From Nemertoderma westbladi (Eukaryota; Animalia; Xenacoelomorpha), in contig JAUCBJ010007402.1 of assembly GCA_032718475.1 (NCBI GenBank), positions 1 through 64,000 on the forward strand: a DNA stretch of 64,000 nucleotides, in the 5' to 3' direction. Position 1 is the stretch's first letter, and each line of letters begins with the position of its first letter. The translations under genes and the position numbers were made by a program. Under the pieces are notes generated by a model. It ran no database searches. It was not told where the DNA came from and was given only the letters and a program-made list of their open reading frames with translations. Shown piece after piece: positions 1-64,000 of the stretch.

Positions 1-1680
1 TTCTCTGAGTGTTCTACGGGAAGGGCCAGTAAAGTACCAACCTACTCTAGTTCTTACCGCATAGGTCTGTAGGGGCTGCGGTTGAGCAGGCCGTTTCTCT
101 AACGTCTCCAGCGCCTCATGCGCGTTTTGGCCGATGAGTATTTGCACTCCAGGATAATCAGTCTGAAATCGAGGTATGTTAAGATGTTGGATGCTCTCAT
201 CCTCGTCCCAATTATAAAGGTCTGCTTGAGTAGTAGCGAAGTTCTTTATAGCCACCATTTTCACTGACCTTATGCTGTGTTCTCCTAGTTCGTCCTGGGG
301 GGTGGACAACGCTCCGACATAATAATCAGCTGTTATTGTAGATTTCCAAACTTGCATTATGCCAGACATGTTGAGCTTAGTTTGGAACTTGGGTTGCCCA
401 GCAAATATATCTTCGGCTAACTCTTTGTCGATGAATGTTCCTGTGCTGCCGGAGTCCAGGAGGGCGTTCACTACACAACTCCTCTTAGGTCCGTGAACCC
501 TTACTTGCACCACAGGAAACTCGCGGATCCCTACATTGGAGGATGTCTCTTTCCAAGGTGGTTGTCGTTCAGAAGTAGTTAGAGTAAAGTCGTTCTCTGT
601 ATCTTTCTCATATGTTAGTGCTCGATACACTGCGGTATTTATCATGTAACAGGATTCGTTTTCGTCAGAGAATTCGTCTGTATAGAATCCTTCCATCTCA
701 GATTGATCAGTGTCGTTCACATCACTGAATTGGACATGTAGCTCGGAATCACTTACTTGATTCGGACTATTTCGATCGAATTCAGCGTGCAACAAGATAT
801 GATGTTTCGCACCACATTTTGCACACCTTATGTCAGAGAAACAGGTTCGCCGTTGGTGTCCTTGTCTGAGGCAATTATAACATAACCGCTTATCCCACAT
901 AACTTCGCGTCTCTCCGTTAATGATTTCTTTAGAAATTCATCACACCTATTCAAATGGTGGATCCCGTCGCACAGCGCACATTTTGGTTTGATGTTACTT
1001 ACCTTATTTTGAGTCACATTGTGTACACTTGCCTTTTCTTCGGGTTTTCTCACCTGAATTCTCTTGGGAGACGTGGGAGGAGTTTTTCTTACCTGTTCCC
1101 TCCTGTCATTTGTTCGAGACTTAAATTTACTTACCTGATCTTTAGGCATTTTGTTCACGTAATAAGATCTATCCGTGTCTTTCCCGCTATCTTCTCCTTG
1201 AGAAGTCTGGCTTTCGCCGTCATCGGTATAACATACTGGTGTTATTTTTCTCCTAGAGACGGGTTTTTCACTTACCTTGTTTTCCGGTGTTTTCTCCCTA
1301 GACAGTTTCAGGAGCTGTAATTTCACTTCTCCATCTAGGAATGACATGAGATCAGCCATGGTAGGATCTCGCCGTTGTTGTTCCATCATATATAACACTT
1401 TCTTATCCCAGCGTGTACCTACTCCACCTTTCGGTAAAGTAGAAGCCACTGCTCTAATAACCATAGTGTTCTGATACTCATGAGACTTACCTAGCCAATC
1501 TAATTGTCTGCAGATCTCCTGGATCTCATCGGAAAACTCGATAATTCCGCTACTAATAAACTTTCGGGGCGCTACTAACTTGGCATACAAGTACCCAGCG
1601 ATATTATTCCTATTACCATACCTGATGTTTAGTGTATCCCAAACTTGTCTTAATCCGTCTGGATGTCCAATAAACTATTT
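1..1680 (-). pseudogene. BEL/Pao #1 Gag C-terminus (capsid remnant, 3 zinc knuckles) and protease, in a different frame from 1650-3956
   Basis: Manual translation: ...VWDTLNIRYGNRNNIAGYL...IIEFSDEIQE...CALCDGIHHLNRC...CYNCLRQGHQRRTC...CAKCGAKHHILLH...ALLDSGSTGTFID. The first part of the capsid domain seen in elements #2/#3 appears to be missing at the frame junction (~1680). Confidence 0.85.
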
Positions 1681-3956
1681 AATATCGAGTTATCGGTATA
1701 TAAATTTCTCGGATTATGATCAATTCTATATGGAATATCATTATCAACAGGTTTATAATTACCCTTAATAGGGTTCACTATAGGAGTTTCTACTTCGCTA
1801 GCAGTATAGATGCGTGTAGGCTCCACACCTTGCGCATGAGATACTTCTGACCTAACAGGTTGACACATTGTTACAGAGGGTGGTGGTATACCCTTTTGGG
1901 TATTTACTAATTTATCGCGTTCAAGCGCGATACTTTGCTGCACTTCTTGCAACTCTAGCCTACTTTCCCTTACTGTGCCCTTGAATTGCAGGACAGTCTC
2001 CTGCATCTGCCCGAGCAGGATATCCATCCCCCGCCGTCTCTCGTCTACACAATCAACCGCCGAAACGGGATCCGCCAACGTCGTAGCGGGCGGACGAGGG
2101 ACAACGGGCGACAAATTTGGAATATTTCGCTCGGGGTCCAGGACCTGAACTGTCTCTTGGGCAGTTCTACGGGGCACAGGTAGCTTAGTGCTATGCAGAG
2201 GGAATTTAGAAGTAGTTTCAGGGAGCACAGGTGTATCTATCACCGAAGGGGTGATTTCAAGAACAGGCCTAATTATTTCAGGCTCATCTACTATAGTAGG
2301 GAGTCTTTCTATTTTAATTATTTGGCCTGTGGGTTCTGTACTACCTAAGTTGGTGTTATTTAGTTGCCTTCTAACAGCTGGAGGCAAATCAGGCAATTTC
2401 TGACGGTGGAATGTTCTTTTACGTCTGCTTAGGCGGGATCGATTTCCTCCGCCTTCAGTGTCGGTGGTATCGCCTTCCTCAGATGATGTATAACCTTGTC
2501 GTTTGGGAGTAGATCGATTCATCATCTGCATATTACTAGCTGTTAACTGTTTATTAAAGTTATCTTGCCTCTCTTGAAGATTTTCCAACTCTAGTTGGGT
2601 TGTCTCTTCAGATGCCCTCCGTTCTGCTTCTGCCACTGCTATCTTTCTTTCCGCTTCTGCCGCTGCCGCTTTTGCCTCTGCCGCTGCCGCTTTCCTTTCT
2701 GCAGCTGCCGCTTTTGCCTCTGCCACTGCCTCTGCTGCCTTTCTTTCCGCTTCTGCCGCTGCCACTGTCGCTGCTGCTGTCTTTCTATCTTCTATACGTT
2801 TTTTCCTTACTTGTTCTTCCCTTTCTCTAGCGATGCGGAGTTGTTCATCGAATTTAGCTTGGTTCGCTGCTAACCTATCCACATCAATCGCATCTAACAC
2901 AAGTTTGGCTCCTTCGCTATTAGGGCTAAGTCCCTCTAGCCTTCTCCGCAACTCTTCATCACCTACAAAACGTTGATAGTCTGACAGATAGATGTCAATG
3001 GCATCCCTCTTATGCGGTTTCTCTGCCGTCGCTTCACTTTCCACTTGGGAAGAAATAGCGTCCGTTGATTCTCCATGGGTTGAGCGCTCCTCCAATTGAG
3101 CTTTCCACTGAGCTGCTCCTTGAACCTGGCGACTCACCCTTTGAAACCAAGTCTTTACGGCAACTTGCAACGACGTGTCTTGCTTTCGTTTAGAAGCCTC
3201 CTCAAAGGCGGATAAGATTAGCCTAATCCGCAGAACTCTTTCTCTAACTTGATAAAGCAGCGATCCCTGCTCTTGAGGTCCTTGAGGTTGTTGAAAAAGT
3301 TGCTTTTCTATTCGCTCCATAGAGCTGAAGAATCCCTGTGCGTATCCGGCTGCGGACCTCTTCCACACAGCTGGATCGATGGTTTCCTTGGCTACTCCCA
3401 TCCGGTGTATGTCTTCCCAGGCAGCTTCTGATAAATCAAACGGGAGTCCGGGTCCGGGGAAGTTCCATTGCGACTCGACAATAGACTTCAGTTCTTCACT
3501 AGTGTATCCCGCATAACTATCTCTAGTTGACCGTTGACTTCTCGCCCAATCGATCTGGTGTTCTTCCACCGCGATCAATAACCCAGCGAGCACGGCTGCA
3601 GGAAGGATGAGAAGGGGATCCGTATAAACCGCATCCGTCATCTCTGCTCCGCTCTCGGGTGTCAGCTCTACAGTATCCTCACTACTGGAGCTGCTGGGCC
3701 GCTGAGGAATAAGTTCTTGACTAACGGGTTGTTGCTGTTCCGCTGCTTCTTGGTCCCGCTTGACCTGAGCTCGGGTGCCTATGATAGACCTACGATGTTG
3801 GACCAGCCTAGGTTCTTTTATTACTACTGGAGGGATGACTTTCCTCACAGTGGGGGGTGAACTGGACTTACGACCAGACGGTTCTACGTCTCTATCTGAG
3901 TCGCAGATAGTTACATCTAATAAACTGTCTGACAGGTTCTGCTTAGTATCAGACAT
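1650..3956 (-). CDS. BEL/Pao #1 Gag N-terminal region (768 aa, coiled-coil/Ala-Glu-Lys repeats), ends at a frameshift
   Basis: ORF track; lies directly upstream of the capsid/zinc-knuckle frame; AAAEAERKAA-type repeats at ~2620-2780. Confidence 0.75.
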   Translation of the reverse strand: MSDTKQNLSDSLLDVTICDSDRDVEPSGRKSSSPPTVRKVIPPVVIKEPRLVQHRRSIIGTRAQVKRDQEAAEQQQPVSQELIPQRPSSSSSEDTVELTPESGAEMTDAVYTDPLLILPAAVLAGLLIAVEEHQIDWARSQRSTRDSYAGYTSEELKSIVESQWNFPGPGLPFDLSEAAWEDIHRMGVAKETIDPAVWKRSAAGYAQGFFSSMERIEKQLFQQPQGPQEQGSLLYQVRERVLRIRLILSAFEEASKRKQDTSLQVAVKTWFQRVSRQVQGAAQWKAQLEERSTHGESTDAISSQVESEATAEKPHKRDAIDIYLSDYQRFVGDEELRRRLEGLSPNSEGAKLVLDAIDVDRLAANQAKFDEQLRIAREREEQVRKKRIEDRKTAAATVAAAEAERKAAEAVAEAKAAAAERKAAAAEAKAAAAEAERKIAVAEAERRASEETTQLELENLQERQDNFNKQLTASNMQMMNRSTPKRQGYTSSEEGDTTDTEGGGNRSRLSRRKRTFHRQKLPDLPPAVRRQLNNTNLGSTEPTGQIIKIERLPTIVDEPEIIRPVLEITPSVIDTPVLPETTSKFPLHSTKLPVPRRTAQETVQVLDPERNIPNLSPVVPRPPATTLADPVSAVDCVDERRRGMDILLGQMQETVLQFKGTVRESRLELQEVQQSIALERDKLVNTQKGIPPPSVTMCQPVRSEVSHAQGVEPTRIYTASEVETPIVNPIKGNYKPVDNDIPYRIDHNPRNLYTDNSILNSLLDIQTD

Positions 3957-5322
3957 GACTATGTATACCGTTGAATGTCTACTGCTGTATTACAGTCTGA
4001 GCAAGTCTAGTAACTCAGTATTAACTGCTAGCCTAGTAATTAATTACCGGTACTGCTACTCAGTGTAGCGTGATATATATAATATATTAGAATACCGGTA
4101 TGCTTATAGTATATATAACTATTATTACAGACTAGGTTTATCACAGAATACCGGTATAATTTTAGCACAAATATATATAAATATATAATAGGCCTATCGG
4201 AATACCGGTATACAGCTTACAGTTTGTAGTATATATAATTCTGGACTAGAATTAATTACAAGTACCGGTATAATTTCAGCCTAAATTTATAGAAATAAAG
4301 ATAATAGGCCTATCGTAAATACCGGTATATCAATTATTTTAAATAATTGAATTTCTGAATTTTAGGGTTACTTGGTTACTTTACTTACTTTATTACCGTT
4401 ATTTGAGCAGTAATCCAACTGATATTGAGACCTAATGGTTGTATGGTAGGCCTACGATTTATAAATCGTTAGATTTGATTTATAATATATATATACCCGT
4501 TTTAATGGGTTTTGTCAATGTTTGAAATAAATGTTATTATTTCTGGGGAGTAATCACTACACAAAGCGGTGCGCTTTCAGTGAAGTGTTACTTACAGGAC
4601 ACTAAAACAAATAATACTAATTTACCTAAGTTACTTAATACTACAAATTACGTACAATTCGGGTTGAGATTACAATCTCTAAATAAACACAAAAATTTAC
4701 AAAAAACACAAATACGAATTTTTAGGGTAATTTTACAAGAAGTCTACAAACCAGCCTAACAAAGGGTTAGAAAACTGGTTATTACAACGGACAGGGTACT
4801 ACGGTATTTGAAATAATAAGTAGTAGTAAATACACTGCGTTGTCCAGATAGGAAAATACCACCGCCTGACGACCTATAGCCGTATCGCTATAGGTTCTAC
4901 GTTATGTATCACGGAGTGTTCCTACCTAGAAGTTAATAGAGCTAATCGAATGTGCCTATCAACCACTTTACAACACAAATATAATGTCTACAATAATTAC
5001 TTCGGAAAGTACTGTACACTAAACCCTAAATTAGGTACGAGTACTTGTACAACAGATAATCAGTAGTTAAATATACTTGAACAGCTAAAAGAACCACGGC
5101 ATCTGCTGGAGTGACCGATGCACAAAATCACCAGTCTTTACCTACGCCGAGCAGCCCGTGTAGTACCGGGGTTAATTTAACTATAGCGGTATGTATAACA
5201 AACACAATTACTGTAGGAACAAACTTGGGGAATGAATGTTGCGGATAATCGCATAAACTCTGAATAATAAATATTACGCTACGCGTACAAACTACTCAAA
5301 CAAAATACAGACCGAACACTGA

Positions 5323-5840
5323 CAGACTACTATCAAGCCTAAACAAACTACGGTATATGCAGACTCCGAAATGATTAGGGAGTATGCGCTCTAACCCAGT
5401 AGTGCGACTTATTCTTTAGTTGGGGGTTTACCTTACAGCGTTCGCTGCCCCTACTGCCTAACCGTACTTAATCGGACAGATGATCTACACACGCGGCAAT
5501 CCGTTCAGACCTAATAACAGCCAGACAACTATCCAGCCTACAAATTATCTAAATAAAATTATACGCTACCCGTACAGACTTACACAAACAAAGTACAGAC
5601 CAAACGATGGCAGACTACTCTCAAGCCTAAATAAACTACAGGACATGCAGACTCCGAAATGATTAGGGAGTATGCGCTCTAACCCAGTAGTGCGACTTAT
5701 TCTTTAGTTGGGGGTTTACCTTACCGCGTTCGCTGCCCCTACTGCCTAATCGTACTTAATCGGACAGAGTGATCTACACACACTGCAATTCGTTCGGACT
5801 TAACAGCAATCAGACAACAGCTCAGCCTACAAATTGTCTG
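5323..5840. repeat. Direct duplication (~230 bp x2, period ~288 bp) in the leader of BEL/Pao #1
   Basis: cagactac...gcagactccgaaatgattagggagtatgcgctctaacccag...cagcctacaaatt at 5323-5550 and 5611-5840. Confidence 0.9.
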
Positions 5841-6859
5841 TACAATCTGATCAGGTTTACACGCCTTCTGTTCAATACTGGCCTACAAACAAATAAAACT
5901 GACAGAAATAGGCCTAAGTAAAATCCCAATAAAAACCAGGCGTCCCCGATTAATTATTAAGACCTACCGGCATATATAATCAAATCGAATAATACTGCTG
6001 TACTTATACGGATGTAGGTACCGGTCCGGATGATCAGGCAGTCAGGCCTACTGGTTACCGGTCGACCGGTACTTTCGACTTTATTGCTTACTGCAATAAA
6101 GAAGCTATATCCTTTAATGTTCGCGCTTTCAGACCTTTGGCAGTTTAACCCACCAAATTAAGATGTCTTCTAGATATTAAATCAGTTTTTAGTCTATGAC
6201 AAGTATTTGATTCACTACACTAGTCGAAACCAATCCGTGCGCGACCATTCACCCGCTGGAGATTCCCGGGAGATTGGGTTCGACGGTTTAATTTTATTGC
6301 TATGTAAGCCTAATGTATTATTCGACTGACAGTATTATATAATCTCTGACAATATTATTCACCTTCGGGAATATTAACAGTTCCTTTAGGACGTGGCGCT
6401 TTATCTATATAAACAGAGTTATGACTTAAACTACTCACAACGATATGGCTTAATTATAATTCACATATATGGCGCATTCTTTAGGAATTGCTTCTTTAAC
6501 AGACTCACTCATACACAATGCTGCACAATACTGCACACTAATCTGCCAATCTTCACTGATTTTAGTCACATATAAAAGGAACACAGACTGACTCATGTAG
6601 GGTCTATCAAATAACATTAGATTCACTTCAAACCACTTTAACATAAGTCACAATCGTTTATCTGTAACCCTTCTCTCTTACCTTCGGTATATCAAGAATA
6701 TTGGGTTTCGGGGTTATTTATCGTTATTCCAAATATAATTATTCATCAACCATATTATGAAGAACTGACGGTAAATAGCAGTATAAAACAACAATGAAAA
6801 CACTGATTGTTATGAGTTTGCAATGTTTCAGCAGTCAGCATGTATGATCAGTCAGCAGT

Positions 6860-8501
6860 AGTCTGTGAGTCTGAGTCTGTGAGTCTGTCCAAGCTATACG
6901 CTCCGACACACATGCACCAATCAGAGCAAATGATACATCAATCGAAAGCTCTCGTCCTGAGCACGTAAACTATCGCTATCTCGAGGCTAATTTCACGCGT
7001 TTGCTTGCGTGAATGCGTATTTTGTGTTCGTTCGGGCGAAATTTATCGAATTATTTCGGTTCTTCTATCGGTAATTAATTATTTAGAGGGGTTACATTTA
7101 TCCCATCTGGTATAAAATTAACATGAGTAGATTCGCCGTGTCCCATTCTCACAAAGTTTTTATTTTATTCGAGTGTTTAATATAAATATGCATGATTATT
7201 TATTGATTAAAAATCAAATAGTGTATAAATATGTCATATTCGACATGCAGGATCGAATGGGCCTATTGTTAGTGAATAGGGAAGGATTTTTATCTGTATC
7301 ATAGCAACGTTAGGTAATTATTGAACTCGTAGCTGGCTGGGCACAGGTAAGTAGCAAGCCAAGACTAAATCTGCTTTCTCAATCAATAATGGCTGCGTGG
7401 AAAGAGAGGTTTATAACATTTTAGTTTTTTTTATTATTTTACTGTTCTGAATATTAAAAGTGATAATTTCTGTAGGCCTACTTACTGTATTATTATTTTA
7501 TCTAATATTAATCATACATTTAAAATCTAATACATATAAATATCGATTATTATATGTCTGGTGTGGGTGTGTGTTTATCATCGGCTCAGATAGGGGAAAT
7601 AATAATTCATCCCTCTCCAGGGGAAATTCGACGCAAATAACAGCTGATTACTCTCAAAAATAAAACTGGAACCTGTTCTATTGTGTTAGTTTATTGTTTT
7701 GTTAGTTATATAGCTATTATGTTATTATATAGCTTGTTAGAAAGGTTTCGCCCAAACTCGTTGCAAAGTAATACTCAGAGCCGTCTGAAGTTCCACCGTC
7801 CGCCGCTAGAGGGCGAATTGTCCGATAGTGAAAACCTGATCTCATTTGGTTGTTTTTAATGCTTTGGTAGCTATCTACTACACCATATAGGCTGTATCTT
7901 TACGGAGTCACAGAATCGTCTACAGTTCCCCAGTCATCCGCTATTAGGGGATGAATTGTCTAAAAGAGGAAACCTACAATTTTGTTGTTTATGAATGCTT
8001 TTTTGCTGATACTTGGCACTTGGCAGAGGACTACTACACCATAGTCTTCGTGTTTGGGGAGGACGCTAACCAGTGCAGAATTATGCAGTCTGCCACTAGG
8101 GGGCGAAATGTCTGAAATTAAAACCTTCCATTTTAATACGATAGAGTTGCTGCAGTGACCTACTGCACTATAGGTTATGTTTGCGAGGACGCTAACCACT
8201 ACTCTGCAGTTATACAGTTTTCCACTAAGGGGGAAATATCACACACAGTTAAAACCTTTTCCCATTTTATTATTTGTAATCCATTGGAGGTGTTACTTGG
8301 AAGGTATCTACTACAACATAAAGCCTTATGTTTATTATTGTATGTAGCTGCAACTAAAACGGGATCAGTCTGTTAGTCTTATGTAAAGTTTTGTTAAGTT
8401 AATTAATTAATTTATTTATGTTTGATATTGTCCATTGATTGATTGATTGTATAGAAGCTTGTGAACTAGAAAGCCGTGGCCGAAGGCCACGGGCTTTCTA
8501 G
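6860..8501 (+). mobile_element. Non-autonomous Helitron copy 1 (5'-truncated)
   Basis: Starts in the (gtctgtga)n microsatellite shared with copy 2; ends in GC-rich hairpin ccgtggcc-gaa-ggccacgg followed by tttCTAG at 8501. Confidence 0.8.
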
Positions 8502-11009
8502 TCTATATATATAAATATCCTCTGTCTGTCTGTGAGTCTGTGAGTCTATGAGTCTGTGAGTCTATGAGTCTGTGAGTCTGTCCAAGCTATACGCTCCGAC
8601 ACACGAGCACCAATCTGAGCGAATGATACATCGATCGAAAGCTCTCGTCCCGAGCACGTAAACTATCGCTATCTCGAGGCTTATTTTACGCGTATGCTTG
8701 CGTGAATGCGTATTTTGTATTCGCTGCAACATGTTGTGTGATAAAATCTCAAAGTGATTCGAATATTCCTTTTGGCAGTAAAGCTGAGAGTTAGTTAGCA
8801 AGGCAGCTTGCTACTTGCAGACCAATCATAGGTGGCCTGCAGCAGGCTGGGTTGGTTAAGTAGTAATCTCAATAAATAGGACCCAGCAGGAGAGTGGAGT
8901 GGATCTACTGTGATTGGTTCTTGACTTACATTGGTAAGAACAAGCAGTAAATCTTAGATTAGCTTTTTTCAGTTCACATATTGTTTATAATCATAAACAC
9001 AAAATGATTCAATTATTCATTTTTGCAATGTACCGGATGGGTGCTAGCGAGGTAGGCCTAGCAGGTCGTCAGTCCGTCATCCTACAAGTTGGATCTTGAC
9101 TCTATCATGTGCGTTCATCTATATGATGCAGACCATCCTGAGCCCGTGAACATGAATTGTAAAGGCTATCTCGAGGCTGATTTTTTACACATTTACTTGA
9201 TACTTGCATGAATGCGTCTTTGAGGTAAAATTGCATTATTCTGCAGTTATTATTATTATTATTATTATTACACCCATAGTCAAAAATTGCACATATGAAA
9301 TTTATTTCAAATAAAATAGATCATTAGATAAAAATATATACAGTAAGTAGTGGGGGAGGAGACTAACCAGGCCCGTGCACTTACGGTTAGCCATTCCATT
9401 ATTTAAGTTAATTAATTTGTATACTAATCGTTATAAGTACATGTAAAAGGAACTAAAAAGTATTAAATAATTAAACGTTTCCCTGATAAAAATATTTTTC
9501 TAAAAAAATATTGTTAAAGATATTTTTCTACTGGCCGTACTGAAATTGATATATTAACAATAAATAGTATTATATAATAACATGAGTTATGCCAAAAATA
9601 ATCCAATTATTATAAAAAACTGTTAAAACTGCAGTATTTTATAAGGTCTACATCCCGTGCTAAAATATTACTAAAAATATTAATGTTTGGGGCTGATGCA
9701 GCATTAGAAGGTAGGTCGTTCCACATACTAACTATCCTATTACAAAAATATTTCTGACAAATTTGTAGGCGGCAAAAATTGTGTTGCAATTCATATTGGT
9801 GACCTCTAAGACCCCTTCGTGAAGCAAAGCTAAAAAAATCATCAAAATTCATTTGCACTGCACCGGTGATTATAGAGTAAACCTGTTTTAAATCAAACAC
9901 AGGACGTCTAACTTCGAGTGGTTGTAAGTTTAAGTACTCAAGTCTATCTAAATAAGGCACCATGGTTAATTTACATCTAAAAAATAATCTGCGCGTAAAA
10001 TATCTCTGTACGTGTTCGATCAGATCTATATGTCCTTTGGTAAAAGGAGACCAAATTACTGTACAATATTCCAATAAGGGACGCACGTAAGATTTATAAG
10101 CACAAATTAGGGCTGCCATATTTTTGCCAACTAGTTGTTTTGTTATCGGAGAAATTACTGATCAGCAAGCAGGAAATTATAACAGCAGTTATTGCATCAT
10201 CGTAACCACTCTGCTGACACTTTGCAGAATAAATTCTACCTGACCATAGCTGCGTGTTGGGAGGACGCCGACCAGTTTGCGGTTCTTCAGTCTGCCACTA
10301 GGAGGCGAAATGTCTGAAAGTGAAAATCTTATCCTATTTTGTTATTAATAATGATTTTTATGTTTTTTGCTGATACCAAGCATAGTATACTACACCGTAG
10401 GGTGTGTATTTGGGCTTGGGGAGACGATGACTAATCTACAGTTCCCCAGTCTGCCGCTATTAGGGGATGAAATGTCTGAATGAGGAAACCTACAATTTTG
10501 TTGTTTATGAATGCTTTTTTGCTGATACTTGGCACTTGGCAGAGGACTACTACACCATAGTCGTCATGTTTGGGGAAGACGCTAACCAGTGCATAATTAT
10601 GCAGTCTGCCACTAGGGGGCGAAATGTATGAAATTAAAACCTTCCATTTTAATACGATAGAGTTGCTGCAGTGACCTACTGCACTATAGATTATGTTTGC
10701 GAGGACGCTAACCACTACTCTGCAGTTTTCCGCTAAGGGGAAAATATCACACACAGTTAAAACCTTTTCCCATTTTATTATTTGTAATACATTGGAGGTG
10801 TTACTTGGAAGGTATCTACTACAACATAAAGCCTTGTGTTTATTATTGTATGTAGCTGCAACTAAAACGGAATCAGTCTGTTAGTCTTATGTAAAGTTTT
10901 GTTAAGTTAATTAATTAATTTATTTATGTTTGATATTGTCCATTGATTGATTGACCGTAAAGAAGCTTGTGAACTAGAAAGCCGTGGCCGAAGGCCACGG
11001 GCTTTCTAG
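8502..11009 (+). mobile_element. Non-autonomous Helitron copy 2 (complete termini)
   Basis: 5' TCTATATATATAAA, microsatellite, same 3' hairpin + CTAG at 11009 followed by T. The 5' ~190 bp and 3' ~580 bp are near-identical to copy 1. Confidence 0.85.
9248..10130 (-). mobile_element. 5'-truncated CR1/L2-group LINE fragment (RT C-terminal region, 3'UTR, (TAA)n tail)
   Basis: ORF 9610-10119 has YKSYVRPLLEYC..WSP..IEHVQRYFTRR..LRGH..FCNRIVSMWNDLP; (tta)n at 9248-9270 is a (TAA)n tail on the minus strand. Confidence 0.85.
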
Positions 11010-12533
11010 TTAATTTATATAATTATATTAAAGGGCAAGCAGAAAAGGCAGAAAAATTTTTTTACTGTGGGGCGAGCCACGAAGTGAGAGAGCCTTAGCG
11101 TAGTGGTACCATTAATCAACCTGTGGGGCGAGCCACGAAGTGAGTGAGCCTTAGCGTAGTGGTACCATTAATCAACCTGTCGTTCTGTCGTTCTGTCGCG
11201 TTTTTTTTCAGTATTTTATTTTAAACGTTAATAACTCGGCCAATCCTTGATGAAATCTATCCAAACTTGGTACACATGTTGTTTGGCAAAAGTTTGAAAA
11301 TTTTCCAAGTAGAATTTGCGTGGGGCCTTCGTGCAGCATCAGTGTAACTGTTATTGCAGTTATAATAAATTTATTTATCCAAATTTAAAATGCGTTAAAT
11401 TATTATTACTGTAGGATAAATCAGCTGGTTTTCTGACAAATTTTGCAATTCTGCATGTACCATGTGTACCGGTACTGTCAGGCTGTACTCAATCCCTGAA
11501 TCGAGAATCCTGCTAGGGTGCATTTAATGTTTAATGTTTAATGTTTAATGTTTAATAGTTTGGGTATAAGAAAGCTAATGCTTATGGAACCCGTACACAC
11601 CAAAAGAAAGTCCAACTGAAAGTAATTATAACAGTACCGGTAAGTAATTAAGTATTGCGACCAATACCGACCATGTTTACGAAACAATGACAAAAACATA
11701 TATAAAACAATTGGAACATAAAAGGACACAGTTAAATTAAAATAGTGTTCTTATAAAAATGGTTACTAATAAAATGTCTTGCTTGCTAAAGGGTTGAAGT
11801 GACGTCTATAAAATCACGAGTATACACAGCAAATTACATAACAGTCGATAAAGTCAGATACATACACTAAAAATTACAAATATACATTAGAATTACTAAA
11901 CAAATTCAATAAAATGACAGTCTATATAGTATCACGAGTATACACAGAAAGTTACATATCAGTCGATAAAATCGGATACAAGTATATCGGTTAGGGCTAA
12001 TATCGATAGTTTAAGGGTTAAAATAAAATATAAAATTAATTTAAAATATCAGATAATCCATAGCTATAAAAACAGTACGGTATGTAAAATAGATCAAGAC
12101 ATTTGAACACTTAAATTTACATGGATTAGCTAACACTACACGATGAGAAAATAAGTACACAGTTTAAGCTTTAAGGGTTAAAATAAAATATAAAATAAAA
12201 TTAAAATATTCGATAAAATCGTTGTATAGAAACACAGTTTGGTATGTAGAACTGATGGATTTAATTAAAATAAAATATTGCATATGAATTGGATTATTTA
12301 AGAAATAACAGTTGCACCATTTGGGTCTATTTAAAAATACGAACGATTGGTAAGAGATTATACTGTAAGTTACATAAAAATAAGTAGATCAAGTGAAAAA
12401 TAAGTAGATAAGTAAAATAAGATAAAATGCGATAAAAATAAATATTGATGTGCGACTATAAAAGGAAAACAATTAAATATAACTAATGTGAGTTTGTGGA
12501 GAGGGGGGGGGGGGTCATTGACTCTAAGTCTCG

Positions 12534-15500
12534 TTATTCGGACCACCAGGAGGGGGTAAATTTGAGCGGTAAGTTTTTGTAGTGGTTATTGAGTCTCGAT
12601 TTGAATGCGTTAAGTGAGGGGGCGGTTACTACAGATTCGGATAAGGCGTTCCAGGGGTCAATGACACGGAAATGGAATGTTGCATTGCGTTGGAGGAGAC
12701 GTGCGCGCGGTTTGTTTAGTTTAAGCGAATGGCCACGGAGGTTAGTTCCTGCGAGTGTGAGCATGTTTCTGAAGTCGACCGATTCCATTCCACTCAGGTA
12801 ACGGTAAATTTGCACGAGGTCTGCGCGATGCCGTCTGTATTCCAGTGTAGGTAGTCCCAATTCGCGTAGTCTCGTAGGATAAGGCTTATCTCGCAAATCC
12901 TTTACTAGTCTTGTTGCACGTCGTTGCACAGATTCGATTAGTCTAATGTTACATATATTGTGTGGAGATCATACTGTGGACGCATATTCTAGAACTGGAC
13001 GGACCAAAGATTTAAAGAGTGCAATAAAGATGTCTGAGTCTAGATGGTTAAATGATCTGTATATTAGCCCCAAAGTTCGGTTCGCTTTCTTTGTTATATT
13101 TGATATATGTCGGCTGAATGACAAATTGTTCTGGAATGTAACGCCTAGGTCTTTCTCGGAATCTGTAGTTTTTAGCGGCTTCCCGCCAAGAGTGTATGGT
13201 AAGCAGGGGTTATTATTGCCAACGTGCATGATTTTACATTTGTCGTGGTTGAATAACAGTTGCCAGGTGATGCTCCATGTGTGAAGAATATCGAGATCAG
13301 TCTGAAGGGGTCCGATGGAAAGTGTAGGGTCAGGAGTAAAAATACAGCTATCCTTGGTGTCGTCTGCGAATAGGAAAATGAGAAATTGCACCAGACTTGG
13401 TATATCATTTACAAATCCAAGGAAATACAAAACGGCACCCACACTTCCTTGTGGCACTCCACTTCGCACTGGCAGCCAATCAGAATGTTCGCCCTGTACC
13501 ACAACTCGTTGGTACCGATCACTTAGGAAATTCTCAATCCAACCCAATAGGTTTCCAGCTATTCCAAGAGTCTCTAGTTTGTGCAGCAAGCGTCGATGTG
13601 GAACACAGTCAAATGCCTTGCTGAAGTCCATGTATGCGATATCTATACATTGTCTTTGGTCTAGTGCTTGTGACCACGCATAGATAACATCCAAAAGTTG
13701 AAGGGTACACGATTTACCGTGCTGGAATCCGTACTGTTGGTGGACAATTAAAACATTTTCTTTAAGGTGAATCCACATGTTATCGACCACAATTCTTTCC
13801 ATCAGCTTGGCGACAACAGAAGTGAGACTTATCCGTCTGTAATTTTCAGAGGCATTCTTTTTTCCACTTTTAAATATTGGCGTAATATTGGCTAACTTCC
13901 ATTGCTGCGGTACCGTTGCTGTATCCATTGACTTCTGAAAAATATGTTTCAAGGGTAAACATATTTCAGAAGAGAGTTCTTTCAGCACAGCTGGGTAGAC
14001 CTCGTCGGGACCAGGTGCGCCTGATCCGTTCATCTTCGTAATAGCCACAGAGATGTCTGATTCCTGGAAGTCAACCGTTGTGATAGGTTGGTGGAATGGT
14101 AGAGGGTGTTGGACGTGGGGGATATTTGTCAAATCTTCAACGGTAGAGACTGATGAATAGTGTTTGTTTAGTGTGTTGGCCTTTTCCTTGTTGTCAGTTA
14201 CTAGCTTACCAGAAGGGTCCATTAGGTCGTAAACTGCAGGTTTTACTTTTCGTTTTGATTGGATATACTTCCAAAATTCTTTAGGTTTTGTTGCTGCACA
14301 CTTAGCTACACTTTTTTCAAATTCGTATTGGGTGTTTCTAGTCATAAGGCTACATTGGTTACGGGAAGTTTTATACACATTATAGTTAGAGGTAGACGGA
14401 TTTCTTTTATAGCTATCCCATAGTTTTCTTTTCCTTTTGATAGTGATTGATAATTCTTTAGTCCACCATTTTGGCCGTTTTTTCTGACTATGTTTGTTGT
14501 TTGTTAGTGGTATGTGCTTTTCACACGATTTTCTAAGTGGTTGGTGAAAAGAAATCCATGCTGCATCTGTATCCATTGGTTGTAGTGTACTATGCCAGTC
14601 TATTCTGTTCAACTCCCTTTTTATTGCGGTATAGTTGGCTTTAGAGAAGATTGGATGACGTCTTACTGCCATTTGGTAAATGGGGCTCGCATGAGTAGCT
14701 TCAAATTCTAGTACTACATGGTCACTTGCTCCAATTCCTGGTAGATAGAGTGGGGGGTCGATCGCATTCTCGTCGCTGGTTAAAATTAAATCTAACATGT
14801 GAGGGGTTTGGCCGTGGCGATATCTAGTGGGTTTGTTGACGTGTTGTTTCAGAAACAAATCTTGCACACATGTTAGAATTAATTCTTCACCCGAGTCGGT
14901 TGTAGACAATTTCTCCCAATCCGTGTGGGGCATGTTAAAGTCACCCGATATAATCAGAGAATGGGTTCTGTTTTCGTCACAGATTTCGTGCAATAGGTTA
15001 CAGACATCCACAAAGTTATCTTTGTTACTTGGACTGCGGTATAAGCATCCAAATATTAGTGGTTCAGAGCTTGTATAAATCGTTAGCCAGATGGACTCTA
15101 AACCATTAGATGTTTGTGGAGCATGAGAATATTCTGAACAATTGAGTGAGTCCTTGCAGTATACAGCAATACCCCTGGAGCATGACATGAGTGATAAGTT
15201 GTTGTAGCATCTAGAGTATCCATCCAGTTTATAGCAGGTTTCGTCGATATGTGTTTTGTAAAACTTTGGCAATATCTCTGTTACAGCAATAATGTCTGGG
15301 TGGCGGTCAGAAGCGATTATAGATAGTTCTGGTAGCTTGTTAAGTAGGTTATCAGCGTTAGTGTAGATACACTTAACGTTTGGCGTTGTGTTGGATTTGG
15401 CAGTAGCCACCGGCAGAGTCCCGGACGGCGGGGTAGCCACAGGCGGAGTCACGGAAGGCGGGGTAGCCACGGGTGGAGTCCCGGATGGCGGGGTAGCCAC

Positions 15501-16205
15501 AGGCGGAGTCCCGGAAGGTGGGGTAGCCACGGGTGGAGTCCCGGATGGCGGTTTAGCCATGGGCAGAGTCCCGGGTGGCGGGGTAGCCACGGTCGGAGTC
15601 TCGGACTGCGGGGTAGCCACGGGCGGAGTCCCAGAAGGCGGGGTAGCCACGGGCGGAGTCCCGGACGGCGGGGTAGCCACGGGAGGAGTCCCGGACGGCG
15701 GGGTATCCACGGGCGGAGTCCCGGACAGCGGGGTTGCCACAGGCGGAGTCCCGGATGGCAGGGTAGCCACGGGCGGAGTCCCGGATGGCGGGGTAGCTAT
15801 GGGCGGAGTCCCGGATGGTGGGGTAGCCACGGGCGGAGTCCCGGATGGCGGGGTAGCCACGGGCAGAGTCCCGGATGGCGGGCTAGCCACGGTCGGAGTC
15901 TCGGACGACGGGGTAGCCATGGGCCGAGTCCCGGATGGCAGGGTAGCCACGGGCGGAGTCCCGGATGGCGGGGTAGCCACGGTCGGAGTCTCGGACAACG
16001 GGGTAGCCACGGGCGGAGTCCCGGATGGGGGGGTAGCCACGGGCAAAGTCCCGGATGGCAGGGTAGCCACGGGCGGAGTCCCGGATGGCGGGGTCGCCAC
16101 AGGCAGAGTCCCGGATGGCGGGGTAGCCACAGTCGGAGTCTCGGACGATGGGGTAGCCACGGGCGGAGTCCCAGACGGCGTCCCAATTGGTGTGTTGCGG
16201 AATAG
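12534..16205 (-). pseudogene. LINE ORF2: apurinic endonuclease + reverse transcriptase, disrupted near the C-terminus
   Basis: APE motifs YTNA, VTE, LYRSP, GDFN, LDLIL, SDH; RT motifs PGPD, DFSKAFD, GVPQGS, FADD. TGA replaces the Trp of EYASTVWSP at 12969; the remainder is in ORF 12534-12929. Confidence 0.92.
15404..16180 (-). repeat. 30-bp coding minisatellite (~26 copies) encoding (TPPSGTPPVA)n
   Basis: Unit gggtagccacgggcggagtcccggatggcg in exact 30-bp register without indels. Confidence 0.97.
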
Positions 16206-17219
16206 TCAGTCAACTTGTTCTGTGCTCTCTGTTGGGTTTGAAGTGGTATGGTTTACAGAACCTCGGATTAACGAATCACGTTGTTGCCTTTGACGGCGTC
16301 TTTGTCTGGCCTTAAATTCCTCCTCACGTTCGTATTTGGACAGATCGCGGTCTATATAATAGCGCTCTCCATTTTTTACAAATGATTTCATCGCAAGTAT
16401 GGTGGTCGCGTTTTCAATAGACCCGAAGGACAGTAGCAGGGGTCGCGCTGAACCATCCTCTCTGTGTTTACCAAGGCGGCGTAAGTTAAGACATTGTGTG
16501 ATTTCACCAATCGAATCTCGAATGGATTTCTCGTCTATTTCACGTTGTTGTCTTTGTGAGTTAGCAGCATTGTCCCCAGGAAGTCGCCTGATGACAACAT
16601 TGCGTTTCCGTAAGTCGTTCTCATGAATTGCCCTTTCTATTGTAATGTAAGTGCTGGGATCTCCTTTTGTTAGTGGCTGAGTTGGTTGTTGTGTCGTCTT
16701 TTGCAGTTCTTTTACGGCCTTTGAATTTTTGCGAACAACTTCAATCCAAGTAGACGAGTTTTTGTCATTGGTTGGTTCATTATCATCCAGTGTATCCAAT
16801 GGGTTCGCTATGTCCAGAGTTTCCAGTTTTGTGAAAACATCAGACTGAATTGTTTCCATTTCGTCTAGCCGTACCTCAATTTCGCTACGTAGTGAGGATA
16901 AGTCCTCCTCTCTTTGGGACGCTACGTTGTGTACATCACGTTTGGTTGTATCACTTGTTTGCTGAAGCTCGAGGTTCTCCTCTTCGAGTTTAGCGATTTT
17001 TACTGCGGAACAGAAGCCACATGCAAACTTTACTTTCCCAATAGAGTGAGTTAGTGACTCTGTAAGAACTTCTATCTCAGTCCATGTTGACTTGCAGAAT
17101 GAACATTCGACACTTGTTTTTGACCAGTTCTTCGTATTTGATTGGCGTCGGTTTGCAGCCACCATCTTCATCGGATTGCCACCAGATTGTCTTCGTTGAT
17201 CGCCTGTTGGAGGTGCCAT
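16206..17219 (-). CDS. LINE ORF1p (CxxC...CxxC finger, coiled coil, RRM-like domain)
   Basis: CSFC...CGFC, heptad region, RKRNVVIRRLP...RRLGK...RPLLLSF...YIDRDLS typical of CR1/L2-group ORF1. Confidence 0.88.
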   Translation of the reverse strand: MAPPTGDQRRQSGGNPMKMVAANRRQSNTKNWSKTSVECSFCKSTWTEIEVLTESLTHSIGKVKFACGFCSAVKIAKLEEENLELQQTSDTTKRDVHNVASQREEDLSSLRSEIEVRLDEMETIQSDVFTKLETLDIANPLDTLDDNEPTNDKNSSTWIEVVRKNSKAVKELQKTTQQPTQPLTKGDPSTYITIERAIHENDLRKRNVVIRRLPGDNAANSQRQQREIDEKSIRDSIGEITQCLNLRRLGKHREDGSARPLLLSFGSIENATTILAMKSFVKNGERYYIDRDLSKYEREEEFKARQRRRQRQQRDSLIRGSVNHTTSNPTESTEQVD

Positions 17220-18548
17220 TAGTTGTTAGAAAATCCAAATCCGAATCCAGTAGGCTAGTATATGCCGGTATAATATATCAATAAAATGCAATATTACTGT
17301 ATTAAATATAATTAGAAGATACTGCAGTATCCTGTCATAGGCATATGGCTGTATGGTTAACTTGGTTAAAGAGACTAAGACTCTATAGTCAGATTTTATA
17401 TAGTAATATTACAGATTATTTTAGGTTTATAGTCAGATGCCGTCCGATCCGATCCGATCCGATGCATTTCGGCAATTATTGTAGCTACAACTGTCAGACT
17501 GCAGACTGTACAGTACAAGCCTAGCTGCTTAGGCTAGGCCTACTTCTGTTTTGCCTAACACTGAACGCAGTCTGGTTGTATGACTATTGCTGTATTGGCC
17601 TATTGCATTAGGCTATTGTATATGGCATGGCAGTACTGCAGTATGCAGGTATGGCAGTACTGCAGTACACAGTATGGGATCATTCGTAGCTCTGTAGCTG
17701 ACTGTGGTGTTCAGAAGGAAATCGGACGCGCGTTGGACTGTTGGATGTCCTGGAATGGAGTCTACCGACCAACTTGCAGGGTGAGGCTGTCCCTCTGCAG
17801 CTCTGATCCTGGGCGGTGGAGACTGTGCTGATGGCGGCGGAAGCGGGAAGACCGGGGCATTCTGTATCCCGATACTACAGCTGGTCCATGAAACTCTACG
17901 GTACAAACTCCGAGATGGAAAACTCGATGGGAAATCGGGGGGAAGAACTAGGCCTACGAAATTTCAGTTGAACTCATTCGATAGAGCGATAGAGGTGACC
18001 AGTTGGCCATCTCCCCGGACGGTTGCTGTGTCATGCGCGTGGCCAGAGGAGTTGGCACGGTACCCGGACGACTAAAGGAATAGTCGGATCCGGTCGTTTC
18101 GTTACTATTCAGCTATTACGAGGCGACGGTAAAGGACGAGGTGCGAGGGCCCATGCCGGGTTAGTTGGAGCACCGGAAGCGCGACACTCGATATCGGGAC
18201 TGATAAAAATAGTTTTGGCTTCGGAGGAAACGGTAAGAAGTGTTTCGGGCGGCATTTTGACGACTATGGACAACCATATGGACTAGGCGACGTGATCGGT
18301 TATCGGATCGATCTGGATGTGGGCACAATTGGGTACCGGTACAGTAAAAACGGAAGTGATCTCGGGAAAGCTTTCGACAGTTCGAGATTCCCGCTAATTT
18401 ACGCAAACTCCCGTTATTCCTGTATTCCCGCAGTCTGTGGTCTGTCGGTATCTTTAAAGAATGCTGAAATTATGTTTATTTTCGCCGAATTTATCCGTTT
18501 ATCTGCGCATCTTCTTTCCGGGTACACCATTGTATCCCGGGCGCCGTT

Positions 18549-18716
18549 TTGTACCTACAATGTACCAAGTTGTGTAACTTTTGTACCCATTGTACCAAGT
18601 TGTGTACCTTTTGTACTTATTATGTACCAAGTTGTGTACCTTTTACACCTACTATGTACCAAGTTGCGTACATTTTGTACCTATTATGTAACAGTTGTGT
18701 ATGGTCTTGTACCTAT
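18549..18716. repeat. Degenerate ~29-31 bp tandem repeat (tgtaccaagttgtgtaccttttgtacctatta)
   Basis: About 5 imperfect copies visible. Confidence 0.8.
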
Positions 18717-19576
18717 TTATGTTTCCTAAAGTAAAGATGTGTAATCTGATTATTATTATGATTGCTACATAACATGGTATAGAGACTATCTTATCTTATA
18801 ACCGTTATCAACAGTGTTGTAGTCATAATTTGCAACGTTTCATTGAAATAATCACTTGAAATATTCGAATACATTCTACCCATAATAATTAATACTAATT
18901 ATTGTAAAACTATTTTTCTATGCGGAAATCCAGACTGAAAGTCTCTCTCTTGATATCTGTTGTTCCTTTGCGTCAATATAATTAGAGTGTATTTAACAAA
19001 TTTATTGTATCCGTTGAAATGTATTTGTTAAACAATAATTTAGTTGTCATGATTTTTAAGTAAGATTAGGTTAATTAAATAAAGCCTTTATAAAATTATT
19101 ATTATTATCCTGGGGGAAACTTTACAGCTTTATCGAAACTCTATAGCTCCATGGTAAGTATAGCTCCACGAAACTCTATGGGGGGGGGGGGGGGGGGGGT
19201 AGTATACTCCAGGTATTAAACTAAACTGATCCTTTTCTTATATATGATGGACAGATTGTCGGATAGTCAGAAAGACCAACAAACACTAATGTTTAGTAAC
19301 TTTATTTTTTCATATCAATAAAAAGCTTGTCTTGCAAGGATTCCAAATACAACTAATTACCCAACTAATTAGTATAAACAATTTCGTGGGAGGGTTTACG
19401 ACGTACCTCCAGTTCCCCCTCCCTCCTCCAAGCCAATTACTAGCTTTACCTGTATCATGGGCGTAGGGAGCATCTGGAGTGGGGTAGGGCACATTTTTGA
19501 AAAGCGGACCATTATCATTTAAATAATTTTTTTTATATTTATTATAACTAACCGACCACAGGACTATGTTAATTAA

Positions 19577-20731
19577 CTACTGGGATAAGCAGGTATTTCG
19601 ATCGAGTTTCTCGTATTCTCGATGCTCGACAGCTCGAGGCGGATAGAGAGATGGTTGTGTTGGGCGGTGTTGTTCAATTCTATCAAACGTATTAAATAAT
19701 TGGTAAAATAATAAAAACACACCAGATAAAGATACTGAGCTTATGGTAAAGAGATAGGCCGAACTTACAATTTCCAAATAGATTGTTCATATAATAAATA
19801 TATTTTTGGTATTTGATTTCAAGATAGGGGGGGGGGGGGGAGGGGACTGGACGCAATAAAAATTAATCCCTCTCCAGGGGAAATTGGACGCAAATAACAA
19901 CAGCTGATTACTCTCAAAAATAAAACTGTAACCTGTTCTATTGTGTTTACTTTATTGTTTTGGTTAAAATAACGTGCCACTGTAACCTGCTCCTTTCCCA
20001 AGCTGCATCCCTAGGTATTATTATTATAAAGAGCGTCAGCCTGCGTTTAATAAATATATTTTAATACAAAACAGGTCGAACACAAAGAGGCTTATAATGA
20101 AGACGAGTACTGCATTGATTATATTCCTATAAACCACCTGGCTTTGCATATTGAACGTGCGTTTGGAAATAAGTTCGTGCTACCCTTCCGTGGGTGGTAG
20201 ATGTCGCGGTTATGTATTGGTGGGTGGGGGGAGGGGGGGGGGGGGGTGCAGATTAAAAGGGGTGAACACGTACTTTCCCCCTTTCTTTGATTAATTGGTG
20301 GTGTGGGTTAATCTCTCATAACCTGATTTTGTGATACAGTCGCACAATTTTAATTTGTATCTCATAACTGGGCCTCGTGCTGCGCGAAGGCCCCACGAAC
20401 GTGTCGTTCTGTCGTTCTGTCGCGTTTTTTTTCAGTATTTTATTTTAAACGTTAATAACTCGGCCAATCCTTGATGAAATCTATCCAAACTTGGTACACA
20501 TGTTGTTTGGCAAAAGTTTGAAAATTTTCCAAGTAGAATTTGCGTGGGGCCTTCGTGCAGCATCAGTGTAACTGTTATTGTAGTTATAATATATTTATTT
20601 ATCCAAAATTAACATGCGTTAAATTATTATTACTGTAGGATAAATCAGCTGGTTTTCTGACAAATTTTGCAAAACATAGGGGCTGTCTGCCAATCTGCAT
20701 GTACCATTTGTACCGGTACTGTCAGGCTGTA
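19577..20731 (+). repeat. Composite duplication: 19577-20001 = 25740-26160; 20005-20400 = 27415-27817; 20403-20731 = 11180-11487
   Basis: Direct sequence comparison, near identity apart from G-run lengths and small indels. Confidence 0.9.
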
Positions 20732-20963
20732 ATACAGGTCAGCCGGTACCATACACTGCAGACATGCCATATCATGTAATCTAAACATGGCCCCGGAAAC
20801 CCTTGCGGTGATTATAGTTTAGGCCTAATTAGCCTAGTACCGGTAATAATAATATAATAGTTTAGATAGTTCAGTAGTTACCGCTAATCATTCAGTCATT
20901 GGCACGGTACACCGTATTGCTGTACTGCCGTTCAGCCGTTGTAGTGCGCACCGTAGGTACCAC

Positions 20964-23900
20964 CAGGGCCTTCATAAAATAACAGGCCTGGACACAGAGC
21001 TGCCCTCAAAAAAATAAGAGGCCAAGTAGGAAGTGTTACTTCATTTCACTCTATGATCATGGGACCAACACATATCAGTACTATATCGTGTATGGGGAAT
21101 TTAATGGACACATTTTTAAGTCACAGTTACCATAGCAACAGTGACTTTCTCCTTAGCAATGGGTAAACAAACAACTTTGTGGCCATTGGATCAACAGAAA
21201 TCAGTACTATATCGTGTATGGGGAGTTTAATGGACACATTTTTAAGTCAGTTACCATAGCAACATAGATTTTCTCCTTAGCAACGGCTGAACTAACAAGT
21301 TTGGGGCTATGTGACCAACACCCACCCCACTATATCGGGTATGACTTTCGCCCTAGCAACGGGTAAGTAAGGGCTCTTTTTCGTTATCTGTAAGCTATAT
21401 ACAGTAGCCTATACATCTATATATATATATATATATATCTATATCTATCTATATATAAAGCCATTTCGTTATAAAGTAAGCTAACTTTTTATTGATGATA
21501 CCATTAATATCTGATAATAATTTATTGATATTACGTGAAGGATTAATTAAACATTTACTTTATTTTCTGAACTGAAATTAAAGATTGCGTTTCATAGATA
21601 AATTATACAAAAAGAATTAGTATTTCGATCATGTTTGTAAAATGTTGACGTAAATAGTTCCATCATCCAACACTTTTCAACTTTTTGAGTTTTTTGTCGT
21701 CAGCTATCTGCTTTTTCCGTTTTGTTGATTCGTTTGTGACGTTTTTTCTGAAATTATTGAGAAGAATATTAGACAGCCGGCGCTGCAACGATGTTCCCTC
21801 ACCCATTTTGTGACCACTTTTACACTTTGACATGCCGAGCAGCTGTCCAAATAATGCAACTAATAATTTTCGTGGTGCTTTACTGGACAGGAATTTATTT
21901 CGTGTACTTGCTTCAGTCATCAACAGCTTTAGGCTTGCGAGACATCGTGAAACATATAATACAAGCCACTTACAAGGAACAGTGAGTTTTCCTCTGTCAA
22001 TCATCGTAGTATATTGAAATGACTTATCGAGGTAAATTGTTAAGTCATTGTCAGTTAGTTCAGCTTTGCAATCATCACATTTAATCTCATGTTTGATTCT
22101 GAAAGCTAACACTCCAGCCAAGTATATTACCACCATTGCATCATTTTCGGATTCTTCCTCTAGTAGACAGTCAACTTGTGGGTTACCCAGTATTGTATTT
22201 ATAATATCATAATCTTCACTAGTTAGACTGCTCTCACTACCATCACCTTTAAATTGATCCAGAAATGAGGAGAGAGTTAGATTGAAATTGCACTGATTCG
22301 ATTGGAACAACTTTATGAGTGACTTCAGCTTTAGTTTTCGTTCAGAACAAATGATCTCGTACACACTGATGAGATAGGAGCACCCACTCATCCTCCGAAA
22401 TAGAGCAAAAACGTGTTCTATTGCATCGTTCTGAAAACGTCCAGGTAAAATATACTTGTATAGTATAGATCTTTCACCATACAATAGATGATGAGATATT
22501 TGTAAAATGACCTTTGTTGTGTTCTTGAACGACTTTAGTGTATCCTTGGTCAAGAGTTGTCCATCATCTAATTGACATAACCAATTATAAAATCCGTTAA
22601 GAAATTCTACCTGTAATTTACTTTTGGTTGTTAGTGGCTGTTGTAATATATTATTTTTCTTAACCCCTATATTGGTGCTTCGAGTATTCATCACCATCCA
22701 CCATTGAGCAAAAAGTAGTAGTAGCTTAGCAGTGCTTGTGTAACCATAAATAGTTAGGGCTGCTATCGTTGAAACATCAATGATAGCCAGTGCACGAGAA
22801 ACAGATTGTCGTTGCAACTTGTTTGGATGAACAACAGTATGGTTGAGCTTTACTGCTAATTTGACAATGTTGTTACTTTCATCATCGTGGACATAAGTAA
22901 TTTCATTCCAGTCTGCAGTGATTGTGTTGGTAGATACTTTGTCTTTAACTTTTTCTTTAAAAACACAGGTATTGTCAAATATTGTTCCTCTCGAATCATC
23001 GTCAGTTGAAATCACTTCAACATTGGCATCCACATCATTCGCTTCATGGTTGTCCAAATCATCAATGTTGAAGTTCCAATCTGATGTAGTTGGAAGTATA
23101 TTTTTAATGTAAACCGTTGGTGTTGTTAGGAGCTTTGTAAATGGTGGGACAATTAACTCAATGGGATCAGGAAAAGTGACTAAACCTTTGTTTACAAAGT
23201 TATTGCGGAAGCATTTTATTTCATGCACTGGATCTCCCATATTAAATAAAACTCTGCCAGTAAAGGGATTTATTATCACAGCTCCTCCAATAGCCTCTGT
23301 GGCGCTATGATTCGTTCGATTACCATCCAGGATGAGAGCAATAGCATTCAGAGTACATACATGCAGTACTTTCAAACTTTCCATGATAGCATTCTTGAGA
23401 ATATCTGTATTAAGGTTAACCACTGGTTTCATCATCACCACTTCCTTTTCTTTACTGCGCAGAAAAACTACCTGCATGACCAAGAGTGTTTTTGCCAAAT
23501 ACTCACATACATCATTCTCACAAGGTATAGGGATTGGCCCTTCAGGTAATCCAAATAGTTTTCCTTCATTGTACATTAATTTGGCTTGTACATAAACTTC
23601 GTCTATCTGCAGAATACAGTCATAGTCACGAAGGTGAGAAAATCTCGACGACCAGTAAGATTGAGCCTCTCCAATTCCACTAACTAATCTTCTAAGATGA
23701 CGCTCACTAGGAAAATATAGTAACTCTGACAGTTCGCGATAAGCAGCAGCGGAAATTGCATGCAAAATCACCGAGAAACACAATAAGTCAGCTAGTTTAC
23801 CAAAACGGCGACGATTTGGAGGAGTGCAGCTTAACTCAATTTGATCTGCGCAAAATCGAAATAACTTACTTTGCTTTTCATCAACTACCTTATCTGAAAG

Positions 23901-24777
23901 TCCCTGTAGGTCTTTCACAACGCTTTCTATTGTAGCATTATGTATTTCATTCCATTCGACTTCTTTGGCAAAGGTTAACACACTATTCAATTCACTATAT
24001 CGAGAGATCTTCTCCCATTTTGTCAAGTGCCCCGGCAACGTAATTTTCTTACCGTTAACGAAAACTTTCACCATGACATTGTTGTCTAAACTGACTAAAG
24101 AACCAGCTTCGCTTTCACCATGCTCTCCGAAAAGATGAACGACATTTTCATTATTTTGGATTAAGTTATAGAATAGCTTGTTTGGTTCAGATAGTTCGCC
24201 CTCATCGAATTGAAATGTGGACACTATTATGTCACTTGACAAAAACTCTCTGATCTCCGCATCTAGTCTTTCACCCTCATTTACAAGTCTTCTCTTCTCT
24301 GCAGTTGATGCAAATGAATTTGAGCTTGCTCCCACATTACCCCGGCACGAAAACGGTGTTGCATCTCTATGAAGGCGCTTTCTTTGCCCTGTTCCAATCA
24401 CATGACTTGGAATGAAATGGTTCTCACAAACTCCCATACTATCAGTTAATGTCACTATACCATCATTTTCGCGTAGTGCCTCTTGCCACAACTTTCTCTT
24501 TTCGACGTTTTTTGGTGGAGCAAAAACAGTTCTCAATGCACTCCGCTGACTCCCACTTTCACAGTTATTGACACTGCAGTGTCTAACCATAATTTCAAAA
24601 TTTCACAACACACAACAAGTATTTAATAAAATATTAAATTATTTTTGTTCTAGAACATAACTCCATTGGCAATTTGTGTAAATCCTTTATGATTTTATTC
24701 TTGAAAACTTCCTACTTGGCCTCTTATTTTTTTGAGGGCAGCTCTGTGTCCAGGCCTGTTATTTTATGAAGGCCCTG
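20964..24777 (-). mobile_element. P-superfamily (THAP, Galileo-like) DNA transposon, apparently intact
   Basis: Perfect 71-bp TIRs (20964-21034, 24707-24777, CAGGGCCTTC...), 7-bp TSD GTACCAC (20957-20963, 24778-24784), single transposase ORF. Confidence 0.95.
21663..24590 (-). CDS. THAP-domain P-element-family transposase (975 aa)
   Basis: THAP C2CH (CSVNNC...W...CENHF...ATP); catalytic-region motifs LQIDE, LILDG, GDPVH, FQNDAIEHVFALFR; C-terminal CxxC...DRGKLTVP. Confidence 0.93.
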   Translation of the reverse strand: MVRHCSVNNCESGSQRSALRTVFAPPKNVEKRKLWQEALRENDGIVTLTDSMGVCENHFIPSHVIGTGQRKRLHRDATPFSCRGNVGASSNSFASTAEKRRLVNEGERLDAEIREFLSSDIIVSTFQFDEGELSEPNKLFYNLIQNNENVVHLFGEHGESEAGSLVSLDNNVMVKVFVNGKKITLPGHLTKWEKISRYSELNSVLTFAKEVEWNEIHNATIESVVKDLQGLSDKVVDEKQSKLFRFCADQIELSCTPPNRRRFGKLADLLCFSVILHAISAAAYRELSELLYFPSERHLRRLVSGIGEAQSYWSSRFSHLRDYDCILQIDEVYVQAKLMYNEGKLFGLPEGPIPIPCENDVCEYLAKTLLVMQVVFLRSKEKEVVMMKPVVNLNTDILKNAIMESLKVLHVCTLNAIALILDGNRTNHSATEAIGGAVIINPFTGRVLFNMGDPVHEIKCFRNNFVNKGLVTFPDPIELIVPPFTKLLTTPTVYIKNILPTTSDWNFNIDDLDNHEANDVDANVEVISTDDDSRGTIFDNTCVFKEKVKDKVSTNTITADWNEITYVHDDESNNIVKLAVKLNHTVVHPNKLQRQSVSRALAIIDVSTIAALTIYGYTSTAKLLLLFAQWWMVMNTRSTNIGVKKNNILQQPLTTKSKLQVEFLNGFYNWLCQLDDGQLLTKDTLKSFKNTTKVILQISHHLLYGERSILYKYILPGRFQNDAIEHVFALFRRMSGCSYLISVYEIICSERKLKLKSLIKLFQSNQCNFNLTLSSFLDQFKGDGSESSLTSEDYDIINTILGNPQVDCLLEEESENDAMVVIYLAGVLAFRIKHEIKCDDCKAELTDNDLTIYLDKSFQYTTMIDRGKLTVPCKWLVLYVSRCLASLKLLMTEASTRNKFLSSKAPRKLLVALFGQLLGMSKCKSGHKMGEGTSLQRRLSNILLNNFRKNVTNESTKRKKQIADDKKLKKLKSVG

Positions 24778-27083
24778 GTACCACCCATGCGTAGGCTTAC
24801 TGTGCTGATTATGGTTTGATTGATTGATTGTTTTTTACACATAATTAAACCTTTTAAAATTCACAATAATACATTTATAAAGATTACGTTACGATATTAG
24901 GCCTACAGTACAAGTAGGCCTAATAACACTAGATATTTAGGAGCACCAATACTGATTTATGTAGATAGTCAACTTATAAAATGTTTATTTACTTAAATAA
25001 AAGGTTCTGGTGTAAGGATAGCCTCATGAGGTATATACCTCGTTTCCATGAGGGTCCTATAATAATTTTCATACTCTAATATTTAAAGCTAGTCAGACTG
25101 TGGTACCTAAGCTATATACTGTTAGGTATATTGCTGTATTGGGGTGGGGTTAGGAATAATCCATTTGTTTTAGCATTGAACTGTTGAATCCCCTTATTTA
25201 TTATAAAACCATTGGAAATATTCGCAAATGCCGCTCCATTACTGTCTGATGTCTGAAACGCTCCCGACAGTCCGATGTATCTGGACCCGAGCAGCCGAGT
25301 TGCTTCAAGAGGTGATTAACGGGGGAATACTACGGAATTGCTTGTTTGTCAGTACGATTCTATTTGGGTATTTACTACACTCAGACACTGGGAATACGGC
25401 GGTCGGTCAGATCGTAATGCGGGCCACTGCCAAGTTCATCATGCCTCACTCCGGTCACCCACCTTGGAGTGCGGTGGGAAGAGTCCCACTTACTGACTTA
25501 CGTCGACGACTGGACGAATCGACGAGGATTGCGATCTGGGTTTAGCGGCGGCCCGGATCCTGGGATCGCCTGGGGGAAATGGTTGAACGTTGGGCAGACG
25601 TTATCGCACTGGATTACGTTCTCTGTGACGCGAAAGTGTGAAGCGAATTCGTTGTCGAATTGGGTCGGAAGCTGCGGGAATTCTACTGTTCTACGGGAGT
25701 AAACCGCAGCGGTCCGGTGACTCTGACTACGGACGGATACTACTGGGATAAGCAGGTATTTCGATCGAGTTTCTCGTATTCTCGATGCTCGAGGCGGATA
25801 GAGAGTTGGTTGTGTTGGGCGGTGTTGTTCAATTCTATCAAACATATTAAATAATTGGTAAAATAATAAAAACACACCAGATAAAGATACTGAGCTTATG
25901 GTAAAGAGATAGGCCGAACTTACAATTTCCAAATAGATTGTTCATATAATAAATATATTTTTGGTATTTGATTTCAAGATAGGGGGGGGGGGGGGGGGGG
26001 GGGGGCTGGACGCAATAAAAATTCATCCCTCTCCAGGGGAAATTGGACGCAAATAACAACAGCTGATTACTCTCAAAAATAAAACTGTAACCTGTTCTAT
26101 TGTGTTTACTTTATTGTTTTGGTTAAAATAACGTGCCACTGTAACCTGCTCCTTTCCCAAAATTTAGAAATTAATATTGAGGCGGGATATTAATTCGCCA
26201 AGATGGGATTTGCGTCCAGTCCCACCCCCCTCCTATCTCTTGATTTCACTAAAAAATAGAATACATTGCATTTTACTGTTATAATTACTGTATTGAATAA
26301 AATAATTAATTGATTGTTTATTATACCATGCTAAGCACGTTGAACTGGAGCTCTAACAATTCCCCACTAGCGGCAGACAGGAACTGTAAAAGTCTCTGTA
26401 GAATTTATAATTAAGCAATGCTCTTAGGTAACTACTACTAAATTTCAGATGAATCTGATCGTTGGTTCTATAATTACAGCTATTTTTACGTTTCTGTTAA
26501 TTCGCCCCCTAGCGGCAGACCGGGGAACTGTAGAAGTCTGTCTGTGTGTAGAATTTCTAAATTTTTTTAAGACTACAAGTGTACCAAGTTTGGTTCCATT
26601 TCATCCATGATTGACCGACTTATTAGCGTTCAAACATTCCTGCCACGAATAAAAGCTGCAGGAACTCGAGCGATAATTAATTTATTTATTATTAAATACT
26701 GTTTCAATTAAATTCTTTACGAAAATCTAGTCATCTTCTTTTAAATATGGACCCTGCATTCATGGAAAATATAATATTTGATAATTCATCAGTCACCAGT
26801 CAGCCTACGCTAATTTCACAGCAAAGTCCTTGTCATGGCCTGTGTGTAGTAGGCCATGGTACCACCCTACTACCGGTACCGGCTGACCGGTGGCAACTAG
26901 CACTTGCACAGCAACAGCCCTACCGGCGATACACAGGTTGAAATTTATGTAGAGTTTGCTCAACAGTACAGATATAAAATAGTTATCTAAATTATATATA
27001 TTACTATTGACAAGTATTGAAATATATACCGTTATTCGTGTTATCAGTATTTGCAACATCTGACATTGAAGAGGTGAGAGAAG

Positions 27084-27412
27084 ATGAATACCGACACTCA
27101 ACAAAACCAACGCTTATCACAGGTCGGTATGGTTACCTCGAAACCGGCGCGACTGTCCACTCGAATACAACTTCAAAACACAAACGCCAACAATAAACTG
27201 AAAGCGAATCGAACGTCTTCAGAAGAATCTGTCATTGGGACGAAGAAAAGGAAGCCGAAACCACGGGAATGGACCACAGCTAAGATTGAATGCTCCCATT
27301 GTCAGAGTTCCTGGACCGAAATTGAAACACCAATTGCCGATGGGCTTGATCTCTCAAACCAAAACTTCCTCTGCGGGGTTTGCGCGGCAGTAAAGATTGA
27401 AAGTCTGGAAGC
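27084..27412 (+). pseudogene. N-terminal fragment of a related LINE ORF1 (zinc-finger part), 3'-truncated
   Basis: IECSHCQSSWTEIE...FLCGVCAAVKIESLE aligns with VECSFCKSTWTEIE...FACGFCSAVKIAKLE of ORF 16206-17219; homology stops at 27412 where scaffold sequence resumes. Confidence 0.8.
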
Positions 27413-27817
27413 TGGCATCCCTAGGTATTATTATTATAAAGAGCGTCAGCCTGCGTTTAATAAATATATTTTAATACAAAACAGGTCGAACGCAAAGAGG
27501 CTTATAATGAAGACGAGTACTGCATTGATTATATTCCTATAAACCACCTGGCTTTGCATATTGAACGTGCGTTTGGAAATAAGTTCGTGCTACCCTTCCG
27601 TGGGTGGTAGATGTCGCGGTTATGTATTGGTGGGTGGGAAGGGAGGGGGCGGGGGGGGGGGGTGCAGATTAAAAGGGGTGAACACGTACTGTCCCCCTTT
27701 CTTTGATTAATTGGTGGTGTTGGTTAATCTCTCATAACCTGATTTTGTGATACAGTCGCACAATTTTAATTTGTATCTCATAACTGGGCCTCGTGCTGCG
27801 CGAAGGCCCCACGAACG

Positions 27818-27930
27818 TGTACATTTTATTAACTGTATGTCTTATTGCCTACCTCATGAATATGGAAACATAGTGCAGAATTGCTTGACTCTGTATTTTC
27901 TTCTGCTTGATTAGACTGCAATTCTCAACA
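27818..27930 (+). repeat. BEL/Pao #2 5' LTR remnant (last ~113 bp only)
   Basis: Matches 49007-49117 of the 3' LTR. Confidence 0.9.
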
Positions 27931-28618
27931 TGGTGCCTGGGCCCTTTGAGTCCTCCTGACCTAATTGTACCGCACATACGGTACCACTGGAAATACGGTA
28001 CATCTACCTGCAGACCTGACTACGTAGGTGCTAATTGAATATTACGCCTGCTGTAATAATGGAATCTAAAAAACACAACGCAATTACTCCCATCAACTGG
28101 CAGACTGGGGATGACGGACCACATTGATTTAACATGTTTTGTACCTATGGATGCCTTGGAATCTAGAAATAGTGCTACTGTTCTAAGCCTACTACCTACA
28201 GATAATGAAATGTTGAATACTTGAATATACATTGAAATGTTAATTAACTTCTAAAGACCGAGGTTAGTTTGCTATCCTACTGCAGTGCACATTGTGTTAA
28301 TGTATATGATAAAATATTATCATACTGCTGAAATTATTCTATATAATTACTCGTTGAATTCTACAATCAATGTATGTACCTTTCTACTGTCTGTTTTCGC
28401 TTCAGAATTGCTTATATTTGCTGATTATCTCCTTTCTGCTATATTTAACTGTTTGATTGAATTGACTGTTGATGATTATTATTAATTGCTTGGCAGCTTG
28501 GTATAATAATGTACAGTGTAAACCGGCCTAACCAAATGAAATATTGGGTTAATTAGGTTTATTATTAATTACATCCCCTGAGCCTACAGGCCTACAAAAC
28601 AAATCCTATGCAATAAGT

Positions 28619-29386
28619 ATGCCTCCAAAACAAGTTGGAATAGATCCAAACAGCTTAATAGCTAAAGTAAAGTTAGAAAGAAAAAATAAACGCACGGCTT
28701 ACACAAAAATATATCAAAATGCAGAGAAATTATTTAATGTGAAAAATGACAATGAAGGTACATATGAGACATTATGTATTTTTCATGAAAGAATGGATAA
28801 TACATTTCAAGAAATGAAGTCATTGGATGGAAAAATACTTGAAATTTTTAGTGATGATGACCAATATGAAGTTGAATCAGAGGCAATAGCTGATCGGGAA
28901 GGAGATGATGCTATTCGTTTAGATGTAGTTAAAGGGCAGATTAATAAGTTTAGGACACTTATAGACAGAGCCAACACTGACAGAAACCAGTCATCAAGGT
29001 CTAGTTCATCTACTGTATCTACATCGAAATTACCAAAAATTGAATTAACAAAATATGATGGCTCACTTACAAAATGGCAAGGTTTTATTGACCAATTTGA
29101 TGCTGAGGTTGGATCCAGGGCTGACCTTACAAAGTCTCAAAAATTTAACTACTTAAAGCCCCTACTTATAGGGGAAGCTGCACAAATAATAGAAGGTTAT
29201 ACTGCTTCAGATGCCAATTATGAAATGGCATTAAAAACACTAGTTGAACGGTTTGGAGATCACAATAAAATTGTAAGAATACTTCATCATAAATTGTTGA
29301 CTTTGGGTCTAACAGACCAATCCCTACACTCACTACGTAAATTTTATGATGAAATTATGGTTCACCTTCGTTCATTAGAAGCACTT
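28619..29386 (+). CDS. BEL/Pao #2 Gag N-terminal 256 aa (interrupted by insertion)
   Basis: KLPKIELTKYDGSLTKWQGFIDQF...QKFNYLK...NYEMALKTLVERFG capsid motif. The listed ORF tail after 29386 reads into the inserted LTR. Confidence 0.92.
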
Positions 29387-31079
29387 TGTTGCCGTTATCC
29401 CTACACCAGGGGGGAAAAACGCCGATGCTGGAGACGTGACTTAACAGACCACCGAGCCCCGGCCAGTCACCGGATATTGATTGTGGGGAGGGAATATTTT
29501 CTGAGATGCAAGTTTGCGGTTGATAAAAAGCTGCATTAGTTGGATATACTCTTTAATGTAACTTCCTATAGTTGAAACCCGTTCAACATCATTGAAACTT
29601 GTTCAACATCATTGAAACTTGTTCAACATCATTGAAACTTGTTCAACATCATTGAAACTTGTTCAACATCATTGAAACTTGATTAAGAATAATTTTGGGC
29701 TTCCCCAAATCAATATACACCAAATATTCACAATAATTATACACGATAATATAAATCCCTACGGTATATTATTTAATAACCCACTGTTCGCTCAGAATTT
29801 TAGCCTACCTAATGTTCCCCAGATTTTCCCTCGGTCCCAGTCTTAGTGCCGTAGTGTCGGTGTCGGTCGACCCTGTCGCGTGTCCGTTCCACCCCTCACG
29901 ATCCCCGAAGGGAACGATCATCGAGAACCAGCATGGCTTGGCTAAGGGTCGGTCCAGTCGGTAAACTCTGTCGCGTATCCGTACCACCCCTCTCGAACCC
30001 CGAAGGGTTCGGTCATCGAGAACCAGTACGGCTTGGCTAGGAGTCTGTCGTGTCGGTGGACCCGTTCGCGTGTCCGTTCCACCCCTCACGAACCCCGAAG
30101 GGTTCGATCATCGAGAACCAGAACGGCTTGGCTAGGGGTCCGTCGTTTCGTCACAGAAACCCAACCACCTAGGCTTTCCGAGTCCCTTTCAGGCTCGTAG
30201 TCGCTTCGGCAGCCGAGAAACTGCTCCGAACAGTTGGTAGGCCAGTAGAGTCTAGTCGAGTCTAGTCCTTTGTCTTTCGACCCCATCGCGTGTCCGTTCC
30301 ACCCCTCACGAACCCCGAAGGGAACGATCATCGAGAACCAGTACGGCTTGGCTAAGGGGTCTGTCGTCGGTTCCCGTCGCAAATCCCAGTACAAGCAGTC
30401 AGCGTTCCGAGTTCTTTTCAGTCTCGTAGTAGCTGCCGTTGACCAGAGACCGCTAAGGGCAGTTCTCGTCAAACCCGTCCTGTGGCCAGCCCTTTCGCAT
30501 GTCCGTCCCACCCCTCGCGAACCCCGAAGGGATCGGTCATCGAGAACCAGTATGGCTTAGGTCAGGGGGCAGTCGTTAGTTGGCCACCCGTTCGCGTGTC
30601 CGCTCCACCCCTCACGAACCCCGAAGGGAACGATCATCGAGAACCAGAACGGCTTGGCTACTAAGGGGCCGTCGGTGCCCGTCGCAAATCCCTGACACAA
30701 GCAGTCAGCGGTCCGAGTTCTTTTCAGTCTCGTAATGGCTGCTGTTGGCCAGGGACCGCTAAGGGCAGTCCTTGTCCTTTAGGCCTGGCGCATTACCAAA
30801 TCCACCCCTACAGGCAGCAGGAAGTTGGCCAGGGCCTAATAGTACTCAGGCTAACCTGAATACTGCTTGCATTTTCCATCCCCCCCTGGCCCTTATAACT
30901 ATGAAATTATTCCCGTACCCTGTAAGTTGCCCCAAAGTTCGCCCATAAATCGCCCCCAGTTTATTGAATGTGCCCAAAACCCATGGTCCCGCACCCAGTA
31001 GTAATATCGGAATAATCAATTTTAAATAAAATACAAAAATATTCAACTCGCGTTATGGAAAGTTGAAATACCGCGAACA
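29387..31079 (-). repeat. BEL/Pao #3 3' LTR (1693 bp): 20-bp x5 tandem repeat and six ~70-bp structured repeats
   Basis: gttcaacatcattgaaactt x5 at 29581-29680; ~70-bp repeats starting 29876, 29971, 30066, 30286, 30495, 30592. Confidence 0.95.
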
Positions 31080-31244
31080 GTCCCCCCCAATGACCTTCGT
31101 GAAGTCTGTCGGTCGATTGAGTTTGCGTAGGTCATTCCCAATATAAAAAACCCAAATTTAATATTGCATAGTTTTTAATTAATTTGGCCTAGAGTTTGTA
31201 TAAAAATAAATGTTCGATAAATGTTCCTGGAATATCCCGATCCA

Positions 31245-32333
31245 CTATTTCTTTCTCTGATACGCCTTTCGTCTCTTCGCCCGTCGACTCTCATCGATCG
31301 CTATGGCTGGTAGAGGAGCGTCAACATCCATCGTGAGTAACGCTTCGGCTTGTCTCCTGGCGGCTCTTCCTTTCGAAGGCATCGGGATCATGTCGGTTCG
31401 TCTTTCCAACTCAGATTTGCGTGCCTCTAGGAACCATTCTCCGTCACCGAACTCCTCTTTATACGAGTATAATCGTCTAATGACTTCAAATGGACCGAAT
31501 AATCCGGCGCTCAGTAGTAGATCCACGTAATGGAAAGGTAGCGTGGCCGACGTGTGGAGGCGTTCCGGGAAGGAGAAATATCCGCACGCCATCTCCTGCG
31601 CGATATTCCGAGCGTTTCTCCGAACCTTGGTCTTTAAATGGCTGTTTGCGTATGTTTCAAACATGACCATATTGCCCATAGCGGTAACGTCTTTGGTTGG
31701 ACATTTGATATAGCAGCGGGGGCTAGAGGAATGTCCGTGGAAACCGCACGTGGTGCAGAGGTTATAAAGGATCGGGCAGACGGAAACGTCGTGGCCCGAT
31801 GTCGCGCAGTATGGGCAATAGAGTATCCCGAGGAGCTGGAGGCAAGAATCGGTAACCCGATTCCTTCTGCCGCGTGGGCACTGCTCCGAGCCGCAGTCGC
31901 CGCATACCTCCAACTGCATCTCTCGACCGGGGAATATCGGAATCGGGACGCCGACGTAGTATTCGAGTCGTCGGTCGCTCTTCGGAATATTCTCGGTGGT
32001 CGGTAGCCCGCGGAATGCTAGGCTTTTGCGTAATAGGTTCTCGCTCCGATAACCTTCTTTGTGTCCCGCTGGTCTCAACTCGGATGACCGTTTCTGGCGG
32101 TGGATCCATTCAGTTTGCTCGGCGTACCAACGGGTTAGTCGCATAGGGTCCTGAGGAACGGCGGGTGTAGTAGCCACCGCTGGTCGGCGAAGAGGTGCCG
32201 GGGTTTTCGACGGAGGGATACCGAGGAGATCGTCGGGGGTCGGCGCGTCGCTGGGGCCCTCCTCGATCAGTATCGCTGCGCGGGTCCGTTGGTGGCTGGT
32301 ACTCGGAATCTCCGACGACCAATCCTTCGCCAC
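31245..32333 (-). CDS. Accessory Cys/His-rich (zinc-knuckle-like) protein, 362 aa; possibly the C-terminal half of the exonuclease-like ORF
   Basis: CGDCGSEQC...C...CPYCATSGHDVSVC...CTTCGFHGHSSSPRC; basic C-terminus RRAKRRKAYQRKK; overlaps the upstream ORF by 224 nt in the +1 frame; listed start is GTG. Confidence 0.75.
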   Translation of the reverse strand: MAKDWSSEIPSTSHQRTRAAILIEEGPSDAPTPDDLLGIPPSKTPAPLRRPAVATTPAVPQDPMRLTRWYAEQTEWIHRQKRSSELRPAGHKEGYRSENLLRKSLAFRGLPTTENIPKSDRRLEYYVGVPIPIFPGREMQLEVCGDCGSEQCPRGRRNRVTDSCLQLLGILYCPYCATSGHDVSVCPILYNLCTTCGFHGHSSSPRCYIKCPTKDVTAMGNMVMFETYANSHLKTKVRRNARNIAQEMACGYFSFPERLHTSATLPFHYVDLLLSAGLFGPFEVIRRLYSYKEEFGDGEWFLEARKSELERRTDMIPMPSKGRAARRQAEALLTMDVDAPLPAIAIDESRRAKRRKAYQRKK

Positions 32334-33846
32334 CCGGGAAAGGATACGGGGATAACCGTTGGCATATGTCGCCGAAGTCGCTCAATGCAGCTGTAGTAGC
32401 CACCTCCCTCGCGGGGCTACCGGAGCCGCGTGGAGTGTAAACGCCTGCTCTCTTCATCGGTTCGGTCGAGGCAACCCGTTTGGCGGCCGGTCCATACGCG
32501 GCCTCCGGCTCTAGTTGTCGCTTCGGGGTGGAGAGTAGAACACCCTCGTTTAGCCATATCTCTTCCCCTTCCGAAGAGATCAGAGGCTCCTCCGCACCGA
32601 GAAGTTCGGTAATCGTAGGGATGTCGTAAGGTCCGCTCTCGTCCCAGGAATCGATAACGGCGGGTGTTTTCGATTCTCCCGGTGTAATGTTCTCGACCGC
32701 TTTAAACGCGTGGTTTATAACCTCGTTCCAGTCGTAGTCGACGAAGGAAAGGGGGACCGCCGTAATAAGGTTATCGAGAGTTTTACAGATAAACTTAGCG
32801 ACGGTGTAGCATTCCATAACGACGTAAACGTAGTTCCGTCGATCGGGATTCTCCCATCTTTGGTGTATCGTCCACTTCCGATCAACGTCCTTCCATCGAC
32901 CCTCTCGCTCGCTCTTTATTTCCAATCCCGGGTATCCACCGTATATTTTATTATAGTCCCGGAATTTCTGAGGTTTGAAGTCGATACCGCCGTTTAGCAC
33001 AGCGAGGTAGCCGATCCCGGATTTCGTCGGTCTCACCTCTTGGAATCCTCGCATGAACTCGGCGAATCGTAACCAGGCTAGTAACGTTTGAGTGTCGATG
33101 CAATGGCTAAGGGCGTTGAGGTCGTCTCGTCGGTTTCTTCCTGTAGGAGCGTTCGCGTAGTCGTTCCGGACGTCCGCCTTGATATCCGACCCGATTTTAA
33201 TGACGTCGAAGTCGAAGAGGATCTTTTGGATTTCCGGAGGCAGCAACCAGATCGCTCCGGCTGCCTGCACTTCCTGTCTGGGTGTCGGGAATATTCGGCA
33301 CACCAGTACCAAACCGTCCAGGGTTCCGAGGACGACGACTAAGGATCGACCGTATTCTTTCGCCCCGTACTTTTCCTGGTAGTCGTCGCGGTTTTGGATA
33401 ATCGATACGCGTTCCTCTCGAAGCGTCGCCGTACACTCCGACAGTTTTCCCCAGTGGGCGAGGTACGTACTCTTGTCGTCGACGAAACTTTGACATCTCG
33501 CCAACGTAATCGCTTTCGAGGTGGGCGTCGCGTTTCCCTCGTTGTCGTAGATCAAACATCGGGATCTGTAGATGCTCTGCCGGAACGTTTCCCAAAACGA
33601 CGAATCGTCCCCTCTGGTTGCCTTTGCGTTCCGAGTTCTTTTCAGTCTCGTACTAGCATCGGCTAACCGGAGGGCTCGTAGATTCTTAGAATCCGGTCCC
33701 TCTCGCCCGGTGAATTTAATGACTCGCACGTTCTCATTTAGCAGGGTGCTCCAATTTGTATCAAAGTCAGGGGATCCAGGTTGCGAATATTCCAGTAGAT
33801 CTATCGTGTTACGTAATTCGCCGATAATTTGGCGATTTGGGTCCAT
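32110..33846 (-). CDS. Accessory protein with WRN/Mut-7/EXD-type DEDDy 3'-5' exonuclease fold, 578 aa
   Basis: VVVLGTLDGLVLVCRI...LPPEIQKILFDFDVIKIGSDIKADV...CIDTQTL...SGIGYLA...RWE...YVVMECY follows the order and spacing of the WRN-exo family signature (LQLA...LP..L..LL.D..I.KVG.....D...vDL...SL..L...W...YAA.DA). Confidence 0.75.
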   Translation of the reverse strand: MDPNRQIIGELRNTIDLLEYSQPGSPDFDTNWSTLLNENVRVIKFTGREGPDSKNLRALRLADASTRLKRTRNAKATRGDDSSFWETFRQSIYRSRCLIYDNEGNATPTSKAITLARCQSFVDDKSTYLAHWGKLSECTATLREERVSIIQNRDDYQEKYGAKEYGRSLVVVLGTLDGLVLVCRIFPTPRQEVQAAGAIWLLPPEIQKILFDFDVIKIGSDIKADVRNDYANAPTGRNRRDDLNALSHCIDTQTLLAWLRFAEFMRGFQEVRPTKSGIGYLAVLNGGIDFKPQKFRDYNKIYGGYPGLEIKSEREGRWKDVDRKWTIHQRWENPDRRNYVYVVMECYTVAKFICKTLDNLITAVPLSFVDYDWNEVINHAFKAVENITPGESKTPAVIDSWDESGPYDIPTITELLGAEEPLISSEGEEIWLNEGVLLSTPKRQLEPEAAYGPAAKRVASTEPMKRAGVYTPRGSGSPAREVATTAALSDFGDICQRLSPYPFPGGEGLVVGDSEYQPPTDPRSDTDRGGPQRRADPRRSPRYPSVENPGTSSPTSGGYYTRRSSGPYATNPLVRRAN

Positions 33847-34398
33847 ATTTACGATTATATCCGTTACAAATTAGATCAGTTAATTATAAGTCCAGAAAGT
33901 CTGAAACTATAGCGATAGCAGAATAATTCAGTTTTTTATTTAATTCAGTTTATTAAATAACATTGCTATATAGACATCTATAATCTTATTGCTAATACAT
34001 TCAGCATTTACAGTTACTATAGCTATACATTAATATCCAACCAGTTTTTTATGACTTTTTTGTCCTTTTCTTTTTTCTAATTCTTTTCTTTAGACTTTTT
34101 TATACCTTTTTTTTGTCTTTTTTCATTTCATTATTATTTCATCTCATTTCATTTATTTCCACATATTTCGACACATTTATTTCCACCATTTATTTCACAT
34201 TTATTTATTTCCACATCATCATTGGGTTTATAGCCCCCCGGCTATCATCATTTGTTATGAGCGCAGCACCAGGGTGCGCATCATTACATTTTCATCAGTA
34301 TACGCGTCATCATTCAGGTTTATAGTAGAGTTGTCTGATCCTTTTCATCGTTTCCAACTATATTCAATCATTTTCTTTGGTTAATCTTTGTCGTGGAA

Positions 34399-34820
34399 GG
34401 GGTGTTACGCGGCAATCTGGGATCTACAGCTGGACTCGTTACACCGCCTACGCCCCAAACTGCGCACGTAACGGACAATGAAGACGCTGGGAGTGAAGTC
34501 ACGTGGATGCACCATGGACCCACCAGAATAACACTCCCAACAACATAAAGCTCAGTCGACGAAGTCATGTGGGATGTGGTTACGCAACATTCTGGGATCT
34601 ACAGCTGGACTCGTTACACCGCCTACGCCCCAAAATCCACGCAACGGTCCCACCAGAATAACGCGACTGAGAAACATAAAACCCTCTATCGTCGAAGTCA
34701 CGTGGATGCACCATGGACCCACCAGAATAACGGGATAGAGGGGGTGTTGCGCGGCAATCCGGGATCTACAGCTGGACTCATTACACCGCCTACGCCCCGA
34801 ACCGCGCACGCAACGGACAA
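34399..34820 (-). repeat. Three ~80-bp hairpin repeats interleaved with a ~38-bp repeat between pol and the accessory ORF
   Basis: gggatctacagctggactcRttacaccgcctacgcccc core at ~34399-34478, 34578-34648, 34741-34820; gaagtcacgtggatgcaccatggacccaccagaataac at ~34495 and ~34694. Confidence 0.9.
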
Positions 34821-35093
34821 CATAACATACTGCGATGAATACAATGAATTCCACTTCAAATCTTTTCCATTTCCAATAATCCAATATCGTAGGTCCTGAT
34901 GACCAAAATCAGGGTAAACAATGCATAAACGACCCTGCGTCAGTCGAAACATCTGCAGGGTGACGCTGGACTCCACATAACACACGAGGAAACACAAATA
35001 CCATTGCGTGGTTACAGTTGGTTTAAGGGGGGTCCATAACTCATTGTCGATAAATCACAGTCAAAAAGAGTTTGTCAACATGATGAGAAGGGT

Positions 35094-38000
35094 TTAAACA
35101 CATTTGTCAGTGTCACCGATGTCTGCAGCAGGATCCGTAGTAGGGAACTTATCACCTCTTGTAGAATCACCACTGTCATTGCCTTCAAGAAGGCACAGCT
35201 TCTGGATGGGGCGTTGGTAGTGGCCCGATTTCGTTCGTATCGTCACAGTCCTCGCAAGTCCGTCTTTGCTTGGGTGTATGGTCACGACCCGCGCCACAGG
35301 CCAGTGAACGCGGTCTTTGAGATCTTCTTTAACTAGTACCATGTCGCCAACTGCGACGTTCCGGTAGGTGTTGTTCCATTTCCTCCTGGTCCGGAGGGTT
35401 ATGAGGTATTCCTGGGCCCAAATTCTCCACCAATGCGCTGCCAACGCTTGGGCCTTTTTCCAGTTTGTATGTTTCGCGATCTCATTGGGATCCGGGAACA
35501 TGGTTTCCGGGAGGAGGTGGGTTTTGGGTCTCCCCAGTAAGTGGTTAGGAGTGAGGGGTTCCAGGTCTGTGGGGTCGTCGCGGATAGGAACAATGGGTCG
35601 GTTGTTCAGGGTAGCCGTGATCTCGCAGAATGTTGTGCGGAGGGTGTCATGGGTTACCCGGGTATCGCCTAGAGCGACGCGCATGGATCGTTTCACTAGG
35701 TCGATCAGTTTCTCCCATACCCCGCTCGTATGGGGTGCTAAGGGGGTCTGGAAGTGCCACTGTATCTGGTGTTCCTTCCAGACTTGGGATGCAGTGTTAT
35801 CGGTAAACCATCCCTCGATCGCCTCTCTAAGTTCTCTTTCTCCTCCCACAAAGTTTGTACCATTATCGGAATACATGTGGCAGCATGTCCCGTTGTTCGC
35901 CACGAACCGACGCAGAGCGTTGATGAATGCGTGTTGTGTCAGATTTACCACGATATCTAGGTAAATTGCCCTAGACCTCAGGCAGGTGAAGATGGCTCCC
36001 CAGCATTTGATGTTGGATCGTCGTTCAATAACCGTGAACGGTCCGAAACAGTCCACTCCGGTGACGTAGAATGGTTGGGAATCCGCTTGTAGACGGGTGG
36101 CTGGTAAGTCGGCCATCTTTTGGGTGATTGGTGGCGCTAGGTAACGTCTGCAGGTGAAGCAACGTTTCAACACTTTCCGGATCAGTGGCTGGATGTGGGT
36201 GATCCAATATCTTTGTCTTATATTAGCTATAATCCAATTCTGTCCTGCGTGGTGGTTGTCCTCGTGACATTGTAGAATTAATAGCTTAGCTAGTGTCGAC
36301 GTTCCGGGCAGAAGCGCCGGGTATTTAACCTCATATTCGACCGGGGCGTTTGCCATCCGGGTATTCAGTCGGATCAGTCCGTCCTCTCCCATCATTGGTC
36401 TCAGTTGGTAGACTGGGCTGTCCGGTTTCAACGTTTTGCCCGCACTAAGTTGTTCCCATTCATCGGGGAAACTTTCTTTCTGGACATATCTAACAATACA
36501 CTTCTCTGCAATAATGAGTTCTTGTATATTCCGTTGAACTATCGGTTTGTTGTTTTTCCACCGTAGGAAGTTGCGAAGGGTTATAACGTGATAGACGAGC
36601 CGTCTCATGGATGAAGTTCGCTCGATCAACCGATGTAAAGACGCCGCTAGTTGGGTGATCGTCGCGACGTTATAGTGCCTGCCCGAGTCCTTTGCAGGCT
36701 CAGTCAGACAACTATAAATTTCCACCGCGTTGCTTCGATGGATTTTACGGATCTCTTTATCGTCCTCGGAGTATTTTCCGCTATCGAGCTCGGGGTCGAA
36801 TCGGGTACTCCAGGTTAATTGTGGCTGCCGTAGGAATTCCGGGCCTGTAAGCCAGAGTTTACTTTTACCGAGTTGTTTTGGGGTGGCGCCTCGGCTTGAT
36901 AAGTCCGCTGGGTTTTCCTTCCCGTTCACGTGATGCCACTGTTCTCGGCCGGTACACTGTTTAATCTCTGTGGCTCGGTTTGCAACAAACGTGGTGTGAC
37001 GCCGTGATGGAGAGTGGAGATAATAGAGAACTATACTCGAATCTACCCAGAAGTGTTGAGATTCTATGGGGATCCGTAGGTTCCGCATGACCATGCGATT
37101 CTGTCTTACTGCCCAAACTGCAGCTTGTAGCTCGAGTCTCGGGATCGTTGCTACGAATTCCCCGGATACTGTCTTTGCTTTGGAGAATAAGAAGCTTGTA
37201 TCGCCGTTTCCATCGTTACTTAGTCTCCGTAGGAAGGTGACTACGCCGATTCCGGTATTCGAAGCATCCGAAAAGGTGTGGAGCTGGAAGATATCGGTGG
37301 GCAATTTATCGAGGAAGAACGGTCTAGGTATCCGCATAAGATGTAGGTGTTCGAGCTGCTCCGTCCATTTTCTCCATTTGACGCTGAGGTATGGGGGGAG
37401 CTCTTCGTCCCATCCCAGTCCTTCTATCCACATTTCCTTAATCAGGTTCATTCGGGCCAAGGTTACTGGAGATATGAAATTTAGTGGGTCGAAGATGGCG
37501 CTTTTTATCGACAAACATCCCCTTTTTGTCATAGGCTTGGGTAGGGGTTTATACTTGAAGATGAATTCGTCTGATTCTATGTCCCATTCAATCCCAAGTA
37601 CACGATGTTCCACATCCTCCGAATACATTTTGTTATTTTCCAGCCGGATGTCCTCCGGAAACTTTTCCATAAGTGTTTTGTCGTGGGATCTGAACTTCAC
37701 GAGCGGAAACCTTCCTTTCTTTAGACATTCTACCATCCCCATTGCCAGCCGATATGCCTCATCCACATTATCCGCGCAGGCGCATCCGTCGTCCACGTAG
37801 AAGCATCGTCGAATTGTTTCTATGACAGTTGGAGGGAACTCGTTTTCGCACATAGTTGCCGTCCTCTTTAGCATGTCACTGCATGCTACCGGCGAGTCCT
37901 TACCGCCGAAGATCCTGACGACCATACGCATTACGTCTACGTCCTTTATCGTGAGTTGGCTAATCTCCTGTTGAGTAAGCGTTTTATCCGTCCATAGGAT

Positions 38001-40931
38001 ACGTAGACAGTCCGAGTCTCTTGGTAACGTACGAACTTGATGAAACATGGCCTTGATGTCACAGGTGAATGCTACCCGGTTTTCCCTGAACCTGATCAAT
38101 ACGCCAATGAGTGTGCTATATATGTTGGGTCCCGTGTAAAGTTGACTGTTTAGGGATTCGCCCTGGTACATAGCGGCAGCATCATTTACCACTCGGATTT
38201 TCCCACCTTTGCGGGCTTCTACTACATAGTGGGTTGGGAGATAATATGTTCTTTCACCACCTTGCAGTTCATTCCGTGGTACCATTTCTGCTAATCCATC
38301 ATCGAGATATCCTTGGATTACGGTATTATATTTCTCCTTTATCTCGGGTTGGTCATTCAGCCGGCGTAGAATCCCTTTAAGTCGCCTAAGTGCCATGCTG
38401 GCGTTGTTTGCCATTGGTTTGTTTGGATCCTTCCATAACATAGGTGAACACCAATGTCCGTCTTTAAACGTGGCCTGGTCGAGAATGTCCATACAATATT
38501 GGTCCTCTTCGGATGGGTTTTCGTCCTTTTCCGCGAACTCCTGGGTCTCCAAATTAAAATATTTCGTCATATCTCGTTGGGTTTTCTCGGTTTCCAGAAA
38601 CAAATCCTCGTCAAGATCTGAAGCTGAGCAATAACCCACAGAGGTTACATTCTCTTTAATCTGACATTTAGGAAGGTAGGTATAGGTGTCCGTAGTTTCC
38701 TCCTTAATGCCGCAGAGTGTCCATCCCATTATTGTTCGTTCAGCATAGAATCCATCATCCTGGTTTATAGATCGAGCGATATCTCCGGTGGGGATGTGTA
38801 GTTCCGGTGTATCAAGTCCAATCAGTAGGGTGATACGGTTCACGTCCAACTGCGGACACCTCAGGTCTACATCGTCTCGGTCTAATTGTATGAGGGGGGC
38901 GTACTCGGCTGATTGTCGGAACCGCACCCGGAGGTCTGTGTGTACCAAGGCGTTCTTGATGGTTAACTTAGCCGTTTCGTAGCCCTTCATCACTCCTTCC
39001 ATCTGGAGTTGTACCTCCCCGGACTCTACCTCTCTGTTATCGGTGATGGTTTGTATGGGCCGTTTACAAGGTTCATATTCTAGGCCGAGTTGCTCGAGGA
39101 AATCCCGGTCGATGATGGTTCCGTCAGACCCGTTATCGAGGAACGCGAGTGTCGTCAAAGATTTGCCGACTCCTTGGATCCTTACTGGGATTACCTTTGC
39201 AAAAACCATGTAGCGGCGATTTATAAGATTAATCGTGGCCGAAATATTGGTTACTTGTGGTGTATCGGTGGAGATCTTAAACGGGTTGGTTTCTCTCCGT
39301 TGGGTTGTCCGGGTTCCTTTGAAGATGTGGTTTGTTTCTCCTCTTCGCCTGGCTTCGATCCGAAAGGGGAGGGTAGTAAAATCGAAGTTCGCGGGGATGT
39401 GGAGGAGCGTGTGATGGCGTTGGTCGTTACAGACAGTACAGCATGATCTTTGGTCGCACTCCCGAACATAGTGACCTGTTCCAAGACACCGGAAGCATCC
39501 TCGGTGTTTCATTATCGCCTCGAAGCGTGGGACGAGTTCGGCGAACTGAAACTTTCTGCAGAATTCCACTTTGTGTTTCTCCCCACAGAAGAGACAGAGC
39601 AGGGAATTTGTGATGCCTTCCCTTTCGGGTGCCCAACTCGCGAGATAACATGCCCATTCCTCGGCGGATGTCGGTTCCTCGTAGTCTTCGTCGTCGGAAT
39701 CCTCGGCCATGGTAATGGCCATCGTACTTACCGGTGGGGGGCGGAATCTCGGTTTCGGAGGGGTTATCTTACTCCTGGAGTTGCTCTCTATTCCGTCCAA
39801 CTTTGCGAGACTTTGTTTTGAAAACATCGAGTCATTCATGGCTTCGGAGATATCGTCCAGGAATGCCGACATTTCAAGGAAGCTAGGATCTCGATCTGGA
39901 TGTCTGCGCCGGAGATCTACACATTTATAAGCCCACTTACTTTGTAGCCATCCGGGGAACTTCTTGGCGATCTGTCGGAGGTTTAGAATGTTGTTCACCT
40001 GGTCCTCCTTATTTAAGGGTTTCAGAGTATAGTAGGCATCCTTCATAGAGTCGGAGAATTCCTGTATGTTCTGTGGGTCCCCTAGTGATCCCGCGTCCTG
40101 TATCAGTCTCTCTAGAGTTTTATTAATTATAGTTCCGGTATTTCCGTATCTTTTATCCAGAGTTTTCCATGCGTCATAGTATGCCTCATGAGAACCTCCT
40201 TCAAAACATGCAATAATTCTGCGTGGTTTGTCACCCAGGTATTGCGATAAATATACCAATTTCTGTGCGTCGGCTATGTCCGTTGATCCGATCTGCGCAA
40301 AGAACCGTTTCTTGAATCTGAGGTAATCAACGGGATCTCCTTCGAAGGTGCGAATCTCCATCTTAGGCATGGCAAGGCGGTTCTCCAACGCCCGGATGAT
40401 GCTGACGTCGTCTGAACTGGAGTGACTCGGAGGGTTATAGTTATTGGCACTCACTCCCATACTTGATGGATCAATAATAGGTGGAGTTTTAATAATGACG
40501 CGGCTATGAGTTTGTGGTGTGGATGTAAATGGGTTGTTAGATCGGGGAGTGGCGTCCCGTTCCGAGTCCCTTTCAGGCTCGTACTTGGGTACACTCGCTG
40601 TCGTGGTGTTGGATGGGAAATAAGGTTCCTCATTATTTAGCATAGCTGGTGGGGGATGGAACACCGGGGCTTGTGCCGATAGCGTAGACTGTTTGGTAGG
40701 CGGGATCTCGGGTTTCGGAGGTTTCGCCGCTGTTGGTGTAAATGACTTTTCTAACTCCGGTACCGGAATTGGTTCATATTCCTGATCTATATCCCTTTCC
40801 CAGTCCTCGTAGAGTTGAATATCTCGTTCTATAAGTGCGGCTTCGTATTCTGCGAGTTTTGCAATATCCGCATTCTTTTTGTGGATGAGAATTGCTTGGG
40901 CCTCGGCGTGTTGTTTACGCATTTCCGCCAT
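35094..40931 (-). CDS. BEL/Pao #3 Gag-Pol (capsid, zinc knuckles, PR, RT, RNase H, IN), 1945 aa
   Basis: FEGDPVDY..F, three CCHC-like knuckles, FLDNGSDGT, CDIKAMFHQV, FYVDD, TFSDAS, WVDS, H-H-CxxC, GVDCFGP, SDNGTNF, WEKLI. Confidence 0.97.
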   Translation of the reverse strand: MAEMRKQHAEAQAILIHKKNADIAKLAEYEAALIERDIQLYEDWERDIDQEYEPIPVPELEKSFTPTAAKPPKPEIPPTKQSTLSAQAPVFHPPPAMLNNEEPYFPSNTTTASVPKYEPERDSERDATPRSNNPFTSTPQTHSRVIIKTPPIIDPSSMGVSANNYNPPSHSSSDDVSIIRALENRLAMPKMEIRTFEGDPVDYLRFKKRFFAQIGSTDIADAQKLVYLSQYLGDKPRRIIACFEGGSHEAYYDAWKTLDKRYGNTGTIINKTLERLIQDAGSLGDPQNIQEFSDSMKDAYYTLKPLNKEDQVNNILNLRQIAKKFPGWLQSKWAYKCVDLRRRHPDRDPSFLEMSAFLDDISEAMNDSMFSKQSLAKLDGIESNSRSKITPPKPRFRPPPVSTMAITMAEDSDDEDYEEPTSAEEWACYLASWAPEREGITNSLLCLFCGEKHKVEFCRKFQFAELVPRFEAIMKHRGCFRCLGTGHYVRECDQRSCCTVCNDQRHHTLLHIPANFDFTTLPFRIEARRRGETNHIFKGTRTTQRRETNPFKISTDTPQVTNISATINLINRRYMVFAKVIPVRIQGVGKSLTTLAFLDNGSDGTIIDRDFLEQLGLEYEPCKRPIQTITDNREVESGEVQLQMEGVMKGYETAKLTIKNALVHTDLRVRFRQSAEYAPLIQLDRDDVDLRCPQLDVNRITLLIGLDTPELHIPTGDIARSINQDDGFYAERTIMGWTLCGIKEETTDTYTYLPKCQIKENVTSVGYCSASDLDEDLFLETEKTQRDMTKYFNLETQEFAEKDENPSEEDQYCMDILDQATFKDGHWCSPMLWKDPNKPMANNASMALRRLKGILRRLNDQPEIKEKYNTVIQGYLDDGLAEMVPRNELQGGERTYYLPTHYVVEARKGGKIRVVNDAAAMYQGESLNSQLYTGPNIYSTLIGVLIRFRENRVAFTCDIKAMFHQVRTLPRDSDCLRILWTDKTLTQQEISQLTIKDVDVMRMVVRIFGGKDSPVACSDMLKRTATMCENEFPPTVIETIRRCFYVDDGCACADNVDEAYRLAMGMVECLKKGRFPLVKFRSHDKTLMEKFPEDIRLENNKMYSEDVEHRVLGIEWDIESDEFIFKYKPLPKPMTKRGCLSIKSAIFDPLNFISPVTLARMNLIKEMWIEGLGWDEELPPYLSVKWRKWTEQLEHLHLMRIPRPFFLDKLPTDIFQLHTFSDASNTGIGVVTFLRRLSNDGNGDTSFLFSKAKTVSGEFVATIPRLELQAAVWAVRQNRMVMRNLRIPIESQHFWVDSSIVLYYLHSPSRRHTTFVANRATEIKQCTGREQWHHVNGKENPADLSSRGATPKQLGKSKLWLTGPEFLRQPQLTWSTRFDPELDSGKYSEDDKEIRKIHRSNAVEIYSCLTEPAKDSGRHYNVATITQLAASLHRLIERTSSMRRLVYHVITLRNFLRWKNNKPIVQRNIQELIIAEKCIVRYVQKESFPDEWEQLSAGKTLKPDSPVYQLRPMMGEDGLIRLNTRMANAPVEYEVKYPALLPGTSTLAKLLILQCHEDNHHAGQNWIIANIRQRYWITHIQPLIRKVLKRCFTCRRYLAPPITQKMADLPATRLQADSQPFYVTGVDCFGPFTVIERRSNIKCWGAIFTCLRSRAIYLDIVVNLTQHAFINALRRFVANNGTCCHMYSDNGTNFVGGERELREAIEGWFTDNTASQVWKEHQIQWHFQTPLAPHTSGVWEKLIDLVKRSMRVALGDTRVTHDTLRTTFCEITATLNNRPIVPIRDDPTDLEPLTPNHLLGRPKTHLLPETMFPDPNEIAKHTNWKKAQALAAHWWRIWAQEYLITLRTRRKWNNTYRNVAVGDMVLVKEDLKDRVHWPVARVVTIHPSKDGLARTVTIRTKSGHYQRPIQKLCLLEGNDSGDSTRGDKFPTTDPAADIGDTDKCV

Positions 40932-41875
40932 TTACGTTGTTCGATCTCTCGTTTGGCCTCTCGTCCGCGTTGTTCGGCCTCCTGTTTGCGTTGTTCGGCC
41001 TGTCGTTCGTCCTCCCGTCTATGTTGTTCGGCCTCCTGTTTGCGTTGTTCGGCCTGCCGTTCGGCCTCTCGTCTATGTTGTTCGGCCTCTCGTCTATGTT
41101 GTTCGGCCTGCCGTTCGGCCTCTCGTCTATGTTGTTCGGCCTCTCGTCCACGTTGTTCGGCCTGTCGTTCGGCCTCTCGTCTATGTTGTTCGGCCTCCTG
41201 TTCGTGTTGTTCGGCCTGCCGTTCGGCCGCTTGTTCGGCCTCTCGCTTTTGTGTTTCGGCGGCTAATACATCTTGCTCGGCTTGCAGTTGAATATACTCA
41301 TCTTCCATCCGAGCTTTGAGGGCTAATGCCTTCCGTTCTCGCAGTTGGTCTCGGAGTGGCGGCGCCCGAGAACTGCGCGCCGAGCCGGATATCTCGCTCC
41401 TAGCGCTGGAGTGCTGATTTCTAGCGGACCCCGTTCTCTTTCGATGTACTGCTGTCCTGATGCTGGAGGATCGTACTGATTCCGCGTCAGCCCTCTTGTA
41501 ATACTGTTCCTCATAGCCTCTCACAAGGCTGAGGGTCCTCCGGTGTTGTTTGCGGAACCCATCTAGATGTACAACGTGTTCTTCCAACTTGGGGTAGTTT
41601 TCCTGATCGGTGGGGGGAACGAGCTCTTGGTACGCCTGTATCATTCTTTCGTACCGCTGTAGGATATTTCGGATACTTTGAAGCTGAGTTTGTACCTCAT
41701 TGAGGGGGGTTTTGACTCCCTTGAGTTGTTTCTCCATCCGTTGATACGCTCGGGTTACTCCGCCTTTAAGAGCCCCTAACCGACGGGTCATGTTCTTGAC
41801 GTTTGGTACCTCGTCGGCTTCCGAGTCTGTGTGGTGATCCATCTCGTCGGTATCGGATACGTTATTTGTTGTCAT
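40829..41875 (-). CDS. BEL/Pao #3 Gag N-terminal coiled-coil region, separated from the main ORF by a 1-nt frameshift near 40930
   Basis: RRLGALKGGVTRA N-terminal helix typical of BEL Gag; EAERQAEQHRR repeats (40960-41245); one extra A in CGT AAA (A)TG would fuse it to 35094-40931. Confidence 0.85.
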   Translation of the reverse strand: MTTNNVSDTDEMDHHTDSEADEVPNVKNMTRRLGALKGGVTRAYQRMEKQLKGVKTPLNEVQTQLQSIRNILQRYERMIQAYQELVPPTDQENYPKLEEHVVHLDGFRKQHRRTLSLVRGYEEQYYKRADAESVRSSSIRTAVHRKRTGSARNQHSSARSEISGSARSSRAPPLRDQLRERKALALKARMEDEYIQLQAEQDVLAAETQKREAEQAAERQAEQHEQEAEQHRREAERQAEQRGREAEQHRREAERQAEQHRREAEQHRREAERQAEQRKQEAEQHRREDERQAEQRKQEAEQRGREAKREIEQRKWRKCVNNTPRPKQFSSTKRMRILQNSQNTKPHL

Positions 41876-42063
41876 TGTAACGCCTCGTCGATGGCTAGAT
41901 ACGCGATGTCGTAAAACAGTTCCTCGTAGGTATTGTACTCAGCTTGGACCACCCGAACAGTAATCCTGAATCGTCCAACGTTCGTTCCTTGTACCTCAAC
42001 TTCGACGTGCCAGATTCCTGGCTCAACTTGAATTATATCAATGGGTGTGATCGATACTTCCAT
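41872..42063 (-). CDS. Small upstream ORF (63 aa) overlapping the gag start as ATGA
   Basis: ATG start, globular-looking beta/alpha pattern, stop codon overlaps the gag ATG (41872-41875). Confidence 0.5.
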   Translation of the reverse strand: MEVSITPIDIIQVEPGIWHVEVEVQGTNVGRFRITVRVVQAEYNTYEELFYDIAYLAIDEALQ

Positions 42064-42355
42064 TCCCTGTTAACAACTCTCCAAATATGTGATCTGCCGA
42101 CTACGAGTTGGTTAGATCGAGTTTGTTGATGAATTAAACCACGACTTTGTCTCAACTCAAATACCAGAGTTTCCTCGTAGTGGGTGCTGGCAAGCACGTA
42201 GAGAGTTTTTGAAGAGTATTGAAGGATTCTCAACTTCCACCAGTTGAAGTTGACAGTAATTATCCTTAATCTTGACACCCTGTCAAAATTAACCGCATTA
42301 ATTATTCTTAATTTTGACACCCTGTCAAAATTAACCATATAATTATTCTTAATTT

Positions 42356-43841
42356 TGTTGCCGTTATCCCTACACCAGGGGGGAAAAACGCCGATGCTGG
42401 AGACGTGACTTAACAGACCACCGAGCCCCGGCCAGTCACCGGATATTGATTGTGGGGAGGGAATATTTTCTGCGATGCAAGTTTGCGGTTGATAAAAAGC
42501 TGCATTAGTTGGATATACTCTTTAATGTAACTTCCTATAGTTGAAACCCGTTCAACATCATTGAAACTTGTTCAACATCATTGAAACTTGTTCAACATCA
42601 TTGAAACTTGTTCAACATCATTGAAACTTGTTCAACATCATTGAAACTTGATTAAGAATAATTTTGGGCTTCCCCAAATCAATATACACCAAATATTCAC
42701 AATAATTATACACGATAATATAAATCCCTACGGTATATTATTTAATAACCCACTGTTCGCTCAGAATTTTAGCCTACCTAATGTTCCCCAGATTTTCCCT
42801 CGGTCCCAGTCTTAGTGCCATAGTGTCGGTGTCGGTCGACCCTGTCGCGTGTCCGTTCCACCCCTCACGATCCCCGAAGGGAACGATCATCGAGAACCAG
42901 CACGGCTTGGCTAAGGGTCGGTCCAGTCGGTAGACTCTGTCGCGTATCCGTACCACCCCTCTCGAACCCCGAAGGGTTCGGTCATCGAGAACCAGTACGG
43001 CTTGGCTAGGAGTCTGTCGTGTCGGTGGACCCGTTCGCGTGTCCGTTCCACCCCTCACGAACCCCGAAGGGTTCGATCATCGAGAACCAGAACGGCTTGG
43101 CTAGGGGTCCGTCGTTTCGTCACAGAAACCCAACCACCTAGGCTTTCCGAGTCCCTTTCAGGCTCGTAGTCGCTTCGGCAGCCGAGAAACTGCTCCGAAC
43201 AGTCGGTAGGCCAGTAGAGTCTAGTCGAGTCTAGTCCTTTGTCTTTCGACCCCATCGCGTGTCCGTTCCACCCCTCGCGAACCCCGAAGGGAACGATCAT
43301 CGAGAACCAGTACGGCTTAGGTCAGGGGGCAGTCGTTAGTTGGCCACCCGTTCGCGTGTCCGCTCCACCCCTCACGAACCCCGAAGGGAACGATCATCGA
43401 GAACCAGAACGGCTTGGCTACTAAGGGGCCGTCGGTGCCCGTCGCAAATCCCTGACACAAGCAGTCAGCGGTCCGAGTTCTTTTCAGTCTCGTAATGGCT
43501 GCTGATGGCCAGGGACCGCTAAGGGCAGTCCTTGTCCTTTAGGCCTGGCGCATTACCAAATCCACCCCTACAGGCAGCAGGAAGTTGGCCAGGGCCTAAT
43601 AGTACTCAGGCTAACCTGAATACTGCTTGCATTTTCCATCCCCCCCCCTGGCCCTTATAACTATGAAATTATTCCCGTACCCTGTAAGTTGCCCCAAAGT
43701 TCGCCCATAAATCGCCCCCAGTTTATTGAATGTGCCCAAAACCCATGGTCCCGCACCCAGTAGTAATATCGGAATAATCAATTTTAAATAAAATACAAAA
43801 ATATTCAACTCGCGTTATGGAAAGTTGAAATACCGCGAACA
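42356..43841 (-). repeat. BEL/Pao #3 5' LTR (1486 bp; five structured repeats)
   Basis: Colinear with 29387-31079 except that repeats 4 and 5 are fused into one hybrid (~43255-43320). Confidence 0.95.
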
Positions 43842-43846
43842 CACTT

Positions 43847-46800
43847 CATGCAGCAGACTTCTCCCAATCTCTGGCCCAAACCATATTTGATAGGCTTCCT
43901 CTGGATATTCGAGAAAGAATACATTTATTATCCCGCCTTGACCATAATAAAACAGTATTATTGAATGTTCACCAACTACTTTCATACTTGAATCAAACAT
44001 TACAAGATAAAGAAGATTGTGTAAGTTCTAAGGAACTAACCAAATCAGCAAGAACAGTTTTAACCACTCAATCACCAACAACAACATCAGCACAAACACC
44101 ACAATCTACAATTGCTAGTTTTCCTTCCATTACTAACCCCAACCCAGGCAATAATAATGGTGCTTCGACAGGTTATAGCAAGGATATAAAGAAATGTTTC
44201 TACTGTGACAATACTTCTCACATTACTGCAATGTGCCCTATAACACATGAAGAAAAATATAATACTGTAAGGCGAAAAAGTGCATGCACCAACTGCCTTC
44301 ACAGAAATGACCATATTGCAAAGAACTGTCCTAGCAAGTTTCGCTGTGCAAAGTGTAAAGGAAAACACCATACAAGTCTTCATAGAGATAGACCATTTGA
44401 CAATCAACAATATAGCCATGGCCATCCAACTACCTATCGCAACTCTCAACCGTCTACCCATTGGAATCAAAATTATAATAAAACCATACCGGTTAGAGTT
44501 AATTCATCTAGACCTCCCTTTCTACCATCATCACTCAAATCGCCTCAATCCACACCTAATCCAACTGCCCCAGAATGGATACCATCTAATAAAGTAAATC
44601 ATACTACATCAGCTACTATATCAGCACCCAAACCTGAGTTAACCCTTTGTCAACAAATATATACCAATAAAGATAGTATTGAGGAAAAAGATATTGCTGA
44701 TATTGTGATTTTACAAACTGCAGTGACCCAAGTAGTTTGTGGTGAAAGAATACTACAATGTAACATTTTGATAGATCCAGGCAGTCAAAGGTCATATATA
44801 ACAACCCTATGTGTAAACAAGTTAAGCAGCAGCATATTAGCCAAGAAAAATATTACTGTTTGTGGCTTTGGAGGAGTTGTAAAGTCATTACAACTTTCTA
44901 CAACAAATGTTAAATTAGTTACTAGTGATGGTCTTATTCCTTTATCTACATATGTTATTGACCAAATTGTATCGCCCTTTGACCAACACAATTGGAATTA
45001 TTGCCATACCTTAGACTACATAAAGGAGCTTGGTTTAGAAAACTTTGCAGACCCATTAAATCAAGATACATTTTGTGTTGATATCATGATTGGAGGTGAT
45101 CAATCTTGGAAATTTATTAAAGATACAATAATTAAAGGGGAAGGTCCAATGGTGCAACCTTCAAATCTTGGATATATACTACTTGGCCCCCTTTCTCCTT
45201 CTGCCTTTGAAGAAATTCATGGCCCTTACTCCCCTGATTCTGAGGGAATAACAGCATTAACTTGTATGCATTCTAGTGTAACCTTTTCTAATAACACCAT
45301 TTATGAGAAATTAGATACTCAAATTAACCATTATTTTTCATTGGAAGGTCTTGGTATAGATTCTGTTGAAATGACGGACAGAGATTTGAGGGATACTTTT
45401 ATATCCGATTTTCAGTCAAAAATAAAATTTGTTAAGGGTAAATATGAGGTGCCATTACCATTTAAATTAGATCATCAAACACTCCCTTCTAATATAGAAG
45501 AAGCTACAAGGCGGTGTAAACAAGTTTTATGGCGTTTAAAAAAAATCAATTTATTTAAAGAATATGATGATATTATTCAAGACCAGATAAATAAAGGCTA
45601 TGTGGAAATAATACCTGAGTCAGAAAATCCATGGAATGAGAAGGATTCTCATTTTATGCCACATTTTTTTGTGATGCAACCTAACAGTGTTACTACACCT
45701 ATTAGAATTGTCTTTGCAGCGAATTCTGGAAACCCATCTTTGAATGAGTGCTTGGAAACAGGACCTTGTATGCTTGCTGATCTTGTCAAAATTTTACATC
45801 TGTTCCGGGTTCCCAAATATGCATTTTGTTCTGACACAGCAAAGGCATTTTTTCAAGTTAAATTGAATCAAGAGCATTTAAATTACGTTAAATTCATTTG
45901 GGTGAAAGACCACAATCCTAATGGTGAGTTAATTGTTCTACGATATCTTGTGGTTTGGTTCGGATCTACTTCATCATCATTTCTACTTAGCGTCACAATC
46001 GACTTCCATTTGAAGAAATGTGATTCAGCTGTTGCTGCTGATATGCTTAATAAGTTTTATTGTGACAATCTACTGTCAGGATGTGACACTGAAGAGGAAG
46101 TGTTATTTTATTATAGAGAAGCTACAGAAGTGATGAAAGAAGGTGGCTTTAATCTCCGGCAATGGCGGTCAAATTCAAATATCTTAAACAATGCTGCTAA
46201 AGAAGATGGTTTGAATGCCAAAGAAACTGTAATTCGTATTTTGGGAATGGTTTGGAACACATTGGATGACACCTTCTTCTTTCCTTTGAAAACAATATTT
46301 GATACAAAAATAACCAATAACATTACTAAACGAATTATTCTAAGTCAATCTTCATTGACATATGATCCAATGGGCCTTATACATCCTGTCACCCTAAATA
46401 CGACTCTATTTGTATCAAAATTATGGGAGTGTAAATATGGCTGGGATGAACCCCTTCCCTTGCATATTTGTAATGATTGGAAAGAACAGATCCAAGAAGT
46501 TGAAAAAGTTGTTCAGGACTTCAAAATTCAGCGCCATTTAGATTTACAGAGATCAAACATTTCTCTACATACATTTGCAGATGCTTCCCTAGTGGCATTT
46601 GGGTGTGTTTCTTACTTTGTTTCAGACTTATCGGTAAATCTAATAGGCTCAAAAGTAAAAGTAGTAGCAAAAAAGAAACATAAAGGTTTATCAATTCCAA
46701 GTAAGGAACTCTTAGCACTTACACTGGCTGAACGTTATACTTCTTACCTATGTAATATATACAAACCTGCATTTGGCAATTTTATAGTTAAAATTTGGTC

Positions 46801-48832
46801 TGACAGTCTAATATGCTTGCATTGGTTACATTCAGAAAAAATGTTGAAGGTGTTTGTAAGGAATCGTGTGAAAGAGATCCTTAGTACACGTACATTACCA
46901 GAAATATCACATGTGAGGACTGATGACAACCCTGCTGATATTTTATCAAGGTCTTGTACTGCTGATTATTTATTGAAGTCAAATTTATGGCGAAATGGAC
47001 CTACTTGGCTAAAGAATAAAAAAGAATGGCCAATTTGGAAGCCTAAACATACAATTTCGATTACAGCACTTGTTGAAAAAGAAGTGTTGAATGAGTACTA
47101 CTGTGGTATATTGTCATGTATTGATTTAACAAGATTTAATAATTACGAAGCATTACTTCGAGTAGTAGCATACATTTTGCGATTTATTACGAAACATACA
47201 CGTAGTTCACTTACAATTGAAGCTGAGGAAATGAATTTATCTGAACTTTATCTTATTCGATCTCTTCAAGCTTCAGCCTTTGCAGATGTTTATGAATATG
47301 TTGCAACTAATCGTCAACTTGAACGAATTGAAGATTTAAGTAGCCATGTCAAATTACATCATGAGCGAAGTCCACCCATTGTAAAGCAACTTGGGTTATG
47401 CATGGATAAACATGGCTGTATTTGTCTTGCCGGGAGAGTAAACATAGATCATAGGTATACATTACCTTTACTGCTTCCTAAAGATCATTATGTCACAAAA
47501 CTTATTATTCGACATGTACATGAAACAAACTTACATGCAGGTGTTAGTTCTACATTAGTAGCTTTTCGACAGAAATATTGGGTAGCCAGCTCAAGACAAC
47601 AAGTGAGAAAAACAATCCATCCATGCATTATATGTTCTAAAGTTATAGGGAAACCCTTTCCCTTGCCACCAACTCCATCCTTACCATATTTTCGTATTGA
47701 TGCTGATGTACCTTACTCTGCTGTTGGGATGGATTACACGGGACATTTATGGATAATAAATGATCTTATTAATAGAGAGAAATTAAAAGTTTATGTTTGC
47801 CTATTTACTTGTTGTTCAACACGACATATTAATTTAGAACTAGCTAATGATTTATCAGCTGACGCCTTTCTTCAATGTTTTAGACGTCATTGTGCTGTAT
47901 ATTCTACCCCATCATTATGTATTTCTGATAATGCTTCAAACTTCGTAGCTGGTAATGATGAGATCAGCGAACTCTACAATACCTTAGATAAGGAGGATAC
48001 TATTAATAGCATGAAAGATATTTGTGATGCAAACAAAGTAAAGTTATATTTCTGCAAAAGAAGAATACGGTTTCATCACATACCAAAGAGAGCCCCATGG
48101 TGGGGTGGGTTGTGGGAAATTCTTGTTGGCCTTGTAAAGACTGTACTCAAGAAAATTCTAAGATCATCATTTTTGACATTTAATGAACTGGAAACTGTGC
48201 TAAAAGAATGTCAAGCAGTGATTAATGATAGACCACTATACTATATATCTTCAGATATTGACTATCCCCAACCAATATGTCCTTCGGAACTTGTATTTGG
48301 AAAGCGTATTACAGGATTACCTCATCCACATGTTGAATTAGATGATATACTTGACCCTAGTTTTGGTGTAGACAAAACAACAATTAATCAGGCCCATAAT
48401 AGACGCTCCCTCCTCCATAACCAATTTGTAACACGTTTCAGGAAAGAGTATTTGGAAATGTTAAGAGATAAACATATATCCCAATACAAAAAGGTATCAT
48501 CCTACCAGTCATGTATTGATGTTGGACAAGTAGTTCAAATACATAGTGACACACCAAGAGTCAACTGGAAGTTAGCAATTGTAGAGCAGTTAATGAAAGG
48601 TCCGGACGGAGAAACAAGAGCTGCTATAATACATACGGCAAATGGTAAAACCAACCGTCCAATTTCTAAACTATACCCACTGGAGCTTAGTGTAAGCAAT
48701 ATAGTGGACTTTAGAAAGAAAGAAACCCCTGAACCCCAAGATAAAGATATACGTAGAAGTACTAGAAATGCAGCTGCTAGAGCCACAGAAAGAATCAAGG
48801 AGCAGCTTCAAGATGGCCCGGGAGAATGTTGA
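43847..48832 (+). CDS. BEL/Pao #2 Gag-Pol remainder (zinc knuckles, PR, RT, RNase H, IN)
   Basis: In frame with 28619-29386 after removing the insertion and one TSD copy; motifs LIDPGSQRS, SDTAKAF, FYCDN, TFADAS, WSDS, H-H-CxxC, GMDYTG, SDNASNF, WEILV. Confidence 0.95.
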   Translation, partial: HAADFSQSLAQTIFDRLPLDIRERIHLLSRLDHNKTVLLNVHQLLSYLNQTLQDKEDCVSSKELTKSARTVLTTQSPTTTSAQTPQSTIASFPSITNPNPGNNNGASTGYSKDIKKCFYCDNTSHITAMCPITHEEKYNTVRRKSACTNCLHRNDHIAKNCPSKFRCAKCKGKHHTSLHRDRPFDNQQYSHGHPTTYRNSQPSTHWNQNYNKTIPVRVNSSRPPFLPSSLKSPQSTPNPTAPEWIPSNKVNHTTSATISAPKPELTLCQQIYTNKDSIEEKDIADIVILQTAVTQVVCGERILQCNILIDPGSQRSYITTLCVNKLSSSILAKKNITVCGFGGVVKSLQLSTTNVKLVTSDGLIPLSTYVIDQIVSPFDQHNWNYCHTLDYIKELGLENFADPLNQDTFCVDIMIGGDQSWKFIKDTIIKGEGPMVQPSNLGYILLGPLSPSAFEEIHGPYSPDSEGITALTCMHSSVTFSNNTIYEKLDTQINHYFSLEGLGIDSVEMTDRDLRDTFISDFQSKIKFVKGKYEVPLPFKLDHQTLPSNIEEATRRCKQVLWRLKKINLFKEYDDIIQDQINKGYVEIIPESENPWNEKDSHFMPHFFVMQPNSVTTPIRIVFAANSGNPSLNECLETGPCMLADLVKILHLFRVPKYAFCSDTAKAFFQVKLNQEHLNYVKFIWVKDHNPNGELIVLRYLVVWFGSTSSSFLLSVTIDFHLKKCDSAVAADMLNKFYCDNLLSGCDTEEEVLFYYREATEVMKEGGFNLRQWRSNSNILNNAAKEDGLNAKETVIRILGMVWNTLDDTFFFPLKTIFDTKITNNITKRIILSQSSLTYDPMGLIHPVTLNTTLFVSKLWECKYGWDEPLPLHICNDWKEQIQEVEKVVQDFKIQRHLDLQRSNISLHTFADASLVAFGCVSYFVSDLSVNLIGSKVKVVAKKKHKGLSIPSKELLALTLAERYTSYLCNIYKPAFGNFIVKIWSDSLICLHWLHSEKMLKVFVRNRVKEILSTRTLPEISHVRTDDNPADILSRSCTADYLLKSNLWRNGPTWLKNKKEWPIWKPKHTISITALVEKEVLNEYYCGILSCIDLTRFNNYEALLRVVAYILRFITKHTRSSLTIEAEEMNLSELYLIRSLQASAFADVYEYVATNRQLERIEDLSSHVKLHHERSPPIVKQLGLCMDKHGCICLAGRVNIDHRYTLPLLLPKDHYVTKLIIRHVHETNLHAGVSSTLVAFRQKYWVASSRQQVRKTIHPCIICSKVIGKPFPLPPTPSLPYFRIDADVPYSAVGMDYTGHLWIINDLINREKLKVYVCLFTCCSTRHINLELANDLSADAFLQCFRRHCAVYSTPSLCISDNASNFVAGNDEISELYNTLDKEDTINSMKDICDANKVKLYFCKRRIRFHHIPKRAPWWGGLWEILVGLVKTVLKKILRSSFLTFNELETVLKECQAVINDRPLYYISSDIDYPQPICPSELVFGKRITGLPHPHVELDDILDPSFGVDKTTINQAHNRRSLLHNQFVTRFRKEYLEMLRDKHISQYKKVSSYQSCIDVGQVVQIHSDTPRVNWKLAIVEQLMKGPDGETRAAIIHTANGKTNRPISKLYPLELSVSNIVDFRKKETPEPQDKDIRRSTRNAAARATERIKEQLQDGPGEC

Positions 48833-49117
48833 AAATATATTAGACTGTGGTGATGGGAATGTTGACCATACTGTATCTATAAAATATATTCCCTTCGGGA
48901 TCTAAGTTCTTATCTTTTTAGTTGTACCAGTACTCTGTACTGTACTGCTTTCTTATGTATATATCTGAATGTGCTTTTGTCTATGTAAGTCTGCATGTGC
49001 TTTGTATGTACATTTTATTAACTGTATGTCTTATTGCCTACCTCATGAATATGGAAACATAGTGCAGGATTGCTTGACTCTATTTTCTTCTGCTTGATTA
49101 GACTGCAATTCTCAACA
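48827..49117 (+). repeat. BEL/Pao #2 3' LTR (291 bp)
   Basis: TGTTGA...TCAACA termini, preceded by PPT. Confidence 0.92.
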
Positions 49118-49834
49118 AAGGGTGTCATAAGTGACACCACTGCTCTTTTAATTATTAACACTTATTTATTTTATTTAATTTTAATTTATTTATTTGCACT
49201 TAATTTTAGATTTACCACTAAAATAGTTTTATATATTACTTTCTAAAGGACCTCATTGACTTTGATCTCGTTTTACTTAGCCCTAGGGTATACAGCTCCC
49301 TTACTGATAACTAATTACTCTTATCTATATCCAGACAGCTTTATCGTTGACCTTTGACACCCAATTAGCTTTAACCAAGCAACAGGTTTTTAATTATAGA
49401 TGCATCCAAGCACCCCGCCCCCTCTCGTGACACCTCTGATTACTAATTACTCTTACCTATACCCAGCCATCTCCAGTTCCATAGTATGCCGCTAGAGGGT
49501 GTATTATCTGAAAATTAACATCTTCTCTAACTTTGTTATTTACAATCCGCCAAACTATTAAGCTATACTGCTGAAGAGTTCTGAGGGGCGAGCCATGAGC
49601 TAAGATGTTTGAGACTTATTTAGATATATTATTACTTAATTTTGACCCCCCGGTCGGTATCTATTACAATATAGGCCATATCTTTTGCGGAGTCACAGAG
49701 TAGTCTGAAGTTCCCCGTCTGCCGCTAGATGGCGAAATGTCTCAAAGTGAAAACCATACAGTAGCTATGAATTGGGTACTAGCCAATAATACTACATTTT
49801 GTATAGTTAGGCCTATTGCTGACCAAACGAAAAC

Positions 49835-49907
49835 TGCCATGGTCCATGGGGGGATCGAACCCATGACCTACGGGAGATGTGAATTCAACGCAACCACTAC
49901 ACCAAGG
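49835..49907 (-). other. tRNA-derived (SINE-head-like) sequence
   Basis: Minus strand has A box TGGTGTAGTGG and B box GGTTCGATCC at tRNA spacing; no proper cloverleaf. Confidence 0.6.
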
Positions 49908-50001
49908 TGGAACAGTAATGTTCGAATTTGTTCTTTGATGTTCGAATTTGTAAGACTCTCATTTAAGACCTTAGGCACTACTAAAGTCTCGAGTTTTAGG
50001 A

Positions 50002-50303
50002 CTGAGACACAGACTATGCCTCACTGAGACACAGACTATGTCTCACTGAGGAACAGACTATGCCTCACTGAGGCACAGACTATGCCTCACTGAGGCACAG
50101 ACTATGCCTAACTGAGGCACTGAGGCACAGACTATGCCTCACTGAGGCACAGACTATGCCTCACTGATGCACAGACTATACCTCTCTGAGGCACAGACTA
50201 TACCTCACTGAGGCACAGACTATGCCTAACTGAGGCACTGAGGCACAGACTATGCCTCACTGAGGCACTGAGGGATAGTCTATGCGTCACTGAGGCACAG
50301 ACT
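50002..50303 (+). repeat. 22-bp minisatellite (ctgaggcacagactatgcctca)n with 8-bp ctgaggca variants
   Basis: About 13 units; unit is quasi-palindromic (tgaggca...tgcctca). Confidence 0.95.
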
Positions 50304-50788
50304 AAATATACGAGTTATATTGCATTACATGAACAATAAATTACAATATACGAGCACAAAAGAGTTTGCAAGCACAGGTTCATATCCAACTAAAGCTCTA
50401 TATTATGCATAGAAGTGGAATACTTTAGAATGCTGGGGGAATTTGGTTTGTGAGGGATATTTGAATGGTGAGTATAACTATCCTTGAGAGTTAGTGTGAC
50501 GTTATCTCACCATAGATGGGCTTTACCACTGTACTCGCATCTGCCCTCTCATTGGCTGCCTAACTTTCCTCCCTCGAGTCCTGATTGGCTGCCTAACTCA
50601 CCCACACGCTTTGATTGGATAATCAATTCTAGCATCCCTCTATAATAGCCCCCTTTCACCGCATTCCCATTCATTCTTTAATTTTTATTTTGAAAAGTTT
50701 TATTTATTTTCATAAAAGTTATATATATTAAAATTTTTTTTAAATCATTTAGCTAAAATTCAATACTATCAATTGACATTGCTATATA

Positions 50789-51896
50789 ATGCATAGACAT
50801 GAAAGTTGTTTGGTTTGTAATAAAGAAATGAGACAAGACGATGTATCTCGTCATATGGAAACACATAGAAAGGATAAACTAATGGATCCGTTACCAAAAA
50901 ATTTTTAGAAATCCGAAGATATTTTTAAGGAAGGTGAAAAGAAAAAGAGAGATGAGCGTGATATATTAAAGATAAAACAGACAATGGAAAATAAATTTCA
51001 TAAAGTTATGAATATTTTGAAAGGGATACAAAAACAGTTACCCTTAGAAAATGAAGAAAATTTAAGTGAGAAAATGAAAAAGAAGAGGACGATGAGATGG
51101 AGAATAAAAATAGTGAGGATCAGGATGAAGTTGAAGAGAGTGAGGTTGAGAATGAAGAAAGTGTCAGGAAGAGGATGAACAAAGTGAAGATCAGGAAGAG
51201 AATGAAGAAAGTGAAGGTCAGGAAGAGAATGAAGAAAGTGAAGGTCAGGAAGAGAATGAAGAAAGTGAAGAACAGGAAGGGGATAAAGAAAGTGAAGAAC
51301 AGGAAGAGGATGAAGAAAGTGAAAAAGAGGAAGAGGATGAGGATGAAGAAAGTGAAGGTGGGTAAGGGGATGAAGAAGGTGAAGGTCAGAAAGAGGGTGA
51401 AGAATGTGAACATCAGGAAAGTGAAGAAGAGGATGAAAATAATGATAATGAGGAAATATTGAGACAATTACTTGGAAATAAGCATAAATTGCAGAAAATT
51501 GTTAAACATTTGAAGGAAAATGAAGAAAATAAAGAGGCGACATTGGCCAAAGTTCTAGGAAGTAAAATTAAATTACAGAAATTTATTAAACATTTAGAAG
51601 AGAATGATGAAAATAAAGAAGAGATATTGAGACAAATATTAGGAAACAAAAATCTAATGCGGAAATTTATTAAACAAATGGAAGAAAATGAGGAAAATAG
51701 AGAAGAGATATTAAGACAGGTTCTGGGAAATAAAAGTAAATTACTGAAAATTAATGAACAATTGAATAAAATTAAGAAACAGTTGGTTAATGAGGAAGAT
51801 GAAAGTAAAGAAAATCAACCATCTTTTACTAATTTTCGAAGACCTATGATAAAAAACTCTCGTTCAGTATATGCCCGCGCAGGACGACGCTATTGA
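50789..51896 (+). pseudogene. C2H2 zinc-finger / acidic-repeat / coiled-coil protein pseudogene
   Basis: ATG 50789: MHRHESCLVCNKEMRQDDVSRHMETHRK...; in-frame TAG ~50906, then frameshifts; Glu-rich 27-bp repeats (QEENEESEG) 51120-51450; 27-aa repeats EENKEEILRQILGNK.KL.KFIKHL; TATA (50641) and three ATTGG boxes upstream. Confidence 0.7.
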
Positions 51897-52860
51897 CATT
51901 TGTTTGTTTGAGTTCCTTTCATAATAGTATTAGGGCTATTTATCTATAACAATTATATTACTATTAGGACTATTTATCCATAACAATTATATTAGTATTA
52001 GGACTATTTATCCATAATAATTATATTAGTATTATAAATGTATTTACCCCACAATATTTATTACTATTAGGTCTATTTATTCAAGAAATTATATGTTTTT
52101 ATAATATACTTTGGAAAATTGGTCGACTAAGTCATAATTTTTAAAACTTTAAATAACTGTTGAGTTATTTTATAAAGTTAAGACGAGTGAATCAATGGAG
52201 GCAACCTGAAGTCTAATCTCTTGGCCTTTACTCATAAGACCGCACATTAACTCCCAAGGTTGCATACCAAGGTTCGAACTCACGACTTTCTAATTAGAAA
52301 ACTAAGCAAATGATCAGCTTAGACCCTTAATCTGAAGCATCGAGCAGCCGCAATGAGAGAGCAGATGCGAGTACAGTGGTAAAGCCCATCCATGGTGAGA
52401 TAACTTCACACTAACTCTCAAGGAAAGTTATACTCACCATCCAAATATCCCTCGCAATCCAGATATCCCCTAGCATCACTATGCCTCAGTGCCTCAGTGA
52501 GGCATAATCTATGCCTCAGTGCCTCAGTGAGGCATAGTCTATGCCTCAGTGAATCATAGTCTGTGCCCCAGAGTGTGATGATAGACTCAAGGTGAGGGGT
52601 TTGGTTATACTTGTTATTATAAGGTGGTGGTTAACACGGGATCCAAGTCCGACTCATTAGACTGGCTTGACTTTAACCTAGCTATTAAGAGAGTACTGCT
52701 GATATGCTTACCGGTACCTTTGACTGCAATACGGTACAGCCATATATATTTATATATCATTCAGTATTTAGTCATGCAATTAATTACACTGAATTAGCAT
52801 TCATCTGTCTGTTATTCGTTTATCTCATTATTGCGGTATCGCATTTTGAGTAACTTAACA

Positions 52861-52879
52861 TGGCGCTGCGAGTAGGATT
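52861..52879 (+). promoter_or_regulatory. Primer binding site, tRNA-Ser-like
   Basis: TGGCGCTGCGAGTAGGATT is close to the complement of the metazoan tRNA-Ser(CGA) 3' end as recalled (TGGCGCTGTGAGCAGGATT). Confidence 0.65.
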
Positions 52880-53115
52880 GATACCAAACGGAAGTGATTA
52901 CCCGATCAAACTTGAACACCAAGGGGACAAAGAACAGACTAACAGAAGAATACTGGAATGAATAAATATATATATATGTGAGTCTATCATATGCAGGGTA
53001 ACTACCTATATTGCTAATTTGTAAACCGACACCAGGTTTTTATTACCGGTACCCCAATTCTGTAATCGCATAGGCCTACCAACTGCTGAACTGCATTCCG
53101 GTACTACAAAAAAAA

Positions 53116-56100
53116 ATGGACAATATGAAAATGGAATTAGAAGCCGCCAAAGCATCCCGAAGAACATTTAAAGGCCATCTAACTAGGTCTAGGGCAACAT
53201 TAGAAACTTCTATTAGGGATTATGAAACCCACCCCCAAGGAAGCCGAGGCTCTGGGGCCACTATGCAGGCTGCTCTTAGGAAATTTGAAGAAAGGGTAGA
53301 AACCTTTATCAAAGCAGACAACACGGTAGCTCAAACCCGTGGGGCTACACAACAAGATCTTGCTATGGCAGATGTAGAGGAAGCTGACCTCGAAATTGTT
53401 CGATACACAGGAAAAGTTGCAGACCTCATAGACGCTGAGACCCACACACTCCGTCTTTCCCAGTCGCCTTCACCATTATCACCAATTAGGGGAGCTAGGC
53501 ATACAAATGATAACCCTCTAAAGGCAACTGTAAAGCCTCCACCTTTACTTGAATCCAGTGTAGATATCCGCGAATTTACACATTGGAGAAAGGCTTGGAG
53601 AAATTTTTCATTACTTACTGGCTTATCTCTGAAATCAAGGGAACATCAAGTTGCCATGTTGTGGTCTAACTGTACACCAGAATTTTTAAATATGGTGGAC
53701 CGCTTAGGAAAAATACCACAAGATACAGACATGGCCCTAGATGATGTCCTAGAATCAATTGCAAAATATCTGCGTAGCACCAGAAATATAAATGAAGATA
53801 TTCAATTATATTTACAAGTAAAACAACAACCACATGAAAAAATTGGCAAATATTATTCGAGATTATTAGAATTAGCTGAATATGCTGAAGCAGCCACATT
53901 AACATTTGATCAGCTAGCAACTGCTCTATTCATTTTAGGAGCAAATGATGAAGAGGCCAAACGCCTTGTGCTAAAAAACATACCACCATTAGATTTAGAA
54001 GAAACTGTGAAAAATTTTATAGCTGAAGAGTTAGCCCGTGAAACTGCTCCCAAATTAGAAACGCAGTTAACAAAATCACAATTATCAGCTATTACCGATG
54101 TTGAATACGACAATAATGATAGCGATATTATAGCAGCTACAAGACCAACTGCTTATCGACGTAGTAAATATAGTACCCCTAACCCTAATGGTAATACTAC
54201 CATATTATATAATAGAAGAAATGGTAATAACAGAGGTGAATTCTCATATAACCAGCAGCAGCCCCAACAAAACCGCTCCTGGTCAAGTAATAATCGGCCT
54301 CCAGTAACAAATATAAGGAAGGCCTGTGGCGCTTGTGGCGATGCCATACCAGATTCACAAATGAGACCATGCTCTGCCAAACATATCACTTGTTTTCGAT
54401 GCGGATTTACAGGACATTTTCAAGCACTTTGTCGTACTGTACTTCAAGGACAGAAAAAGGTAGCAGGAATAAAATATACAGGAAAGTGCTCTGTGATTGG
54501 TGCATTACCTAAAAGAACTTTACTTCTTGATGTAGAAATAAACAGGCAACTTATAGGAACAGTGAAAGCACGCCCAGAGACCGGTTCAGATGCTACGGTA
54601 GGAGGTATAAATTTCTTACATTCACTTGATTTAATGAACACAACCACACTCGACCCCCCCACAGTAGACAAGTTTGAATCAATAAATGGAGGAAATTTAG
54701 AACAACTAGGAACTTTAAACATTAATTTTAGAATCGGAAATAATCATATAGATACCAAAATTGTCATATGTGCAGCTGTTGAGATGGTATACTTATCATT
54801 AGAAGATAGCATAGGACTTGGAATAATTCATTCTAATTTCCCATATCCGATACCAAATATACCCAATCGTATACAAGAACATGCTATGGAAACCACAAGA
54901 GAAGTCGGTAAAATCAAACAAATAAACGCAAATAATAACAGTAAAGCTGTTTACACAAGATCCATCAGCGAAGAAATAAATGAAATTAACAAAAGTGATT
55001 TGTGGAATAAAACCAACAGGGAAACATGGATAAATTCACTTCCTACAGAACCTACTGTAGAAGAGAGGCAATCTGTAGTAAATGTCTTAATGGAAAAATA
55101 TAACATTGCTTTTGATGATAACAATTTCCTTCGACCTATGATGGGAGAAGATGTCGGTGATCCACTACATATTACATTAAAGAAAGATGCTAAACCATTT
55201 TCAATACATACAGCAAGATCTATTCCAATACCACTAAAAGAAAAGGCAAAGAATGAAATCTATAACATGGTTAACAAAGGCATAATAGCGCCTGTGGGCC
55301 TGTACCAACATCATGGTGTCACCCAATGGTGATCATTCCTAAACCAGATGGTGATGTTCGAGTTTGCGCAGATCTAACTCGGCTTAATAAACAAATAGAA
55401 CGAAGAGTCCATCCAACTATTACACCAGCAGAAGCAGTAGCATCAATAGAATCATCAAGCAAATATTTTGTAAAATTAGACGCCCGCAAGGGATATTGGC
55501 AGGTGGGAACCTGCAGTCAGAGTCAGAGTTTAACGGTCTTTATAACACCTTGGGGTAAATTTTATTATTTGCGTGCCCCAATGGGTCTTATGTATACAGG
55601 GGACCACTACGGATATAGAGGTGATATCGCATTCAATGAAATTGCAGGTATTCAGAAGATAGTAGATGATACATTAGTTGGTCGCCCAACATATCATGAA
55701 GCACTTAAAGTTGCTTGTATTTTATTAGAAAGATGTATAAAATTTGGTATTACACTAAACCAAAATAAATGTCGATTTGGGGAAACAGAAGTCATGTTTG
55801 CAGGATATAAAATACATAATGGTAGCTATACCATAGATGAGAAGAAAGTGACAGCCATAACAAACTTCCCGGCACCTAAAACACGCACTGAATTGCAATC
55901 CTTTCTTGGATTAGCTAATCAGTTAGGATCATTTACACACGAATTGGCATCAGCAACAGAACCCCTGCATCCTTTACTACAAAAAAGGAGCATATTCACA
56001 TGGCTTCCAGAACATGAATTAGCCTTTCAGAGAACAAAAGAAGTCTTAACATCCCCAGTCGTGAAAGCTCTATATGATCATAAACGTGAAACAATCATAA

Positions 56101-57822
56101 CATGTGATGCATCTCGACGAAATGGTTTGGGATTTGCACTATTGCAGTTAGACAAGGAAAATAACTGGCGATTAGTGGAATGTGGATCCCGATATTTACA
56201 GGACGCTGAATCACGTTATGCAGTTTGTGAGATGGAAGCACTAGCAATATATTGGGCAATAACGAAATGCCGAATATATCTCGCCGGTTTACCCTACTTC
56301 AAAGTCATTACAGACCACAAACCTCTAGTTCAAATATTTAATGAAAAAAGATTAGATGAAATTGAAAATCCAAGACTACAGCGTTACTGTTCTAAATTAA
56401 ATGGTTATTCGTTTGACGTAGAATGGAAAAAAGGGAAAGACAATATCATAGCAGATGCACTATCTCGTTCACCTGTTGACGAACCAACCCAAGAAGACTT
56501 CGGAGAGATGAAAGACAGCACGAAAATGGCAGCTGCAATGTTGACTGCATTGAATGTCACTGCTGAACCATCTGACCTTATCCTGGATGATTTAAGACAT
56601 GCGGCTAAAGAAGATGATGATTATTTATCATTAATAAATATGATTGAATTTGGTTTTGAAAACAGTAACAGTAATAGAAACAATTATGTTTTATTATCAT
56701 TTTAAATCAATGGCGAATGATCTATCAGTGGATTGTGGATTAGTGATATTTGGCAGGCGTATTGTAATACCAAAATCCAAGATTAAAACTATTTTGAATA
56801 AACTCCATTCGTCACATCAAGGAATTGAACGTACTCGACAACGAGCCAGAGATAATGTTTACTGGCCAGGATTTAATAATGACATTAAAATGAAGATTGA
56901 ATCGTGCCAAAGATGTCAGGAAAGTAGACCATCGAATAGGAAAGAACCAGAAATTCAAGATTTTATTCCATCTAGACCATATCAATCAGTATCAGCCGAT
57001 TTATTCCACTCCAATGGAAAGTCGTACCTAGTTTATTCTGACAGATACAGCGGATTTCCATTAATAGATGATTGGAACAGATTACCATCCTCTGCCCAAG
57101 TGATTAAATCTTTGAGGTCGTTTTTTGCTTTAATGGGAGCCCCCATTCACATACGCACTGATGGTGCAGGTCAATTTGATAGTGAAGAAATGCGCCAATT
57201 CTTTGACCTTTGGGGGGTAGTATGGCAACCATCTACACCTACCTATGCCCAAAGCAATGGACATGCCGAGTCCTCAGTTAAAACAATCAAGAGCCTCGTT
57301 TCAAAATGCCCAAATGGGGATATCCAGAGCCAGGAGTTTCTCGCAGGATTATTAGAACTTTGAAATACCCCACGAACCGATTCTATGTCCCCAGCCGAAC
57401 GAGTTTTTGGATATCCAACCAGATCATTAATTCCTGCTCACCATTCGACATTTAGCAAACAATGGCAAAAGGAAGTTGACATTGCAGATAGTAATCGATG
57501 CCTGATTAAATGTAAAGAGAGATTATATTATGACCATGGGGCGCAAACTTTGCCAAGGCTAAATGTGAATGACCAGGTGTATATACAAAATGAACGTAGT
57601 AAACGGTGGAACCGTTCCGGAACAATAATCGAAATATCTCCCTTTCGGGGATATCGTGTTCGACTACGATCTGGTTTTGTGATGTGGAGAAACCGTCGAT
57701 TCCTTCGACTACGTAAAGAACACACAAGTACACATGAAATAACTGAAACTCCCATCAGCAACAACCATACAGTTCATGAACCACAAGGTGAGAAACGAAC
57801 AAGCGATCGAGTAAGAAATTAA
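53116..57822 (+). pseudogene. Gypsy gag-pol broken into four ORFs (frameshifts ~55300 and ~56690, stop 57361)
   Basis: CFRCGFTGHFQALC knuckle, degenerate protease PETGS, RT LDARKGYWQ / IVDD, RNase H CDAS / TDHKPL / ADALSR, integrase H-H-CxxC, ADLF, TDGA, SNGHAES. Confidence 0.93.
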
Positions 57823-60800
57823 ATCAAACGCTACCCAGAAACATTTTAGTCATATGCAATTAACCTTGATATGACTCGTAGGAGGAGAGTTGTAGACTCA
57901 AGGTGAGGGGTTTGGTTATACTTGTTATTATAAGGTGGTGGTTAACACAGGATCCAAGTCCGACTCATTAGACTGGCATGACTTTAACCTAGCTATTAAG
58001 AGAGTACTGCTGATATGCTTACCGGTACCTTTGACTGCAATACGGTACAGCCATATATATTTATATATCATTCAGTATTTAGTCATGCAATTAATTACAC
58101 TGAATTAGCATTCATCTGTCTGTTATTCGTTTATCTCATTATTGCGGTATCGCATTTCGAGTAACTTAACACAGAGAGGCATAGTTTATGCCTCAGTGAG
58201 GCATAGTCTATGCCTCAGTGCCTCAGTGAGGCATAGTCTATGCCTCAGTGCCTCAGTGAGGCATAGTCTATTCCTCAGTGCCTCAGTGAGGCATAGTCTA
58301 TGCCTCAGTGCCTCAGTGAGGCATAGTCTATGCCTCAGTGCCTCAGTTAGTTTCACTAAAACGGATTAATTTTTATAAATTATATTATATTATATGTTAC
58401 TTGTTAAATGTTTTATGTTAATTATTGAGTGTGTTATATATCATAAATGTTATAATGTATTATCGTAGAGAAAAAATGAAAAATAACCGGTAAAACATCT
58501 TATATTTTTTAAACATAAAGGAGGAAACAAGAATAAATAATTTACTAGGTTAGAGAAGATGTTAATGTTCAGATAATACGCCCTCTAGTGGCAGACTATG
58601 GAATGGCTGGCGGCTGGATATAGGTAAGAGTAATTAGTAATCGGAGGTGTCACGAGAGGGGGGCGCGGGGCGCTTGGATACAACTATTATTAATGAGCTG
58701 TTGCTTGGTTAAAGCAAATTCAGGGTCAAAGGTCAACGATAAAGCTGTCTGGATATAGATAAGAGTAATTAGTTACCAGTAAGGGAGCTGTATACCCTAT
58801 GGCTAAGTATGACAACGTCTGTAAGGGTCCAGTAGTATACCGCTTACCAGATCCTAGTAACGATGTATCTTACTATGAGACTCTAGTAATGTATACGGGC
58901 TTGTACAGTATCTGACAACAAATCCCAGTCCAGGATATCTAAACAAACAGATATAGTACACAAACGACTACTGGCGAGGAACAGAGCCTTGTATCTATTC
59001 TATGTACGTGAGCGGGTCGAATGCCTACGTACTAGACAGAAGGATACCTGTCCTCTAACCGGTGAGGCAGATGTACAGTTACAGTAACAGACCAAACTCA
59101 CGGGAAAACAATCCCCGCGCAGCGAATCCTAACTATCACTGACAGTCCTAAATACAGTAACTTGCCGCGGTGTGATTTATATGGGTTTATATACGAGCTA
59201 GTGGGTTAACAGACCTAGCGTAACAACACTGACAGTCCTAAATCAGTCGAAAAGGGGTCGTACCTAAATGTAACAATAACTGATCCCCCTGTACGAAATC
59301 AGTCTAAAGGGTCAGGCCTAAATGTAACAATACCGTTGTCCAGACAAACAACAGTTTAATAACGAAAATGAAATACTCCTTATCTTGCCGCAACTAAATC
59401 AGATCCTAATTTTACAAATACAGATAATTTCCACCTAACGTAATGTATAGTACGCTATAGCTAGTAGAACTTTAAGGGCAATATGTTTTAGGGCGTGTGT
59501 GTGTGGGTGTGTTACAAATAAAACAATTTCGTGTAATTCCTTTTTACTAGGTTTTAGTGATTTTCTGACTAAATGATACCGTGCGCTAGCTACTAAAATA
59601 AACTAGTCGCGTTTGTAGAACTTTATACTCACGAATGACGTCAAAGCTCTCTCCTTCCTATCCACAACCCAATGGGCAACCACAGTGTTAGTAACTACAC
59701 CCGTGATCGGCACTAATACCAGATTCTGGTTGTAAGATAAGAATAGGGGTTAATCGCTACCGTACGTTAGCTGATCTGGTATACTAATTTAATTCTAGAA
59801 CTTTGTTGCTGCGGTAGTTAGCAGCAATACCTATCAGTACGTGGCAAGGCGCGGTAGGATATTAATAAACCTCCCTAGGCCAAGCAGTGTGCCGGTAGCA
59901 GAAATACTCCTTGCCTGATCAAATAGCTAACTCCAGACAGGGAGGGGGGGGGGGGGGTACTAATGTACGTTCTACAAAGCGAACCGGTACCAAACAGTCA
60001 GTGCTACGAATCACTAAATTATGGAACGTATGCTGTCCGTACCTAATGTGTACTCGCGTACTGACGAATGGCAATAGTTCGCACCTGTAGGAAGTACAGG
60101 TTAACCCAGGGATTCGTAGGACTGACAAAGGGGGGGTGTCTGGATATAATTATTTGATCCTAAATTTGCGGCGTCCAGTGCGGTGTCACGCTTACCCTGA
60201 TCTATAGGTCTTACGGCGGGCAAGGGCGTCGAACAAAGTCTTACCTTTCTCACAAAGCGGGCGCTGCATAGCAAGTCGAGCATTTCGAAGGGGCAAAGGG
60301 GGTGCGCGGTCAATCCAATGTGGGCGCTAGCGTGTTGTGGACATCCCTTCCCTGCGTTGCTTACGGCCTAACGATCTAGGCTGCCATCTCCCTGGTGTTC
60401 GGCTGTCCCGAAGTCGGACCAAAAGAAAACATGTCAGGAAATTGCAGTATATTTACAGTTTTACAAAAGGATTTATCAAATAAAGTTTCAACAAGAAACC
60501 GAAATAAAATCAACAATTCTAAGAAGTAGATAATGACATAAGAGTGTGTGATAACCGAAGGCAAACCGGCCTTTTATACTAGAAATTGCACATGGAAACT
60601 AAACAGAATTTTCCACAGCTTCACATTTGAGCATTAAAGTGCTTCGTGCCCTATGATTGGCCCAGCTCATCGTTCAACGCAGTCCGGCCCTTACACTAAT
60701 CTGGGACATGGAATCCTAACAGAATTTTCCACTGCCTCACATTTGAGCAATAAGATAATTTATGCCCTATGATTGGCCTGGCTCATCATTCACTACGCTG

Positions 60801-60860
60801 TACGCTTCTCATTGGCCTACCAATTAGCACCACACGAAAATAAATGGCCCCAAAATACAA

Positions 60861-60938
60861 ATTTCCCGACTGGGATTCGAACTCGTAACCTACGTAATGT
60901 AACCAACGCCTTAACCATCTGACCACTACGCCACGAGA
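60861..60938 (-). other. tRNA-like sequence in the 3' region of BEL/Pao #4
   Basis: A-box-like TGGCGTAGTGG / TGGTCAGATGG and B box GAGTTCGAATCC on the minus strand; stems degenerate. Confidence 0.55.
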
Positions 60939-61533
60939 GTACCTAAAGGTTTTATGTGTACAAATATGAATAGGCATATTACATTACTGTAACTTAATCA
61001 AAATACGTCGGATTTTCAAAAGTTTTTACGTTAAAGTTAAACTACAAATGCTACCTTATAGTGAAATAATTCATCACCGCTCCATGAAAACAGTAAGTAA
61101 GACTGTTTTCACCAATCGAAATATAAAATATTTACAAACTATTTCTAAATTTACTGGTAGGGCCTAAAATATAAAATATAATCACTATCTAATTATTGCA
61201 TACTTAATATTGCAGATACGGCGTAAATACAATCGATCGTACATACAAATACAAATTTACGAATTAACTTTAGTGCCTAAAATACAAAAAAAAGGCTTTC
61301 GGTTATCAAGATAAACAAATTAAACAAATCAGAACAAATAAATCAAAACAAATCGAACAAATAAATCAAACTCTTTCGATAAATCTTTATATATTGTAAA
61401 TATACATAATAAACCTTCACCAAATTAAATCTGTCCAAATATAATATAAACATAATGCGCTAATAACTTCCAATAGTGTCCTCCTGACGATCTAATAGTT
61501 CGTCCTGCTGGTCTGGATATCTTCTCCTGAGCA

Positions 61534-62177
61534 CTAATTGCTAACGGTAGGCTCGCAAGCCTTCCTTTCCATATCTCGTTCTTCCAAACCCAACGTCCGA
61601 TATAAATACCCAAATATAATATCCAAATATAAAATATTCAATATAAATATCCAATATAACATCCAAATATAATATCTGAATATAATATCCTTTCTTCTCG
61701 CTTTCCTATTCCTTGGCCGACCGGGCTCGTCCACGTCCTCTATTGCGATTGGGTGGTGGTCGAGGTCGAACTGGGCTCGGACTTCGGCGTCGAGTTGTCG
61801 GTGGTTCCAAAACGCTAGGAAAGGGGACGACGGGAGATGAAACGACCGCCTTCTTGGTAACGCAGACTTTGGTGGTTTGGGCAACGCGCTAATATCAGCT
61901 CGGGGTTCTCGCAAACGTCGCTGGCGTCGCATAACGCATCGTAGGGGTACAACGCTTTGAACTCCGCGCGTAACTCCTCCGCTGTTTTGTTATAAGCGTC
62001 CAATCGCTGTCGCGTGACGTTTGGATCCGCCTTGGATTTAGCGAGCTTGGCTGTACTCCTAGCCATACTCTCCACTCCAAACAGGTTAAAGTTTTGGCCC
62101 CATATCGGTTGAACGGCGCCTGGTGCTCCTATTCCTGCGTGGATCTTTGATAATAGTGTTTCTACTAGAGGAAGCAC
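61534..62177 (-). pseudogene. Putative accessory ORF downstream of pol in BEL/Pao #4 (frameshifted)
   Basis: GC-richer island; ORFs 61815-62177 and 61534-61932 join by one frameshift; preceded by CTAAC + pyrimidine tract + TAG. Confidence 0.5.
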
Positions 62178-62856
62178 AAACAGAGGTTAGATGTGAGGTG
62201 ACTTAGAGTTTGTCGGCTTTTGGCTCAACTCTGCTCTAAACCCCAACCCATTTGCCTAATGACTTCGGGTTCGCGTGATTTCGCACTGGCTCCTAATCCA
62301 AAAAATTGTGCCGATAAAAAACGAATTCCGGGTAAACTAGCCGCGAGTCTAAAATACTCACCTTTTAATTTCCCAAACTACGTTTCCCAAGAAAAATAGT
62401 GCAGTCGAGAATTAATTGGTCTAAATAATAGTAGACACGACTACGTAGAACAAGGCCGATTTTCTTTTCCAAAAAAAATTTATCGGTAGGCTCGCAAGCC
62501 TTCCATCCGCTCTTGTCCTCCCCAATTTTAATTTTATCTAGCTGTATTCTAGAATTTGCTTTCACTGGAGAATCGTTTTTCTTAAATTTAAATCCAAACA
62601 AATGGATTTGTCTAATAATTTTTGAAAAATTGTCTCACTTGTGGGTTCCAAGTGGAATTCCATTCCTACTGTACACACAATCCCGCTCCTATGTGATACA
62701 TAAGGGTACTACCCTCCATGTTCACGTATAAAGACAATGGAATTCCACCGCTGTCTCTATCTACAGTGAAGAGGATTACAAATGCACGTACAGTAATACA
62801 AATACAAATAACTAAAATACAGTAGGTCTATGTGGCGGCCAACAAAGGTCCCACAT

Positions 62857-64000
62857 CTATTTACTAATATTGGGTGGAGATTTGTAGTCTCCCGTCTCGT
62901 TTCTAGTCTCCTCAAGGAGTACGAGACGTTGTACAGGCCTATCTACGGTACGACCGTCGATAGTCCTTACAGTAACTGTCCTCACTACACCAGATGTAGG
63001 GTGCGTGGTCAAAATGACTCCAGTCAGCCAAAACCGTCTTTTCAGATTGGCTTCAGCCAATAAAACATGGTCACCACGTCTTAAACATCGGGTATTTAGA
63101 TACCAAGAGGTTCTGGTCGAAATAGAGGGCAAATAATATTTCTGCCATATTTCCCAGAATTTATTTGCAAGCAATTGAGTGATTTTCCAAGCCTTGTTGC
63201 CGTATCCGTCACTATCAACGGGTACCGAAATGGGCAACAATGTCGTCGGCGCCTGCATAAGCAGGTGCGCTGGTGTCAAGGCAAACTGTACGTCGTTATT
63301 GTCTGGGATCAAAGCGATCGGTCTGGTATTTAAGATTGCTTCGATTTCTATTAGTAACGTCGTCAGTTGGTCGTCTGTCAAGATGTGTTGCGTCGGTACG
63401 ACTTTAGCCATAGCTGTCTTTATTGAGCCAATCAGCCTTTCCCAAACGCCGCCTCTCCACGGACTGTCTGGAGTATTGAAAAACCAAACAATACGGTGAG
63501 GACGTAGTTCCTCGGAAATCTGGTTTTGGTCCAATTTTCTCAAAGCTCTGGTTATCTCGTTCCGTGCACCCACAAAGTTTGTCCCTTGGTCGCAGTATAT
63601 GGATTTGACCAATCCACGTCTAGCGATAAATCGCCGTAAGGCTAGGATAAAGGCATTGGTGGACAAGTCTGTCACTCGCTCTATATGGACAGCTCTGCTG
63701 GCCATGCAAGTGAAGATCAATCCCCAACGTTTTACCTGTACCCTTCCGCGTTTCGCGATTATGGGTCCAAAACAGTCTATCCCTGTCTCAGTGAAAGTCT
63801 AGAGTGACAGTCTAAATGCCTGTAATCTAGCTAATGGTAGTTCACTCATTTCTTGGTGTCCTATCCTCGCGTGCACCTTCTTACAAATAATACAGTTCCG
63901 TGTTACCGAACTCAGTGCCTTACTAGGTCTAATCAGTACAAACCTCGAGCGTAAGTGTGATAGACAGTGGTGTCTACCTACGTGTTTGAGTTGTACATGT
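62857..64000 (-). pseudogene. BEL/Pao #4 integrase with a premature TAG at ~63800
   Basis: GIDCFGP (upstream of listed ORF), IFTCMASRAVHIE, CDQGTNF, GGVWERLI, LNTRP, LTPAHLL. Confidence 0.93.

Follow-up and report, generated by a model that had tools for sequence, protein, structure and literature searches.

A BEL/Pao retrotransposon from Nemertoderma westbladi with a predicted, likely inactive DEDDy exonuclease-like domain and zinc knuckles in the place of env

Juno and Vesta elements of bdelloids are gypsy-type LTR retrotransposons. In Juno1/2 and Vesta2/5, a third open reading frame (ORF3) located downstream of pol encodes a DEDDy-type exonuclease (PMC5408684), which is shared with Terminons (PMC5408684; accessible part of PMC6431247) and which was also compared, in the same study, with EXD1 and Maelstrom (PMC5408684). 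Resequencing of ORF3s (env-like and GDSL-like) in this 2017 study gave no clear departure from neutrality, and activity was not shown (PMC5408684). The role of exonuclease-fold genes in the env position of LTR elements has been a standing question since that report. Among host proteins, Egalitarian (Egl) is described, in the accessible part of its source, as binding bulged stem-loops, one of which comes from the I factor retrotransposon, and as keeping all DEDDy residues (10.1101/2025.08.03.668247). It is thus not a dead nuclease by sequence.

The locus described here lies in a 64,000-nt window of the Nemertoderma westbladi contig JAUCBJ010007402.1 (GCA_032718475.1), the window being the whole stretch of DNA analyzed and the reference for all coordinates. 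It is part of a BEL/Pao element of 14,455 bp whose sense strand is the minus strand of the window and which is organized as follows.

42356..43841, minus strand: 5' LTR, 1,486 bp, TG...CA ends, from LTR alignment
29387..31079, minus strand: 3' LTR, 1,693 bp, TG...CA ends, from LTR alignment
29382..29386 and second copy 43842-43846, no strand: 5-bp target-site duplication
40829..41875, minus strand: N-terminal part of gag, coiled-coil-like repeats, in its own frame apart from the rest of gag
35094..40931, minus strand: gag-pol, 1,945 codons, with DUF1759, triple Cys-His box, protease, RT (YVDD), Peptidase_A17/RNase H, integrase and DUF5641
33847..35093, minus strand: non-coding spacer, 1.25 kb, between pol and ORF-A
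31082..31088, minus strand: short G run slightly ahead of the 3' LTR, likely the polypurine tract

The LTRs differ by 7 mismatches over 1,486 aligned bases (~0.5%), one 2-bp indel and one 209-bp indel, the latter segment being present in the 3' LTR, with one copy of the hairpin described below, and absent from the 5' LTR. Since its LTRs are ~0.5% apart, the element is young. A TATA-like box is found at LTR position ~1,120-1,135 and ATTAAA at 1,316, and a 42-bp repeat follows the 5' LTR, where a tRNA primer-binding site would be expected. The hallmarks of BEL/Pao elements are present: a Gag triple Cys-His box (CX2CX3HX4C, CX2CX4HX4C, CX2CX4HHX3H), as defined in the accessible part of PMC554778; matches to Peptidase_A17, DUF1759 and DUF5641 (E 3e-37, 3e-14 and 5e-29); the PR-RT-RH-IN order with YVDD and DAS motifs; and LTRs that begin with TG and end with CA, bordered by a short target duplication. 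The pol stop is at 35094, and gag is split over two frames with a break near 40,930. With gag broken and the accessory gene likely broken too, the assembled copy is not an intact element. The spacer contains three related repeats (34396-34850), which fold no better than shuffles, and an A-rich tract with six AATAAA; the candidate acceptor TTTCAG previously pointed out near 33901 is indeed found there (33906-33901).

Between pol and the 3' LTR, two reading frames, ORF-A and ORF-B, overlap by 272 nt.

33846-32110, minus strand: ORF-A, 578 aa from ATG, likely 5' part of the accessory gene
32381-31245, minus strand: ORF-B, 378 codons between stops, probably the 3' portion of that gene
32797..33459, minus strand: predicted DEDDy-type exonuclease-like domain, about residues 130-350 of ORF-A
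31713..31904, minus strand: zinc-knuckle cluster in ORF-B, one degenerate, one CX2CX4HX4C and one CX2CX4HX5C

The first-pass annotation of the locus had noticed two long sense ORFs in a young element; their position and the 578 aa stand, while the 362 aa given for the second counts from a GTG, the first ATG of ORF-B being codon 80. It is likely, judging from sequence, that both are parts of one gene of ~870 aa that is interrupted here near 32,320, because of length differences in read sets, a switch of the silent-site frame, and a homolog with both halves in a single chain. Inside the overlap, contigs from read set X1 differ in length from the window (13 contigs, depth 7,705/11,713), as do contigs from X4 at the same site (5 contigs, depth 7,405/10,712); in X2, this difference was not listed (0 of 81.6) and the bridging contig had one gap somewhere along its length. 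The distant homolog P0004 matches ORF-A with E 2e-6 and, pairwise, ORF-B with E 8e-11. These length differences and P0004 support the fusion of the exonuclease-like ORF with the CCHC ORF that had been suggested, and two independent genes were rejected. Most copies would thus carry the accessory gene as a single reading frame.

Purifying selection on these ORFs, at first proposed as a check, is supported by the listed differences, 22/29 of which are silent versus an expected fraction of 0.29 (binomial p 2e-7), a count covering 29 of 40 differences that were listed, by support, from a total of 360, without a pol control. Listed differences upstream of the break site are silent in frame A in 15/19 cases; within the overlap, the counts are 0/4 for frame A and 2/4 for frame B; downstream, 5/6 are silent in frame B. 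The family is multi-copy: in three DNA runs from three studies, all 30 bins of the stretch were covered, by contigs from <90% to >99% alike. Deletion joints were found inside the gene. No RNA run was listed as containing the stretch, and run X5, only guessed to be RNA, gave thin cover (15/30 bins), which speaks neither for nor against expression.

As expected from the first inspection, no signal-peptide or transmembrane character was found, the best 19-residue hydropathy being 2.08 at residues 168-186, which were modelled as two beta strands and correspond to a hydrophobic stretch common to soluble homologs. An env identity, which calls for a signal peptide and a membrane anchor, was rejected on hydropathy.

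The N-terminal half of the accessory protein is predicted to be a remote DEDDy/PF01612-type exonuclease domain, an ancestry proposed from the start and now supported by a chain of profiles and by language-model matches. Aligned by hhalign, the window protein matched its three homologs with a probability of 99, and these homologs matched 30 bacterial PF01612 domains with a probability of 84 (E 8e-6), in an alignment that runs colinearly over 164 columns and brings ExoI, ExoII and W..L...Q..Y...D/E into register. The four-sequence profile scored 35.8; its reversed control gave 11.8, and none of 40 block shuffles exceeded 22.7. Similarly, 24/30 matches in the language-model Atlas were PF01612 clusters (best 0.92), the best named match sharing 159 features, below the 170 typical of same-family matches. 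Homology was thus reached indirectly, through the homologs and the Atlas and without a direct Pfam match: the window sequence alone gave no alignment with the bacterial PF01612 profile (probability 0.3), P0004 reached E 0.2 at best, nothing significant was obtained for the exonuclease part in Pfam, NCBIfam and PDB sequence searches, and no direct sequence match to Egalitarian or EXD1 was obtained.

AlphaFold models built from a single sequence and from four sequences had pLDDT values of 32 and 39, too low for use; with such a model, Foldseek returned no match under E 0.001, and VIA-align a best Z of 6.3 on N-terminal helices only, DnaQ folds not being listed, so that these searches exclude nothing about a DnaQ fold. 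A word-based homolog search with the single protein as query returned none, and with alignments P0004 alone, a weak blank as one run missed P0005 and P0006. Pattern scans for related loci gave 0/145 and 0/435 candidates in metagenome contigs and 0/34 in viral contigs, and tblastn of P0004 in plasmids gave one chance match.

The active-site motifs are unequally kept. The ExoII Asp is retained, as first noticed (KIGSDIKAD, 33198-33172, D225). The missing ExoI DxE was also confirmed: at the corresponding position (33408-33391), no DxE is found in either alignment register, while it is kept in 3/3 homologs, all of which look catalytically complete from their sequences. The ExoIII motif had been read as YVVME in place of YxxxD; the motif is present (within 32835-32806; YxxxE at residues 341-345, with a register shifted by a small indel), but the degenerate part appears to be ExoI and not this motif, since YxxxE also occurs in 2/3 homologs that keep ExoI (YIYCE, YVYNE). 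ExoIII was therefore rejected as the dead motif. MAFFT and global hhalign place D155 under the ExoI Asp with a Gln in place of the Glu, E158 being nearby; the predicted first strand covers residues 148-151 (SIIQ), with low confidence. In a diverged X1 contig (depth 26), 33 nt are missing in frame across this acidic loop, and manual reading showed no DxE there either. On the missing ExoI pair, as seen in the window copy and this one diverged contig, catalysis has likely been lost.

The knuckle profile of ORF-B matches retroviral nucleocapsid knuckles (HIV NCp7, E 3e-5), and the best Atlas match of this half (0.87, DUF8363, fungal CCHC-type) is a lead only. Compared with the Gag box of the element, the knuckles gave a P of 0.014, which does not amount to support for a duplication.

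The element also contains a repeated, GNRA-capped predicted stem-loop, with eight matches in the window against 0.07 expected, every one of them inside the element and in sense orientation.

33621..33661, minus strand: predicted RNA stem-loop in ORF-A
40552..40592, minus strand: predicted RNA stem-loop in gag
36673..36713, minus strand: predicted RNA stem-loop, variant in pol with a GCAA loop and a different outer stem
30168..30208, minus strand: predicted RNA stem-loop, 3' LTR copy a (5' LTR twin 43137-43177)
30397..30437, minus strand: predicted RNA stem-loop, 3' LTR copy b, without 5' LTR twin
30703..30743, minus strand: predicted RNA stem-loop, 3' LTR copy c (5' LTR twin 43463-43503)

This eight-copy predicted stem-loop is new here. 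Its copies fall in two codon frames, the loop is kept as GAAA or GCAA, and three outer pairs are changed on both sides. Covariation was 0.26 versus 0.14 when shuffled, reached by 0/500 shuffles, whereas the both-side changes were matched by 55/500, these statistics being computed on seven distinct but related rows from which the structure itself was derived. Two of six copies do not fold more stably than shuffled sequences (z ~-1.4). Cores in the LTRs share 24-27 identical nt with the core in gag or in ORF-A. A covariance-model search of the window found no ninth copy, and Rfam models gave 0 matches over 29300-43900 at E up to 1. The tie between protein and stem-loop is their shared presence in the element, nothing else.

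Our preferred reading, to which we give slightly less than an even chance, is that the element carries, in the place of env, a selected gene for a dead DEDDy domain with knuckles, acting as an RNA-binding adaptor on its own transcript. The catalytically dead domain would be joined to nucleocapsid-type knuckles by a long linker, and the protein, expressed from an RNA that is spliced or has an internal start, would bind the RNA of the element, most likely at the repeated stem-loop, so that this RNA may be protected, exported or packaged. A more specific version is unlikely as a whole: a self-encoded two-part system in which the dead domain and knuckles would recognize the bulged, GNRA-capped stem-loop placed eight times in LTRs and coding sequence, exporting, localizing or shielding the RNA, the homologs with intact ExoI representing the active ancestors of a broader family, so far undescribed, of mobile accessory genes that combine exonuclease and knuckles.

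Rather unlikely is an anti-silencing role, in which the protein would imitate, without catalysis, the host proteins of small-RNA trimming or of the piRNA pathway (Nibbler/Mut-7, EXD1) and soak up their RNA substrates or partners, with a host pathway and not a cis element as target. The nearest relatives found, P0004-P0006, are unnamed proteins and not host piRNA factors, and selection is purifying, with no arms-race change seen in the rows listed. Nevertheless, the sequence-predicted fold class is that of Nibbler/Mut-7 and EXD1, EXD1 and Maelstrom, which act in piRNA biogenesis, are DEDD derivatives without activity (PMC5408684), and the family is multi-copy and recently active.

Quite unlikely is a real accessory factor with an unrelated motif, the latter being either a DNA site in U3, as an enhancer or for a host factor, or a packaging signal for Gag, and having spread through template switching. 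Five of the eight copies do lie in LTRs, upstream of the TATA-like box and ATTAAA and probably in U3, their cores are those of gag or ORF-A, and Gag has its own triple Cys-His box. The strict strand bias, the kept GNRA loop and the paired changes of the outer helix are, however, more in keeping with RNA than with a DNA site, without indicating which protein would bind.

It is likewise quite unlikely that the domain is a 3'-5' exonuclease kept active by a rearranged site, with D155 or E158 serving for ExoI, and trims RNA or cDNA ends of the element as proposed for bdelloid ORF3s. The kept ExoII Asp and YxxxE, the alignment of D155 and the three complete homologs would agree with it, but DxE appears in no register, the low-confidence first strand falls at SIIQ, and the diverged X1 contig has its 33-nt deletion over the acidic loop and no DxE. 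A captured host gene fragment carried along without function, which the broken gag and accessory gene and the deletion joints might suggest, is very improbable and already disfavoured, given the excess of silent differences and the full coverage, in the three DNA runs, by contigs from <90% to >99% alike.

The question left by the bdelloid elements meets here a multi-copy case that combines a silent-site excess, an apparently dead site, a fused predicted RNA-binding domain and a candidate RNA target. P0004, with its complete site, is a natural control, making "nuclease or RNA adaptor" directly testable.

Compared with Belpaoviridae having an env-like third gene (Tas, Cer7, Cer13, Atlas), the element shares gag-pol order, hallmarks and third-gene position (PMC8742986; accessible parts of PMC554778 and PMC9094657). 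In these elements, the third gene encodes a glycoprotein, whereas here it is soluble by sequence, and the element is larger (14.5 kb with LTRs of 1.5-1.7 kb, versus quoted values of 4.2-10 kb and 0.2-1.2 kb). Frame, Cutfield and Poulter are said to have described, in 2001, an exonuclease-like domain in pol of some nematode BEL-like Cer elements; it reportedly lies between RNase H and integrase, not in a separate 3' gene, and is without knuckles.

Juno/Vesta ORF3 is, like the accessory gene, a DEDDy gene in the env position without transmembrane segments, in elements not described as BEL/Pao. Its catalytic residues are reported as intact (DEED), in contrast to the missing ExoI here, and a Cys-His-Cys motif was noted in two ORF3s, while tandem knuckles or a repeated hairpin were not described in the main text (PMC5408684). 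Because bdelloid DEDDy ORF3s are published (PMC5408684), the kind of cargo, first thought new, is already known; in the literature searched, no report was found of its BEL/Pao setting, knuckle fusion or ExoI loss. Egalitarian and EXD1, whose DEDDy fold serves RNA binding without need of catalysis (accessible part of 10.1101/2025.08.03.668247; PMC5408684), resemble the model proposed here. Both are host genes, whereas the present gene is carried by the element; if the hairpin is its target, a retrotransposon would bring its own Egalitarian-like adaptor. In the Rev/RRE system, an element-encoded accessory protein made from spliced RNA handles the genomic RNA of the element. CERV of Cer1 does likewise, according to the accessible part of PMC10309623. 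By analogy, and with no homology implied, both provide a working model for the inferred function of the accessory protein. If true, the two-part system would work like Rev/RRE, or like Egalitarian and the I-factor signal, with the adaptor carried by the element itself.

The following features lie along the element, an LTR retrotransposon of 14,455 bp.

43841 to 29387, minus strand: LTR retrotransposon
42356-43841, minus strand: 5' LTR, with TG...CA ends
41875-40829, minus strand: start of gag, in a separate frame
40931-35094, minus strand: gag-pol frame of 1,945 codons, with Peptidase_A17, DUF5641, DUF1759, protease and integrase zinc-finger matches
33846-32110, minus strand: ORF-A, 578 aa
32381-31245, minus strand: ORF-B, 378 codons stop to stop, first ATG at codon 80
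29387-31079, minus strand: 3' LTR, with TG...CA ends

By its sequence the element belongs to BEL/Pao: the 1,945-codon frame matches Peptidase_A17 (E 3e-37), also holds a triple Cys-His box, YVDD and DAS, and carries the hallmarks given in the available text of PMC554778. The LTRs mismatch at 7 of 1,486 aligned bases, with a 209-bp and a 2-bp indel besides, and a target duplication of 5 bp borders both element ends. Since gag starts in another frame, the assembled copy has a break near 40,930, which may stem from a mutation or from an error in the assembly. The element sits inside a second, plus-strand BEL/Pao-like element (28553-29386 and 43842-48832) with a DUF1759 gag and a 1,667-codon pol frame, which is split by the insertion and whose frames look otherwise open. 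After the 5' LTR, at the expected primer-binding site, a 42-bp unit with an internal palindrome is repeated 2.5 times (42253-42357), and no obvious tRNA site was seen there. Each LTR holds three copies of a 95-bp unit (29860-30150 and 42829-43119), one of which folds into a long hairpin (z -2.5), and 5.5 copies of a 20-bp unit (29572-29681 and 42541-42650). A 65-codon leader frame ending over the gag ATG (42069-41872, minus strand) is possibly an upstream ORF. Between pol and the extra gene, the A-rich spacer contains AATAAA six times (34157-34209 and 33940-33954, minus strand); these could be internal polyadenylation signals or mere composition.

ORF-A and ORF-B overlap by 272 nt, and the sequence data suggest that they are a single gene, disrupted near 32,320 in the window copy, because read contigs differ in length there, silent changes follow the frames and a single homologous chain matches both. 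Contigs of the DNA read sets X1 and X4 differ from the window near 32,320 at depths of 7,705 of 11,713 and 7,405 of 10,712; in X2 the listed differences do not include it (0 of 81.6), and a single gap, its position not shown, lies in the bridging contig. Upstream of the overlap 15 of 19 listed differences are silent in frame A, downstream 5 of 6 are silent in frame B, and inside it none of four is silent in frame A and two are in frame B. Among 1.84 billion representatives, the best match of ORF-A (P0004, 648 aa, E 2e-6) aligns with ORF-B as well (31% over 134 aa, pairwise E 8e-11). The fusion with a CCHC frame that the first-pass annotation had thought possible is thus supported; its length of 578 aa stands, and its 362-aa ORF becomes 378 codons. 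The halves were analysed separately, each in its window form.

The N-terminal domain of ORF-A is recognised by neither Pfam, NCBIfam nor PDB sequences, and its three homologs found (P0004, P0005 and P0006) are unnamed singletons from ENA. Of 30 Atlas matches, 24 belong to PF01612 clusters, the best at 0.92 and sharing 159 features, and the top three being unnamed. The window protein aligns with the homologs at probability 99. These in turn align with 30 bacterial PF01612 domains over 164 colinear columns that take in ExoI, ExoII and the W..L...Q..Y...D/E end (probability 84, E 8e-6). With the window row added, the profile scores 35.8; its reversed version gives 11.8 and the highest of 40 block shuffles 22.7. 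Taken alone, the window sequence does not align with the bacterial PF01612 profile. Collectively, the domain very probably has the DEDDy exonuclease fold claimed initially, as the sequence profiles indicate; the structure models reached pLDDT of only 32 and 39, and fold searches were uninformative. The metagenomic homologs have a complete-looking DEDDy site missed by Pfam and, by sequence, form an undescribed family. The C-terminal domain holds one degenerate and two CCHC knuckles (three CCHC in P0004), and a two-sequence profile finds HIV NCp7 (E 3e-5) and gives a weak match to Air2. As previously noted, neither half of the product shows signal or membrane character.

At ExoI the homologs read SIDVE, TVDVE and SFDTE and the window SIIQN (residues 148-152) or, in the register of MAFFT and global hhalign, D155-Y-Q after a five-residue insertion; DxE is absent in both registers, as the first reading had it. 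A diverged X1 contig (depth 26) has lost 33 nt in frame over the acidic ExoI loop, and hand reading found no DxE in it. The ExoII aspartate is kept (D225), and ExoIII is indeed YxxxE rather than YxxxD, a form that two of three homologs share. Two-metal catalysis requires both ExoI carboxylates; the window protein has therefore likely lost activity, in contrast to its relatives, which look catalytically complete.

Beyond that earlier reading, the window has eight occurrences of a 19-nt core (0.07 expected), none of them outside the element and all on its sense strand. The 3' LTR has three copies, the 5' LTR two, and gag, pol and ORF-A have a single copy each. Its codon frame in gag and pol differs from that in ORF-A, so that protein coding does not account for it. 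All six folded copies give the same predicted GNRA-capped hairpin with a 3' bulge (z below -2.5 in four, about -1.4 in two), whose internal loop we take to resemble a bulged-G (loop E) motif. Two changes in the pol copy preserve a wobble pair and the GNRA loop, and three outer-helix pairs are changed on both sides. Covariation reaches 0.26, compared with 0.14 for shuffles (0 of 500), with double-change pairs equalled in 55 of 500, for seven distinct but related rows from which the structure was itself derived. Rfam has no match, and a model built from the copies found no ninth in the window. The LTR copies probably lie in U3 and would thus fall in the 3' end of transcripts.

Among the best-supported 40 of 360 differences, 29 fall in the gene and 22 of these are silent, against an expected 0.29 with 4:1 transition weight (p 2e-7). 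The rough N/S ratio of 0.13, which is no formal dN/dS and lacks a pol control, goes some way towards the dN/dS below 1 sought earlier, and the gene appears to be under selection. In three DNA runs from three studies, contigs from <90% to >99% alike cover every one of the 30 bins of 31080-35200, hence a gene of a diversified multi-copy family. In X2 the spacer and the end of pol have several times the summed depth of the gene, 1,159 nt of which are skipped by one joint. Contig depth measures this poorly, yet some copies may lack the full gene.

The accessory gene itself is a real observation. As the likeliest reading, at slightly less than even probability, we tentatively propose that the gene, which may be expressed via splicing at 33901, would make a soluble RNA-binding adaptor of knuckles and a dead exonuclease fold, acting on the element's own RNA, probably at the predicted hairpin. 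Its boldest form, adaptor and eight hairpins as a self-encoded RNA-handling system in BEL/Pao, seems unlikely. That the protein, with its predicted exonuclease fold and missing DxE, is a decoy of host small-RNA factors is unlikely; slightly more so is a real accessory gene to which the repeated motif, present in ORF-A and in the LTRs, gag and pol, is unrelated. An active nuclease with a rearranged site is rather improbable, neither register giving a DxE. A mere passenger, set beside the silent excess, is very improbable.

Elsewhere in the window, 76-bp inverted repeats (99% complementary) at 20962-24779 enclose a THAP-domain, P-element-like transposase frame of 979 codons (24602-21663, minus strand), likely a young DNA transposon. 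Nested inverted repeats at 49274-58809 are likely foldback or MITE-type elements, with 22/30-bp minisatellite units at 49.9-50.3, 52.4-52.6 and 58.2-58.4 kb. GC-rich arrays of 30-bp and 27-bp units lie at 15292-16251 and 51085-51474, and the one ARAGORN call, a tRNA-Cys with an odd anticodon (61338-61428, minus strand), may be a tRNA-derived repeat.

In 2001 Frame reportedly described nematode BEL-like elements whose pol contains an exonuclease-like domain. The ICTV profile (PMC8742986) lists no third genes for Belpaoviridae other than env-like ones; the word "nuclease" does not occur in the available text of PMC3118150, and that of PMC9094657 and PMC3985635 holds nothing on an exonuclease-knuckle gene. 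Searches of literature listings and of the papers named here found no report of such a gene in BEL/Pao; prior annotation is possible in subscription journals, supplements, Repbase, Dfam and GyDB. Cargo with an exonuclease fold has been published in the env position before, so the novelty first claimed was overstated; within the same scope, nothing in print was found to describe a BEL/Pao host for it, its fusion to knuckles, the loss of ExoI or the repeated hairpin. CERV, which Cer1 makes from a spliced RNA and which handles the genomic RNA of that element, serves as a precedent (PMC10309623). As far as the available texts go, DEDDy ORF3s occur in the bdelloid LTR elements Juno and Vesta and in Terminons, function not being demonstrated there (PMC5408684), and other papers restate this or report in addition a DEDDh nuclease from KolobokD DNA transposons (PMC6431247; PMC6338049; PMC9587614). 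Whereas the bdelloid ORF3s keep their invariant residues intact, the window protein is without the ExoI DxE; in the accessible part of a preprint on Egalitarian, RNA stem-loop binding is independent of the kept catalytic residues (10.1101/2025.08.03.668247).
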